A stretch of 64,000 nt of DNA from Lingula anatina (taxonomy: Eukaryota > Animalia > Brachiopoda). Shown here in pieces: positions 1 through 64,000 of this stretch (the stretch's first letter is position 1; every line of letters begins with the position of its first letter). Both the position numbers and the translations under genes were made by a program. Below the pieces are notes generated by a model. It worked only from the letters and a program-made list of their open reading frames with translations. It ran no database searches and was not told the DNA's origin. The stretch covers positions 26,416,848 to 26,480,847 of the forward strand of contig CM120643.1 of NCBI GenBank assembly GCA_051362555.1. The letters run 5' to 3'.

Positions 1-140
1 GAAAAGTGGTTTCATGGGAAGCTTGAGGGTGGGCGACGTAGAGCGGAGGAGCTATTGAACGAGTACGCAGTCCTCGGCGACGGCACATTCCTAGTTCGAG
101 AAAGCGACACATTTGTCGGTGATTTTTCCCTCTCCTTTTG
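1..140 (+). CDS. PLCG1: PLC-gamma nSH2 N-half exon, variant A (5' end outside window)
   Basis: [47 protein letters not shown]; donor TG|GTAAGT at 140/141, phase 2. Confidence 0.95.
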
Positions 141-3100
141 GTAAGTCCCAGCGCCCTCGTTGTCTCCCCTTTCTTCCTAGCATGGCATGGAGTTTGACAC
201 TGTGTATTAATGTTACCCTTAGGTTAGGGAATTGCATTTTTCCGAAGAGTGGTACCATGACTATATTCGAGGAAACGGGTCACGCCAGACCGCTGAGAGC
301 CTCTTGATTCAGTGGGGACCTGCTAAAGGCGACGGAACTTTCTTGGTCCGCCATAGCAAGGAGTTTGTGGGTAGTTTTACTCTGTCGTTTTGGTATGTAT
401 AGGCGTTTGATTGCATGGTGAATTTGATGAAGTGAGTTATTTAGAAAGTTAGATGACACTTTATTGCTTGCACCATTTGGTGAGTCCGGATTTAGAGTGG
501 AATGTGTCAGTCACTGTGTGCTGCACTCTTTTTAAAGACCACTTAATATAGCTGTCTTGTATGCCGTAGTTTAATATATTGACTGAAAACTTGTTTTGTA
601 GTCCATGTATTACATTTTGTTTTGTTTTTGTTTTTAATTTTTGAAGTGCTGTGTCCACTTCACACACTGATGTATTGTTTGTTTCATGAAACACCATGTG
701 ACAAAAGAGCACAATTTAATTGTTTACTTACATATTGATATTGGTTTTTGTTTAAAGTAAAAGACTCTAATCTGCTTATTGCTTCTTGTTAGATATAATC
801 TAAGTAAGTTGCTCATGTGTACTGTGTGTGATCTTATATGAAGTAACAGTCTGAATGTAAGAATTATAACCTACAATAATCACTCATGTTTCTGAAGTCG
901 CCTATTTTAAGTTGTAAATTATAAAAAGAAATGTAGTTGCAAAAAGTTTTTGGCTCACCTGTCAGGAATAACTAACAAAAATTAATTAACCTTAAATTAT
1001 CGGCCTTGTTCAAGCTTATATTAGTGAGTTATTTTTATAATCTAGGGCTTTTGTAATCAAACAGCTGTCATCTTATGATTTATGCTTTCATAAATGAAGA
1101 ATTATGGCAAATAAAAATTATCTCTGTAACACTGTTCACTTCTAAGATTTATACTTTGTTAAGAATCTATACCTGTTAACATCAACTGATAGCTGAGCTT
1201 TAGCTTACTCCACTTAATATTATTGCTATTACCTATTTTATCAATAAATTACCTACTTACATTCTTTGCTGTGTATTTGAGGTATTTCTTGTAATTTATC
1301 TGCTTGTCTTGTATACATTAGTCTTTTTCAATATTTCCTCGAAAAAACTATGGCAGTGTTTCTCTCATTTCTCTTCATCTGATTAACACAAGATGATCAG
1401 TAAAAAGTTCACTAATAATTTCTTCCTCAGGCGTCAGGGGAAAGTGAACCACTGTCGTATCAAGTCCCGTCAAGAGCGCGGCGAGATCCGCTACTACTTG
1501 ATAGACAACGTGCTGTTTGAAAGCTTGTACAGTCTGGTCACATTCTACCGTAATAACCCCCTGCGAAGTCAGGACTTTGAAATGATCCTGGGGGACCCGG
1601 TTCCTCAGCCCCAGAGTCACAAAGGACAGAAGTAAGTTTGCTGTGTAGTATCATAGTTATTTTAATGGTGTTATTGTAATGAGGTAAATGAACCTTTCAG
1701 AGCTAGATTTTCTTGGATTAAAGAGCATTTATTAAAAATTGATTGAATTTTTTAAAAGTCAGATTAATTGTTACTTTTATAAGTTATGCCTGCTTAAGTT
1801 TAAAAATGCGTATTTTGAAAATGATTTTGATAATTGCAATTATGGTTACGTTCACGGGTAGTCATCGGAAGATGGAAAAGAAGATTTACCTGACTAATGA
1901 TGCCATGAAACTTCATAATGTGTATACGTTCTATTTTTCAGGCAGCACCATGAAGGCATTCTTTAAATTTTTTCTGTAGCATATTCTATACACCCTGTAT
2001 ATCAGAGTTTACTGAGGACTTCTATTATCAATAGACCATTGCCATCTCCAGTGACAAGAAATAAGTCACTGGAAATGGCAGATGTATGCTGATAACAGAG
2101 GTTTTACCATACTAGGATGATGTAAATCAAAGACCTTGACATCTTTTTTAAACTCGGAGAACTTTATTTGGGTTTGAACACCTTGAGGACCCTATTTGAA
2201 TTTGGCACCATGAGCCTTCCATTTATATTTTGCAGCTTGAGGGAACCATTTAAATTGGGTACCATGAGAACACTGTTTTTTTTTTTTTTTTGCATCAATG
2301 CATCATAATAAGTTTGTCTATGTTTTAGATGGTATCATGAAGGAATGGACCGCGCCATTGCAGAAGACATGTTAGCACGCATTCCTTTCGACGGAGCTTT
2401 TCTTCTCCGCCACAGTGAATTTGATTCCTCTTCTTACGCCATTTCCTTCAGGTGAAGACAGCCCCTGCACCGTGCAATGGTGCATGTGAATGTGCATTTG
2501 CCGGCATCGTAGAACATTTGCATGACCCAGTTGTCAAGAATTGACAGTTACTTTTGTTATTATTGATACACATACAGTGCATGGTGCCGTGATGATGCAT
2601 TTTTTTTTACAATTTGAATCATTTTAGTACACTGATGGTTGCTGATTTTTGGGAAAACAAAACAAAAACACAGGGGGGGGGGTCTGCAATGAATGAATGA
2701 ATTTCAAATGTGTTATTTTGGATAATTCAAAAACCTGTCCTCTTTTCAGTGTTTAGTACAACTAGATGTTAACTTGAAGCTGACCATATCCTTTCATGTG
2801 CTCATTAAAGCATCTAAGATGTTTCATGTAAGAAATATGTTTTCAAGGATTATAAAAAAAATCAGCTTTCCATAAAACTATCATGGAAATGGCCTGCTAT
2901 GAGTTGACCTAGTACTTATGTTCATTTGGCATGATGTAGGTTGACCAACGTTTGTTTTTGAGTGATGCAAAGCAGTAGAAGATGGATTTCTGTGTGCGGT
3001 GTGCGTGTGTGCATGCGTGCAAAGATGCATGCAATGTAGGAGCACCAATATACTGGAGTTTGTCTCTTTAAAAGAAGAAAAACAAGTCACATCCATCCAT

Positions 3101-6100
3101 TCTCCAAAGTGAAGGGAGCGAGATCATGTCATTTTGTGATTTGTCTTCTATTATTTTGCATGTAGTACTAACCTTTGTTGTTTCTCAGATGGTACCATGA
3201 GGCTCTGTCGCGTGAAAAAGCTGAGGACATGCTTAGTCGTATACGTTACAATGGTGCATTCCTCGTGCGCAAAAGAAATGTCGCAGGCAATGACACCGAG
3301 GCATCCCAATTTGCGATTTCATTTCGGTAAGTGGGATAAACATCCCAGATAGGTATTCCCATTATATATATATATATATATATACTAACATATATGTAGT
3401 TGTTGATGTGCAATCATTAATGTGATATTTGTAGATGGTATCATGAGAATTTAACGCGAGAACAAGCTGAAGACATGTTATGCAGAATTCCATACAACGG
3501 AGCTTATTTGGTCCGGAAGCGAGTAGAAGCATCTGACAAAGATGAGTTTCAGTATGCCATCTCGTTCAGGTAAACGATGAGAAGTTAAGTGCCATCACTC
3601 CGCAGCTTCATATCTCGCCAGCGGCCGGTTTCACAAAAAATCTTTGGACCAGAATTGGTCTCTTTGAGCCCAAATTTTTCTACCTTGCTTTGACTTTATG
3701 TAAAGCAAGTGAAATATTGTATCTTTTGTATATAAAGATGGATTATTTAAACCATAAGAGGCTTTATTTTTGAGAAATATACTACAGATATATTTTGAAC
3801 TGGCGAAGACCAACATTTTCAGCCTGAAACCAGCCCGTGGCCTAGACGCTCATTGGATTTATTATGCTGGTGTTGATTATGTTCATTTTGCTGCTGTTGT
3901 CATGCCTCGCCAGTGTGAAATAGATTGTTTCATCCAATTATTTAGCAAAAAAAAAATTACATGTTTTCGATGAATTTTTCTTCATCTTGTGCCTTTTTTT
4001 GCATTGATGTGAGACATTAAATTTCTGCTTTTTGCTTGAGTAATTTAAGAACTGCTTGTTAAAAATCTAATGAATGCAATCATTATGGAGTATTTCTCAT
4101 TAAAAAAAAACATCTCTGATTCTGTATGTGTGCCTTGTAGTATTCCAATTTTTATGAATGTTATTTTTTGGAGATAAAATAACACCTGAAATAGCTCCAC
4201 AGCCTTGGTTGCATATGTTATCTATGTAATACACCAAGCTAAGCTGACACTTACTGCATGAACGCTATAAGCTTTTTATTTGTGAACATAGAAGCTAGAT
4301 TGTTATGAGACACTGAGTAGAGATTCCCCCTGCAAGTTTGTTGTGTTGCTCATAAGCCAATTTCTCTTTGTAATGATTTTTAAATGAAATGATTCCTGTT
4401 TTTTGTACAGTTGAAAGATTAAGCATTGTGGTATTTCATTGCAATTATTGTGGAAAAATTACTGTTTGAAATGACATTTGAACACATGATTTTATTTTTG
4501 AATGACGTATCTTTGTGTTAAGTAATGGTTACCAAAATGATGTTTTTGAATAAATTGAAAATTATTAAAATCTGAAAACAATTAACAAAATAAAATAAAA
4601 TGTAAAAATGAATTAACTTGTACATAAAGAGTATAACATGCATTTCAGTCTATTTTCATTACTATTCAACTAAATGTTAATGGCTTATTTGCTCTTATAT
4701 TTGCACAGAGCTGAGGGAAAAATCAAGCATTGTCGTATCAAGTTGGAAGGTCGTCTTTTCACCATCGGCAACGCCCAGTTTGAGAGCCTTTTGGAATTGG
4801 TGCAGTATTACGAAAAGAACCCTCTCTATCGCAAGATGAGGTTAAAGTACGCTGTCAATGCTGAGCTAGTCTCACAGATAGGAATGGTAGGAAGACATGA
4901 GATTATCATTGTTATTATAGTATGACCAGTTTAAAGAGCCTTACCACCTGGAGTCATAAAGTTCAGTTTTATACAGTTTATATATGACAAAAAATAATAA
5001 AACTTTATAAGCAAGTTTTGTTGTATTGACTTTAGCCTGTGATGGAATAATATTGAAGAAAAAAGCATTTTATATTTTAATGTTATACTTAAATGCTTAA
5101 TATTATTCACTTGAATGATATGACATTCATGCTTCACTTTTTAATATTTTCTTACAGCATTGGCAATATGTGTCTGGCTTTTCATGCAGTCACCTTGGCT
5201 TTTTTTCTGTATTTTCAGATTGCCACTTTCCTTAAGTTATGAGGATAACAGGTGTGCTTGATTTAGTTTCAGGTTTTATCTTGATTTTAGCACTGTTCGG
5301 AACATGAAGACTAGTGGTGAAAATTTTCTTAAGAAATAACAAAAGAAAAGCTGCTCAGGGGCTTCTTAGGTCATCATCAAGGTTTACACTGTTTTGACAG
5401 CCAGTTTTGATGTGAAATCACCTACATACATTTAGAACATTGTAGTCATTTCTTTCTTTCTGGAAAACCTACGAGACCCTCTAAATCTGCCCTTGTTTTG
5501 ATTGCAAGAACATCTGCCGGGGTCCAATGAAATTTCAAACACTGTTCCTCTGTGTAAGCCATTTTTTAATAATTAGCTAAGCTTCTCTTGACAGGAGCCA
5601 GATGCCAATGCCATCTATGGTTCTGCAGATATCTATATGAATCCTAATGACTATATGTCTAAGGTAATAAGCCCTAGGTTTCCATAGCAACTGCTGCATG
5701 GCCCACCACCTTGGCTTATTTTTTGCTGACAGATTTTTTATTTTGGATTTTTTTCTCTAGTCTTAGATATCCAGGGTTGCTGTTCTGATCTTGCCTCTTT
5801 CTCTCTCATTTCTTTTGTTCAAGAAACACTGGCTTACAGCTTTAAAGATTTACAGAGTTCAGATATCTGTAACAAAATTAAACTGGCTCGGCCAAACAAA
5901 ACGTATACGGACACTTTTTAAACTGATGTAAAGAGAGAGAGGGGCAAGATGAACATTCCTTATCAAGCTCATGGGAGAAAAGAACAACATTTAACAAAGC
6001 AGAATTCTGAATTTTGACTGACAAGAGTTTTATTTTAAGTCCAAATTAAACTGCGATTTCCTGCTTTGTTAACATGTTTTATCTCCTTGCATAGTGAATG

Positions 6101-8201
6101 GTTTGATTACAGGGCAAGAGGCATTTTTCTTTTTCTTTGATTTTGAAATTAGCAGATTTATAGAAAAGAGCAATAAATTTGTGTTTGTTTTGATTGCCCC
6201 CCCCCCCCCCCCCCCCCCCCCATCAAATCCTATCAGTGCATGCCACAAAGTTCGTACATTTAAGCTTTTCCTTTACCAAGCAATGCCCTGGTCCCTCCCC
6301 CCCCTCCCCTCTCTGGAGGCAACACCCAAAACAACACACTTTCAGGTGAAATTTTTATTACCCCTTGGTTACAGTGGCTTTCACAGCAGAGAACACCATT
6401 CCTGAGTAATCCTCTTGATTTGCATGGCGCAAAATTACATATTGGCAATTGTAGCCCTCTTGTGATTTTTCACAGTGCATTTTTTTCCTGCATGACATTT
6501 TTTCCTTTCATTTTCCCCCCGTCCTTAGGACCCGCAAATGGAGTCCATTTACGAAGGTAACTCGTATGCTGATCCCAACGAGTTGGAGTTTATCACAAAT
6601 GTGAGTTGGTTTTGGTGCTTTTATCTCCCGAGTTTTTGTTAACGGAGAATAGGGGTGCTGTTTTCAGCTTGTATCTTTGCTTGGTTTTCCAATTTAAGAT
6701 ACACTAGACGATGTTTTTGTTATTCTTTTGCTTGATTTTGCTCTTGGGCTGATTTTAGCTGTAAATCTCAAAGTGAAAATGTGACATAAAAATGATTTTG
6801 AAGAGACTAAGGTATTTTGGTATTACATAAAGAAAGATAAGTTGTACATAAATATAAATCAAGAAATGCATACATAACATACATAGAAATGCATATCTAG
6901 TTTGAATATCAAATATTATTTATTAACAGTATCATTGGTTGAACCTAAATCTACATTATTATTCCACTGTGTTCAAGGTCAAAGTGAAGGCCCTGTACGA
7001 CTATCACGCACAGCGAGCAGATGAGCTGTCCTTCTGCAAGCATGCCATTGTCAGCAATGTCCATAAGCAAGATGGTGGATGGTAAGACTTTTGTAGATAT
7101 ATTGTTCTTTTTAAGCATTGATTTGTCATCACATTACCTGTGATTTGAAATTTTTATGGAAGAGAAACTTTGCTAAAATTACTTTTGAGTTGTATTCATC
7201 TATACACTCTAAAAATTTGTCATCAAAATGAAACAGTGCATGTCATGTACCAATACGGCCATGAAGCAAAATTTCCCCATATACATATAGAATGTTGAAC
7301 TGTTAGATTCCTGTTAAGTACAAACTTAATTTACAGCACAAAAAATGAGTAATAAATTGATTAAGATTATAATTATTCAAGACTGCCGGCCACTGAGTAC
7401 AGTGTGTCTTCTATTTGACATTCCTTCAAATTATCTCACCACCAGGTGGCGTGGTGACTATGGTGGAAATAAACAAATGTGGTTCCCATCAAATTATGTG
7501 GAAGAGTTGGAGATATCCGAGGATTCTGATTCGACGCCCCTGGGCTCACTGCAGAAGGGCATGCTGGAAGTGACCTGCTGCATTGTGGGTAAGTGCATGA
7601 CGTACAGATGAATTAAGTTAAGGGTTTGGATATATCTGGATATTTGGGTATTGTATTTATGTTCCCAAGACCCCCCACTCCCCCTCAAAGACACATGCAT
7701 CTTCAACACTTGGATTTTCCAGATTTTTTCTAAATGGTCCACTTTCATCTCTGTTTATATCGTGTTGTAGAAAAATCAGAAGTAAATTAATAGGGAAAGT
7801 GTTTGGATTTGATAGAACCTAAGGCATGCTGTATTGTCCTTGGTTTGTAAAATGTTAGAGAAAAAGAAACAGGTGAATTCTTTGACTGGTTAGCTATCCT
7901 GCAGGTTAAAGATATCACTTGACCACCTGTGCATGTTTCACAAAATGAGTTTTGGTTAAAAACAGAAATAATATTATTTAAACAATGAAGCAATACCTAA
8001 TACTGTTGACTTGCTCTTTTCAGATAAAATAGAAGGTGGCAAGGGCTCAAAGCAGTATGTATTCCGTGTGATCTCCAACGGCACGCCTCTAGAGATTGCC
8101 GCCAGCAGCGAGGAGGACATGTTGGACTGGATGAAGGCCATCAAGGATTGTGCAAATATGGCGGAACTTAGGGTATGGTGGCCCAAAAAGTGCCAGTTGG
8201 A

Positions 8202-8251
<50 letters not shown>

Positions 8252-11200
8252 ATTAGCCTACACTTTCATTTTAATATGCTAGGAACTTTAAGATATTTCA
8301 CTTGAAGTTACACTTCATCTTTGTAATTAATAGTGTAAATTTATTTATTTATTTCAGAGTAAAGAGCATGCAGACCAAGAGAGAGCTTTAAGGATTGCCA
8401 AAGAATTCTCTGACATAATAGTTTACTGTCGCTCAGTGCCTTTTAATGAAAGCAGTAAGTTATACAAGGAGACAGAAATGTACTCTAAGTTGTCAAATCT
8501 ACTTCCTAAGTCTTAGTTCTTTTGAGGAGGACAAAATACCATTATAGTCTAGTAATTATCAATTGACAGACATTTTGGATTAAAATATTTGTTTATATAT
8601 TACTGTATATATATATAACCTCAAACTTTAAAAACCTTTAATACAATGGAAAATTACTGACATCCACACAGAGAGAGAGAGAGAGATAGAGAATCCAGGT
8701 GTTGGAGAGATAGACCCTTACTAACACACCTAGAGATGTTGACCTATGGATACCTAATAATACAATGCCACCATTTTGTGATATACATTACCCATCATGT
8801 TCTCTCTCTCCCACAGATGTCCCAGGGAACTACTATGATATACATTACCCATCATGTTCTCTCTCTCTCCCACTCAGATATCCCTGGGAACTACTATGAT
8901 ATACATTACCCATCATGTTCTCTCTCTCTCTCCCACAGATATCCCAGGGAACTACTATGATATACATTACCCATCATGTTCTCTCTCTCTCCCACTCAGA
9001 TATCCCTGGGAACTACTATGATATACATTACCCATCATGTTCTCTCTCTCCCACTCAGATATCCCAGGGAACTACTATGATATACATTACCCATCATGTT
9101 CTCTCTCTCTCAGATATCCCAGGGAACTACTATGATATACATTACCCATCATGTTCTCTCTCTCCCACTCAGATATCCCTGGGAACTTTTGTGATATACA
9201 TTACCCATCATGTTCTCTCTCACTCAGATATCCCAGGGAACTACTATGATATACATTACCCATCATGTTCTCTCTCTCTCAGATATCCAAGGGAACTACT
9301 ATGATATACATTACCCATCATGTTCTCTCTCTCTCAGATATCCCAGGGAACTACTATGATATACATTACCCATCATGTTCTCTCTTACTCAGATATCCCA
9401 GGGAACTACTATGATATACATTACCCATCATGTTCTCTCTCTCCCACAGATATCCAAGGGAACTACTATGATATACATTACCCATCATGTTCTCTCTCTC
9501 CCACAGATATCCAAGGGAACTACTATGATATACATTACCCATCATGTTCTCTCTCTCCCACAGATATCCCAGGGAACTACTATGAAATGTCCAGCTTCTC
9601 AGAGACCAAAGTGGAAAAATATGTGAACAAACTGAAGGGCCAGACCTTCATGAAGTATAACCAAAACCAGCTGAGCAGGATTTACCCCAAAGGTCAAAGA
9701 ATCGACTCTTCCAATTATGACCCCACCATGCTGTGGATATGTGGGTCACAGATGTGTGCCCTAAACTACCAGACACCAGGTGAGTTCATTGCTTGGGGAG
9801 GGGGGAAGAGTTGGTGTCAGAGAGAAGGGAGCAGGATATTGGGCTCCGTAAGGGATACTGTTCTCAGAGTGGGGAAGGGGTGCCAAGGAGGGAGTTACTG
9901 TTCATGTGATCATAATTTTTAGTGGAAGTACATAATTATCAGTCACCAAATGGGTTAGATTGTTGGTCTCCAAGTTGGGGATTCAGCAGAGTTGAACATT
10001 GGGGATGGTTGGGGATTGCTTTTAATTTTCAAAATATTTTGAGGCAGCCAGTCCATTGCCATCAAACGTGGCAGACATTACATGTTTTTTTCTTTAACTT
10101 GTAAACTTCAGTTGATGCACACTATGCTTTTACGTATTTCTAATCTCATTTATCCCCTTGTAGATCGTTCTATGCAGCTGAATGAGGGGAAATTCAAACA
10201 GAATGGAAAGTAAGTACAACAATCTTTTATTTATTTATTTATTTTTCATTTTTTTCCCTGTATTAGCAATAATCATGAAGTAGACATAGGTGTTACAAAA
10301 TGGTTGAGGAATGTGGCATTGGGAATGAAGCTCTGTTGTCATTAAGTGTATATAAGTTAGAGGTGTAGATATCTATAAATATTAAATATATTTATTGGCC
10401 TGTTCATCGGTGTAATTGTTTGTAACAGGATATTTAAGTTTATTAAAATATTGAAATATATTCAAATATTAAAAATTAATGGCTTAACAGGTTTTTCCAC
10501 ATGCTAAAATATCATAATGTAACAACAAAGGTGAAAGGACTGTTTATCGGGTTGCTTTGTGATGATGCACAACAGTTCAGTTATATTTATGAGATGTATT
10601 TTTTTTTTTTTTAATTTTTCTAGTCTAGTGGTTATACTCCAAGTTTTCTCTTCTTTTTTAAGGTGTGGTTACATTCTCCAGCCAGAAATCATGCGACACA
10701 TCGACTACGACCCGTTTGACAAACGGACACTTGTCAATGTAGATCCCCTCACAGTAACTCTAACAGTATGTTAACGTTTACAACTGATATTTTAAAATAT
10801 CAAACTTTGTTACATTGAGTAAATTGGTATTTATGACCAATTCTTTTTTAGGCTATTTACAGTAACTGTTGACTTCATCAAATCATAGAAGTTATGTTCA
10901 CTGTTGTAAGATAAAAGGATGGTCTTGAAAGGATTATGATAGTGGGTTTGTTTCAGTTTTTAAAGTTTTGGGTAACATTGGAGTTTAAAACATAAGAGAA
11001 AAAGAGATCACTTTACTTGAGATTACTGGTCTTAGTGAACCCTGTATCTGTCTTGAAGCACTGTAATAATAATTTTGTAAAGTAACTCTCTGTGGAAACC
11101 AGCTTTAAGATACATATTTTTAATATTTTGTGATTTATTTACTAATTTATGTACTAAATTTTCAGATCATAGGAGCCCGTCACTTAGTCAAATCTGGCCG

Positions 11201-14200
11201 CGGGATTGCCAGCCCATTTGTAGAAGTGGAAATATGTGGAGCGGAATTTGACAATGGAAACAAATACAAAACTAGAACAAAGGGTAAGAAAATAAGTTGT
11301 ATGAAATGAAAGTTCAGTGTACCTACAACTGCAGGTACGCTGAACTTTCATTTCATACAACTTATGTAAAAATACTCTGAATTAAAGGTGTCATTTTAAA
11401 AACCAAAATTTTAAATGATTCATCTGTCAATTGATACTATGATTTTGGCAAATCTTGTTTGTTCAGCACTTTGATCATGTCATACCAAGGCCCATAGAGT
11501 GAAGTATGACTTGTCCTCTAAATAAACTACATTATGTAGACATGTATGTTTGTACTAGTATATATGTAACTAATGAGTGGACAGTGGTTTCAAGTCAATG
11601 TAGAATGACTTGTATGAGTTTTACATAGAATTTTGGTCCAGGCCCAGTGAATCACTTGTCTTGTTGATTATATTAAGAACAACTGGTCATGAAGAAATGC
11701 TATGTTAGATATAACATTGACCATGTATCTTCTCTGTAGTGGACAATGGTTTTAACCCAGTGTGGAATGACCAGTGTGAGTTTGACATCATCAACCCCGA
11801 GGTGGCCATGATAAGGTTTGTGGTCCAGGATGAAGACATGTTTGGGGACCCTAACTTCCTCGGTCAGGCTTCTTTCCCAGTCAAGAGCATCAGACCAGGT
11901 AAGTTTCTGATCAGAAGATTGTCTGGGCTGATATGAATGGATTATATGAATAGCATTATTTTGCAATAGCCAAGTTGCCAAAAAATTGGGGTAAAATTTT
12001 ATTTTTCAATTTTGTGTAAAAAAAATGTTGTAATAAATTGTTCTAGTTTTTAGAAAAATATTTTAAATTTTCTTAAGCACATGTATATTTAAGGATTTTA
12101 TTGGGATTTCAAATACAAGTTTGAGCATAGATCTTGTAATTCTGATTATGAAAGATACTTCCAAAACATGCTTGACCGTCCAAATTGGTAATTCTGATAT
12201 CACAGATATATTATAAAATAACAGTCCTTTTAGTTCACTGCAGGAAAAGGTCCTTTAGTATAGTTATGTAAAGGCCTTTCTATTCTAAGAGGATATCTTT
12301 TGTTATGCCCTTTACTTGATCCATGCCAAAACTTTATAAATAAGTATGTTGTCATTTGTATCAACATTTGAATTATAATATGTGATATAGAATTCGGTTA
12401 CCGGTCAGTCCCACTGACCAATGGCTACAGTGAACCCCTAGAACTGTATTAAGTATAATATTTATATTACGTTACCAGGTTACCGGTCAGTCCCACTGAC
12501 CAATGGCTACAGTGAACCTCTAGAACTGTATTAAGTACAATACATATATTATGTTACCAGGTTACCGGTCAGTCCCACTGACCAATGGCTACAGTGAACC
12601 CCTAGAACTGTATTAAGTATAATATTTATATTATGTTACCAGGTTACCGGTCAGTCCCACTGACCAATGGCTACAGTGAACCCCTAGAACTGTATTAAGT
12701 ATAATGTTTATATTATGTTACCAGGTTACCGGTCAGTCTCACTGACCAATGGCTACAGTGAACCCCTAGAACTGTATTAAGTATAATATTTATATTATGT
12801 TACCAGGTTACCGGTCAGTCCCACTGACCAATGGCTACAGTGAACCCCTAGAACTGTATTAAGTATAATATTTATATTATGTTACCAGGTTACCGGTCAG
12901 TCCCACTGACCAATGGCTACAGTGAACCCCTAGAACTGTATTAAGTATAATATTTATATTATGTTACCAGGTTACCGGTCAGTCTCACTGACCAATGGCT
13001 ACAGTGAACCCCTAGAACTGTATTAAGTATAATATTTATATTATGTTACCAGGTTACCGGTCAGTCCCACTGACCAATGGCTACAGTGAACCCCTAGAAC
13101 TGTATTAAGTATAATGTTTATATTATGTTACCAGGTTACCGGTCAGTCTCACTGACCAATGGCTACAGTGAACCCCTAGAACTGTATTAAGTATAATATT
13201 TATATTATGTTACCAGGTTACCGGTCAGTCCCACTGACCAATGGCTACAGTGAACCTCTAGAGCTGGCTGCCCTTCTGGTCCGGGTGGACATGAGGAACC
13301 CAACTGTATGTATTGATTTTATAATATTCATCATATCTACTTTTAAACATGAGAGTTCTAATGCTATGAAGTCCAGTTCAATTTAAGATAAACACTTGGT
13401 TTAGTAAACACTAATTTCAGTAAATAGTAGTCACAGCTGTAAAAAGAACAAGTCTCTGGAATGTATAATATTAGGTTCAGCTGAACCTAGCAAGTCTTCA
13501 CTGCAGACACAATTAAAATTTTTATGTCATCCAAAAAAACATATTCTTTCTTTTCCTTTCCAGCAAAGTACAGATAGTGACATCTATGCCTGTATTCAAG
13601 ACCTACGAGATCGTTCCCAGGAGCTTCACTACCAGATTGCGGAGTCAGAGCGAGTTGGAAACACAAGAGAAGCAGAGGAAATAAAGAACAAACTGAAACA
13701 AACCGAGGAAGAGCTGATTCAGAGAACAGATGAGAGGCATCGGATCAACAAACAAAGGTTTTAGTTCTTACTATATATTTATTTATTTATTTTAATGTGT
13801 TTATTTTCATTTTAAATGATTCTGGATGAATTATGGCACTAACAGGTAGATGTTGAACAAGGTTGCAGTGGATAAAATACCTGGATAAAGGGAATTACTG
13901 ATTATTTATTTGTTTTGTGTCAAACAAAACTGAACAGCAAAAAATTGTATATTTTAATGTACGAACACTTATTAAAATGTGCGCACTAAATTTGTTGTGC
14001 GGTGGTAAAAGCTACTTCAGAAATGTAAAAATGTAGCCTGAATAGAAAAAGTCCAGTCCCTAAATTATGAAGTTGATGTGGTGTCCCATGTATCTTCTTT
14101 ATACAAAAGATTGTATTTTGAATATTATATTCAATGATTCTGTTATAAATTACACAAAGTACTCATTATTTTGTGCTTGGAACATGAAATGAATGCATGT

Positions 14201-14295
14201 TCAGATCAAGAAGCGTCAATTTTTTTTCAGAGTACCTTTATCCATTTATATTTATTTTTCTTTTCAGAGTGGGACCAAGAAAGTCACTAAAATGA
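1..14295 (+). CDS. PLCG1: Phospholipase C-gamma (partial, 5' end outside window): nSH2-cSH2-SH3-split PH C-half-catalytic Y-C2-tail, spliced
   Basis: Hand-spliced GT-AG exons with consistent phases: <1-140 (or 223-392), 1431-1631, 2329-2451 (or 3189-3326 or 3435-3569), 4709-4886, 5595-5663 (or 6529-6600), 6978-7081, 7446-7588, 8024-8172, 8358-8454, 9564-9779, 10164-10209, 10663-10765, 11166-11283, 11740-11898, 13217-13305, 13564-13757, 14268-14295 (TGA). Peptides match PLC-gamma: [129 protein letters not shown]. Confidence 0.97.
223..392 (+). CDS. PLCG1: PLC-gamma nSH2 N-half exon, variant B (duplicated, probably mutually exclusive)
   Basis: (VR)[55 protein letters not shown]; open frame; acceptor AG at 221-222 (alternative AG at 226-227); donor TG|GTATGT at the same codon position as variant A. 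Confidence 0.88.
1431..1631 (+). CDS. PLCG1: PLC-gamma nSH2 C-half exon (constitutive)
   Basis: TTCCTCAG|[68 protein letters not shown]|GTAAGT. Confidence 0.95.
2329..2451 (+). CDS. PLCG1: PLC-gamma cSH2 N-half exon, variant A
   Basis: TTTTAG|[42 protein letters not shown]|GTGAAG; 123 nt, phase 2-2. Confidence 0.92.
3189..3326 (+). CDS. PLCG1: PLC-gamma cSH2 N-half exon, variant B
   Basis: TTCTCAG|[47 protein letters not shown]|GTAAGT; 138 nt, phase 2-2; upstream TACTAAC branch-point-like motif. Confidence 0.92.
3435..3569 (+). CDS. PLCG1: PLC-gamma cSH2 N-half exon, variant C
   Basis: TTTGTAG|[46 protein letters not shown]|GTAAAC; 135 nt, phase 2-2. Confidence 0.92.
4709..4886 (+). CDS. 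PLCG1: PLC-gamma cSH2 C-half exon (constitutive)
   Basis: GCACAG|[60 protein letters not shown]|GTAGGA. Confidence 0.95.
5595..5663 (+). CDS. PLCG1: PLC-gamma cSH2-SH3 linker (activating tyrosines) exon, variant A
   Basis: TTGACAG|[23 protein letters not shown]|GTAATA; 69 nt, phase 0-0; aligns with human EPDYGALYEGRNPGFYVEANP. Confidence 0.88.
6529..6600 (+). CDS. PLCG1: PLC-gamma cSH2-SH3 linker (activating tyrosines) exon, variant B
   Basis: Long polypyrimidine tract, CCTTAG|[24 protein letters not shown]|GTGAGT; 72 nt, phase 0-0; homologous to variant A. Confidence 0.88.
8206..8249. repeat. (CT)n microsatellite
   Basis: Direct reading. Confidence 0.95.
8779..9584 (+). repeat. Minisatellite of ~52-61 nt units made of a 3' splice site plus exon start (14 copies)
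   Basis: Unit GATATACATTACCCATCATGTT(CT)nCCCACAG|ATATCCCAGGGAACTACTAT; the last copy continues into the Y-domain exon at 9564. Confidence 0.95.
11292..11365. other. Near-perfect 33-bp intronic inverted repeat (hairpin)
   Basis: ATAAGTTGTATGAAATGAAAGTTCAGTGTACCT-8 nt-AGGTACGCTGAACTTTCATTTCATACAACTTAT; the single mismatch is a U-G wobble on the + transcript. Confidence 0.9.
12397..13265 (+). repeat. 82-bp tandem repeat made of a 3' splice site plus 49 nt of exon (11 copies)
   Basis: Exon-start copies at 12397, 12479, 12561, 12643, 12725, 12807, 12889, 12971, 13053, 13135 and 13217 (exact 82-nt period); the last copy continues as the real C2 exon. Confidence 0.97.
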
Positions 14296-17200
14296 AGAGC
14301 AGGATCAAGATATAACTTGAAGTGACACCCCCCCCTTACCCCCTAATGTCCCACGCCCTCTGTGGCCCCCCCTCCCTTCAGAGACCCCCCCCCCCCAGTG
14401 ACCCCCACCCTCCTGTAACTGTGATGACTTTGTGATCCTCATGTATGTATATTTATGTTCCAAGCTTGGAGGGACTGATGTCACTTATGGGTACTGACTC
14501 ATGAAAAGTGAGAGACATTTTAAGGCATGCTGTCATTGAAAATAGAATCACTCCTATATAATTAAAGTAAATGCTTTAAAAGTTTTTTTTCTTCAATATA
14601 GAACCTCACATTAAAACATAGACAGATGAAGTTACTTTAACATTAGAATAAGACATAGTATAGACAGAATTTACTGCTTATTTGGAACTGTTTGTCTTTT
14701 CTTTTAATTGTTCTATGGAGATAACTCATAGTTATTTAGTGTTTGCAGTTAAACTAGTAACCTACTGGGCTTACCTCTACAGGTATACACAATTCGTGGC
14801 ATAATTTGTGACATGTATTTTACACGAACATGCACAATACTTTGTAAGAAGAATGTCCAAAAAATACAAAGAGCTTTGTCAATATTTCATCTTTCGTCCT
14901 GTGGGGCCAAAACTGGCGTTCAAAGGATAAACATATTATTTTTCTTAGTCTATATGTAGACTTGTAAAGGTTTAATCTCAATGCTACCTGACAGTGATTT
15001 TCAGGTAGCCACTTCAGTTCAGTGCCACAAATCCTAGTTAAGTAATATTTTGCTGGGAGAAAAAGGATTTCAGATGTGACTGCTTTGTTTGACTGCTGTA
15101 TTGTATAAACTTTTACTCCAAGGAATCCATTATTTGGATTGCCTGGTTACTTTGGCTGATTATACGATAATTTTCTTGTATGAAAAACATGATTGATGAT
15201 GGGATTGTCTTGTTATCATATTTGGAGTGCTGCCATCTTTATTTAAATGAAAAATTCTTTGGTGGCTGTCTTGATGACTTGTGTCAAGTGCTGCCCCCTA
15301 TAGGCTTGGATAAGTTCAAATGACTGAATAATTCTGATATTTTCTTAACGATGTTCCCTAGATAAATTACTTCAGTATTATTATTATATTTATACCATTT
15401 CTTCATTGGTCAGTTTGAAATAACTGATGGACGAGAAGTCGAGATAATCAAAGCAGGTAATTTTCATGTAATTCTGGTAAACGCAGATTGATGTGCGTAC
15501 AGTAATTGATTTATATATTAAACTTTTTCGATGTATATTTTGAAGAAAATTCGATCTGTTGGCCCATGCTGTTTTGAGGGATAGCAAGTTCAATATTGAT
15601 TTATTTTTATTAAAGCCAAATATATGCTGTAAAAATACAGAAGTCTATATATTATACATTATATCTAAGACAGACACTGGTACTTATAATATTTAATTAT
15701 ATTTAAAATCGTTCATTTGATTGTGATCCCTTTTCACCAGATCGTGACTCTAGAAGTAGATTCCAGATTAGTGTTCTTGTAGCTGAAATATAGTTATTGA
15801 GCTTAACTGTAAACAGTCAACCTCTCGTATAATGGCCTCGCGTAGACTAAGCACCCATCTTATAGGGCACTGAGTCTGATGTCCCCTTCCTGCCTTATGA
15901 CAAAGAACAACATATATGTATAACCAGGGTTACAGATTGGTTTTTTTCCCCAAGATATTCACAGATATTTCTGGCTAATTCATGACACAATTCTCTGCTG
16001 TAAAAAAAAGCACGCAATTCATTTGCGGCCCTGGTAGTGGGTACTTATAACGGAGTTTGCCTTTGGCAGACAAAAATGGCTGTCCCAGTTGGTGCGTTAT
16101 ATGAGAGGTCCACTGTGAAGTACATACATCCTTTAAAAAGGTTAACAATGTCTTTGGGCCATTCTGGTTAATTTCCCTGAATGCCAGCACAATTTTCTGA
16201 ACGGGTAAAGTATTGGGTCACGCATTATAACGTTAAGAGATCAAAGTGTAAAATTCGCTGTGGTCAAAGTTAATTTAATCAGAGAAGATATGGTTAGCAA
16301 TATCTTGGTATACGGTTATTGTATACAATCACAGGTAACACGATTAATAAGACAATCGATTTTTTAAAGCGTCTAACCATTTCTGTTTGGAATAATTAAT
16401 TAATAGCTGTGTTTAACACATTTAATCTGATGCCAATAATAAAGTATTAGTCTGAAATTAAAGGAATCTTTTTTTCTATTCACTTTTAAATTTTAACCAT
16501 GTACGTAAAACCCTGCTGGAGGATGTTTATTTGTGTTCAGGTAGCATTTTATTTATTTATTATAATTTACCTATTTTTATTTTATTATTATCATTGTTTT
16601 GCAATGTCTGCCATCTCAACCTGGCCTATTTGTACACTGTTAGTAAACAAAATCAGTAACAAAAACGGAGCCACCTGTTAAAGCCCAAAACATGACAGTA
16701 CGAGAGCTATTTGATTTCAGTTTTTATCTGAGCTCCATTTTAAAGGAATAGCAACTGTTCATTTTGGCCAAAAAATGAATTTTCCTGGGGTAAACAACAA
16801 TTTTCCCATTCTCACCAATGGTTAATGAATACATTCCTACATTCAAATTTAGCCCCCCCCCCCCCCCCCTTTTTATGTACAGACACAGATGTGTCTGTAC
16901 ATATAGCCATCATCTGCGTCTGTCGTCGCCGTCGCCGTCGCTGTTGGCGTGCACTTTAACCGTAAACACGATAAGTGAAAAGCCATTTTACCTTTTGGCT
17001 TGAAACTTACAGAACTGATGAATATTCATAATACGCCGGTCACGTTCGAAAATCAGCATGATCGGGCCATTTTTAGGGAAGTTATGCTTTTTTATGTACA
17101 GACACAGATGTGTCTGTACATATAGCCATCATCTGCGTCTGTCGTCGCCGTCGCCGTTGGCGTGCACTTTAACCGTAAACACGATAAGTGAAAACCCATT

Positions 17201-17489
17201 TTACCTTTTGGCTTGAAACTTACAGAACTGATGAATATTCATAATACGCCGGTCAAGTTCGAAAATCGGCATGATCGGGCCATTTTTAGGGAAGTTATGC
17301 TTTTTTTTCACTTTTTTCAGCATATATGCAACACCGTAAACACGATAAGTGAAAAACTGTATTACATTTTGGCTTGAAACTTACAGTACTGATGAATATT
17401 CATAATACGCCAGTTAAGTTCGAAAATCAGCATGATCGGGTCATTTTTAGGAAAGTTATGCTTTTTTTTCACTTTTTTCAGCATATATG

Positions 17490-17765
17490 TGTAGAACTTA
17501 CATAATGGCTATGTGATAACATCTCAAACAATTATGGTAGAGTGTTGCATTGCAGTGGTTATGCAGTGGTAAACTAGCCAATCATATTTATTGGACTTGT
17601 AGCATTGGGTCATTTGCATAACTGGTACTATAATAAAGAGCTGCACAGGTAGTGCAGTAGTTAGTTATTGTTCACTTGTGTTAGAGTTACTTACTTCAGG
17701 TGTCCAGGTAGACTTCAGCAGATATTATTAGTTTGTAAAAATACCAAAATATTCAGTGTGCTACA
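17490..17765 (+). repeat. 5' LTR
   Basis: TGTAGAACTT...GTGTGCTACA; direct repeat of 21741-22016; contains AATAAA. Confidence 0.96.
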
Positions 17766-17766
17766 T

Positions 17767-17783
17767 TGGTGACCCCGACGTGA
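17767..17783 (+). promoter_or_regulatory. Primer-binding site complementary to the tRNA-Trp 3' end
   Basis: TGGTGACCCCGACGTGA is the reverse complement of UCACGUCGGGGUCACCA, the 3' end of animal tRNA-Trp; it lies 1 nt after the LTR. Confidence 0.9.
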
Positions 17784-17786
17784 GCA

Positions 17787-18593
17787 ATGGATTCAGATGG
17801 AATTAAACAGCTGGCAGATGCTATCAGACAACAAACCCTGGACATATATCAAGGTTCTACAGTGCAAACAATATCAGCTGTTTCATTTAAAGCACCACCA
17901 TTTTGGAACACAAACGCATCTGCTTGGTTTTTACGTCTGGAATCATCCTTTGCAACACACCAGCCAGCCATTACAAATGACTTGACTAAATTTCATCATG
18001 TAGTGCAACTCCTGGACTCATCAACCTCCAGACGTGTTCAGTCAGTAATTGAGAGACCACCTCAGACAGGAAAGTATGAAGCACTAAAGCATGCACTGTT
18101 AGAAGCCTATGAAGCCACACAATACCAAAAGGATACAGCATTACTTAATATAAATGGTCTAGGAGACAAACGACCTACGGAACTATTGATGCATATGCGC
18201 TCTTTAAATGCAGATCCAAGCACACTTTTTCGCACATTATTCATCAATCAGATGCCAACAGAAGTGAGACGGATTCTTGCACAATCACTAGAAGTTGATC
18301 TTGACACCTTAGCTAAAATGGCTGATCGGATTTTAGAAGTAGACCCTCTTACCCCTTCTTCAATTTCTATGACTACCACAGTGCCTGAAGAAAATCTTAC
18401 AACAATAACTGATACAGAAATAAACGCCATGAAATCTCAGAACCAACGCACTGGCACTATCAAGTTCAAATTATGTAAATATCATCCATGGTTCGGACAT
18501 AAAGCCAGGAAATGTGAACAAATCATCGATGGCTGTCCTTGTCCAATGTCTACACGAAGACAACAGGGAAACGACAAAGCCAGCAGAAATTAG
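17787..18593 (+). CDS. gag: Retrotransposon Gag
   Basis: 268-aa ORF with KAPPFW..WFLRLESSF and a C-terminal CxxH...C...C motif (CKYHPWFGHKARKC..CPC). Confidence 0.93.
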   Translation: MDSDGIKQLADAIRQQTLDIYQGSTVQTISAVSFKAPPFWNTNASAWFLRLESSFATHQPAITNDLTKFHHVVQLLDSSTSRRVQSVIERPPQTGKYEALKHALLEAYEATQYQKDTALLNINGLGDKRPTELLMHMRSLNADPSTLFRTLFINQMPTEVRRILAQSLEVDLDTLAKMADRILEVDPLTPSSISMTTTVPEENLTTITDTEINAMKSQNQRTGTIKFKLCKYHPWFGHKARKCEQIIDGCPCPMSTRRQQGNDKASRN

Positions 18594-21500
18594 TGAGCAC
18601 TGCTGGTCTATCTGATGCTCCACAAATTTCTACGATCAATATGGGGACAATCACCGTTTCTGATATTGTCACTGGGCGTACTTTCCTTGTAGATACAGGA
18701 GCAGAAGAATCCGTTTTTCCTGCTAACCGATTTGACCGACAACGAACCAGTGGCCCAAGTCTTATTGCAGCAAATGAAACAAAAATACCTACTTACGGAA
18801 AAAGGAAGATGATTTTAAAACTAGGGAAAGGAACAAAATTCACTCAAGAATTCTGGATAGCTGACGTCACACAACCCATTCTAGGTGCTGACTTTTTCAC
18901 TACTCATCGTTTGGCCATTGACCTTTCCAACAGAAAGTTAATCTCATTGGATGGAAAAACGGTCATTCATGCTCACCTCACTAGATCTCAGCAACAAGGG
19001 ATTCACAAAGTTCACACAAGATACGAAGCAGTATTAGAAAACTACCCGGAGCTCTTAGTGTCATCCTTTAAGGAAAATAAACACGGAGTAGAACATCACA
19101 TCCCAACCGTTGGATCTCCAGTTAAAGCCAGAGTACGTCGTCTTGACCAAGAAAAGCTCACTGCAGCAAAAATGGAATTCAAGGAAATGGAGAATCTGGG
19201 GATAGTGCGTCGTTCCTCTTCACCATGGTCATCTCCTCTACATATAGTGAAGAAAAACAATGGTGGCTGGAGACCTTGTGGAGATTATCGTCGACTTAAT
19301 GACATTACCATAGACGATCGTTATCCTCTACCTCATATACAAGATCTCAATTCATCACTCAATGGAAAGACAATATTCTCTAAGATCGATTTGATTCGGG
19401 GATATCACCAGATACCAGTTGCCAAACATGATATTCCTAAGACTGCAGTCATCACACCTTTTGGACTTTATGAGTTCCTTAAAATGCCTTTTGGGCTTAA
19501 AAACGCAGCACAGGCGTTCCAAAGATTAATGGATGGCATTCTACAGGAACTTGACTGTTGTTTTGTGTATCTTGATGACATTTTAATAGCAAGTTCCACA
19601 CCTGAACAACATGAGGAGGATCTTAAAGCAGTTTTCAACCTGTTAAGGACAAATGGACTTGTTATTAACAAGAAAAAGTGTGTATTTGGACAATCTGACG
19701 TTGAATTTCTAGGTCATTCAGTGTCTGCAGCTGGAGTTCAACCACTTGCAGAAAAAGTGAAAGCAGTAGCAGATTTTCCACCACCCAAGGATAAAAAAGG
19801 CCTTCAAGGATTTCTGGGAATGCTGAATTTCTACCATCGTTTTCTTCCTGGAATCGCACATCGAATAATACCTCTTACTGAAGCTACCAAGGGCAGAGCC
19901 AAGACTTTGCAGTGGACCCCTGAATGCCAATTAGCATTTCAGGATGCTAAAATGGCTCTTGCTTCTGCAACTATGCTTCATCACCCTGAACCAAAGGCAG
20001 CAACCAAGATATCAGTGGACGCTTCTGACGCCGCAATAGGAGCAGAACTTTCTCAGTTTCAATCAGGGATGTGGAAACCTATTGCTTTCTTTTCTAGAAA
20101 ACTCACACCTACCCAGAAACGATACTCCACTTTTGACCGTGAGCTTTTGGCAATTTACAGTACCATCCGCCATTTCAGATATTTTTTGGAGGGAAGACCA
20201 TTCACCATTTTCACTGATCATAAACCTCTCACTTTTGCGTTCAAGAGTACATCTGACAGATCACCACGTCAAGAGAGACAATTATCATTTATTGCTGAAT
20301 TTACAACTGATATACGACATATCAGTGGAACTGATAACATTGTCCCAGACACTCTGTCCAGAGCCCCAGTGGAAACTGATGAGCCACTTATTGCCTCCAC
20401 AGCTACAATGCCGACAATTGACCTTACACAGTTAGCAGCATCACAAAAGACTGACACAAAGATGGTTGAACTGTGCGCCAATCCAGGATCTTTGAAGTTA
20501 AAGGAAGTCATCTTTGGTGAGGTTAAACTTCTCTGTGATACAACTACCAGTCGACCTCGGCCAGTAGTTCCACCTTCAATGACGAGGATCATTTTTGAGG
20601 CAATACACAATCTTTGTCATCCTGGAACAAAACCAACAATCCGTGCCATTTCAAGTCGTTATGTCTGGCCTGCACTCAAAAAAGACATTCGTAATTGGGT
20701 AAAATCTTGTCATGCCTGTCAAACAAGTAAAATTGGACGTCACACTAGAGCACCGTTAACCACCTTTGATCCACCAGATAGACGATTTGGTGATATTCAT
20801 GTTGATTTGGTTGGACCTCTTCCTCCAGAAAATAACAAATATCTTCTGACAATTGTTGACAGGTTTACAAGGTGGCCAGAAGCTGTACCTTTACCGAATG
20901 CAGAAGCAGTTACTTGTGCCAAAGCTCTTTTATGCTCATGGATATCAAGGTTTGGTGTTCCAGACTCCATCACATCAGATCAAGGTAGACAATTTACAAG
21001 TGAACTTTGGCGTGAGCTTAACAAGGTGCTTGGCATTCAACCTAACACAACAACAGCCTATCATCCACAATCCAATGGCATGGTTGAAAGATTTCATCGC
21101 AGATTGAAAGAAGCCCTCAAAACACGTTTAGACAATGCAAGATGGATGGACCAGTTACCAATTGTATTACTTGGTATCCGGTCAACATGGAAAGAGGACA
21201 TTGATGCATCACCAGCACTTCTTACCTATGGTACAAATTTAAGAGTACCTGGTGACTTTATTCCGAACACAACTGATGACAAATTTTTTCCTAACAATGA
21301 ATTTGTGCAAGAACTTCAACAAACAATGCAGAAATTGGCTCCTGCTCCTCCATCTAGACATGGGCAGATTGGTACATATGTACCGTTTGACTTGCAACAA
21401 GCTGAACATGTATATGTAAGACATGATGCTCATCGAGGTACATTGATTAGACCATATGATGGTCCTTACCTTGTCATTTCACGTTCCGACAAATATTTTG

Positions 21501-21682
21501 ATATTTTAAGGAATGGACAAACAATTCGTGTCTCAGTTGACAGACTTAAACCAGCTTATAACAATCCGGTTTCAGTGCACAATCAGACAGTGAATCCACA
21601 AACAAAACCAGAGACATGTCTTTCACCTTCTTTAATTAAAACACGTTCCGGTAGAATAGTTAAAAAGCCGGAAAGATTTTAA
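18566..21682 (+). CDS. pol: Retrotransposon Pol (protease, RT, RNase H, integrase), probably made by -1 frameshift
   Basis: LVDTGA protease, MPFGLKNA and YLDD RT, VDAS..DRELLA..TDHKPL RNase H, HNLCH..CHAC zinc finger, HVDLVGP/SDQG/GMVERF integrase, GPY motif; overlaps gag in the -1 frame. Confidence 0.96.
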   Translation, partial: GKRQSQQKLVSTAGLSDAPQISTINMGTITVSDIVTGRTFLVDTGAEESVFPANRFDRQRTSGPSLIAANETKIPTYGKRKMILKLGKGTKFTQEFWIADVTQPILGADFFTTHRLAIDLSNRKLISLDGKTVIHAHLTRSQQQGIHKVHTRYEAVLENYPELLVSSFKENKHGVEHHIPTVGSPVKARVRRLDQEKLTAAKMEFKEMENLGIVRRSSSPWSSPLHIVKKNNGGWRPCGDYRRLNDITIDDRYPLPHIQDLNSSLNGKTIFSKIDLIRGYHQIPVAKHDIPKTAVITPFGLYEFLKMPFGLKNAAQAFQRLMDGILQELDCCFVYLDDILIASSTPEQHEEDLKAVFNLLRTNGLVINKKKCVFGQSDVEFLGHSVSAAGVQPLAEKVKAVADFPPPKDKKGLQGFLGMLNFYHRFLPGIAHRIIPLTEATKGRAKTLQWTPECQLAFQDAKMALASATMLHHPEPKAATKISVDASDAAIGAELSQFQSGMWKPIAFFSRKLTPTQKRYSTFDRELLAIYSTIRHFRYFLEGRPFTIFTDHKPLTFAFKSTSDRSPRQERQLSFIAEFTTDIRHISGTDNIVPDTLSRAPVETDEPLIASTATMPTIDLTQLAASQKTDTKMVELCANPGSLKLKEVIFGEVKLLCDTTTSRPRPVVPPSMTRIIFEAIHNLCHPGTKPTIRAISSRYVWPALKKDIRNWVKSCHACQTSKIGRHTRAPLTTFDPPDRRFGDIHVDLVGPLPPENNKYLLTIVDRFTRWPEAVPLPNAEAVTCAKALLCSWISRFGVPDSITSDQGRQFTSELWRELNKVLGIQPNTTTAYHPQSNGMVERFHRRLKEALKTRLDNARWMDQLPIVLLGIRSTWKEDIDASPALLTYGTNLRVPGDFIPNTTDDKFFPNNEFVQELQQTMQKLAPAPPSRHGQIGTYVPFDLQQAEHVYVRHDAHRGTLIRPYDGPYLVISRSDKYFDILRNGQTIRVSVDRLKPAYNNPVSVHNQTVNPQTKPETCLSPSLIKTRSGRIVKKPERF

Positions 21683-21729
21683 ACAATTGATTTTATTAAT
21701 TTAATTTTAGTAAATGTTTTCAATGTTCT

Positions 21730-22016
21730 GGGGGGAGGTATGTAGAACTTACATAATGGCTATGTGATAACATCTCAAACAATTATGGTAGAGTGTTGCA
21801 TTGCAGTGGTTATGCAGTGGTAAACTAGCCAATCATATTTATTGGACTTGTAGCATTGGGTCATTTGCATAACTGGTACTATAATAAAGAGCTGCACAGG
21901 TAGTGCAGTAGTTAGTTATTGTTCACTTGTGTTAGAGTTACTTACTTCAGGTGTCCAGGTAGACTTCAGCAGATATTATTAGTTTGTAAAAATACCAAAA
22001 TATTCAGTGTGCTACA
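21730..22016 (+). repeat. Polypurine tract and 3' LTR (21741-22016)
   Basis: GGGGGGAGG then TA then TGTAGAACTT...CTACA. Confidence 0.95.
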
Positions 22017-22879
22017 TATGTAACACCGTAAACACGATAAGTGAAAAACTGTATTACATTTTGGCTTGAAACTTACAGTACTGATGAATATTCATAATAC
22101 GCCGGTTAAGTTCGAAAATCAGCATGATCGGGTAATTTTAAGGGAAGTTATGCTTTTTTTCACTTTTTTCAGCATATATGCAACACCGTAAACACGATAA
22201 GTGAAAAACTGTATTACATTTTGGCTTGAAACTTACAGTACTGATGAATATTCATAATACGCCGGTTAAGTTCGAAAATCAGCATGATCGGGTAATTTTT
22301 AGGGAAGTTATGCTTTTTTTTTTCACTTTTTTCAGCATATATGCAATACCGTAAACACAATATAAGAAAAACAGATTGGCCAATTGTCATTGTACTCACA
22401 GGAGTGGTCAATCTTACTAAAATGCAGGTTGAGTTCAAAAATCAGTATAATCGGGCCATTATTTTAGGAGTTATGCTGTTTTTTCACATTTCCTCAGATT
22501 CAATTCTTAGGCATGTTAACAGTCTCATAATTGAACTAATAAGAAATGTAAAAGTGTTTGTTTGATATTTCCTGCATCTTTACAACATTTTTAGCTGATT
22601 ATGTAAAAATGATGGTAAACTTGTTATTGTGTATTGTGTAATAAAGTGTCAAAAATGGAAATAAACTCATATCATTGCAGTTTGTCAGATGCATTCATCC
22701 ACTATGTTCAGAATCTCAGAATGGAGGAAGTTGGACATTTAACACTGTTCTATTGATACTTTTCCCATCTCATCAATTTTCTTCATTGGTCATATAAAAA
22801 TGGCAGTAAACTGTTTATTTTGTTTTATGTTAAAATAGTGTTAAAAATGGAAATAAACCCATTTCAGAACAGTGCTGTC

Positions 22880-24700
22880 TTGTTTACATTTTTGCATTTT
22901 CAATATGTGACTTTAAAGTTCCATGGGCCTGAAGACTTATGCTAGTCACATTTTCTGAATAACCATGATACTAATATTTTATAATTAAAAATTGATGGTC
23001 ATTATGCTGCAAAACATTATGTAATGTTGCATCAAAATTTGAAGAAACCCCTATTTTGGGCACTGCTCCCATGATGACCATTTAAGGAAAATCATGTCAA
23101 TTACTGTTCTCAAACTTACAGGAAAGAAACATGGGTCTAAAATATAGCTTCAGTAGACAATGCAGTCTGTTTGGTAAATTTTTCTGGCAATTAAACAGTT
23201 TTTTGTGAAAATTTAATTTTTTACTTATTGGCATTTCCAAGGTGTGACTTAGAACCTCCACGGGCTTGAAGACCCATGCTAGTCACATTTTCTTAAAATC
23301 CATGACAGGTATAATGTATTATGAAAAATGGATGGTCATTATGCTGTAAAACATTATGTAATATTGCATCAAAATTTGAAGAAACCCCTATTTTGGGCAC
23401 TGCTCCCATGATGACCATTTAAGGAAAGTCATGTCACTTACTGTTCTCAAACTTACAGGAAAGAAACATGGGACTAAAATACAGCTTCAGTAGGCAATGC
23501 AGTCTGTTTGGTAAATTTTTCTGGTAGTTAAGCACTTTTTTTGTGAAAATTTAATTTTTCACATATTGGCATTTTCAATGTATGACTTTGAAGTTCCGTG
23601 ATCCTGAAGACCTTTGCTTGTCACATTTTCTGAATATGCGTTATACTAATATTTTATAATTAAAAATTGATGGTCATTATGCTGTTAAACATTATGTAAT
23701 GTTGCATCAAAATTTGAAGAAACCCCTGTTTTGGGCACTGCTCCCATGATGACCATTTGAGGAAAATCGTGTCAATTACTGTTCTCAAACTTACAGGAAA
23801 GAAACATGGGTCTAAAATACAGCTTCAGTAGGCAATGCAGTCTTTTGGTGAATTTTTCTGGCAATTAAACAGTTTTTTGTGAAAATGTAATTTTTCACAT
23901 ATTGGCATTTCCAAGGTGTGACTTAGAACCTCCACGGGCTTGAAGACCCATGCTAGTCACATTTTCTGAAAATTCATGACACTTACGTATATTTTATTAT
24001 TAAAAATCGATGGTCATTATGCCGTTAAGCATTATGTAATGTTGCATCAAAATAGAAGAAAACACAATTTTGGGTGCTGCTGCCTTGATGACCATTATGG
24101 GAAAACTGTGTTACTTATGACTGTCAAACTTTCAAAAAAGAAACACAGGACTAAAATGCAGCCTGAGTTGGAAAAGCAGTCTAATTGGCTTCTTTTTCTG
24201 GAAGCTGTACATTTTAGTGTAATATTCATTATCTTTTTGGCATATTCATTGTGGGACTCAGAGCTCCCATGGACATGAAGCCGAATGGTAATCATATTTT
24301 CTACATGTCCATCCTATTTATAGTCAATAAACAAAAATTGGTGATAATTATTCTCTAATTTATTATGTAATGTTACATCAAAATTGACAACAATCTTTTT
24401 GCACTGCTACTGCAAACATTATGAAAAGAAAACTGTGCTACTTATTATCATTTTTAACTTACAAGTACGATTTTTAGGATTGGCCTTCAGCTCATATGAG
24501 AAAACCAGCTCTATTGGATTATCATTTTTATTGAATTTATGCATTTTTTGTGAAATTTTCATTTTTCTCATTCTGGCACTTTCTAAGTATAAACTTGAAC
24601 TCCGATGGGCCTGAAGCCTTATGCTTTTAATTTCGTCTGTGTTACCTGTTGTGCATAAGTTGATGTTGACTGTGCAGTTAAACATAACGTATTATTGCAT
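22880..24700 (+). repeat. ~338-bp diverged tandem repeat with ~675-bp dimeric higher-order structure
   Basis: GATGGTCATTATGC at 22994, 23331, 23669 and 24009, with weaker copies beyond; alternate units share diagnostic blocks. Confidence 0.85.
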
Positions 24701-24997
24701 CAGGATTGGTAGTCTCCTATTTTGGGCATTATGGTTTTGTGCTTTTCTTAAAGTGTGACTTATGGGCCTAAAGACCTTTGAGTGGGTCAGTCTGTAAATT
24801 ACCCTTGGGTATCACTAGATTAATTTCAGAGTTATAAAGTCATTTGCCTTAATAGGCCATTAAATGAGATTACATAAAGCACACTTGTTGATATTTCCCT
24901 GTAAACTCCCAAAGGTAAAGCTCTCTGCTAGATTAATAATAAGGAAGCAGTGATAATTATGCAGGTAAATTTTGAATAATATTGCAAATAAGTTTTA

Positions 24998-25001
<4 letters not shown>

Positions 25002-25059
<58 letters not shown>
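25002..25059. repeat. (TA)n microsatellite
   Basis: Direct reading. Confidence 0.95.
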
Positions 25060-25061
<2 letters not shown>

Positions 25062-25103
25062 AACTGGAACATTAAAAGTTTGAATAGCATCTTCATTGGA
25101 ATT

Positions 25104-25343
25104 ATATTTACCTCAAGCTCTGCCAAGGAGGTCATATTTTCACCCCTGTTTGTCTGTCATCCACATAACACAAAAAGTTATGGACTGATTTTGCAGAAAT
25201 TTTCAGGAACTGTCGGAAGTGGGCCAAAGAGGACAATGATTAATTTTTGGTGGTGGTCTGGAACAATAATCAATCAATTATCAATAATAATCAACAATTG
25301 CTGCCTTGGCAGAGGTCTGCACTCTCAAAGTGCTTTTCTAGCT
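25104..25343 (+). mobile_element. Short Helentron/HINE-type non-autonomous element
   Basis: 5' TTACCTC..CTCTGCCAAGGAGGT + GTTTGTCTGTC; 3' inverted copy CCTTGGCAGAGGT, hairpin GCACTCTCAAAGTGC, terminal CTAG. Confidence 0.7.
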
Positions 25344-26813
25344 TTGTTATGTTTTCCTTTATAATTTTTTCTCAAACACTTGCATTTGTGACTTTTAACT
25401 CTCATCTGCCTGGGGCTCTGCACATTTTCTGTATTTCCACATAAGCAGTTGTATTGTTTTTTATGTCTTTAAACATTATGTAATATTATTTTATGCACTG
25501 TCATCATTTCTAAATATTGAGAGTTTCATAATGTGAATTTGAACTCTCATGGTCCTGAAACTGTAATTTTATTGAAGGGGTGGACCATCTTCTGGGTCTT
25601 CCTGAAGACAGTCAGGTTATTAAGTTTATATTGACTGGTATCTATTTTTTTCTGTTGGAAGACCATCAAAATGGAGGATGGATCAACATAGATACTTTGT
25701 AATACTGTCAGAAAATATCTCTGGGTCCGCTCCTGTTATTGACCATGTTACCTGTTGTGCAAGATTAAAATTCAGCGTTGACTGACAGTGCTATTATAAG
25801 CATTATTTATTATTGCATCAAAATTGACAAAATTACCTTTTTGCATCTTTATTTTCTGTTTTTTGTCTGTACATTTGACAGCTTTGCTGCCTTGTTTTCT
25901 TATTTTATTTATTTATTTATTTATTTTTTTTTTTTTTAGAAAGTTTGCTTTTTTTCTAATAATCTCTTAAGAGATTATTAAAGACTATAGCCATCGATGG
26001 AGGTCATATGGTCGAATGGCAAGCACAGATTTTAGAATAATTGCTTTAACTGCCATTTTTGGTGGTGAAATAGAATATATTATATTTCCTTGAGTTGTTT
26101 ACAATGTTTTTATTGTGAAATATAGATTTCACACGACGAGTTGTTATCCCTGTAATGTTACATGTTGCGTAACTTCCGGTACCGCCATCATCGTCAGCTA
26201 ATTGCATCCAAAGAAAAAAGTTTGAAATAATATCAAAGACGTCTTTTTGGGTGTTTTATTTTTTAGAACTACGCCAATATTCTACAAGTATTTGAATCAC
26301 ATTTTCTTTTATGACGACATTTTTGACGACAGTTTCGTGCATATAGGATTCTTCGGTGTAGAAGTTAAACGATCTAACACATTGCTTGTTAGATCTTTAA
26401 TTAACAGACGGTATTTTTTATGCAAATTTCTACTATTTTAACTTTATTACCAGATAGATCCCAGACAAAACTACTGAAAAAATTACGATCTATAAACCCG
26501 TTTTAGACCTCTTCATTTTTCATTTTTACCGTTACGAATGGAATGCTCAACTTCCCATCTCCATTCCGAGAATTCACCAAAAAGAAAATTAAAACGCAAA
26601 AAAAAAAAAATGGTTTATAGATCGTAAAATTTCAATGGTTAATGATGTGTAAAAAATTGGTGATTAAGGAAAAAATAATGAAATTACCACCAAAATTAAA
26701 TTATTTCCATATTAAGAACTAACGCAGCATTAAATTTTAATGCTCACAGTTTTCCCATTTGTACATGAAGTTATTTTGTTTTCAATATAATTAAGCGGTG
26801 ATCACCCAGCTCT

Positions 26814-28909
26814 TCAGTAGTAGGTAGAGTGTCCGTAGTAGTGGTTTGGTGCTTTTAAACCGTAAGAGGGCGCTTTGAAACTGCCGTAAGCTGGTGCATT
26901 AAAACTGCCGTAGGATGGCGCTTTAAAACTGGCGTAGGATGGCGCTTTAAAACTGCCGTAAGTTGGCGCTTTGAAACTGCCGTAAGTTGGCGCTTTAAAA
27001 CTGCCGTAAGAAGGAGTGCCGTAAGGGTCGCCGTGATAAGATGGCTCTGAAAGTTGGAAATAAAACGAAGTAAAAATTTCACCAAAAACAAAGGTTATAG
27101 GTAAATGCTTTGAAAACCATGAAGATACCATAAAGATAGTTGAAGTTTGGCTAATAAACTCGCCACCTGTACTTTCAAGTGAATGTTACACTTACCGATT
27201 GGAGCGTGGCTTTGGAAGGCTCCTTTTCCGACGTCCTTGGCTGCAAGGAAAGCGAAGAAAAACTTACTTCTAATATGTTGCAGTAAAACAAGGATTTTGT
27301 AAATATGAAAAATAATAAAATTTTAGGAATAAATAAAAATGATTGTGGGAAAATGGAAAAAAGACTATGTTAGATCACGTTTCAGTTAAACAATTCTGCT
27401 TATAAAAACATTAAAAATATGGGAGCATATTGAGATCCGCGGTATGGAGAAACGTCGTAACATAAAATCCTTCATCAGTCTCCGGTAGATTTTATCTTAA
27501 AACGATTATCATAACTATATCTTACGAATAATGTCAAAAGCGTCGACAACAAGAAAGATGACTTTAACCAACAATTTATTTTCCCCATGATGGTCTCATC
27601 GCGTCGACCATCTGTGACTTTGCTTCCGATATTGGTGCTGGCGTTTAGAGCGTAACAGACCGGACATGCGTCCTTTGACAATACTGCGCAATGTATAAAA
27701 TAATTTAAACAGTTACAGATTAAAATCAAATATTTTGTGTATACTCACGTGCTGGATATCCGGCGTTCCGCTCAACTGAAAGAATGAAACAAATCACAAT
27801 TAAATTGCATCATCTTCCACAGACGCCAAATTATATTAAAGATTTTTATAATACAATTAGAGTCGTCTGAATTGAGAAAAAAATACTCTCTAAAATTGAG
27901 AGTTAAAGTTCGTTATTAAATAATGTTTTTCTCTACATCAGGTCTGAAACAATTGTTATCCAACTAACGTAACTTTTATAGGAAAATACTTCAAACACAA
28001 ATATGAAAATTTAACCAACGCACTGGAAAAGCTCTTGTACTCTCCTCTCTGAACCTTCCAGAATTCAGTGAATAGTCAAAAGAGTAAACTCAAAATTTTG
28101 TTTCTTTTTCTATCTTTCTTTACTTTGACTTAAATTGTTAATCCGGTTAGGATAAATGCGTTACAGATGACTCCCTTGTGAAAAGAAAGAAAAAAAGAAA
28201 GAAAGAAAGAAATATCATTTTCTACACAAGAAGAAGACTTTCACAGACCTCTCTTACAAATCCCGGCGTAACCTTGTTGTGTTCCCTTCGTGAATCCAAA
28301 CCCGTAGTGACTGGCCATAGAATAGCTGTTATGGGTTTTGGCGGGAGCCTGGTAAATGCACTTGTAATCTATGGTATTCATTCGATTAAAACCGCACAGA
28401 AACTGCGTCATCAGTTGCAGGAAGTTGGCGACAAATTGGATGATAGTCAAAGTGGCGCCAGTGACCCCTGGCGGTGGAAAGATGGAGTCCGAGGACTGGA
28501 CGATGCCCGGGAACAGGGTATTCATGACGGAGAGAAGAGGGAAACAGTCCAAGTTCCGGATGTTACAGTCGCCGTCGGTGAAGCACGTGCTTCCCTCCAC
28601 TGCAAATGGAAGGAGAATGTGTTAAGTGAGATCGTACTCATTGCGTTTGTTATGACGCAATTTAGAGGCATACAATGCACTTAAAAAAACTGGAAATTTC
28701 AAACTTGGACATAATAACGTTATCATGTCCAAGTTTCAACAATATTCCCTGAATACGCAAGGCATATGCTATCCAAAGCTTCTGTAAAATTATGATTTTT
28801 AAACCAGATCCTGAGTTCAAATTTTCTTTTGTTTTACTTACGAGTAAAATTCAATCGTCATCACCATTATGAGAGTGGCATAATAAGCAGAAACGTATCA
28901 CACACACCC

Positions 28910-28959
<50 letters not shown>

Positions 28960-28960
28960 G

Positions 28961-29024
<64 letters not shown>

Positions 29025-30941
29025 TTTGTCAACTGTCTTAGATGTTGTGTACTTTTGATGTTGTGATTAAGGAGAAAGTTTAAAATATTCCAGGTTTGTT
29101 TGTTTGTTTTTTTTTTCATAAAGGTCAAACATTCAATGATACGTATGCCTTAATGTGTTTAGTGTGATGAATGCATCTACAGATTGTTAGTGTTGTGAAA
29201 TGTGAAATGCACTGATGATAATTAATACAGTACACCTTTATTTTTGAACTTGTGATTTTGATTGAGAAGTTTCCATGAGGCTATTTGATTTGACTGTTGA
29301 AGTATTAACATTTTAAAATAAATAATATGTACATGTATACATATACCAGTGACTGCATGAAAAAAATTATACTAATGATAGTACCAAGAAGAAGGAGGAG
29401 ATGAAAAATACACAGCTAATCTAAAGAATATACATTTAAAAATCTGTCATGAGTTCGTAAACTAACAGATTTTACTTTAGAGCATGTTTATGATAAAAAT
29501 GCAATAAACAGAATAAAAACTGAGCTAAAATTTAAACTAACGAGATAAAAAGCTTAGTTTTTTTATACTAGTTAAGATTGATAATTCTAAAGGTAACTGG
29601 TTAAATGGGTGAGAGAGCAAATGACTGAACGAATGAAATTCACTCACCAGGAACGCACTCAAACCTCCGTCTGGCGAGTAGCGCAGTAGAAGACGCCATG
29701 CTCACCGCGGAATAGCCCGGCAAACAGGAGCAAACTCTGGTACCCGGCAACGTCTGGCCAAGAGATAAAATATAACAAATGCACAACGACAATGAATATT
29801 TTAGATATCTGTTTATCCTTTATATGAAAAAATCAATATTTCTTTTGCAATTTTCAGTTATATCTCTTTTATCTCCAACGTATGCTTATATATAACCATT
29901 GATACAATTGCAATTTTTTAGTTCAAAATATTCCAGTTCTTATTGTCAGGGAAAATCACCAATCTCTGTTCTCACAACTAGGCGGACTCAAAAACTATAA
30001 TTTAGAAGTCAGGAATGGATTTTTGGAAGGTAATTCTGCGGGCGGTTTTGGCTATTGTATCAACATCATCATTATCTTTATCATTGATTGATAATGATTT
30101 AAAATAAAAAATGAACTACCTCCAGCACTCCGCCTTTCTTCTCGATCATTCCAAAAGGAACTCCGTTCACATTCCCTACACACGCCTCGCAGCTGGAGTA
30201 CTTAGCAATGCAGATATCCTGCTGGGGGTCGCACGTTTCCATAAGACCTGATAGAATCATACCTAGCTTATTAAACTGTGGCCGGTTTTACAGAAAAACT
30301 TTTTAAAATTTAGCAGGAAATTTTGTATAGACCTAAAATTTGGTGTAGTTCAGTTCAAAATGAATCTATGGTTTTTAGCTTATTGGGAAAGTGTTGGTTT
30401 GAAACATTCGGCATGCCTCTTAAAATAATACAGAGGTAGTATTTTTCTTTAAATGATTTATGTTTGGTAATAGTTTACTACTTTTTTGGTCTTAAAGTTA
30501 ACACCAACTATAGGGCTTACGTACTTGTATGAAACAGGCACAGTAAGCTCTGATGATCTCAAAGAGAATCTCAAAGGCCGCTTACCTCGTCTTTTTTTTC
30601 AATTTTAAGAAAGGCTTTGCCAACAACATTTTAAATATGAGTATTATACACGAGAGACGCGAGGAGAAGTAAAGTTTTATCAGTAATGGTTTTACTCTCA
30701 GAAGTGGCAGCAGTCCATTAGTATCAATAGATTGATATTACTTGGATCTCTTAGACCAAAATTATTTGGTCGACTTAACGTAGTTGCACATGTGAGCCGT
30801 ATAAATTAATAAAAATTAAGATTATTTCGTGAAACAAGGTCTGGATGCTGTATGACACTTACGTCTTTCCGCTCCTTCCGTGCAGCGTCCGAATAAACAG
30901 ACGACCAGGACAAGTGGCGTGAAATATTGGGCGAGAAACAT
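26814..30941 (-). CDS. Uncharacterised secreted Cys-rich protein with a C-terminal Tyr/Gly/Lys repeat tail (7 coding exons)
   Basis: Phase-consistent GT-AG exons (-): 30941-30863 (MFLAQYFTPLVLVVCLFGRCTEGAER, signal-peptide-like), 30247-30120, 29753-29648, 28599-~28250 (donor uncertain), 27775-27749, 27240-27196, 27046-26814 (stop). Confidence 0.8.
26850..27015 (-). repeat. 24-nt coding tandem repeat encoding (P[STA]YGSFKA) x7
   Basis: PSYGSFKA PTYGSFKA PTYGSFKA PSYASFKA PSYGSFNA PAYGSFKA PSYGLKA. Confidence 0.9.
28899..29021. repeat. Compound (CA)n-(TA)n microsatellite
   Basis: Direct reading. Confidence 0.95.
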
Positions 30942-31742
30942 CTGAAATATTAAACATTAACAACGGTCATAGCATAAATTCCATTATTGATAAAAAAGAC
31001 TCTTCATTGTAAACGGTTTGATTAAAACTGTAAATACCGAATGATTACCAGAAATGTTAAAAAATCGTATATCTTGGTTGTTCTCCCATTCTGGAAAACT
31101 TTTTTTTACAGTGGTATAATACAAACTGATAACTCCTTCTCTGTCTCTCTCCATGCCTTTTATACATTTTATCTATCTTTTTATTTGTGCTGTATACACA
31201 ATATACAATTTTCCTTGGATATTCATTTCTCATCATCGGTTTTATCTTCTGCTTTGGCTCGGCTGTTCTACTTCTCTAAGTTTAACATTTACATTACCTT
31301 TTTACTTTATATCAGGAACTTTGAAATATTAATCCTGCTCTGAGCGTCTCCCCTATCCCTTCACGCCGCGCTTTTCCTCTGTGAGAATAAAAAGGACGAT
31401 CTCTCCTTTTCAGCAGTGCTCGGCACTTGAGAGAATACAGTTAACTTCGTAAGTTATCGGAAAAAATATCACCGACTCAACCTGATTGGCTAAAACGCCC
31501 CGTTATTAAAACGTAAGATTACAGTGAAAGTCGTAATTTTATGTCATGTTGGTAAATGTGTATAATTTTATGTATCTTCGCTGTATGGTTGAAAGCTTTC
31601 GACCGCCAATTTTTTTATTTCCTCATATAAAGATGTAATTGTTGTTACTGATAAGAATTCTGAGACTAAATGAAGTCATAACTAATCAGACTGGTTGCAC
31701 CTATACTGATGCTCTCTCTCTCTCTATCTTACCCCTCCCCCA

Positions 31743-31745
<3 letters not shown>

Positions 31746-31797
<52 letters not shown>
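31746..31797. repeat. (CT)n microsatellite
   Basis: Direct reading. Confidence 0.95.
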
Positions 31798-31799
<2 letters not shown>

Positions 31800-34088
31800 C
31801 GCACTGTGTGTGTGCGTGTGCAAGCGTGTTGAAAATGACGTCTTGGGACATTGGACTCATGTTCATGGTTCAATTTTCAAATACTGCTTCAGTCTTTTTT
31901 CATCAGATTTTCCCAAATTCTTTTTTTCCTGCAATACGCCGATAAGGATTGGGTGAAGTCTGAAAAAAAAATACCAAAACGGACGTAGATTTCATAAAAC
32001 TATACCCCTCGCACAGTTTTTTTAATTCTGCATGATTTGTTGTACTTCACAAAATATATCCATAATATTTTAAGAAGATCTTCTTTCTATAAATCTCTAT
32101 AGACCTCTTTTTTCTTTGTTATCAGTGGTTTGGGTAGTGCTTCTTGAACTCCCAAAAGACATAAATATCACATTTCCTCGTTTTTAAACAGATTTATCAA
32201 AGAACAATAATATTTTAAACGGGCAGCCCATCTCAAATATTCATGACGATGAATTACATGGTCGCACACTTCGCGACAATCAAATTTCCTTTTTTTTTCC
32301 AACCAAATGCACATCAGCATTTTGTATAATGCACCATCATACTAAAATCATATGTAGAAACCCATTATTATAATACTGATAAAGAGAAGATTATAGAGGC
32401 GAAGTTGAAGTTTATCATAGTGTTAAATTACTCACTTAAAAATTTTCACCCAGACATATTAATCCATGCTTCAGGTAGTAATTGAAGATAACAACACGAC
32501 CTGACCTCAACTTGACCTTTAAAAACTCAACCTTTCTACAATCTCATTGGTTTTCACTGGCGGAACCAGGTGTTTGGAGGGGGGGGGAGGGGTGCAAGAT
32601 TAATAGATATAGTCTTTGTATAAAACAGCACGCTAGGCTATGAAAGGCACAAGAATGGGGAAAAAATAGCCTGGTTTTTGGTTCGTTTCGCTCGTTTTAC
32701 ATTTTAAGGGGGGGGGGGGGAGGGGTGCCTCCAAAAGTTTTAACTAAAGGGCAGGTATTTCACATTTGCATAAAGAATTGAGCTACTTCTCTGTCATGTG
32801 AGGTAAACATAGAAGATCTCCTATATAGTCTTGGGGATTTCTATGATTGTCAGAGTAGGCACCATGTGGAGACAGTATCTGTATAACCTTCTTGTCGGAA
32901 CGAACCAAACCATTGCGGTTAAACTGGTAATAGACAGGTGAGCGATCTTCATGTATACCACATAAATTACGGGGGTAAAAGACCCAACTTCGTCTTCACG
33001 TTTAGACGAAAATTTTGGTCTACGTCAGTTAAGGATCAATGCGCAGTACATTAGTCCATTAAATAGAGTAACTATAACTCAAAACTTAGGTCCAAAATAG
33101 AGACTCTCTCTCTCTCTCTTTTTTTTTTTTTCGAAAAAAAAAGCAACTCTCTCTTTAAAAAAGTAATCTACATCTCTTAAATGGCAATAAATATAGCCTC
33201 ATTCACATAAAACGATAATATAACGAAAGGACAGCCAGACTTTCTTTAAAGAGCAATACCTTCTATTTTTTCCTTCTTTTTTATGCGAACCCTTTCTTTT
33301 CTCTCTAAGCTTACCCATTTCAGTAGAGCGTATGAAGGTAACAAAAACTGAACGATTCAAAAGATTTCAGAACATTTTAGAAATCTTGATATTGAAGTAC
33401 TTAGGGAATTTGAAATTTTTAATATAAATGTGAATGAAGCGTCAATCAAATCCGATAGCTTTACGTCATCATGTAGGCGATGACCAGTGATGTACTTATC
33501 TGTTGCGAATGCGGTGCTCGCACTGTCACAACTACTGCAGTTTTCACACGCCTGTGCGACAGGAATGACAGTCTGAGTATGATTGGTACAGGCAAATGTT
33601 AGGCGGAGTATTAGGGGTTAGTATATGGGACGAATGTCACATGTACAAACTAATATGGAACCACCTACGGTTCCTAGCGGACTACCATTTCTGTCACACC
33701 GGTTGATATGGCAAAGTGTCCGTGTTTCGCCCTGGGTTTCATAGTTACTTTCTGGAAACTTAAGGAAACTCCACCTTTATCATATAATGGGCATGTCTGT
33801 TCAGTTGATGAAAATTAAGGCACTGTGCTTCTCACTAAATTAAGTTCGCTAATAATGAATAAATGATTTATCTAAAGGTAAATAAAATTGTTGGAATAGG
33901 CGTGTGTAATAATGAGAAAGGGTAGGCGTAGAGAAAACGATAAAACTATTGATAAAAATGGCTCATAATTACTTTTTCTTTGATGACAAGACGTTCGCTT
34001 GAATCCGAAAACCATAAGTATTACATGATAAAATTTTAAAAATCATGTAAGATTTAATAAAAAATAAAGTTTATTCTTATTATGCCAA

Positions 34089-34130
<42 letters not shown>

Positions 34131-35540
34131 AAATGCAAACAATTTTAGGACAAGGACGATGCCGTCATTTCACCGAGCCCAAGAATTTGAGCAATTTCAT
34201 CAACATTATCCCCCACGGGCTCAAAAAATCCAGTAAACAAGGGGGCCTTAAAGAAAATATTGTTCCACCTCTCTGCTGGAGGTTATTTACGAATCCTGTT
34301 AATTGGTGTGTACCTCTGATACCGTTTATCTGCGGCCCGTTACGGTATGGCGGTTTCGTCACTGTAGATTCCAACGCAGGCACCGACTACGATAAAATCC
34401 GAAAAAATGCGCCATTTTATGTTACATCACACAATCTACTCTTCTAAGTCTTGAACGTGGCATTTTTTCAGCTAATTTATGCTTTGTATTGTTTGTTTAT
34501 TGACATAGAGGGGGCATTTTTATGTTGGCATTACGTAACAGTTTTGAATTTTAATGTCATCTAGTTGAAAATAAGGCGACGCGTTTTGTAGACACTCGTT
34601 AGCAAGGTGCTCGGTTTATCTTATCGTATCGCGCCTGTAACGACGAGGTATTGGATCGTCCCCCTCCTCTGAAATCTGTGTCACCCACTCTAGCTGAAGG
34701 ACTTATAAACTGACGTTTGAACACATCGGACGTTTTTCAAGTGACCATCTTGTAGAATTTTATGAAGGATAGATAGAGGGGCGAGAGACGTCGCTGAAAG
34801 GCACTGGACGCACTGGTCAGTTTTAATTAAGGTATGTCAAATGCGTTAATTTGGATACATGTCGTAATTTAAAGCGGGATTAAAGGTTTAAAGTTGGACG
34901 TCCTAATCAAAAGACCTATATGTATTGTATTACTGACGTTTTAGTGTTTGTTAACGGGTGTTATTCAAACTTCCTGATTGTCAAAAAATTATGTGATTTG
35001 CTGTTGATTGAAATTTTTAACGGTTGTTTTCAGACATCTAGTCGGTCGTGGACTTTTCATTAGATGTTATGTGCAAATATCTCTTTGGAACTTTTATTAT
35101 AAAACACGTTACGTAACGCCTCAATAATCACAAGGTCTATTGAGTAATGTGTACGGTCCAAGGATGCACGGTCTACTCTTTCATAAGAGAACGAAACTAT
35201 GCTTTTCCTATGACAGCAGCGCAATCTTCGTTCAAAGTTATTGAATTTTTTCAATCAAATCCCAATAGCAGAGGACGATGATTTTACTTAATTATTTCCT
35301 TTTATATAGGTCAGAGGAGTTACAGCTGTTTACTCCCCCCTTGCCCCGTGACTGCCACTGCCAGTTCAGCAGAGGATTTCTGAAAACAACAACTTCAATA
35401 ATAGGTCAACTTTAGCAGACTCTAGTGAATTTCTGAAAACAACAACCTCCAAAAATAGGTAAAACCTCAGCAGATTCCAGAATTGGTTGGGATATAGGAC
35501 GGACTACACCAGGGATATATTGCCACCGAAATCGTCCCCC

Positions 35541-38485
35541 ATGAGCCAGTGTAAGCCCGTAGAGAAGGCTGGGTATCTGGATGTCAAACAGCTGGCCAAG
35601 GGAAGAGGGATTAGAATTAAGGTAAGGCTGATGTACTTCCATAATTTTTTGACCACCTCATTTGAAAATATAGAGGCATGTGAGGATATTGGTTCCAAAA
35701 AAATGCACTAGTACGTTGAAAATCCATAATCGCTTTGGATTCCACTTTCAAGGCAACGTTTGCTAATATTTGATTTTTTTACCATAGTTAAGCCATTTTA
35801 AAATTGAGGACCAATGATCTCAAGCTGGTAAACAAAACCTGACCGGCAGCACCAGGATGACCCCGTTGTTTAACCTAGGACCCCTGCTTCATGTTTCATT
35901 GGGTTCTAGGTTTTGAACGAGGATGGTCTCTTCTGGAAACGTCTTACTTGAGCAAATATTCTTAAAACTTATAATAAGATATGATATAATGTGATATATT
36001 TAATAGCCGAATAAATAAATAAATAAAAATAAATAAATAAAAAATTTGTATCTACATTTCAGGCATGGAAAAGAAAATGGCTGGTCCTCCATCAGATGAG
36101 CGATCTGTCGGCCGGAAAATTCCTGGCCCGACTCGAGATTTTTCAAGACGAGGAGGGCAGCCGCAAAAGGCAGGCAGACAAGTTGACGATGTACTTAGAA
36201 AACGTGTGTAGCATTCAGAGGATTAAGTCCAAGAGCCACTCGTACGCCTTTGAGATACAGGAGGACGAGAGCGTGTTGTGTTTGGCCGGGGAGAGCGAGA
36301 CCGAGGCCCAGGGATGGATAAGTGCCCTGAGGAAGATCTTCTGGCCGGTGACAATAAATCCCTACGCTGTGCTGGCGATACCAGGTAAAACAAATCAGAT
36401 ATATTCCATTTTTTCTTGTTTTATTCTGATTTTTTCCAAATAACGTTACAACAATTTTTAAGACTTCCATCAATAGCTGATACTGAAAGAAATCTTAAAA
36501 ATGTTTAAGATTGTTTGATTGTTTTTGGAAAACAATTTAGAAAAGACAACACGCACTTGCATGTGTGTTGAAAAGATACGCACCTATAAAAAGGAGTAAG
36601 AAAATACAAGAAAAAGTTGCACAGAATAATCGATACAGCATAACAAGTGGCCATATGAGTCAAGGGGGATTAAATAGGCAGACTGCAAAATAAAAAAAAA
36701 AAAATAGGATAACGAAAATTACAAGTCACTGAACACACAAAGACTCCTATTGATGACACTGCGGCAACACAGCGTGTGGTAAATCACACAAAATGTTTTT
36801 TCCAATAATTTTTGGGTACATTTATAATCGACCATGTTGTTGTGCATAACGCAAGCCATATATGCTCACTGTTACATATAGGAATCGCTGTCATCATTAA
36901 CATAATCAACATAATTTGAATAACAAGGAGTAATTTAGGATGCAAAAATATATATTTTTAAAACCCCAGTAGCGATCAAGGTTTTGTAAACAACACAGGC
37001 CCGGTTCTTATCTCGGCATCTTAAGTACCGTAATAACTACATAAACGCGTGAAGAGTACACGACTATCTGTGATCTAGATCTTAATGCGGAGTAGAAACG
37101 AAAACAACTCAAACGTCACTCCATCTTCATCCAAGAAGAAAATATTATCCATTTATGGGAAGAAAATATAAACAATTAAAGCAAGTTAAGAAAACATGAA
37201 AGCAAAGAGCAGGAAAGCTGCAACAGATTTTTGTCCTGATTTTGCAGGAGCCAAAAGATAAATGTAAATGAAATCAATATAATAAATAATTTATGACTCA
37301 ATTGATCAGTAAATTAATTAGATCTATAACAACTTACTCATCACTGTGTGATTAATATATTTATTAATATACTAATGGGAAAAACTTTTTAAAAATGATA
37401 AACAAACAACAACGAATTGCAATTCGATAAATGTTGCCAAAAGGAATGATACTTCCTACGTTCAATTTTTGTACTGTGCGAACCGTATCTGCTATCAAGT
37501 GCACCGTCATGGTGTGACTGGCTACCACTACACAGTACTGCCACACCATATTTTTTAACAATCTGAACTTTGGTTAAGTAACTTGTTTTTCAAAAGTTAT
37601 CTTTTCACGATTCGGAACAAGTCTGATTGGAGATAATGTCATATGACGTCATTTCTCCCTTTTTCCTTGGTGGCTCGTACCTTTGTTGTGGTTCGTGATT
37701 CAAAGTGTAAAACACAAGGTAGCCGTGATTTCATTGATCTTTTTGTGGATAGTGCAGACGAGCATGTAGAAATGACCTTTTTTTGTTGCAAATCACGGCA
37801 AGCCTGTAGGTAATAATTACGTTGTGGCAACTTGGTGTAGTTTTTATGACGTCACCCTGCGTGCGACCATGTGTCAGGTTTTTGGTTAAATCTTAAAGGT
37901 TGGTTATTGTCCTGAATTTCACTTTTCATGAAATGGTTTGGATTTAATTTTGTATCCCGGTGCTTCTTTAAATCTCCCCCTTTCTTTTATTTTGTCTCCC
38001 TCCCCCTGCCCTCATTTCATTCCTCCTTACCCCCTCTTTTTTTTATTCCACCCTTTTCTCAATCCCTCCCTATATTCGTCTTTACCCCCCCCCCCTCTTT
38101 CACAAAACGCACGAGGACCGACACACATTTTTACGAAGCTCCATGCTTTCTTCCCAGGTGTTCAAACTTCAACAAAAAACTTGGGTACAAAACAATTCGT
38201 GTCAAGTCGAGACATCGAAATTCGGGTACTCTGGTTAAGAATTAACCCAACTTTAAGGGGCTCGAGATAACGGCGACAGGCACGGTGAGAACGCCGCAGC
38301 ACAGGGGGAGGGAGAGGGGGGGATACTATCACCAATCAGGCAATCTCCACCTTGCTCCGGTTAGATAAAGTGATCATGCGTGCCTTACCTTTTATGTATG
38401 AAGGTCGTAAATCAGAAACAATAAGGACGCTCGGACCTACTTATGAGCTTGTGTTGATAACTTGTCTGAGTTTATTTATTTTGCT

Positions 38486-38516
<31 letters not shown>

Positions 38517-38845
38517 GAGTTGCGAGAGAGAGAAAGAGAGAGGCGGGGATGAAAATGATGAAGACCCTAGAGCAAAAATACCCCAAACCAGTCCATACCA
38601 CAACGTTCTATAAATATCTGGAAAACAAGCCCTGATAATGGGCGGGGAGGCGGAACAGATCACAAGACTATTGCTCCTTAAAATCCGCACCAAAACCAGC
38701 GATCAGGTGTAATGAATCCCGCTGATCATCTGGTCACATGTTCTACGGAACACAATGTGTGAACATGTAATACGGGGTGGGCAGCTATCAGAGCACGACA
38801 TGGATTCAGCCGCATGCCTCGCTGTTATCACTCCAGTGCATTTGG

Positions 38846-38886
<41 letters not shown>

Positions 38887-41800
38887 ACCCTGAGTTTCAG
38901 AGGCCGGTAGAAATCCACCTTTATTAACAGCATGTCTCTGCCGTTACCAGAAACCAAAGACAAGGTGTCAAACACGTGTTTAATACTGGAAACCGCAGAC
39001 ATGGTGACAATATAGAGGTGGATTTACCGTCATCTCTGGGTGGGTGGATGGGTGGGTGGTGGTGGGAAACCACCTGATTGATTTTAAACAATGTCACATG
39101 AAAATAGGTGATTTAATAATGCGTTCATCCCGTATCTATATAACCGCTAGTAGTTCGGTATTTTGGATTTATATCACATGTCAAGGTCCTTGTTTTCACT
39201 TTTTACATGTAGGACTCAAAACAGGGATTAAAATCAAATATTTATAAATGCGTTGACACGTTGTATAATTTGGTTACTGTTTACCATCTATAACTTCATT
39301 TAATCACATGGAGACTGCGTTACTGGGCAGTGAATTCCACTTGGGACTCCGTACAACTAAATAACGAAGGCCATTTGGTTATATATGCATGTCCATTGTT
39401 TTAGCCCGGTAATTGAGACCACAGTGTAAGTATACTCTGATAAATGACCCCTGTGACCTATAAATTCAACACCTGATTGGCCAATCAACTAGTTCAATGT
39501 CATTGAAAATTGCATCTATCATTGTTTACCTTTGGATTTAACTTTGATTCCCATTGCCATTCGAACGTCACTACCAGACGGCGTGATCATAGACCTAAAG
39601 ATGCAGAGAGAACAAGGTTGAAATAGTCAATTATTAACCCCACAAAGCCTGTTTGAAACAGGGACATTTCGAAGAAATATTCGGTTAATATTTCATTAAA
39701 TACTACCCCAATTGTTAAACTGAATTGCAATGAAATCATGGAATGTGAATGTTATCGGATTGTTGGTATAATTTCATCCCGCGTAAGACTCAAATCGTGC
39801 CAAAGATAAGATGAACAGTACAAAGTGGAGCGGCTTCCCCAAGGCTTGAATAGGACTTTAGTACCAATGTACGCACTTGTCTAAAATCTGGCGAACCGCG
39901 TTGCCAAAAATGACGGGATTTTTGTTTATTTATAATATAACTTCCGCCATGTGAAGATCGTGTTATCTCGCGGACATATCTCTCAGTTTGTCAACAGGGA
40001 AAATTTTGATAATAAATGACAAATAAATCTTTTAATTTCTTTGACTAGAAAGTTTTGATGAAGTTACGGAAGCAGATGGTTTTAAAGGTCAAATCTTCAG
40101 ATTGTATAACGCATGCTCTGTTCTAAAAAATATAAAATAAAAACATCCACCAAATCTTTTTTTAAAGCAACAATGCTTGTCTCTTGTGAAATTTTTAATT
40201 TTTCCATTTTCAATTACTCAGTTTTATTGGAATTATTTTAATTACAAATAAATTTAATTGTACTGATTCTAATTTCAGAGATATTCGAAGTTTCCTTGAT
40301 CGAGAACTCGGACACACAGCGGCTGTCTTTGTCTGGTCATTATTTTCTGACTGTAACCCCTCTCTCCGTGGCCCTCCACAGTCCAAAAGATGGCAGCACC
40401 ATACAGACCTGGAAGCTGGCCTGTCTGAAGAGGTTTTACATGCCAAATAAAGGCCACCCCGAAGATTTCAACAAGATTTTGGTGATACAAGCTGGAGAGT
40501 GAGTAAATTCCAAATTCCTCAACATTCTGTACAGCTTACATTTTTTTCATTTTTCGTTATTGTTTAAATTTTATTTGTTTATTTGGAATGCTGAATTAAG
40601 TGTGGCTGATTCGACCTCAAAGTAAATGTCATCTAAATGATGTTTTCCTTACTTATTTAAACAGTACACTTGACGCAATGTTTTGGATAGAGCCTTTTGT
40701 GATGAATGTAAATCCCGTCTATATGTTGTCTAACAGGTTGGATTCTCTTTGCAGGAATTCCGCCACCGGCATTGGAGAGTTTCACCTGTTCACTCCAGAA
40801 GCACAGTCCCTCCTTCAAACCATCTTTTCCAACGTGAATACCGCCATCCAACAAAAGCGTATGGGACAACTGCGACCAAGGACGGACACGGATCCAGACA
40901 GTCTTGGACATTTCACCACGTTGCTAAGCAACAGTCAACTGCCTTCTCAGGATTCCCCGCCGTTGTCTCGGTCGATCATTCAGAGAAGTAGCACCTCGTC
41001 GAGTATCAGCGACGTGCCGCCGCCTACTCCTCCAAGACCAAAGAAACTGACGTTTTCGACTGACAGAAATTCTGCTCATGTAGTGTCCTCGCCAGTGTCG
41101 AGGTCACCCCCTAGACCATCATTTCAAATATCACCAGAAGGGCAATCACCCTCAACGAACTCTGTGACCTCCCCTCCGTTTCGAGTCGGCGAATGCGATG
41201 TTTCAGACGACGAGGACGATGACTATCATCGTCTGGACTTTAAGGACAAGCCCAAAAATAGCGGTCCCCCTACGCCGCCTAGACGACAGACGTTTTCCCA
41301 AAATGGCAACCCTTCCCCCGTCCCTATGTTACAGCATTCCAAATCTGATTGTGGGTTAGAATTCAACGACGTCGCTGACGACGGCTACAGCCATATAAAC
41401 CGTCAGAAAACGGACAGTCCACGGGCGCTCGTTTCGTCTTCCGATAAACTTCGGGCCATGTCGACAGGTTCCGCCGTTTCCCAGAGTTCCAACAGTTCTA
41501 AGGATTCCGGTTTGTCTGGCCTCCGAACCCAAATCTCTTCTGGAGACACTGATGCAGAAACCCGCAAAGATTCTAATTGTTCTTCTGGCGACAGTGCGTT
41601 CGGCTCAGTGTCAGCATCAAATGCAATGGACAATTTAGGAACGGACTTAAGCAGGAAAACGGACCTTCATAGAAAAATATCCGTAGCATCTGGTATTTAT
41701 CACAGTATCGATGATAATGACACTGACGATACAGTTTTTAGGGGCGATGATGGCCAACGCGGTAATGACAGCAATGTATTAAACGTAGAGCCACAAAATA

Positions 41801-42885
41801 TACCAACCTCGGTGAATGAGGATGAGGAAGAAGAAAATGTATATGAGGAATTAGACAGGTATAAGAAAGACATCTACAAATATCTTGGAATTACTGACGC
41901 ACCGTCTTCCGGGCCGCTCACGCCGCCGCCCCCAGCTCTTCCAGAACGGACCAAGTCCACCCCAAATAGCCCAGACCCTGGGTCAGTAAGCAAGGGTACC
42001 CGGAGAAAGAAACGTTGGAATCCAGCAAAGAAACTCGTTAAAAGATTAAGCAAAACTGACGATAAATTGACCGACGAGTCGACATCGTCGGATGAAGAGG
42101 GATTCAGAACTTTGGTCAATCAGTCGGACGAGCGTGCGTTCCCTGTTCAGTACGGGCGCTCTTTAAGTCACATGACAGACAACACGTTGTATGCAGCCGT
42201 GTCGAAGACTGCGCCCGTGCACGTGCGCTCGCGGTCAAATCCCGTGGCTCTGGAAACCATACCATCAGAAAACGCAACGCCGTCCGAGTCATCAAATGTA
42301 ACGCCGTGTGCGTCATCCGCAAAACTTTCATCTAGTGCGAACTCGAGTGGTGATTTGTTGATTGACTTTAGTGAACCTGGAGAGAGTGTTCCGACCAGTT
42401 CAGCGTCAGTGGCTCCCCCTTTTAGTGGACTTGACTGGGGCTGGAGCAGCAGTATCCCACAATTCCAAACGCCCTCTCCAGCCTTGGATCCGCGCGATCC
42501 GTTTGACAGTAGTTGGGTGTCGGAGAATAATGACAGTTTTTCTTCTTTCGATGCCAACTGGGCAGACTTTTCAAACGCTGGGTTCAAAGCGGCTGGGAAA
42601 ACTTCAGGTGCTACGACGCAATGGCTAAGCGCACCTAACGCATTCAACTCAACTAGTGTGCTGACTGAAAGTGTTTCTGCCATAACGTCGCAACTAACAC
42701 ACTCAACAAACTGGGTTGCATTTCCAGAAATCGAAAGTGAAGCCAAAGCAACAGGGTCGAAACTTGCCGCAGAAATGATCGGCGAGGACCATTACATGGA
42801 TATGTCGAAGAAGAATGCTATTTATGTAGACATGAAGTCGGTACCATCGTCAGAGTTGCTGAAATTTGACGAACAACTGTACTAA
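35541..42885 (+). CDS. DOK/IRS-family docking protein (PH + IRS-type PTB + long Tyr-motif tail)
   Basis: Exons 35541-35621 (VEKAGYLDVK), 36063-36384 (AWKRKWLVL..AFEI..EAQGWISAL, PH), 40279-40498 (FEVSLI..TWKLACLKRF..VIQAGE, PTB), 40755-42885 (NSATGIGEFHLFT, then Ser/Pro-rich tail; alternative in-frame acceptor at 40736/40737). Phases are consistent. Confidence 0.85.
38847..38885. repeat. Poly-G run (~39 nt)
   Basis: Direct reading. Confidence 0.9.
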
Positions 42886-45523
42886 CAGAAGCGGCGCAAT
42901 TTTGCGTGTATTGTAGTAATTTAATCTTTTGGTGTCTCACGCCAAGGGCTGTTCGCAAATGTGTACCGTCTTGTTGTTTTGTTATATATTACTACAGAAC
43001 AATGATTTGGAGCTGGTTTTGAATTAGCCCATGCTCTATGTATTATATCTGTTTTCACGTACTTGGTTGTCTTTAAAGTTGTTTATCATGGGTTGTATTA
43101 TTCGAGACACTGTATATAGATTTTTTACCTTTAGACTACCCATTCTACTGTGATAATTAGTGAAACAATAGACACTGCAAAGCTTATTTGTGATCTCTCT
43201 GTTTTAGCAAACTGGTCCTCTTGGGACTTTCTTTAATTCTTTTTCCCATAAGACACACTCCTTTCAGTTTCATATGACATTACGTTTCCTATCACTTTCA
43301 GTTATTGTTGAATCTGCACATCAATCAAAGCTTCCTTGTGTCAACCCAATTTATGTAGCTATATTCAAGGTCCCAAAGATAACCAAAGATGCCTATTCAT
43401 TATTTCATACAATTTATTTCATATGTAATATATAGGGTGTTACAGAAATAAGTATCATACATAAAGAAAATACCCAGTTTTGCTGACAGATTTTGGCGTC
43501 TATATTTATGTACAGTGACGGGGAAATTTTGTAAATGAAGCAGTTAAAATGCAAAATCCCATTGAATCATTTTTCATGCTACAGAATTAATGCTTACTTT
43601 TGTCTGCTGTGATTTTTAAGAGATATGCATATGAAAATTATAAATAAATATGATATACTTGAAGTTTTTTTGAACAGTTCTTCAATGTGTGCAGTAAGGA
43701 TACAATGACAGTGAACCAAAAGAAATGCAGTTCAAACTTAAAATGCTCCAAATTCAAATATGCTGTTATTTGAATGCTCCTAAAACAGAACATAAAACCC
43801 TTATAAAACAATAATTATAACATTAATATAATAATGAATAATAATAAAAGTGTTATTTACTTGTAATAATAAAACATTTTAAAACATCAGAATATCTTCT
43901 CCTCCAGAACACAGCCTATTGTTATGTTTTTCAAGATGGCTGCTGCCAATGAAATCTATGTCAATTTACACTTGTTTACAGGAGAAATAGGTCAATTCTC
44001 CAAACACCCCATCTTTTTGATTTCAGTTTTGATCAAATTCTATTATTGCATTGGGGTGTGAAAGTACCAACACTTTGCAAATTTTTCTTCCACGTCTACT
44101 TCTTAAATCAAACAGAAACCAAGAAGTTGGACATCTTTTAAAAATGCAAAAAATGTATGAACCATTTTCCATAAAAAATAAAATAATAATAATTAAAAAG
44201 ACGAATAACCACGTTCCAAACTTCATCTACTCAACTGCATACTTATCAGACTTTGCACATGAGATCAATTACTCAAAAACTACCTGTGACAACCATGGCA
44301 AAATACACCAAGGAGAAAAACTTTACTTACAAAATGTACACAATACAATTAATAAACCTAAATAGTAGTTGAAGAAATCACTGGTCGTTGTACGCGTTGG
44401 TTAGAACATATATTTGTACCATACATGAGTTAATAATAGCATTCCCCTCTCCCTCTGTTTTTATAGTAATTACTATGTACATGACTACATAAAAAAGTCT
44501 TTCACCTCTAGAGTTTTTTTGTTCAGTTCACTCCACTTTCACATATTTCTCTTTAATGAAGCATTTATGCCACAACTCCTTCTGCATACTTAGTTTGTAT
44601 TCCTTGCACTGTGTTTTTAAACAGTGACACATCAGTAGTTCATCAGGGCATGGTTTGCCCTCAAAAATAAAGAAATAAATCATTGGCCGCTTCATTCTCC
44701 ATTTGCACTTTTGTCCTTAAATTCTCATCAACTTCCACAACAGCTTTCAACTGTGCTGTCCACGTCCCAGCACTTAAACCATTAGACTTCAGTTAACTTT
44801 TTTTAGGGAGAAATTCAAATCATATCATCATCCCAACTGCTTCACATCTATAAACTGTGAACACTTTCCTGTCCTCCATGTCTCACGAGCAATAACATCA
44901 TCAGGAAGTTTTAGTCACAGAATGAATATTTCTTGATTAAAAAAAAAATAATAATAAAATGCAGTAAATTTTAACCAGTCTCTTCATCCCTATTCCTTTA
45001 CACTTATAAACTATGAACTTTTTGCCATCCACCACAACCAGCAATGCTAATATCATCATCATCAACATCAACATTATACAAAGTAACAGTCACAGAATAA
45101 GGATGTCTTGCCTCAAAATGACCGTCATATCATCCCTCCATAGATACATATTCCCCTGAAGCTTCCAAGAGTTAAATACATTTGGCATTGATATACATAT
45201 ACTGAAATGCTTTGATCAAGTCTCTCAGTGTATTTTTCTCCATTTCTCTGGCATTTACACAGCCTCATAGCATCTTCTTATGTACAATCATGTTTTCATA
45301 TACAGCTGACATGCAAGGCTTAACGAATGGCAGTTGTTTCTTCTAAGGTCCCTGATATTTACCTGGACTGAAAAATATGACAGGCACGGACCCAAGCTTT
45401 GTCCTCACTTGAATACAACGAGGGTTCTTAAATGTGGTTATTTTAAAGCCAAGGTCGTGACCTTTCCATAATGGCACCATGCATACAATTACATAATTAC
45501 GGAGTCTTTCGTTCGATCAGAAA

Positions 45524-48500
45524 TCATAACGTTGAAGTCCTGGATATTCTTGGGGCCGACCTGTCATTGCATACTGTCTTTTTCAAGGTGATGCCCATAC
45601 GAATTTGTGACAACATATCTCCTCCTCCTCCGCCTGTGACTGCAGTTTCTCCATTCCCGTTGGGCAAGTGTGCATCTCGATTCTCTTGTATTGGTGAAGG
45701 TTTCTTCATCGTGGGTGGAGGAGTCTTCTGCTTCATTTGCTGTGGCTGTGGTTGCTGTACTGGAAATTGTTGTTGTTGTTGTTGCTGTTGTTGTACAGGC
45801 GGTTGCCCAGATTGCTGAGATGAAAACCTGGCATTCAAAGCCTGAATAATACTAGCGCGTGCATTTGAATCCATGGTCATAGGAGCAGCAGTTTGTTTAG
45901 GATCCGAATAGGTCCTACGCAGCTGTGGGTGGTTTTGTTGTTGTCCTATATTTTGTTGAGGCTGCTGTTGCTGCTGATACTGTGGCTGTTGATAATGTTG
46001 CTGATGTAGCTCATGCTGTATTTGCTGTAAATTGGGCTCTGTGTGAGCGTGAACAGGAGGTGGCACCATCTGTTGTTGTTGTTGTTGAGGACCACCAGGG
46101 TGGACAGACTGTGGACGCTTGGACTGCATGCGCGGGGTAGTGGTTTGCCCGTAGCTCAGAGAGGATGTGCGCCGTACAGGAGGCGGTGGCTTCGGCCCCG
46201 CCATGGAGGCGCGTCGTATCGTACCTGTGCCCTGGTTTTGACCTGCAGGGAAACCTGGAACGCAGCAAAAGTCAGTTTGAAAATTTCCTTCATTAAATGG
46301 ACCCCTAAAACTTCTTACTTATATAATGGAGAAAAAAAAAAAAAAAGAAAAACAGGAACTTTTGAAATTCTTGCCAATTGTTAAATTTCCAAAAGAAGCA
46401 AAGCTCATACTACTCAGTACTCTTTGGCATAAAGATGAACTAGTTGCACCTATCTAATCTGCCCTTCACCCAATTTTTAAGGCATTAGGAAAAATCCTAG
46501 GTTACAGTGCACATTAAGTGCATTATTTTAGCAGAAAGAAAGCTGAAGATGAAAAAAATTATTAAATAAAAAAGACATTGAATGATTTTTATCCGATCAA
46601 TTGTAGCTATTTATTCCACTGACTTATTATGCCAGACAGTGGCGCCATCTATACTATAGACAGACCTGCAGTAGAAGCTGGTCGTTTAATTTGAACAGGA
46701 GGTCTATAGGAGCGGCTGACGTCACGATTACGTGGGATAGTTGAGTATTTTTCCCATTCGTTGTCACTGGCTTCGGGAGTTACATCCAAGTCTATAAATA
46801 ACACATGCAGAAAGCACACAAATAGAAAAAAATGAAGGTAAACAGGATTTAAATAAATAATATCACAGAAAATGCAAACATAAACAAGTAGAAGTACAAC
46901 AAAATATTCTGAAGAAACAATGTTACTTTTTACTATTTTACAACACTGATATTAATTCAAGATGCTTAAGTCTAGAAATGTCAGAAAAGAGAAGCAACAT
47001 TTAAGAGAAAGTCACTTTAACTCTGAACAAATACATATTTCAAGATACAACATAAATAAAGAATGCATAGCAAATTCAGTAAGAAGATGTGCCAGACAGC
47101 ACTGGTTTCAAGCACATGATCTACAGCACAAAAACATGGAAAGATGCTTCCTTTTGCAGGAAATGTAGGTTTGCTTGAAGGATTCTAAAAGCAGCACAAA
47201 AACTGATGTAAACAGTGCACGGGTATCTATCAACACAAAAAAAAAAGAGTGCAAAAAAAGCATCCCCAAGCATTTCAAAGCCAATGTGGTGCAAATGGAA
47301 AGAAATGTGCACAACCCTGAATCCTCCCCAATGCAATTCAAGTAGCATCATTCTCAGCTGCTGCAGTCAGGCAAAAACACATGCCCTATTAAGCTACCCT
47401 GATGTACACAACCATGATGATTCTAAATAAGAGGTTATGTAACCACGTAAACCCCATTTACACTGGACGGCGTCCTTTCTGGCATTGTTGTGGTCGTAAA
47501 AATGAGGCACAAGCATCACTTTGGTTGCAGAATGAATGCTCAATGATCGGCCAGTTGTTGGCACATAAAGTTTTTTTTACTCTCAAACAGGGCTGTACTA
47601 CGTCCAGTGATGACGTCCAGTGTAAAAAGGGCTTTACTCTCAGTGTAGGATGTATAAATGAGCAAGTCAAAAATGACAACCAATTCCCAAAGCCAACAAA
47701 TGACCATGTTTACACAAAGTCAAACTTAGACTTAAAAGGAATAAGTTGATATCACAAGATTCCAGATTCCATATAAACCTCATGTGAGGCAATCTGAATC
47801 TGTTGATATCAACGAATCCATATAACGGTCTAAGCAAGTCCCTGTGCAAACATGCCTGGAACTGAAGTATCCCACAATGCATCACACTGCACATGAAGTC
47901 TCCACTCCTCCCCACAGCCTCACCTTCACTGTTAATAGTGTCCTCCGACCCTGATGGAGTGCTGTTCATGGTGCCGTAGCCACTAGAGCACTGCAGAGAG
48001 GCGTGGCTGATGGCACAGTTGTTCTGTTCATAGGTTGTCTCCAAGGCTGCTGTGCTCGCCTCCAACTCACGAATGGCGTCTGCTAACTCTGAGGAGTCTG
48101 GGCCCTGAAAATGTTAACAGACAAGGTTAGAGACTGTGCTCAATATATTGCTATATCAGCCCAGCAAGCATCTTCATCTATATAAATTTGTGCCCAAGAC
48201 TGTTGTGCATTTTTTCCCCCTTTTTTTCACCGAAACAACACCAAGCACATTTTTTCGTGACATTATGTTTTATGATAAAAGTAACAATAAATATTTATGT
48301 TCAACTACTACAGACTTTGTTAATAACAATGCAATTGAATGTTTTAACATAAAATTACCAGGTACACTCAGTTGCATCAATATCACTTAAGTCTTTCTAT
48401 TCTCAATTTCTAGCAATCTAACAATAATAACCAGAAGTTCACTGAAGCAGGGTCTCCTTGCCCTCGCTGTTGGTCACATTAAGGTGCACATTCTAATCAT

Positions 48501-51500
48501 GGTGACCGAGGGTGACTATTTGGTGACGGTGAGCACAACACTCAAAGATACACCAAATATATGTGATAAATCAGCCTGTGCACATTAACAATTTATAAAT
48601 CAATCACTGCCTCATAATTTCTCTGCCATTACAAAGCCACATTCACTTTGCATTTAAAATCACGACAAGCAAGCATCTAAAATAAGAGCTTATTAAAATC
48701 ATGCTGTGCAAATTTATAGGAAATCATCAAAACTGGACACAAACATATAATATAGCATGCCTATTATTAAGCCAAATTAAAATGCAATGACCCATGGTGC
48801 ATTAAAAGCAAAATTACTAAGGCACAAAGCAACTGCCTTTCTTTACCTTCATGTTGATTTTTATTGTATTTTTTTTTTGTCAAAAACAATCAATTTCATT
48901 AAAAATTTATTTGGATTTTACCAAGGTACATGCAGTTGATATTGTTAAGGAGTTAATTTAAAGTATAATCACAATAATGCATTCTTTGTAGGGGAAATAA
49001 ATGGATCACGAAAACATGTGCATCATTCACACTAGCAAAACACATAGCAAACAACAAACACCACCACAGCGCCATCTAGAGTCTTGCCTGGTATGCCACT
49101 GCTGCTGCCCCCTGGTGTCCATGCATGCTGTGGAGGGCAGCAGTGCTCGCCTCCAGTTCACGCACAGCAGCTGCTAAGTCTAAACAATGCCCACTCTCCT
49201 GAGAGAGGAGGAAAGAAATGGTTAAGATCAAGCCAATACTTCTCACGATTTATTTCTTACAAATTATCACAAAACTCCACCACCTGTGTAAACTTATGCT
49301 CCTATTACATGCCAGGGTCGTATATATCTTTATCCCATGCTATACCATTAGCATCCAAATGCATTCAAATACTCATGCCACTCAACACGACAAAACTTAC
49401 TTTTTACTACACTGGATTTCTATTATTCTTATGTTTACAATAATTCAGTACTAAACCACACTATTGTAATATGACATGATCACTACCAGCATGCCATTTG
49501 ATGTTCATTTTCAACAAGCAGGAAGAACATGTAAGCAAGCAATAAGCCCATATTGAGGGTAGTCTGTAACAACACCCACTGGTCTAGACAGTTGATATGT
49601 AGATTTAGAATAGGAATAGCAACATAAAATAATTTTTTCCAAGTAACTTCCAGTTAATTCTTATGGAAATTTTGGCACTTGTTTAAAATCTTCCTCACAT
49701 TATCTAAAAAATTCCATCTTTGGACCAATTAGTTCTATTTTAGACAAAGTCTGAAAAGTGTAAGGTACAGACTGCAAGGATAACATGTTAGTAGCAGAAG
49801 TAATTTTTGAGCTCCATCTGCTGATGCAACAAGGAATACATTCACACTACTGGTTTTCAATAAACTGTCACCCCTTCCACTGACATATTCAAGTGACAGT
49901 AAAAAGACAGTGACATTTCAGTGTCACCTATCATAAAGTGACACCAGCACAACCTTCTGTCATAATGTGTTCAGGTGACTGATGTGTCACTGACATTCCA
50001 CCGTCACCTGTCACAGCACGACGTCACCACATCTTGTGATGCAGACGTTAAGTATTTATGGCATTCACTATCTGGGACAACTTTGGCATCTTAACCACAT
50101 ATGCTACTTCAATATATAATGAACACCACAAACAGCATATTTTGATTTTTCCCTTAATGAAAGCACTGCTACAGTCATGGTTGGGGGGGGGGGGGGAGGG
50201 GGATCTTTTCCCTCCTCTCAACCCCTCCCCTCTTCCTCTTAACTTTTCCTGCCCTTCACAAAAAATCCCGAAAAAAGAGAAGAAATTAAAAAAATGGTAG
50301 TAAATTCTCATCCCAATAAGAAAGTAATTTTTAATGCACCAAACAAAAAAATCTGGCCCATCTTGTTGTCACATGGGAACTCACCTCTGCAGCTCCCTCT
50401 GTAGGGGTTTGTGCCGTCTGTGGCGTAGTATTGCCGTTGACCTCGGGTCTACCATGTCCTGTTATTCTGGCGATTTCTTCCATGTTCATGTATGTGGCCT
50501 GCTGAAGTTCTAAATAATAATAATAATTATAATTATCATTATTAAAATAAATGGTTAAAATAAGCTATTGAAAAACAATACTGATTTACTAACAAACCTC
50601 AACTTTTAATTGATGTAACGTAAGGTTAATTTTACACAAGAAAACTTTGAAATAGCAGATAACTTTAAATAAAAATTCAAGAAGGAAAAAATAAAATGGA
50701 ATAAAACAAGCTTTAAACTACCATTAGTGTTAGTGTAAATTACATTTAAAAGACTAGGTTAAATGAACTTAAAAAAAAAGACTAACTAAAACAAGATAGG
50801 AAGAGAAAGACACAAATGCCTGTACTTGAACAAGACTAGAGTAACATAACATTTAGAGCAGAACATAACAAGCATTGTCATGCCCAGATCATTCATCCTT
50901 TCATTCATTTCTTTCTTCTTTCATTCATTTTTATATATACCTTCATTCCTTCATCAAAGGAAAATGCATATTAACTTAATTATTTCTGACAACTAAATTA
51001 AAACAGAAAAAGCTATTACAGTTAAACAACAATAAGAAGATTGTAAAAAACAAACATAACTCATTTTCACACAGCCAAAAAATACACTACAAAATGTCCT
51101 CTACAAATTAGTATACCACCCATCAAATTCCCCACAACTAATGTTACTGCTATCAGTCTTGTTTGTGCACACGTAATGTGTCTTTACCCTCCTCCGTGTC
51201 TTCTGAGAATTCATCCTTACTGTGACCCAATCCGGGTACCGTGGGGGTCTGAACTGGCTTGGGTTTCGGTTTCGGTCCAGTAGGGGGCCTGATGTCCCTC
51301 ATCACTTGGGGCCTGTTTGGCTTGGCATAGATCGCCTGAACTTGAGGCTGCCTGGGGGCGCTGACGTGGAGCCCGATGTTAGGCGTCTGGTAGTGGCTGG
51401 CGCTGGGTGGGGTCGGAGGTCGGTCTTGGCCACCAGGGGTCAGGGTGCGGTCCAGCAACTCATTTGTGTCTGGAGGCTCAAAAGTCTGTGATGTCAATGG

Positions 51501-53803
51501 TGGCCGGGTGTGGTTCTTCTCGTAGGCTGTGGAGATGGTGTGTGGGCGTTCAAATTCCTGCGTGGGATCCTTGCGGACATGCGGAGGGTCAGGCCAGTTG
51601 GACCAGGTAGAAGTGGCAGAGGGTGGGGCAGGGTAGGGGGAACACGGGGTGGACGCGTTACTGGAGTCAGCTGTACTACTGCCACTACTGTTCTCTTGCG
51701 CTGGCACCTGGAGAGAAATTATCACAAATATCAACATGTGATGCCACAACAAATACAAGTGCACTTACCAAAAACCTAAATTTTCTTTGAAATATTTATG
51801 AAATTTTCATCGCACATTTTGTGCACATGGCATAGGATTTTTTTAAAATCTGCATTCGTTTCTGTGCAGCACCCACAAAACCTACCCTCCATTGGCCAAG
51901 AAATCCATTCAAGCAACATGCTGAGAATGCCTCATGTCATATATGTTTACCACAGAGATGATAAATAAAATCATACTTCATATACAACAAATAAGTTACA
52001 GCGTAAGCTTACATGAAGTCGGGTGAAAAAAAAATAAGTGAGAAAAATCATCATAATAGAGAGATTAGCAGCAATAATCCAAATGTATTACAAACCAAAA
52101 TCCTTTTTAAAATCTTAGAAAAAAAAAATCAGCCCGTGGAAGAGAAAATTAAATGGTGTAAAATTTGCTTACACTTGGTCCAACTCATACCTGTCGTTTG
52201 AAGTCTGGCGCGGGTGGAGTGAGGGGTTTCAGAAACAACGTGTCTTGCGACGTGAAGCCCGAATCTTGAGAAGAAACGCTGGACAGCCTCATAGTCCCCG
52301 GCATTGCAAGTTGCTATAATGCAAGAAACAAGGGCTAGTGTAAGCAAACACACCAATAGATGGAGACACCTGCTCAAGCAAACTCACCAATAGATGGAGG
52401 CACAAGCAAACTGCACAGGAAGCCATTCAATGCATGATTACATATAAATGAGTGTATAATTTGTCAAAACTTAATACCTTTTAAGCATATAAATATCATT
52501 TATTTTTTGTGAGTTAAGCATGTGGGAATAATAAAATTCTATGGTGCACTATCAACAAGATTGTTATTTGAAAACAAAAACCTGGATTATAAACCTAGTT
52601 CTTCAAATACTACAACAGAATCTTATTGAGGGTTAAGTGCATGTTGATCATGGATGAATTTGCAAGAATTCCATTTCTTAATCCTGAAGTTGCCCCTTTG
52701 TAATTTTGTAGCAGCAGTAAGAAAGATAGGTTCTAAAGGGGTTACACATATACTATATATAGCGCATATGTTAATGCACACACATACAGGAGTATGAGTA
52801 CATGTCCACAATAAAACACTAAATAATGCACTGCTAGAACAACATGAGCTCAAATGTAAATATATGTGCCCATTCTACCGAATATTTTCTACTGCCCGAT
52901 TTACCTAAGCTGACTTCTTGAGGGATGTATGTTTTGTTTAATTTGTTTGTCTTTATTGCATGTGTATAGGAATGAATTTGAACTGCATATGAAAGTTTGC
53001 ATAAAAGATATGGATATTTGTCAATTTCACATTGTGTAGTTTTTTTTTTTTTTTTTGAGTGTTGATTATGGTGGTTTTGTAGTGGAAACTACATTAGTTT
53101 GATGAACACCTATGTGCGCGTGAAGGGATCTAACCTGTGTTAGGATTTTTACAGCGAATTTATGTTGGCTGGAAGAGCTCTACTGGATCACTGCAGGTGC
53201 TATACATATCAGAGTATCCATGCATAGGCATGTGCATGAATGTGTTTACTATGTGTGTATGGGGCTGTCTTACCTTGTTGGGTTCTTATAGCATAAATGA
53301 TGATAGACGGGAGAGTGAAATTTACTGGCGCCGCTGGAGGAGCTAAACATGTGTGTGGGACTTTCTTACCTGTGCCGGGATCTTATGGTGTGTGAAATTT
53401 ACTGCCACCACAGGAGGAAGAGGAGGGGGAGGGGGAAGAGGAGGGGGAGGAAGAGTGTGTGCGTGTGCGTGCGCGCACGTACGGATGGCATGAGTGAGTG
53501 GGTCCACATGACTTACCTGTGTCGGGTTCTTATAGCGTATATGATGATGGCTGGGAGAGTGAGATTTACTGGAGCCACTGGAGGAGCTGGTCATGCTGCT
53601 TATACTGCACATACTGGACTTTCTGGACCCCAGGGAGCTGGGGGAGCTGGGGGGTGTCTGGAATACATGGGGATATGGGCATTAACATTGAGCAATATCA
53701 TAGTTATGATTATCTTTATATACCAGCAGTATCTTAGGATAAAAGCCATTAAGGTTCATAATAATATACACAAAACTGAGGAAGTATGGAAATCTATTGA
53801 TAA

Positions 53804-53849
<46 letters not shown>

Positions 53850-53895
53850 CAACCTGTGCTAAGTACTTTATGACAGAAGCCTTTAAGTTTATGGA

Positions 53896-53934
<39 letters not shown>

Positions 53935-56900
53935 ACTAGAGGATCAGAGAGGCGATACCGCCTCCGGATATTGTACCACCAGCTGGAGTAAGCGCATTCA
54001 AATGGAACCACCCCCCCCCCCCCCCCAAAAAAAAAGGGACACCACAACCAGTCTTGTCCTTGACAAGCTCTATGCAATAAACAAGAATTTTCAAAATATG
54101 CAAAAAAAAAACAAAAATGAAAAAACAACATACAAAAGGTCCAATCAAGCGGATTTTCCAATTGGCCTGTATTTTCCTAACATTGATCACTCCTGTGATT
54201 TTCTAGACACTAGGCCTATTAGTTTTCCTTGAAATGTGTTATCAGTGTTGCATATATGCTGACAAAAGAGAAAACGTAAGGGCAACACTGAGCATATCTC
54301 TGCTAGTTTTGAAGATATGAGGGGCAAGAAAATATGCAATGGTCAGTTCATGGTATATGATTTCCTATTCAAGTTAATTAGTAACTATGGGTATCTCCTT
54401 GCTAATTTTGGAGATAAAGAGGCCAGAAAACATGCAAAGTACAGTTTATCATAAAAAGTAGGTCAAAGGTCAATTTCAAGGTCACAGTTAGATTGCCAGT
54501 ATATGACTTCCTGTTCAGGTTCAATAGTAACTATGGGTGTATCTCTGCCAGTTTTCTAGATATAGGGGAGATAATTTTTGCAAAGTTCAGTTCATGGTGA
54601 AAAGTAGGTCAAAGGTCAATTTCAAGGTCACAGTTAGATTATCAGTATATGACTTCCTATTCAAGTTCAATAGTAACTAAGGGCTTATCTCTGCTAATTT
54701 TTGAGTAATTCACATTTCATTTTCACCAATGAATTTTGGATGTTGAATTTTTTGATATAGTGCAATGCCTAAGCCGTATTAAAAACAAAAAAAATGGACA
54801 CCAACCCCAGTGTTGCCCTTGACAAGTTCTACAAAATGCAAAAAACAAGAGTTCTCTAGCATTAACGGTTCCAGAATTAGAGAGAATTTTCAGTTTCAGC
54901 ATCTAATGGCCGCTACTACCATGAAAATGCACCGATTGACCCCAAACTCACGAAAATGAAAGATGACCCTAAGGGTAACACCTGCCCATAATATTATAGG
55001 TAAGATATGTTTCGTTTTTTAAATATCGGCTGAAATAAAAATTTTCTCGCAAAAAATTCCCATTTTTAGAAAATTTTGGCCCGTTTGACCTTGAAATAAA
55101 GGTCAAAGGTCAAATCCAAGGGCATATTTGAAATCCTCACATATGACTTTTGGTCAGCCATCTGTAGTAATTTTTCCCATAATTCCATTGGTTTGGGAGA
55201 TATTTAGCATTGAATTTTCAAAATTTTTGACAAGGGTGCATTTCAACGAGCGTCACGCCCAGGTCAATGCACCAACTGAGACAAAAAAACCTGGGGGTTC
55301 AAGTTGAGATTATATGTGACCCAAATCCAAGAGATGGGGACACAGGTCCTTGCGGTCTAGGAGGAGAAGCGGTAACGGTGACTCGTATCCCACGTCATCC
55401 TGCGGAGCCGCAGGAGCCGGCGGAGCCGGCGGAGCTGTACGAGACGGGTCGGGACTAAAACCATGAGTACCGCCAGCGTACACGCTGGTGGTACTAATAA
55501 TATACACCTGTGTGATATCTTTTATGACAAAAGTCTTTAATATAACCTTTGTAATAACATACGAAACTGGAAGAATCCGGAAATAAATTAACAAACGTTC
55601 AATGAACACCCCCTCCTGTACCTGATAAGACCAGGTGTGGTTATCTGATCCCTTGAGGTCCACAATAACCTGTTCACTGGACGCTGGTAGCTGGTTGGGG
55701 TCCTGACACTGCTGGTACAAGATGTCCAGGATCTCCTGAAGGTGGGTCACCTCTGTCAGCATCGAGATCTCTTCATCCTGGAGTAAAGGTGTCCGTTTAG
55801 TAATATGATTTTTATTATGTCATTGTGTTTTGTTAATGACATGGATGTCACCTTTGAATTATTATTATTATGATTATAATAACTTTATTATTATTTTTAA
55901 TATCTCATGCATAGAGATTTATTAAACCTGGAAATATTATCATCATTATTGTTATTAATATTTTAACATTAAATAATAATATTTATGTGTCATTATGGAA
56001 TTATTATTATCATTATTATACTATCATCATCATCGTTGTTGTCGTTTTTCGTTATGTTATGGACTGAGTGTGAACATTCCTGGTATCACATTAATACATA
56101 CCACAACAGGTTTTAAACAACCCAAGAATTGACAGAAACGACTTCTTTCTTCAATGAGTGCGTTTCTGACAGCTTGTTTTTCCGTCTCCTCCAGCAGAAG
56201 ATACTTGTCGTTCACGTCCTGCATGGCGTTGTCCAGTCGCGTCTGTATATCACATTTGCCTGGAAAATTCAAAACCAAATTATCAATGAAGGACACAAAG
56301 TGGCTATTTTTTTCTTATTTTTTTTTCATACCTCTCATGGCAATTCAATGTAGCTAAATACACCACTGCTGAGCTTATTTTGTACAATACATACATTTAT
56401 CATTTAAAACTAAGACAGACTCAAATGTATCTACTAAGAACATCATTTCTTCAGTTCTCTGAAAGCATAGTCAAGTATATTCAAGTCAAATCAATAATTA
56501 CAGTGGCATATTTGGAATTTCACACAAAAAAATGCAGATTTTTTGTATTTCCTCTCAAATTATTGTGTCAATATTGGTCCAGCTTGATTATTGAAATATT
56601 TGCAGATCATATTTTTTTAAAGAGAGGAAACTGGTTTGTAACACTATTTGGATTATTCCGGAAACTTGTCACTGGATAAAGACTGGCATTACCTTTCCTG
56701 GCTTTCTTCTGTAGCCTGATAGTGTCCGAGGATGCCTTCTTGATCTCCTGTCGCGCTCGCTTGTATTCTGAAACAACAGTAAGAGAAGGCTTAGTTACAC
56801 AATGCAAACTCCAAACTCCAATGGCCAAACAGTGGACCTATTATTCTCCATGTATCTTTCAAATAAATTCTCTCGGAAGATTGTGACTGGAATTTGACCA

Positions 56901-59900
56901 TTCAAAATATCCAAAATATCCAGCTCAAAAGGACTGAATTTGAGGTCCAATACTTCTGAAATGGAAGCAAACCTGGTAAAATGTCAATCTGAGGTGGCAT
57001 GTTGAATAAAACAAATCACACAAAACAGACAGGAATGTAAAACAATTGCCCTGACTTTTATGATTTCACAGCATTGGGGATATTTTACAAAATTTCATAA
57101 AAACAATGGACAACAACGTCAAGTCTGTTTGGAATTTTCTTCTCATGTGACATAAAAGGCAACCATAAATAGACTTAATGGACTATAGTTTTCCTTTGAT
57201 TAATATCAGAAGATTGACATTCAATATGTTTTTGGGGATTCAAAGTTTCAACAAATTAATTTAAATTGAAATAGAAGTGGTCATTTTATTCAAAATTTAC
57301 TGAGAAAAATTGATTTAAATGATAATTCCACCAGAAAGGAATCAATCTAAAATCAAAGCCCAAAAGCAATATTCTGTTCCCAGTTACACATAATGTCAAA
57401 CTGCTCACAAAAGGTCACCAACGATGATGCAGATAAACCAAATTAATAGTTAAACGTCTCCTCCATAAATGTGTGATTGATTGGTTGTGGATTGTGGTTT
57501 CAGCAAACAATCTGACCAGAGAAACCCATTAAAACACAGGGTTCTTATCAGCTGTGGAAGTGGACAGATGGCAGGGATCTAACAGGGATAGAACAGCTGG
57601 GAAAGATACAATTTTTGTGATGAAATTGGAAAACGGGAAATTGCCCCCCCCCCCTTCCCTTCTTGGGATATTTTATGTAAAAAATTAAGAAGAAATCTGG
57701 TTCCCCCCCCCCCCCCCCCAGTCCCCATACAGGATATTTTTAATCTCATTTGATCTCCGTTCACAGTAGAGGCTAATTTTTTTACATTAAAGCATGACTT
57801 ATAGCTGATAGTTAAAAATATCACTGTGTGCATGTGAAGGTGTGCGTGCATGCATGTTAAAAATACATTTCACATCTACACCAGCAAAGACCAGTTAATC
57901 TTGGGGCTTTTTTTGTTAATTATCAACCAGCACAATAATAACCCACTTCTCCTTAAAAGACTTCTTAACTGATACCTATATAAGGAAATTAACCCTGAAA
58001 ATCCCCATTAAACAGTGTGAACAAGTTCATATGATGGACCACAAATAACCCTTATTTCTGGGTGAATACCCTTTCTGGATGAAAATCCCAATCAATGTTA
58101 AGCCTACATAAAGCCAGCTTTAGCACTTACTAAAACTATCCTCATACAAATTCTTTACATCTATCTATTTCTGGACTTATGACGTCTAACGATGCTTTAT
58201 TTATGGCTATGATGAGCCTATGTCCTCATCACAGGAATATTGGCAGGTGCATTATCTATTAACATACTAAAATAGATATAAATAAATAAATATTCCGTGT
58301 TCTCTGACTGGTGATAATTCAACTGACAGAGGAGACCTTTAGAACGAAATAAAAGAAATGAAAAATTTCAACTATCTTCTCTAAATTTGCCACTGATTTA
58401 GTCCAAAGTGATTTGGCTTAAAAATTTTTTCTTTTAAATCTTAGAATGAGCCCTAATGTTGGTTGTTGGTCTAAAATCTGCCATAGTGTTTGTAATAAGT
58501 CTTGTCCATCAGTTTATTGAGTTCAACAATATGGAGAGAGAGGCTTCAGTTGATTTCCCTAGAGGCTATTTGTTACACATATCATGATAGGATATGTACC
58601 TGTAGACCATTGATTCTGAAGGTCAGAGAGAATTTGCTTCTGGAAAATGTCTTTTGGGTATGAGTTGTTGCAGATAAAGAGACTTCTGGATGCATTCACA
58701 TTTCTTGCATTCTTTTAAATCTATTAAATCTATTAAATCATTCATTAATATTGGTGATTGGTGTACATATTAATAAGGCCAGATAATTTACATAAATAAA
58801 TAAGATGTCAAATCAAGACCCACCTTTAGCATGTTCTTTATCCAGGTGTGCCACTGTCTTCTTCCAGTCTTCCATCTTCTCTTGTAAAGGTGTCACCATG
58901 CCGTCCATCAGACAACTACAGGGGAAGACGAAAGAAATAACATACATGTTATGATAAACTATCATAATATCACTTGGAAAACTTAATATGTGTGTGTGTG
59001 TGTGTGTTTTTTTGTGTGCATGTGCATGTGCAGCCATGCATCCCAGCGCGAAACATGTTTAAGGGCACGATGGGGGTGGTCATGATTGAAAAATAACACT
59101 CAGAAGTTCTGTTTATTTTACAACAAACTGCTATAACAGCTTATGCAATCATATAGTTATAATCATAAACACTTCATCTATATGCTAGTGGAATTGTAGG
59201 GTCCTTAGTGAGTTAGATTAGTAAAAATTACACACAGAACTGTAAATCCAGACCTCGTTCTACAAGATATCTGGAGAAGGAAGGAAGGAGGGAAGGAGGA
59301 GAGGTTAACTCCACAGGGAATCAATACAGTCTGGGGTTGAACTGCCTCATTGATTAGACTGCTCCAGATCTGCTTCTGATCAATTTCACGAACGTGCACG
59401 GCAACTTTGTGAGACTGCACCCAAATACCTGGGATCAATACAGTGACACACTACGATACGTAGATGTGTGTGCGTGTGCTTGTTTGAGTGCATGCAGGGC
59501 TGATTTTACGGAGGCTTGTTTCACAAAATGACTGTGTAAAAAATTCCAACTTCACGAAATCTGCTAAAAATTTCACCCAAGTAATTAGATTTTCAGTTTC
59601 TAGAAGACTGCTCATCTCATTTTTTTCACTCTTTGAACTAAGTCTCTGGGGCATATTGTGAATGTCTTGTCCTACTAAGTGAAACATGGGCAAATATCAG
59701 TGCAAAGATGTTAAAAGAAAGAGCAAACATTAGGATATGAAAACGAACTGACAAAAAACATTAGAGCTTTATCTTTATCCCTAGAGTGCCACTGTTTTCT
59801 GGTATGTCTTAAGTTCCAGCGTGTGTGTGCATGTTGGACAATCAAGGTAACAGACAGGTGTAACATCTTCAGACACCTTTACTCAACACCCACAAACATA

Positions 59901-59986
59901 CCTTGTGAAGGACTTGAGTTTGTTCTCTATACTTTTGTGGCGTAGACATAGTCTTGTGAGAGCAGATCCGATATCTCTGGTAGCAC
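45524..59986 (-). CDS. MTSS1: MTSS1/Missing-in-metastasis (I-BAR/IMD + WH2), partial; first exons not found in window
   Basis: Exons (-): 59986-59902 (GATRDIGSALTRLCLRHKSIE), 58915-58824 (PLQEKMEDWKK..LDKEHAK), 56767-56693 (EYKRARQEIKK), 56259-56102 (LIEERSRFC), 55777-55622, 53657-53517 (TPPSSPS..SRKSSMCS), 52313-52191 (RLSSVSSQDSGF), 51707-51188, 50509-50385, 48104-47924 (LQCSSGYGT), 46791-46666 (STIPRN..KRPASTA), 46254-45524 (WH2: DMLSQIRMGITLKKTVCNDRSAPRI). Confidence 0.95.
49076..49198 (-). CDS. MTSS1: MTSS1 candidate alternative exon (diverged duplicate of the start of exon 48104-47924)
   Basis: Strong acceptor TTTCTTTCCTCCTCTCTCAG|ESGHCLDLAAAVRELEASTAALHSMHGHQGAAAVAYQ, then CAG|GCAAGA (possible GC donor, 49088/49087) or read-through ARL-stop. 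Confidence 0.65.
   Translation of the reverse strand, partial: ESGHCLDLAAAVRELEASTAALHSMHGHQGAAAVAYQARL
53131..53590 (-). repeat. Three degenerate tandem copies of an MTSS1 exon 3' end plus donor site
   Basis: Copies at ~53131-53201, 53270-53345 and 53365-53420 resemble 53511-53590. Confidence 0.75.
53935..55500 (-). mobile_element. Helentron/HINE-like non-autonomous element
   Basis: One end has AGTACCGCCAGCGTACACGCTGGTGGTACT (hairpin) + (GCGGAGCCG)n. The other end has GTACCACCAGC, hairpin GAGGCG-ATAC-CGCCTC and CTAG next to an (AAAT)n run. Internal ~147-bp repeats (AAAAGTAGGTCAAAGGTCAATTTCAAGGTCA at ~54454 and ~54600). Confidence 0.75.
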
Positions 59987-62740
59987 CTAGAAATAGAAAA
60001 CCAAACCACGTGAATAAACACGTTAACACGCGTGTTACAGCATGCCATATTACACGACACAGTATGCATGATATAACACACTCGTGTACTGAGTACATCA
60101 AGCAGTGGTCTTATAACACTTAAACAAAAGGTTCCTGATCTATTTTTGCATTAAAACCATTCTCTCTCTGCAGGAATATTGATCTTGGCAAGAGAACATA
60201 AATCTGGTGATATAATCTAAATTGCTATCTTATAAAACACTAGAAAGCAATTTCATAAGAAAGGGAAAAATTACTTCTCAGAACAACAAACTGAGAGTCA
60301 TCTTTAACACACAGAATAACATTTTTCTTTGATAATCCAGGTATTAAAATTCTATGGTATTCAGTAATCAAGTAATAATTCTTTCACATTCAGGGTAATA
60401 GTTTTAGCTAAATCTCTCAGCCGCTAACAATTGAATCATGCTTGTAAAAAATCAAAATACGCATGCAGATATATGCAGTTATGTACACAGGATGATGCAT
60501 GTATATATATATAAATAAAGTGGATTATGAACAGTATTTATAACGAGAGAGAGAGAGAGAGAGATGCACAATCACAAAAACAACATTTTTTCACATCTGT
60601 CTGGCCAGATCATCAAATACCATTAGGCAGGACAAATGCCCCATAAAACTGGACATTAACTAGAGGGTCAATAGGTGGGCAATACGGACACCATTAAGCA
60701 CATCAAAGCCAGGTAGAAGTCAGGCAAATTGGACATTAATTGAAGAGCCATTCCATCATGGTCTGGACCAGGACGCCAATATTTTTCTCCTCGCTCTTCC
60801 CTGACAAGTCCCTAGCGGGTGATCAAGCATAGAAAAACCTGGCTATTATAGGTTAATTGGATTATCAGAAGGAGGCTGCGGCTGCCGCTGGTTATCAAGG
60901 AAGAGAAGTGCAGAAAAAAAAGAGAGAAGGTGACCTGCGATATAAACAACAACTTGGACAGCAATTAACAGACACTCATCTTCAGCCAGACAGATACTTT
61001 CTTACTTTTACAACATCAGGGCACTACTGACAGTACACCAGGCCCCTGAGCAGTATAACAATAATATAATACCAATACTGATTATTATACATCATACAGC
61101 CATAAGAAATGCATACCAGGCCTCTATACTGGATAATGCCGATGAAATATAGGCTTTAAGGGCTATGGACTCTTTGATCTGTGATAGGCACCAAACTGGA
61201 GCACAATGAATGTGCTATGTGTGGTATGGCTATCAATCTTCCCCCTAAAAACTAATGAAAAACCGTCTCTCCGCTGACTTAAGAACCTCTTAATAGAACA
61301 TCATCTCTGTCTATTCAACATAAATTATACACATATCCAAAGAGGACACCATAAAATCAAAATTGCTGTCCCATAGTAAGACTACAAAAGTACAATGAGT
61401 ACACTCGTAGTTCTATTTTCCAATGTTTGATAAGTTTTGGCACTATTTTTTCTATACTACTTATTTGTACACATAGGTCTATGTGAACACTGCACAGTTG
61501 GTGACACACACAGAGAAATGTTTCCCTGCCCTGCTACAGAGTGACTTCCATCATGTCTTATTTATTATCAACAGAAACAAACTGACACCATTCACCACAC
61601 TGAACATTTTCAAAGTCAATTTTTCCATAAGAGTAAGGCAACTTTGTCTTTTCCCTTAGAGAAGTGAAATCAGCCTGAAAACCCAGCCATAATGTACTCA
61701 ATGTCTGTTTTTAGAATGCCATTGTACCTTTAAGTCAAGGAAAACAAATTTGTACCATTCTTCCCCTCAAGTTAGACATTAGTAGGCTAAATAGGAATAG
61801 CAGGCTAAATAAAAATCCCCCCATCATCCCATTATAAAGTAACTTGTCTTCTACCAATATTGTTATACCCTAAAGAGGGTTGTTGAATTTGGTGACAGGT
61901 CCTTGTTATTCAGACAGACATTGAGAGAAACTGTCCTACAATAACCTCTGAATACAGACAGGTGCCAGGAGGAAGTAGGGTCAAGTCGCACAAATAAGAT
62001 AATTTCAAGGTCAACACTGCCCGAATTTGCCTCCAGAACACCAACATTATCATGGAAAATATATTTCTCGTTAATTCTGCCTAAGTAAGCCATTATTTAT
62101 AATGCATACAGGATATTTTGACAGGTATGTGTTGGACACTGTATGGACTAAAGGGACCCCTACTGGACTTGAGATGTCTCATGGTGTGGATGCCATTGAC
62201 AACACACTGTCCACAAAATTCATGTCATTTACTTCCAAGTATTTTTTTTTTTTACAACTGTCAAATGGTTACTTCATTCTTTTTATTCCAACTTTTTGGG
62301 AGGTTGGGGGAATAATGAAGAGTCAAAAGGGAAGAAGGCATGTTAAAAATCTCATGTCTACAAGCCTACAAATCATCTTTTTACTCGTTACACAATGTCA
62401 TAAAAACTTCTTCACTTTAAATCACTGATGAGAACACCTTGGCATGCAGTATATGATCTTACTGGCAGACAACAATATATATATACTGACAATCCCCACA
62501 GTTAGATAATAAAATACAGCCCATAGTATAAACACACATCTCAATACATGATGCATTCCTACCAGACTTAATCCACAATGCCTGTCAGGGGGAGGTAAAC
62601 AAACAATTGCACTTGGAATTCTGAGGTCAATCCGCCACAATTCTGTGTAAACACGCCTCTCAGGCTGTGTAGGATAGTGAATCAATATCAACATAGACAG
62701 ATTCAAAATACCTAAATTTGGTGATAGTGTCAATAATTAC

Positions 62741-63569
62741 ACTAGAGGATCAGAGAGGCGATACCGCCTCCTGGTATTGTACCACCAGCTGGAGTAAGCG
62801 CATTCGTATGGGAAGGAAAAAGAAGGGGGAGGGGTTGACAAGCTGTATAAAATGCAGTAAACAAGGGTTAACATTTTACATAGATAATTTTTTTTTTAAA
62901 TCAGGTGGGCAAAAGTAAAAGGTCAAATACAAGGATGTAGTATCATTGTGAATGTAGGATTTCCTCACTAACTGTGATGGAAACAATATTTGAAATTTTG
63001 TTTATATTTGGGTTAAACCGTGCTGCCTTTTATTCTGTAGTTGATATTGGCCTACATGGGCAACATCGTATATTCTTTATTTTTGTGCTTGTTTGTATCA
63101 TATATATTAATGAAAATTTAAAAATGGGTTGATGCAGCTGTTTTGACATTTAAAATAATTAGAATATCAAAACTGGGAGAGAAATTATAATTTAGGAAAT
63201 TGAATCCACCCAAAAAGTGAAAAGCTTGTTTGGGTAGTGCTGAAAAAAAAAAGATAAACAACAAAATATAGTTGAATCTGCGTGATGCGCCAAAATCCTT
63301 GGCAACGAATGCCTTGACGACCAGGAAGAAAGGCATCGAAAGCCCTATTGACAAGCACAGTTTTTAGTTTTACTACAATAACAGCTGTTTTAGTGGTGAA
63401 ATGCAGTATAATATATTTCAGTTTGTTGTTTAGAATGTATTTCTTGCGGAATTTTGAATCTCAAAGGAAGAGTTATTATTGCTTTAAATGTACACATGTA
63501 CAGCTGACCAAATGGGTACTAATGTCAAACTAATCATGCATTAAAGCAAGTATATCTATATATAACTGC

Positions 63570-63655
<86 letters not shown>

Positions 63656-64000
63656 GGCAATCAGTTGGCTTTTGTGGAAAAAAAACTGCGTATTCATGCA
63701 TCTGTAGGGTGGGAAAATTTGCAAACTATAGTTCATGGTGAAAAATAGGTCAAAGGTCAATTTCAAAGTAAAAGTTTCCCAGTATATAACTTCCTATTCA
63801 AGATCAATAGCAACTATTGCCAGTTTTGGAGATATAAGGGAGGGATTTTTTTTTAGTGCAGTTCATTATGAAAAGTAGGTCACAGATCAATTTGAAGGTC
63901 AGAGTTAGACTGCCAGTGAAAAGAAGGTCAAAGGCTAATTTCCAAGTTACAGTAAGACCCCATTTCCACAGATTATAGATCGATCTATCCCCATGGGGAG
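62741..64000 (-). mobile_element. Second copy of the same HINE-like family (runs off the window)
   Basis: ACTAGAGGATCAGAGAGGCGATACCGCCTC..TTGTACCACCAGCTGGAGTAAGCGCATTC is near-identical to 53935-54000; core repeats at ~63744 and ~63872. Confidence 0.75.
63573..63652. repeat. (TA)n microsatellite
   Basis: Direct reading. Confidence 0.95.

What the first reader, a model, noticed from the sequence alone, without database searches (positions are those of the whole stretch)
1..6600. Combinatorial PLC-gamma: three arrays of duplicated exons diversify nSH2, cSH2 and the activating-tyrosine linker (at least 12 isoforms)
Seen: 2 copies of the nSH2 N-half exon, 3 copies of the cSH2 N-half exon and 2 copies of the cSH2-SH3 linker exon. 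All seven are open, strongly diverged from their siblings, and have canonical splice sites with donors at homologous codon positions. The intervening SH2 C-halves, SH3, Y and C2 exons are single-copy. Established: in vertebrate PLCG1 the SH2 domains recruit the enzyme to phosphotyrosine on receptors and adaptors, and cSH2 autoinhibits until it binds pY783 in this same linker. Inference: mutually exclusive splicing (2x3x2, more if further nSH2 copies lie upstream of base 1) swaps exactly the parts that set receptor input and the activation switch. One gene could then cover roles that vertebrates split between PLCG1 and PLCG2. I know of no report of this architecture but cannot search for one.
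Basis: partly seen in the sequence, partly recalled or inferred. Interest (0 to 1): 0.92.

Follow-up and report, generated by a model that had tools for sequence, protein, structure and literature searches.

The report
Swappable SH2 exons in phospholipase C-gamma
In this invertebrate, one phospholipase C-gamma gene carries three sets of duplicated exons whose copies RNA reads show spliced in as alternatives, which likely lets different cells retune how the enzyme reads tyrosine-phosphorylation signals.

Summary
One lophotrochozoan PLC-gamma gene has 2 nSH2 N-half, 3 cSH2 N-half and 2 cSH2-SH3 linker exons. RNA junction reads from 7 runs join all seven to shared constant exons (176 reads over 11 junctions). 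No in-series or skip-all junction was listed, but depth is low and nC-to-c1 was not listed. The exon classes are old: chiton RefSeq isoforms swap the same cSH2 and linker classes, an Owenia model holds an n2-class piece, and two or more linker exons occur across molluscs. The swapped SH2 halves carry the phosphotyrosine pocket, while the specificity and autoinhibitory EF/BG loops lie in constant exons. The classes do not mirror PLCG1 versus PLCG2. Twelve isoforms is an upper bound; nothing here phases the clusters. New: the Rbfox-type motif GCATG is concentrated between the first and second exon of each cluster (13 in 1,684 nt versus 6 in 7,824 nt), so one factor may shift all three together. 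I found no paper describing this. Duplicated alternative exons are a known kind (FYN is the closest analogue).

The parts
1..140 (+). n1: alternative nSH2 N-half exon, the widely conserved class; 5' end lies before base 1
   Evidence: joint 140>1431 in 35 reads; used in the window's own model P0001
223..392 (+). n2: alternative nSH2 N-half exon (170 nt, phase 0 to 2)
   Evidence: joint 392>1431 in 7 reads; 4 loose-end reads in X8 join the upstream exon straight to n2; pairs with an Owenia piece, UFBoot 98
1431..1631 (+). nC: constant nSH2 C-half and inter-SH2 linker
2329..2451 (+). c1: cSH2 N-half, short-loop class (13 residues from the FLVR Arg to the exon end)
   Evidence: joint 2451>4709 in 6 reads; entry joint not listed; class
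3189..3326 (+). c2: cSH2 N-half, long-loop R-K-R class
   Evidence: 1631>3189 in 31 reads, 3326>4709 in 22 reads
3435..3569 (+). c3: cSH2 N-half, long-loop R-K-R class, 108 nt after c2
   Evidence: 1631>3435 in 9 reads, 3569>4709 in 7 reads
4709..4886 (+). cC: constant cSH2 C-half, expected to hold the EF and BG loops
   Evidence: loop roles; loop placement is recalled SH2 nomenclature
5595..5663 (+). l1: cSH2-SH3 linker exon, two tyrosines 6 apart
   Evidence: 4886>5595 in 7 reads, 5663>6978 in 8 reads; aligns to the PLC-gamma1 linker
6529..6600 (+). l2: cSH2-SH3 linker exon, two tyrosines 5 apart
   Evidence: 4886>6529 in 31 reads, 6600>6978 in 13 reads
6978..7081 (+). first SH3 exon, constant
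141..222 (+). 82-nt n1-n2 intron with two GCATG motifs; nearest candidate branch A 57 nt from the donor
2452..3188 (+). c1-c2 intron with 7 GCATG (6 TGCATG), three within 130 nt of the c1 donor and one about 31 nt before c2
3327..3434 (+). 108-nt c2-c3 intron with a 22-nt TA run; candidate branch A 62 nt from the donor
5664..6528 (+). l1-l2 intron with 4 TGCATG: one about 33 nt after l1, three before l2

Best explanation
This PLC-gamma gene splices in one of 2 nSH2 N-halves, one of 3 cSH2 N-halves and one of 2 tyrosine-bearing linkers, which likely retunes phosphotyrosine binding and the activation threshold, and an Rbfox-type splicing factor likely helps make the choice. Shown: the exons, their use as alternatives, and their classes in annelid, chiton and other mollusc models. 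Inferred: the swapped halves carry both pocket arginines and the loops around the pocket, while the EF/BG loops stay constant, so variants should change affinity and kinetics for phosphotyrosine more than the sequence motif recognised. Inferred: the linker swap changes the kinase site and the cis-ligand that pulls cSH2 off the C2 domain. Inferred: Rbfox bound between the first and second exon would promote n1, c1 and l1 and repress n2, c2 and l2. Double inclusion of n1 and n2 shifts the frame and is predicted to be removed by nonsense-mediated decay; what prevents double inclusion in the c and l clusters is not identified.
For: 176 junction reads over 11 joints in 7 runs of 3 studies; each of the seven exons joins a shared constant exon; no in-series or skip-all joint listed. 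10 of 13 listed variants in alternative exons and 20 of 20 in constant exons are synonymous. All 8 full-length chiton isoforms carry one cSH2 half (5 long-loop, 3 short-loop) and one linker (6 l1-class, 2 l2-class). The Owenia model holds n1 plus an n2-class piece; a second unnamed n2-class exon is P0253. Long-loop c exons of five sources group with UFBoot 78. Locus L004 has both linker exons with AG/GT ends. c2:c3 exit reads were 0:5 in X4 against 7:2 in X1+X7 (Fisher p 0.021; 0.045 by start sites). GCATG 13 in 1,684 nt versus 6 in 7,824 nt of other introns (p 1.6e-6, Bonferroni over 5-mers 0.0016; reverse-strand control 3 versus 9; 0 of 2,000 shuffles reached 13). TGCATG sits 20 nt before l2 in L004 and 59 nt after l1 in L013. 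PMC4165533 reports RBFOX control of worm exclusive exons.
Against: Depth is low: a joint with under 3 reads per run is not listed, so up to 8 reads per joint could be hidden (up to 30% of c2-donor and 50% of l1-donor reads), and 3 joints were cut from view. nC-to-c1 was never listed, and intronic reads lie around c1. Linker exons are modelled in series in many mollusc isoforms (Octopus 4 of 13, Biomphalaria/Bulinus 7 of 11, Mercenaria/Ruditapes 7 of 11, Aplysia 2 of 3, squid 2 of 10, Bradybaena 1 of 2) or both skipped (Haliotis 1 of 10, Octopus 2 of 13). None of 19 metagenome loci shows two n or two c exons (12 span n1 to nC, 7 span nC to cC). The intron set for the motif test was chosen after seeing the motif; the 6-mer does not survive Bonferroni (0.16); n2 also has a TGCATG downstream; L004 as a whole is not enriched (4 found, 8 expected) and has none after its l1. 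No binding or activity data exist here.
Confidence: 0.7

Rival explanations
1. The three clusters are coupled into a few programmes (for example n1-c1-l1 against n1-c2/c3-l2), so each cSH2 pocket travels with a matched tyrosine linker and there are far fewer than 12 real isoforms.
For: Motifs lie between the first and second exon in all three clusters. Short-loop cSH2 goes with the 6-spaced linker in P0001, Chaetopterus and 3 of 3 short-loop chiton isoforms; long-loop goes with the 5-spaced linker in Owenia, Paralvinella and 2 of 5 long-loop chiton isoforms. c1 and l1 are both minor here.
Against: 3 of 5 long-loop chiton isoforms use the l1 class; gastropod, bivalve and cephalopod models have only the short loop yet use both linkers; L008 has short loop plus l2 class and L004 long loop plus both linkers. 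n1 is the major form here while c1 and l1 are minor. Gene models are mostly chained from short reads (recalled). No read pairs or long reads were phased.
Confidence: 0.3
2. The linker exons are semi-independent cassettes (0, 1 or 2 included, changing the number of tyrosines) rather than strictly exclusive; only the SH2 halves are exclusive.
For: l1 and l2 are both multiples of 3 and stay open in series or when skipped; in-series and skipped models are common in molluscs.
Against: Here cC joins l1 (7) or l2 (31) and each joins SH3 (8, 13), with no l1-l2 or cC-SH3 joint listed; 8 of 8 chiton isoforms have one linker.
Confidence: 0.25
3. The variants are functionally near-equivalent products of old exon duplication and are kept only because each must stay foldable when spliced in.
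For: Many lineages show a single n and c exon; the 3 listed non-synonymous variants are all in alternative exons.
Against: Class-specific features persist across phyla: loop length, R-K-R versus R-H-S, tyrosine spacing 5 versus 6, the n2 signature. Use differs between runs.
Confidence: 0.15
4. The extra exons are an assembly artefact or dead pseudo-exons.
For: The assembly has local tandem repeats at other exons of this gene.
Against: Siblings are only 26-68% identical, every copy has junction reads to the same flanks, and the classes exist in other phyla.
Confidence: 0.01

Closest known systems
FYN exon pair (FynB/FynT)
   Same: Tandem duplicated, mutually exclusive exons in an SH2-containing tyrosine-signalling enzyme, covering a regulatory linker after the SH2 domain, with tissue-specific use (PMC9741552, passages).
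   Different: FYN has one pair covering the SH2-kinase linker and kinase N-terminus. Here three clusters replace half of each SH2 domain and the phosphotyrosine linker that cSH2 binds in cis.
Vertebrate PLCG1 and PLCG2
   Same: Same domain order and full-length homology; nSH2 recruits, cSH2 autoinhibits until it binds pTyr783 in the cSH2-SH3 loop (PMC7004563, PMC9203054; one contested model noted).
   Different: Two genes instead of one; both have R-K-R and a short loop in cSH2. 'PLCG' had 0 occurrences in the main text of two human exclusive-exon surveys; their supplements were not read.
Invertebrate multi-cluster exclusive-exon genes (Dscam, muscle myosin heavy chain)
   Same: Several independent clusters in one gene, clusters of more than two, lineage-specific gain and loss (PMC4165533 and PMC5740500 passages; PMC3912159 listing only).
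   Different: Those vary receptor Ig domains or motor domains; no docking-site/selector pairing was found here.
RBFOX-controlled exclusive exons of C. elegans egl-15 and unc-32
   Same: UGCAUG in flanking introns; 11 of 29 worm clusters carry it (PMC4165533, passages).
   Different: Binding here is inferred from motif counts only. The similar FGFR2 IIIb/IIIc case is recalled; the one review checked had no passage on it.

Membership tests
PLC-gamma | PH, EF, X-box, split PH with nSH2-cSH2-SH3 insert, Y-box, C2 | tested here: met
   P0001 Pfam list; E = 0 to PLC-gamma1 and gamma2 chains
Tandem duplicated mutually exclusive exons | Adjacent homologous exons of similar length and same phases | tested here: met
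   n1's acceptor lies outside the window
Tandem duplicated mutually exclusive exons | Each copy is spliced to the shared flanking exons | tested here: met
   11 joints listed plus loose ends into n2; nC-to-c1 not listed, entry into n1 outside the window
Tandem duplicated mutually exclusive exons | Copies are not joined to each other and not all skipped | tested here: inconclusive
   No such joint listed, but up to 8 reads per joint could be hidden; mollusc linker models often in series
Tandem duplicated mutually exclusive exons | Copies conserved in distant species | tested here: met
   chiton, Owenia, Paralvinella, Chaetopterus, other molluscs, L004; the c2/c3 split itself was seen only here
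Steric-hindrance exclusive pair | Donor to branch point under 50 nt (criterion in PMC5740500) | tested here: not met
   nearest candidates 57 nt (n1-n2) and 62 nt (c2-c3) by a simple motif scan; other inter-copy introns 737 and 865 nt
Frame-enforced exclusive pair | Exon length not divisible by 3 | tested here: met
   met for n2 (170 nt); c1-c3, l1, l2 are multiples of 3 and stay open in series
Docking-site/selector system (Dscam type) | One conserved element pairing with a selector beside each copy | tested here: inconclusive
   No convincing repeat set; no close genomes for conservation
Rbfox-regulated exon cluster | (U)GCAUG enriched in flanking introns | tested here: met
Rbfox-regulated exon cluster | Rbfox binds and its loss changes exon choice | not testable with these tools
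   needs CLIP, knockdown or minigene
PLCG1/PLCG2 split achieved by splicing | Variant classes match the two vertebrate paralogues | tested here: not met
   both paralogues have R-K-R and a short loop

The most novel reading that the evidence does not exclude
Since the annelid-mollusc ancestor, one Rbfox switch has exchanged PLC-gamma's phosphotyrosine lock (cSH2 pocket) together with its own key (the tyrosine linker), giving neurons or muscle a matched enzyme with a different activation threshold from other tissues; descendant lineages kept different subsets.
Probability: 0.25. Interest if true: 0.8.

Novelty: new variant of a known kind. Interest (0 to 1): 0.62.

Why it matters
It is a natural panel of SH2 half-domain and linker swaps on one fixed enzyme. 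That allows a direct test of how the phosphotyrosine pocket and the tyrosine linker set the activation threshold of PLC-gamma, a point still debated for the vertebrate enzymes. It adds a core signalling enzyme to the short list of genes with several exclusive-exon clusters, and dates the duplications to before annelids and molluscs split. It also shows that single-isoform gene models miss or garble them: P0001 uses c1 and l1, the minor forms in these runs, and the Owenia model fuses n1 to part of n2.

Tried and rejected
No own genome is held, so upstream n copies and an Rbfox gene could not be sought. The run search listed no indexed RNA holder; the 9 runs came by species label; 7 of 9 were laid (X2, X6 not), X7 twice and counted once. 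An n2 word search found nothing at E <= 0.001 among 20 candidates; the full HMMER search gave 118 hits, of which I read 9 and screened all by a motif. Docking/selector pairing: nothing convincing. Steric hindrance: candidates above the 50-nt criterion. No swaps in the isoform clusters of corals (2), hemichordate, brittle star, sea cucumber, horseshoe crab, spider, mite or millipede; that is absence in gene models, not in genomes, and only 15 of 31 members of one coral cluster were listed. The linker tree was too poorly supported to use; classes rest on tyrosine spacing. P0257, P0259 and P0261 share a G-P-x-L-G-D-G stretch with n2 but lack its other signature; left unassigned. Literature: ten searches; those aimed at precedent listed no title or abstract on alternative SH2 exons in PLC-gamma. 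The library lacks most subscription papers. Earlier scan notes: none found. No structure prediction was run.
Full report
Observation. Bases 1-13764 hold the 3' part of a PLC-gamma gene on the + strand. The window's own database model P0001 (1274 aa) has the full PLC-gamma domain set and matches PLC-gamma1 and gamma2 structures at E = 0. n2 runs phase 0 to 2 (170 nt); c1-c3 are phase 2 to 2 (123, 138, 135 nt); l1 and l2 are phase 0 to 0 (69, 72 nt). Siblings are 52% (n), 55-68% (c) and 26% (l) identical. Profile searches of the whole window found no further copy.

Organism. In a FastTree of 42 full-length proteins P0001 groups with three annelid sequences (local support 0.953), outside the sampled molluscs; its best identities are Owenia 63.5%, Chaetopterus 63.3% and Ptychodera 63.0%. 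No brachiopod, phoronid or nemertean was in the tree, so I say only lophotrochozoan.

RNA. Seven of nine raw-read runs with the same species label were laid. Junction reads, X7 counted once: n1>nC 35, n2>nC 7, nC>c2 31, nC>c3 9, c1>cC 6, c2>cC 22, c3>cC 7, cC>l1 7, cC>l2 31, l1>SH3 8, l2>SH3 13; total 176. Four loose-end reads in X8 join the upstream exon directly to n2, skipping n1. No n1-n2, c1-c2, c2-c3, l1-l2, nC-cC or cC-SH3 joint was listed. Limits: joints under 3 reads per run are not listed, so up to 8 reads per joint could be hidden (17-50% of the donor's reads); three joints were cut from view; nC>c1 was not listed and intronic reads occur around c1. X7-X9 differ from the window by several percent, so they are a divergent population or close species. 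Of 40 variants shown (32 more not shown) I tested the 33 exonic ones: 10 of 13 in alternative exons and 20 of 20 in constant exons are synonymous; none was listed for n2 or l1. c2:c3 exit reads were 0:5 in X4 and 7:2 in X1+X7 (p 0.021; 0.045 by start sites), a weak sign of regulated use.

Relatives. Twenty isoform clusters were read. The 8 full-length isoforms of the chiton Liolophura carry either a short-loop (3) or a long-loop (5) cSH2 half and either linker class, never two. Haliotis, Octopus, squid/cuttlefish, Biomphalaria, Aplysia, Bradybaena and Mercenaria (three linkers) have two or more linker exons, often modelled in series and sometimes both skipped. The Owenia model contains n1 followed by part of an n2-class exon; it pairs with the window's n2 at UFBoot 98. 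P0253, unnamed, is a second n2-class exon. Long-loop c exons of the window, Owenia, Paralvinella, the chiton and P0187 group at UFBoot 78; c1 is closest to the mollusc, Chaetopterus and short-loop chiton sequences. Linkers fall into tyrosine spacing 6 (l1) and 5 (l2) in annelids and most molluscs; the first linker is spaced 9 in Mercenaria and has one tyrosine in cephalopods. Coral, hemichordate, echinoderm, chelicerate and millipede clusters show no swap. Of 19 metagenome loci, 12 span n1 to nC and none has n2; 7 span nC to cC and each has one c exon; 4 span cC to SH3 and one, L004, has two linker exons with AG/GT ends. Inference: the n, c and l duplications predate the annelid-mollusc split, most lineages kept subsets, and c2/c3 is a later duplication seen only here.

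What the swaps change. The n exons match PLC-gamma1 residues 543-599 and the c exons 668-706, which include the FLVR arginines R586 and R694 (bioRxiv 10.1101/2024.06.28.601066, passages). All five variants keep that arginine. PMC9203054 (passages) assigns direct phosphotyrosine contact to the start of helix A and the end of strand B, and flanking contact to the EF and BG loops. PMC7004563 (passages) says the cSH2 BG and EF loops clasp the C2 domain and also bind pTyr783, and that the nSH2 loop before helix A rearranges on binding FGFR1. By recalled SH2 nomenclature the swapped exons cover strand A to strand C and the EF/BG loops lie in nC and cC. So the variants change the pocket, not the clasp or the main specificity loops. 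n2 differs from n1 in the loops before and after helix A; c1 has R-H-S and a short loop where c2/c3 have R-K-R and 4-5 more residues. The role of the second arginine in phosphate binding is recalled, not read. l1 aligns to the PLC-gamma1 loop that holds Tyr783. PLCG1 and PLCG2 both have R-K-R and a short loop, so the paralogue analogy fails.

How choice and exclusion may work. n1 plus n2 would shift the frame. c and l exons stay in frame in series, so they need another mechanism. Candidate branch points lie 57 and 62 nt from the upstream donor in the two short introns, above the under-50-nt criterion of PMC5740500 (passages). No docking/selector repeats stood out. TGCATG occurs 10 times in 1,990 nt beside alternative exons and 3 times in 4,769 nt beside constant exons (p 5.5e-4). 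GCATG occurs 13 times in the three introns between first and second copy (1,684 nt) and 6 times in 16 other intron stretches (7,824 nt, two tandem-repeat blocks left out): p 1.6e-6, Bonferroni 0.0016, reverse-strand control 3 versus 9, 0 of 2,000 shuffles. I noticed the motif before choosing these introns, the 6-mer fails Bonferroni (0.16), and a poly-C run ranks higher. TGCATG sits 20 nt before l2 in L004 and 59 nt after l1 in L013, but L004 has none after l1 and is not enriched overall. PMC4165533 (passages) reports RBFOX repressing an exon from upstream and promoting one from downstream in worm clusters. On that rule Rbfox would favour n1, c1 and l1. This is inference.

Coupling. Short loop goes with l1 in P0001, Chaetopterus and 3 of 3 chiton isoforms; long loop goes with l2 in Owenia, Paralvinella and 2 of 5 chiton isoforms. 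Other molluscs, L004 and L008 break the rule. Nothing here phases the clusters, so 12 is a ceiling.

Precedent. Searches listed no title or abstract on alternative SH2 exons in PLC-gamma; I saw listings and abstract starts only, plus passages of PMC7574550 (nothing relevant). 'PLCG' did not occur in the main text of PMC5740500 or PMC9741552; their supplementary catalogues were not read and may bear on the vertebrate claim. The chiton and mollusc isoforms are already in RefSeq as unnamed X-isoforms. FYN is the closest described analogue.

Verdict. Real, expressed, old and apparently undescribed, but built from a known device. The mechanism is a likely retuning of phosphotyrosine affinity and activation threshold under likely Rbfox control. 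Interest 0.62; 0.8 if pocket and linker prove to be swapped as matched pairs.

Noticed in passing
window 8779-9585 and 12396-13266: Tandem repeats (55 nt x 14.1; 82 nt x 10.6) copy the acceptor and first bases of the Y-box exon and the last C2 exon; listed RNA joints use only the last copy. Use of an earlier copy would likely be lost to decay.
   Followed up: partly
upstream of window base 1: Reads entering n2 leave the upstream exon four codons earlier than P0001 reaches the motif where n1 starts in L004, so n1 has a longer 5' end or a 12-nt microexon precedes it.
   Followed up: no
window 2018-2102: 38-nt inverted repeat, 76% complementary, 9-nt loop, in the nC-c1 intron; possibly a small transposon remnant.
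   Followed up: no
window 1660-2370 and 2450-3080: Intronic RNA reads on both sides of c1 in X7-X9; slow splicing or retention around c1.
   Followed up: no
window 7627-7659: Reads in X1 and X3 match only this 33-nt intron piece and run on into other sequence, probably another transcript sharing a repeat.
   Followed up: no
window 17784-21682: Two overlapping open frames (269 and 1054 aa) with DUF7041, reverse transcriptase, RNase H and integrase domains: an apparently intact LTR retrotransposon; Ty3/gypsy type by recalled domain order.
   Followed up: partly
window 36033-42885 (+): Exon with a PH domain and a 761-aa low-complexity exon with several tyrosine motifs; looks like a DOK/IRS-type adaptor (name recalled).
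   Followed up: no
window 45524-55819 (-): Proline-rich exons ending in a WH2 motif; looks like an MTSS/MIM-type actin regulator (name recalled).
   Followed up: no
L007 1873-1920 (-): Inverted fragment of the n1 exon end inside the n1-nC intron.
   Followed up: no
L010 and L016: Two nC-like exons in tandem, the second diverged; possibly a C-half duplication in other animals.
   Followed up: no
P0255: Unnamed 578-aa protein with two PLC-gamma-like tandem SH2 pairs in series.
   Followed up: no
P0004/P0016 and P0005/P0012: Babylonia and Nucella each have two PLC-gamma sequences that fall in separate clades, so neogastropods likely duplicated the whole gene.
   Followed up: no

What the first reader, a model, noticed from the sequence alone, without database searches (positions are those of the whole stretch)
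2329..3569. Three cSH2 phosphotyrosine-pocket exons with a conserved FLVR arginine but different BC loops
Seen: [41 protein letters not shown] and [22 protein letters not shown]. The alphaA Arg and betaB Arg are kept in all three, while the loop after betaB differs in length (exons of 123, 138 and 135 nt) and charge. All are symmetric phase 2-2, so reading frame or NMD cannot enforce exclusivity. Inference: an active mechanism is needed. B and C are separated by only 108 nt, containing (TA)n and a TACTAAC about 57 nt after the B donor.
Basis: partly seen in the sequence, partly recalled or inferred. Interest (0 to 1): 0.75.

Follow-up and report, generated by a model that had tools for sequence, protein, structure and literature searches.

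The report
Swappable SH2 pocket exons in PLC-gamma
In this invertebrate's phospholipase C-gamma gene, three duplicated exons each encode the phosphotyrosine-binding half of the enzyme's on-switch domain; RNA reads show them used one at a time, and the choice likely tunes how easily the enzyme is switched on in different cell types.

Summary
Exons A (2329-2451), B (3189-3326) and C (3435-3569) are frame-symmetric duplicates encoding the first half of the PLC-gamma cSH2 domain. Eight RNA runs give 99 single-inclusion junction reads (B 66, C 26, A 7). No A-B, A-C, B-C or skip-all joint is listed, though the tool lists a joint only from 3 reads per run, and A's upstream joint is not listed either. 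B:C use differs between runs (p about 0.005). A has Ser, and B and C have Arg, at the position of PLCG1 R696, a pTyr783 contact. A chiton has both exon types as separate gene models, so the split is probably old within Lophotrochozoa. The gene also duplicates the nSH2 first half and the pTyr linker. UGCAUG (Rbfox) motifs cluster between A and B (6 against 0.9 expected), one of them 3 nt before B's branch-point consensus. Simple steric blocking (62 nt, criterion under 50) and docking-selector pairing are not supported. The likeliest mechanism is protein-driven mutually exclusive splicing, which is inferred and untested. This is a known kind of event; my searches found no report of it in this gene.

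The parts
1..140 (+). nSH2 first-half exon a (its start lies before the window), major form
   Evidence: joint 140>1431: 11 reads in 4 runs; loose ends in X8 and X9
228..392 (+). nSH2 first-half exon b, duplicate of a, 87-nt intron between them; acceptor inferred
   Evidence: 70% DNA identity over 71 nt; joint 392>1431: 3 reads in X7; similar peptide in an Owenia gene model
1431..1631 (+). constant exon: nSH2 second half and SH2-SH2 linker
2329..2451 (+). cSH2 first-half exon A: 8-residue BC loop, Ser at the R696 position, ancestral type, minor form
   Evidence: A>4709: 7 reads; upstream joint not listed; used in public model P0008
2452..3188 (+). A-B intron with six TGCATG (2481, 2519, 2578, 3010, 3026, 3157) and B's branch-point consensus TACTAAC (3166)
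3189..3326 (+). cSH2 first-half exon B: 13-residue loop, Arg at the R696 position, major form
   Evidence: 1631>B: 36 reads; B>4709: 30 reads
3327..3434 (+). 108-nt B-C intron: 6-bp hairpin 3332-3347, (TA)n tract, TACTAAC at 3383
3435..3569 (+). cSH2 first-half exon C: 12-residue loop, Arg at the R696 position
   Evidence: 1631>C: 12 reads; C>4709: 14 reads
4709..4886 (+). constant exon: cSH2 second half (betaD, EF and BG loops)
5595..5663 (+). cSH2-SH3 linker exon L1 with Y775/Y783-like tyrosines, phase 0-0; TGCATG at +32
   Evidence: used in P0008; no joint listed, low depth only
6529..6600 (+). linker exon L2, duplicate of L1, major form; TGCATG at -40 and -108
   Evidence: 4886>6529: 9 reads; 6600>6978: 5 reads; loose ends

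Best explanation
Three tandem-duplicated exons encoding the phosphotyrosine-pocket half of the PLC-gamma cSH2 domain are spliced in singly in the reads seen, with the choice likely set by RNA-binding proteins (Rbfox at UGCAUG sites) and likely tuning how tightly the domain grips its own phosphorylated linker. Shown: the exons, their expression, the single-inclusion joints, run-dependent B:C ratios and the motif layout. Inferred for A versus B: where Rbfox is active, it would bind the UGCAUG 3 nt before B's branch-point consensus and block B, while sites at +30, +68 and +127 after A would strengthen A's weak donor. Where Rbfox is low, B's consensus branch point and donor would win. The same layout flanks linker exons L1 and L2, so A and L1 would be favoured together. 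Weakest step, B versus C: U1 at B's donor, a hairpin starting at +6, the fold-back-prone (UA)n tract and the TACTAAC site in a 108-nt intron would make the B donor and C's poor acceptor hard to engage together. Inferred for the protein: A keeps two of the three pTyr783-contacting arginines plus a Ser and a short loop, while B and C keep all three plus a long flexible loop. The surfaces that clamp the C2 domain are in the constant exon, so the swap would change activation threshold or kinetics rather than the basal lock.
For: 99 single-inclusion joint reads in 8 runs, with no in-series or skip-all joint listed. Eleven further loose-end reads leaving B read into the constant exon with agreement 1.0 and 0.99. 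X8 has depth 13.8 on B and 0.55 on C; X4 has 0 reads at B positions and 8 at a C position. B:C heterogeneity across runs has permutation p 0.005. Listed read variants are synonymous in 5 of 5 for B, 3 of 4 for C and 2 of 4 for A. Eight chiton models carry the long type (5) or the short type (3), never both. The 12 long-loop exons form one side of a branch among 35 rows, at 92/88, and at 85/83 with the loop removed. TGCATG counts: 6 in A-B (expected 0.92) and 4 in L1-L2 (expected 0.24), each reached by 0 of 2000 shuffles; A-B is the densest 737-nt stretch of the window. PMC2777236 gives the positional rule and the calcitonin -34 and egl-15 branch-point precedents. PMC3532599 names R675, R694 and R696 as pY783 contacts. 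PMC7004563 assigns C2 clamping to the EF and BG loops.
Against: Depth is low, and joints under 3 reads per run are hidden, so a minority of in-series transcripts is not excluded. The 1631>A joint was never listed, and intronic reads surround A in several runs, so part of A's signal is unprocessed RNA. Rbfox binding and its conservation are untested, because no lophotrochozoan orthologous DNA was obtained (one search gave insect-type loci). An apparently constitutive intron (about 7590-8024) also holds 2 TGCATG (p 0.0025). No UGCAUG lies near the B-C junction, so Rbfox does not explain B versus C. Tissues are unknown, and the reads come from divergent individuals (mostly 90-99% alike), so mapping bias could contribute. 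The tree support is below the tool's starred threshold. The chiton long exon keeps Ser. Corals, tunicates and a sponge also have long loops in this place. No affinity data exist.
Confidence: 0.6

Rival explanations
1. Exclusivity is mainly steric or kinetic. Structure shortens the B-C intron below spliceosome spacing, and splice-site strength alone ranks B > C > A, with no tissue-specific regulator.
For: 108-nt intron; hairpin 3332-3347 at pair probability 0.5-0.6; (UA)n tract; the nSH2 pair is also only 87 nt apart; B has the consensus branch point and donor and is the major form.
Against: Donor to branch point is 62 nt, above the <50 nt criterion. Fold z is 0.63. This cannot cover A-B (737 nt) or A-C. 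B:C ratios differ between runs.
Confidence: 0.15
2. Competing long-range RNA pairings (Dscam-type docking site and selectors) pick one exon.
For: Three-exon invertebrate clusters can use this (recalled; the mechanism is mentioned in PMC5740500). Many short inverted repeats exist (139 pairs).
Against: The best shared docking window scored -12.5 kcal/mol upstream (11 of 12 shuffles as good) and -15.3 downstream (5 of 12 as good). The scan was coarse and no covariation test was possible.
Confidence: 0.1
3. The exons are loosely controlled tandem cassettes or near-redundant duplicates. In-series forms occur below detection and are lost by misfolding, and the variants are functionally equivalent.
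For: The listing threshold hides rare joints. The linker exons do occur in series in mollusc models. Gastropod, bivalve and octopus proteins show only the short type, and 4 of 5 annelid and both nemertean proteins only the long type, so either type alone may suffice. A has 2 non-synonymous variants of 4.
Against: Both types are kept in a chiton and here. Variants in B are all synonymous. X8 and X4 show near-exclusive use of B and of C. None of 212 stored full-length proteins had two cSH2 first halves in series, by a rough motif scan.
Confidence: 0.15

Closest known systems
Fyn exons 7A/7B (FynB/FynT)
   Same: Mutually exclusive tandem-duplicated exons in an SH2 signalling protein, expressed by tissue. 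A cited paper title says they modulate autoinhibition (PMC9741552 passages; PMC2119231 abstract start).
   Different: Fyn swaps the end of the SH2, the SH2-kinase linker and the start of the kinase. Here the pTyr-pocket half of the SH2 itself is swapped, there are three options, and the intramolecular ligand exon is duplicated too.
FGFR2 IIIb/IIIc and C. elegans egl-15 5A/5B
   Same: Half-domain swap of a binding domain by mutually exclusive exons, controlled by Rbfox through UGCAUG upstream of the repressed exon and near its branch point (PMC2777236 passages).
   Different: Those are extracellular Ig domains in exon pairs. egl-15 also has a 14-nt intron that bars double inclusion (PMC4165533). 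Rbfox control here is inferred only from motifs.
C. elegans unc-32 exons 4a-c and 7a/b
   Same: A three-exon cluster plus a second cluster in one gene, with protein-driven exclusivity through the order of intron removal (PMC3585155 passages).
   Different: The unc-32 trio is non-homologous and has no UGCAUG in the exon 4 region; it is a different protein.
Vertebrate PLCG1 cSH2 and pY783 switch
   Same: Same domain order; R675, R694 and F706 are kept in all three exons; B and C share the FLVRKR-type motif.
   Different: No such alternative exons turned up for vertebrates in my paper searches. The insect-type loci L002 and L003 have one exon with the same 3' boundary.

Membership tests
Tandem-duplicated mutually exclusive exons | homologous exons of similar length coding the same protein region | tested here: met
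Tandem-duplicated mutually exclusive exons | same phase and canonical splice sites | tested here: met
   phase 2-2, AG/GT
Tandem-duplicated mutually exclusive exons | each exon spliced to both flanking constant exons | tested here: inconclusive
   met for B and C; for A only the downstream joint is listed (7 reads), and the upstream joint rests on model P0008 and on depth
Tandem-duplicated mutually exclusive exons | no exon-joining or skip-all transcripts | tested here: met
   none listed in 8 runs against 99 single-inclusion reads; limited by the 3-read listing threshold
Steric-interference MXE | donor to branch point under 50 nt | tested here: not met
   62 nt to the TACTAAC branch A, branch point predicted
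Frameshift/NMD-enforced MXE | double inclusion shifts frame or adds a stop | tested here: not met
U2/U12 incompatibility MXE | a U12-type donor on one side | tested here: not met
   donors do not match the U12 consensus (consensus recalled)
Docking-selector MXE (Dscam type) | one docking site pairing with a selector at each exon | tested here: inconclusive
   no better than shuffles in a coarse scan
Docking-selector MXE (Dscam type) | compensatory changes across species | not testable with these tools
   no orthologous lophotrochozoan DNA found
Rbfox-regulated MXE | UGCAUG downstream of the enhanced exon and upstream of the repressed exon | tested here: met
   rule
Rbfox-regulated MXE | Rbfox binding and dependence | not testable with these tools
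   needs CLIP, knockdown or a minigene
PLC-gamma cSH2 | SH2 fold with alphaA and betaB Arg within the nSH2-cSH2-SH3 array | tested here: met
   a long-loop natural homologue keeps the fold

The most novel reading that the evidence does not exclude
An ancient lock-and-key splicing switch. One Rbfox-type programme jointly swaps the receptor-docking nSH2 pocket, the cSH2 pTyr pocket and the linker carrying the pocket's own phosphotyrosine ligand (A with L1, versus B or C with L2). This would build cell-type-specific PLC-gamma activation thresholds and would date to the lophotrochozoan ancestor, while echinoderms convergently swap the other half of nSH2.
Probability: 0.25. Interest if true: 0.75.

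Novelty: new member of a known kind. Interest (0 to 1): 0.52.

Why it matters
SH2 domains are usually diversified by gene duplication. Here one gene builds several pTyr pockets by exon swap inside a well-studied autoinhibition switch, which gives a natural series for testing what the R696 position and the BC loop contribute to activation. It also matters for annotation: the public model uses A and L1, which are the minor forms in these reads, and single models per species may hide the alternatives.

Tried and rejected
No genome is held for this window. The run index listed no RNA holder; raw-read runs of the same species label were laid instead. The docking-selector scan and the intron fold were no better than shuffles. 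The TACTAAC count in the window (5) looks like chance level; the two in the cluster fit branch points. The metagenome scan gave 5 insect-type PLC-gamma loci and 2 repeat artefacts out of 7, with no lophotrochozoan DNA, so motif conservation and covariation remain open. The homologue search with nSH2b returned 13 proteins, 12 of them named beetle PLC-gammas with ordinary nSH2. The representative search (top 150 of 2487) added no new double-exon case. Strict pocket-linker coupling is rejected as a rule: the chiton long exon pairs with L1 in 3 models and with L2 in 2, and molluscs that show only the short exon use both linkers and sometimes both in series. Earlier-findings look-ups were empty. 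Literature searches for PLC-gamma SH2 mutually exclusive exons gave no matching title or abstract start. The library omits most subscription papers, and no supplements were read; genome-wide MXE tables could list this gene. No model of the B or C spliced form of this species was made, and no complex prediction was run.
Full report
Gene and observation. The first 14 kb of the window hold the 3' part of a PLC-gamma gene. Its public model P0008 is 57-60% identical to its 39 best hits among the stored proteins, which include annelid, chiton, gastropod and hemichordate proteins, so no close relative was among them. Any combination of A, B and C, or skipping all three, keeps the frame without a stop. 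Each exon encodes betaA-alphaA-betaB-BC loop-betaC, and the boundary falls at the end of betaC (model of the A form, pLDDT 90). Two insect-type loci have a single exon with the same 3' boundary.

Expression and exclusivity. Eight of the nine offered RNA runs were laid, with 6-30% of each run read. Joint reads were 1631>B 36, B>4709 30, 1631>C 12, C>4709 14 and A>4709 7, 99 in total; these are reads, so mates may count twice. No A-B, A-C, B-C, 1631>4709 or 1631>A joint was listed; the tool lists a joint only from 3 reads at 2 starts. Two checks do not depend on that threshold. First, 11 loose-end reads leaving B read into the constant exon with agreement 1.0 and 0.99. Second, X8 has depth 13.8 on B against 0.55 on C, while X4 has no reads at two B positions and 8 at a C position. 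For A, reads at 2344 in X8 (2) and X9 (1) come with zero depth in the upstream intron bin, which fits splicing but does not show it. Intronic reads flank A in several runs, so some A signal is unprocessed RNA. Using distinct starts of the downstream joints, B:C differs across runs (permutation p 0.005; study P2 4:9 against the others 23:3, Fisher p 0.0005, grouping chosen after seeing the data). Tissues are unknown and the individuals are divergent. Among listed read variants (36 rows were not shown), the synonymous share is 5 of 5 in B, 3 of 4 in C, 2 of 4 in A and 20 of 20 in the two constant exons.

What differs in the protein. By the alignment, the exons span PLCG1 residues 668-706. pY783 contacts R675, R694 and R696, and the +1/+3 pockets are F706, L726, L746 and Y747 (PMC3532599, passages). 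All three exons keep R675, R694 and F706. A has Ser at 696 and an 8-residue loop; B and C have Arg and loops of 13 and 12 residues. The EF and BG loops that clamp the C2 domain (PMC7004563, passages) lie in the constant exon. A nemertean long-loop protein is predicted to keep the SH2 fold, with a lower-confidence loop (block pLDDT 63). The inference is that the swap alters phosphate grip and the activation threshold more than peptide specificity or the basal lock.

Evolution. In one search (65 stored rows, 2 missed by the pattern), the short 8-residue loop with Ser appears in 12 of 12 gastropod rows, 4 named bivalves, octopus, and most arthropod and non-vertebrate deuterostome rows, so it is the likely ancestral type. 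A 12-15-residue loop with Arg appears in 4 of 5 annelids, both nemerteans and 3 unnamed proteins. The chiton Liolophura has both types in one set of eight RefSeq models (5 long, with Ser; 3 short), never in series. It was the only species showing both types among the 30 clusters looked up, one of which is the window's own model. The 12 long-loop rows form one side of a branch among 35 (92/88; 85/83 without the loop; few columns, not starred). This fits one early duplication followed by losses or missed annotation. Against a unique origin of loop length, corals, tunicates and a sponge also have long loops. Whether B and C are sisters is unresolved.

Wider anatomy. The nSH2 first half is duplicated too (11 against 3 joint reads), and an Owenia gene model contains both copies stitched together, the only such case among 212 stored full-length proteins. 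The linker with the Y775- and Y783-like tyrosines has two exons. L2 dominates. L1 has no listed joint, but agreement of the loose ends at 4887 falls to 0.88 in X9, the run with the highest A share, which is only suggestive. In the chiton, all 3 short-exon models use L1, but long-exon models use either linker, and several mollusc models carry both linkers in series.

Mechanism. Frame/NMD, U12 incompatibility and the <50 nt steric criterion (PMC5740500, passages) are not met. Docking-selector pairing and intron folding were no better than shuffles. The clear signal is TGCATG: 6 copies in the A-B intron (0.92 expected) and 4 in L1-L2 (0.24 expected), each reached by 0 of 2000 shuffles among 20 introns tested; one other intron has 2 (p 0.0025). 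The layout is parallel in the two introns: +30 after A and +32 after L1, and -32 before B (3 nt from TACTAAC) and -40 before L2. Rbfox enhances exons from downstream and represses them from upstream, in calcitonin by blocking SF1 at the branch point from -34, and in egl-15 presumably likewise (PMC2777236, passages). This predicts A with L1 in Rbfox-rich cells. It does not explain B versus C, where a short structured intron and a weak C acceptor remain the best guess (about one in three). Three-exon clusters can be kept exclusive by the order of intron removal (PMC3585155, passages).

Novelty and verdict. The kind of event is known (Fyn, FGFR2, egl-15; PMC9741552 passages). Six searches (listings and abstract starts, plus passages of PMC7574550) found no report for PLC-gamma, within a library that lacks most subscription papers; no supplements were read. 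My rough odds: real mutually exclusive cluster about 0.9, Rbfox role about 0.55, functional tuning about 0.5, coordinated pocket-and-ligand switch about 0.25. Interest 0.52.

Noticed in passing
P0046, P0193, P0189 versus P0192, P0191, P0188; P0399 versus P0059: Sea urchin and sea star PLC-gamma isoforms swap the second half of nSH2, an SH2 half-swap independent of the one here.
   Followed up: partly
window 8779-9585 and 12396-13266: Tandem arrays (55 nt x14 and 82 nt x10.6) that repeat a splice acceptor plus the start of a PLC-gamma exon; which acceptor is used was not tested.
   Followed up: no
window 2625, 2754, 2910, 3163: TAGTAC occurs 4 times in the A-B intron, of 7 in the window; unexplained, and the last copy overlaps B's branch-point consensus.
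   Followed up: no
window 180-189 and 412: A tandem GCATG pair lies in the 87-nt intron between the nSH2 exons, and a TGCATG lies 20 nt after exon b.
   Followed up: partly
P0008: The public model uses exon A and linker L1, the minor forms in the reads; its cluster holds no B or C isoform.
   Followed up: yes
window 1837-3188: Intronic RNA reads lie on both sides of A in several runs, including poly(A) libraries, suggesting slow or detained splicing around the cluster.
   Followed up: partly
window 2018-2102: A 38-nt inverted repeat (76% complementary, 9-nt loop) in the intron upstream of A.
   Followed up: no
P0128, P0075, P0166: Some bivalve and gastropod models carry a third linker segment or extra basic inserts between cSH2 and SH3.
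   Followed up: no

What the first reader, a model, noticed from the sequence alone, without database searches (positions are those of the whole stretch)
5595..6600. Two interchangeable activation-tyrosine linkers (Y775/Y783 equivalents), possibly matched to cSH2 variants
Seen: [23 protein letters not shown] and [24 protein letters not shown]. Both are phase 0-0 and both keep the [ED]P..IY..Y.[ND]PN pattern of human EPDYGALYEGRNPGFYVEANP. Residues after the key tyrosine differ (YMNP vs YADP), and only variant A has a YxN motif (Grb2-type consensus) and a third tyrosine. Inference: splicing changes kinase preference and the intramolecular ligand of cSH2, so particular cSH2/linker pairs may act as lock and key.
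Basis: partly seen in the sequence, partly recalled or inferred. Interest (0 to 1): 0.85.

Follow-up and report, generated by a model that had tools for sequence, protein, structure and literature searches.

The report
Ancient swappable activation switch in PLC-gamma
In this invertebrate, the signalling enzyme PLC-gamma has two duplicate exons for the tyrosine loop that switches it on. RNA reads show one or the other being used, molluscs have the same pair, and the splicing factor Rbfox likely picks between them, probably together with a swappable half of the domain that grips the loop.

Summary
Confirmed. Two phase-0 exons (5595-5663, 6529-6600) encode the cSH2-SH3 activation linker of a lophotrochozoan PLC-gamma. 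In eight RNA runs each exon is spliced to both flanks (A 7 and 6 reads, B 37 and 18). No A-to-B or skipping joint was listed. The pair is old: ten mollusc groups and three genomic contigs carry both exons, A upstream of B wherever order is visible, while three coral contigs have one. Lock-and-key binding is not supported. The residues that read pY+1/+3 lie in the constitutive exon or are invariant, and contig L001 has one cSH2 exon with both linkers. The Grb2 motif and third tyrosine are not conserved A-specific features. New: the Rbfox element TGCATG is enriched in exactly the cSH2 A-B intron (6 copies) and the linker A-B intron (4). It lies just after the A exons and just before the B acceptors, and precedes the linker-B acceptor in 4 of 4 loci against 1 of 34 other acceptors. 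Likely mechanism: Rbfox co-selects cSH2-A with linker A, and the linkers tune kinase input and activation threshold on one shared pocket. Co-selection on single molecules, phosphorylation and binding are untested. No description was found in print.

The parts
5595..5663 (+). Linker exon A, 69 nt, phase 0-0; tyrosines 6 apart; Met at pY+1; minor form in the runs laid
   Evidence: 7 reads from 4886, 6 reads to 6978
6529..6600 (+). Linker exon B, 72 nt, phase 0-0; tyrosines 5 apart; Ala at pY+1; major form; missing from the database protein P0001
   Evidence: 37 reads from 4886, 18 reads to 6978
5664..6528 (+). Linker A-B intron with four TGCATG (Rbfox-type) elements at 5695, 6237, 6421, 6489
   Evidence: 4 observed, 0.26 expected, 0 of 1000 shuffles
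4709..4886 (+). Constitutive exon, C-half of cSH2; holds the equivalents of L726, L746, Y747 (pY+1/+3 pocket, EF and BG loops)
2329..2451 (+). Alternative cSH2 N-half exon A: short BC loop, Ser at the R696 position
   Evidence: 6 reads to 4709; its upstream joint was not listed
2452..3188 (+). cSH2 A-B intron with six TGCATG at 2481, 2519, 2578, 3010, 3026, 3157
   Evidence: 6 observed, 0.94 expected, 0 of 1000 shuffles
3189..3326 (+). Alternative cSH2 N-half exon B: BC loop 5 residues longer, Arg at the R696 position
   Evidence: 36 reads in, 30 reads out
3435..3569 (+). Alternative cSH2 N-half exon C: BC loop 4 residues longer, Arg at the R696 position
   Evidence: 12 reads in, 14 reads out
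1431..1631 (+). Constitutive exon, C-half of nSH2
1..140 (+). Alternative nSH2 N-half exon A (cut by the window edge)
   Evidence: 34 reads to 1431
223..392 (+). Alternative nSH2 N-half exon B; one TGCATG 20 nt downstream
   Evidence: 9 reads to 1431
6978..7081 (+). Constitutive exon, start of SH3; common acceptor for linkers A and B

Best explanation
The two exons are an old tandem duplicate of the PLC-gamma activation linker, spliced one at a time in the RNA examined; Rbfox likely chooses A over B, probably along with cSH2 half-exon A, and both linkers are predicted to bind the same cSH2 pocket, so the switch would tune kinase input and activation threshold rather than form matched locks and keys. 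Shown: the exons, their alternative use, their conservation, and the motif clusters and positions. Inferred from PLCg1: phosphorylation of the second tyrosine lets the linker bind cSH2 in cis and release it from the C2 domain. Inferred from Rbfox position rules: binding after an A donor promotes A, and binding in the pyrimidine tract of a B acceptor represses B. Rbfox-positive cells would therefore make cSH2-A plus linker A, and other cells cSH2-B or C plus linker B. Inferred from the pocket: a hydrophobic pY+1 residue (A type) fits better than Ala, Thr or His (B type), while the extra Arg of cSH2-B/C changes phosphate grip whichever linker is present.
For: Reads from 8 of 9 listed runs (6-30% of each read): 4886>A 7, A>SH3 6, 4886>B 37, B>SH3 18, with no A>B or skip row. 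Alignment puts the tyrosines on PLCg1 Y775/Y783 and PLCg2 Y753/Y759. Both linker types occur in 10 mollusc groups, A first in every A+B model. The types separate 20 of 20 in leave-one-out, and window A scores 70.5 against mollusc A and 47.8 against B. Two exons in the same order occur in genomic contigs L001, L002 and L010; three coral-type contigs that span the region (L015, L016, L018) have one. TGCATG: 6 and 4 copies in the two A-B introns, 0 of 1000 shuffles each; it is the top non-homopolymer hexamer (10 against 0.71 expected, Poisson 4e-9, about 2e-5 after 4096 hexamers). It lies within 50 nt of the linker-B acceptor in 4 of 4 loci and 1 of 34 other acceptors. Position rule: PMC11874969 (passages). 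Precedent: egl-15 5B, repressed through an upstream UGCAUG (PMC3585155, passages). Linker A and cSH2-A are both minor at similar levels (7 of 30; 6 of 29), and both fall below the listing threshold.
Against: Read counts are low, and a joint is listed only at 3 or more reads in a run, so rare A+B or skipped forms could be hidden. Strict exclusivity is not general: A+B models occur in 8 mollusc groups, including 2 of 10 Logan cephalopod proteins, and skip models in Haliotis (1 of 10) and Octopus (2 of 14). Window B is only weakly assigned to mollusc B by sequence (33.2 against 29.9), so its orthology rests on position, spacing and the upstream motif. The motif was noticed after the fact. L001 and L002 are close relatives, which leaves about three independent lineages. 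Whole-intron counts in L001, L002 and L010 are not enriched (1, 1 and 3 copies), and only 2 of 5 linker-A donors have a nearby copy. One constitutive intron (7589-8023) also has 2 copies (4 of 1000). PMC11874969 itself notes that upstream repression is a weaker rule. The acceptor of cSH2-C has no nearby motif.
Confidence: 0.6

Rival explanations
1. Structural lock and key: each cSH2 variant binds only, or much better, its own linker, so mismatched isoforms are poorly activated.
For: cSH2-B and C differ from A at the R696 position (Arg against Ser) and in BC-loop length, next to the phosphate site. Single annelid models pair short cSH2 with an A linker (Chaetopterus) and long cSH2 with a spacing-5 linker (Owenia, Paralvinella). 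In the chiton the short cSH2 appears only with A (3 of 3 models).
Against: The pY+1/+3 pocket residues are constitutive or invariant. L001 has one long cSH2 exon and both linkers. Ten mollusc groups have both linkers on one cSH2 type, and contig L024 has short cSH2 with a B linker. The chiton long cSH2 is modelled with both linkers (3 and 2; Fisher p 0.46).
Confidence: 0.12
2. The linker exons are regulated and functionally distinct but chosen independently of the cSH2 exons; the motif clusters act in different cells or need different co-factors.
For: Linker choice persists in lineages with a single cSH2 exon. C. elegans unc-32 shows Rbfox output depending on tissue-specific partners (PMC3585155, abstract and passages). 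No phased reads were available.
Against: The same motif has the same layout in both A-B introns and in almost no other intron of the gene. The minor-form levels are similar.
Confidence: 0.2
3. The duplicate is functionally redundant, or serves mainly as a docking switch for outside SH2 proteins such as Grb2.
For: YxN follows the key tyrosine in 10 of 10 mollusc A linkers and in window A. Both linkers keep Pro at +3 and Asn at +4.
Against: The two types have kept different spacing and +1 residues across molluscs, which argues against redundancy. YxN is missing from A in L001 and L002 and present in the chiton and L002 B linkers. pY783 is bound in cis with nanomolar affinity (PMC7004563, passages), which leaves little for a competitor.
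Confidence: 0.08

Closest known systems
Vertebrate PLCG1 (Y775/Y783) and PLCG2 (Y753/Y759) activation linkers
   Same: Same position between cSH2 and SH3 and same two tyrosines; linker A matches PLCG2 spacing exactly. PLCG2 exon 19 covers residues 646-685 (PMC11606444, passage), the same cSH2 half that is triplicated here.
   Different: Vertebrates have two genes, each with one linker in the sequences seen. Here one gene swaps the linker and half of each SH2 by splicing.
FYN FynB/FynT tandem duplicated exons (PMC9741552, passages)
   Same: Mutually exclusive duplicate exons replace a regulatory linker next to an SH2 domain; the forms are tissue-specific.
   Different: [quoted passage not shown] Here it covers the activating phosphosite itself, and there are three clusters within 7 kb.
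Rbfox-regulated mutually exclusive exons of C. elegans egl-15 (5A/5B) and unc-32 (7a/7b) (PMC3585155)
   Same: UGCAUG next to an acceptor of one exon of a duplicate pair.
   Different: In egl-15 the repressed acceptor is that of the upstream exon. Here the motif precedes the downstream exon, recurs in two clusters, and binding is not shown.
Docking-site/selector mutually exclusive exons (PMC6071210, search listing only)
   Same: Tandem duplicate exons, one chosen.
   Different: No intron-intron pairing above shuffles was found here.

Membership tests
PLC-gamma | Split X/Y catalytic domain with SH2-SH2-SH3 insert and C2 domain | tested here: met
   P0001, 100% identical to the window exon, carries PF00388, PF00387, PF00017, PF00018, PF00168; best PDB hits are PLCg1 and PLCg2
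PLC-gamma | Activating tyrosine pair in the cSH2-SH3 linker | tested here: met
   Linker A aligns Y-to-Y with PLCg1 and PLCg2; linker B aligns Y-to-Y with A
PLC-gamma | Phosphorylation of the linker releases autoinhibition | not testable with these tools
   Inferred from PMC7004563 and PMC3532599
Mutually exclusive tandem duplicated exons | Adjacent homologous exons of equal phase and similar length | tested here: met
   69 and 72 nt, phase 0-0; 30 of 5000 shuffles reach the score
Mutually exclusive tandem duplicated exons | Each exon spliced to both constitutive neighbours | tested here: met
   7/6 and 37/18 reads
Mutually exclusive tandem duplicated exons | Never both and never neither, in this organism | tested here: inconclusive
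   No such joint listed in 8 runs, but rows need 3 reads in a run and depth is low
Mutually exclusive tandem duplicated exons | Never both and never neither, in relatives | tested here: not met
   A+B models in 8 mollusc groups and skip models in 2; many are predictions
Rbfox-regulated exon switch | UGCAUG enriched in flanking introns, downstream of the promoted and upstream of the repressed exon | tested here: met
Rbfox-regulated exon switch | Element conserved in position | tested here: met
   4 of 4 linker-B acceptors against 1 of 34 others; about three independent lineages
Rbfox-regulated exon switch | Rbfox binds and controls the choice | not testable with these tools
   No genome held to look for Rbfox; no binding or knock-down data
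Docking-site/selector RNA switch | Competing intronic base pairs | tested here: not met
   Best duplexes reached by 16, 6 and 5 of 20 shuffles
Exclusion by frame shift/NMD or steric hindrance | Double inclusion shifts frame, or branch point lies close to the upstream donor | tested here: not met
   Both exons are multiples of 3; intron 865 nt; AG-free zone before B only 51 nt
Lock-and-key SH2/ligand pair | The variable SH2 part holds the residues that read pY+1..+3 | tested here: not met
   F706 invariant; L726, L746, Y747 equivalents constitutive
Lock-and-key SH2/ligand pair | One-to-one co-occurrence across species | tested here: not met
   L001; ten mollusc groups; chiton models
Lock-and-key SH2/ligand pair | Co-selection on single transcripts | not testable with these tools
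   150-nt reads cannot span the 178-nt exon, and mate pairing is not reported
Grb2 SH2 site (pYxN; consensus recalled, from no call) | YxN conserved and specific to linker A | tested here: not met
   10 of 10 mollusc A, but absent from L001/L002 A and present in chiton and L002 B

The most novel reading that the evidence does not exclude
One Rbfox-driven programme swaps both the activating phosphotyrosine loop and the phosphate-binding half of its own cSH2 receptor. A single lophotrochozoan PLC-gamma gene thereby makes two cell-type-specific activation modules, the splicing counterpart of the vertebrate PLCG1/PLCG2 duplication. The linker switch would date to the common ancestor of molluscs and other lophotrochozoans, and molluscs would add double-linker forms and linker-less, phosphorylation-deaf forms.
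Probability: 0.4. Interest if true: 0.75.

Novelty: new variant of a known kind. Interest (0 to 1): 0.6.

Why it matters
PLC-gamma activation turns on one tyrosine loop, and how the second site (Y775/Y753) cooperates is called an open question in PMC7004563. Here evolution supplies two loops, with different tyrosine spacing and pY+1 residue, on one shared pocket, and keeps both across a superphylum. That is a ready-made test set for what sets kinase choice and activation threshold. It would also be a case of one splicing factor coordinating an enzyme's intramolecular ligand and its receptor. The only database protein for this gene represents the minor form, so the main isoform is unannotated there.

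Tried and rejected
No genome is held for the window, so Rbfox and other gene copies could not be sought. No RNA holder was listed by index; the runs came by species label. Phasing of cSH2 and linker choice could not be read from the laid reads. Docking/selector pairing: inverted repeats and duplex folding gave nothing above shuffles. A third linker exon in the window was sought and not found. A search with the cSH2-B exon gave only 7 proteins and no new pairings. The first alignment held two unrelated ORFs and was redone without them. A tree of the 40-residue cSH2 halves groups the long forms only weakly. The protein tree is the quick version; the careful run did not finish. Trees for the contigs are thin: L001 falls in Lophotrochozoa (0.91) with its phylum unresolved, L010 with heterodont bivalves (0.96), L002 next to the window protein on 156 columns. 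No earlier scan finding matched. Structure and complex predictions were not run, since they cannot model phosphotyrosine.
Full report
What the locus is. Window 1-14,000 holds the 3' part of a plus-strand, intron-rich PLC-gamma gene. The database protein identical to its exons, P0001, has the full PLC-gamma domain set, sits alone in its cluster, and uses the first exon of each duplicate group. A quick 38-protein tree places it in Lophotrochozoa (support 99) and outside Mollusca (100), unresolved among annelids and nemerteans.

Observation. Linker A (5595-5663, 69 nt) and linker B (6529-6600, 72 nt) are AG/GT-bounded phase 0-0 exons. They are the only linker-like segments among 26 candidates in that interval, and they are alike beyond chance (30 of 5000 shuffles). 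Eight of nine listed RNA runs were laid, 6-30% of each. Listed joints were 4886 to A 7 reads, A to SH3 6, 4886 to B 37, and B to SH3 18. The A joints were listed only; the bin holding A had depth in all four runs but no row. No A-to-B or skipping joint was listed. A row needs three reads in one run, so rare forms are not excluded. The same reads confirm three alternative cSH2 N-half exons (A 6 reads out; B 36 in, 30 out; C 12 in, 14 out) and two nSH2 N-half exons (34 and 9). Of 44 exonic read differences taken from the displayed rows, 42 are silent, including the one in linker B; further rows were not shown by the tool.

Equivalence to vertebrate sites. Alignment to solved structures puts the two tyrosines of A on PLCg1 Y775/Y783 and on PLCg2 Y753/Y759, which PMC7004563 calls analogous sites (passages). 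PLCg2 is the closer match, with spacing 6 and Pro at +3.

Conservation. Among listed cluster members, ten mollusc groups besides the chiton show two linker types on a single cSH2 type. Group labels for the Logan cephalopod cluster and the P0270 bivalve cluster are my inference from a named member or the tree. A is always first in double models. The types separate 20 of 20 by leave-one-out. A has spacing 6 in 7 of the 8 linkers with both tyrosines and Met, Ile or Val at +1. B has spacing 5 in 8 of 8 and His at +1 in 9 of 10. Window A is clearly type A. Window B is only weakly type B by score (33.2 against 29.9) but shares position and spacing. Of 32 metagenome loci, 27 were scanned by pattern and 12 for linker exons. 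L001, L002 and L010 have both exons in the same order. L006 and the coral-type L015, L016 and L018 have one across the whole interval. The listed hemichordate, echinoderm, amphioxus, arthropod, coral and sponge models show one linker. The duplication therefore most likely arose in an early lophotrochozoan. In molluscs the pair is not strictly exclusive: double models occur in eight groups, including 2 of 10 Logan cephalopod proteins that are probably cDNA, and linker-less models occur in Haliotis and Octopus. PLCg1 without this loop stays autoinhibited (PMC7004563), so linker-less forms would be deaf to phosphorylation.

Lock and key. In PLCg1 pY783 contacts R675, R694 and R696, and the +1/+3 residues sit in pockets formed by F706, L726, L746 and Y747 (PMC3532599, passages). 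Counting from W668 in the alignment, R675, R694 and F706 are the same in all three alternative exons, and L726, L746 and Y747 map to the constitutive exon. What varies is position 696 (Ser in A, Arg in B and C) and the BC loop. These affect phosphate grip, not the reading of Met versus Ala. L001 has one long-loop cSH2 exon between short, fully read introns, and both linkers. The chiton models give short+A 3, long+A 3, long+B 2 (p 0.46). On the other side, three single annelid models pair short with A and long with spacing-5 linkers. The YxN motif is in 10 of 10 mollusc A linkers but is lost from A in L001 and L002 and appears in some B linkers. The third tyrosine is Phe or Leu in mollusc A linkers.

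How the choice is likely made. Frame shift, steric hindrance and competing RNA pairing were tested and do not explain it. Reading the L001 and L002 acceptors, I noticed TGCATG and then counted it. It occurs 6 times in the cSH2 A-B intron (0.94 expected) and 4 times in the linker A-B intron (0.26), 0 of 1000 shuffles each, against 5 copies in the other 16 intronic stretches. It is the most enriched non-homopolymer hexamer in those two introns. Copies lie 30 and 32 nt after the A donors and 32 and 40 nt before the B acceptors. One lies within 50 nt of the linker-B acceptor in 4 of 4 loci against 1 of 34 other acceptors (the window cSH2-B acceptor, which also has it, was left out of that count). 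Only 2 of 5 linker-A donors have one nearby, and L001 and L002 are not independent. Rbfox typically activates from downstream and represses from upstream (PMC11874969, passages, which also notes exceptions), and it represses egl-15 exon 5B through an upstream UGCAUG (PMC3585155, passages). The layout predicts cSH2-A plus linker A in Rbfox-positive cells. The similar minor shares (6 of 29; 7 of 30) fit this but do not prove it.

Literature. Searches on PLC-gamma with mutually exclusive or alternative splicing, molluscs, oyster, Chaetopterus and tandem exon duplication listed no paper describing these exons; I saw listings and abstract starts only. The main texts of two tandem-exon surveys do not mention PLCG (term searches); their supplementary lists were not read and could bear on this. 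The library lacks most subscription papers. PMC8803661 (first part), PMC6035297, PMC11606444 and PMC11593052 (passages) were also consulted.

Verdict. The finding is real, expressed, ancient and apparently undescribed. The lock-and-key idea is unlikely as chemistry, but co-selection is plausible through Rbfox. New variant of a known kind; interest 0.6.

Noticed in passing
window 8779-9585: Tandem array of about 14 copies of a 55-nt unit that repeats a pyrimidine tract, the 3' splice site and the first bases of the Y-box exon; only the last copy continues into the exon. A row of decoy acceptors.
   Followed up: partly
window 12396-13266: Second array, 10.6 copies of an 82-nt unit at 97% identity, again repeating an acceptor and the start of a C2-domain exon.
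   Followed up: partly
window 4413-4434: 22-nt relic 86% identical to the start of the constitutive cSH2 exon, behind an AG; possibly a decayed exon copy.
   Followed up: no
window 1-392: Two alternative nSH2 N-half exons, both spliced (34 and 9 reads); B is much diverged around the phosphate pocket and would change receptor docking.
   Followed up: partly
proteins P0124, P0125, P0179: Echinoderm PLC-gamma models also show alternative nSH2 half-exons (Diadema and Apostichopus clusters), suggesting repeated exon duplication in this region.
   Followed up: no
proteins P0166, P0168, P0188: A third linker-like exon in venerid clams, and an extra divergent segment in one Mytilus model.
   Followed up: no
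proteins P0147, P0195, P0270: The first tyrosine (Y775 equivalent) is lost from Octopus and Mytilus linker A, from Octopus linker B and from linker B of the P0270 cluster, while the second is kept throughout.
   Followed up: partly
window 17784-21679: Two long overlapping plus-strand frames (269 and 1054 codons) that look like gag and pol of an LTR retrotransposon, by eye only.
   Followed up: no
window 7627-7659: Reads in runs X1 and X2 match only this short intronic stretch, with loose ends on both sides; probably a repeat expressed elsewhere.
   Followed up: no
L006:2812: Locus with a single linker exon of mixed type (spacing 6, His at +1) and a TGCATG 22 nt before the SH3 acceptor, the one exception among control acceptors.
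   Followed up: partly
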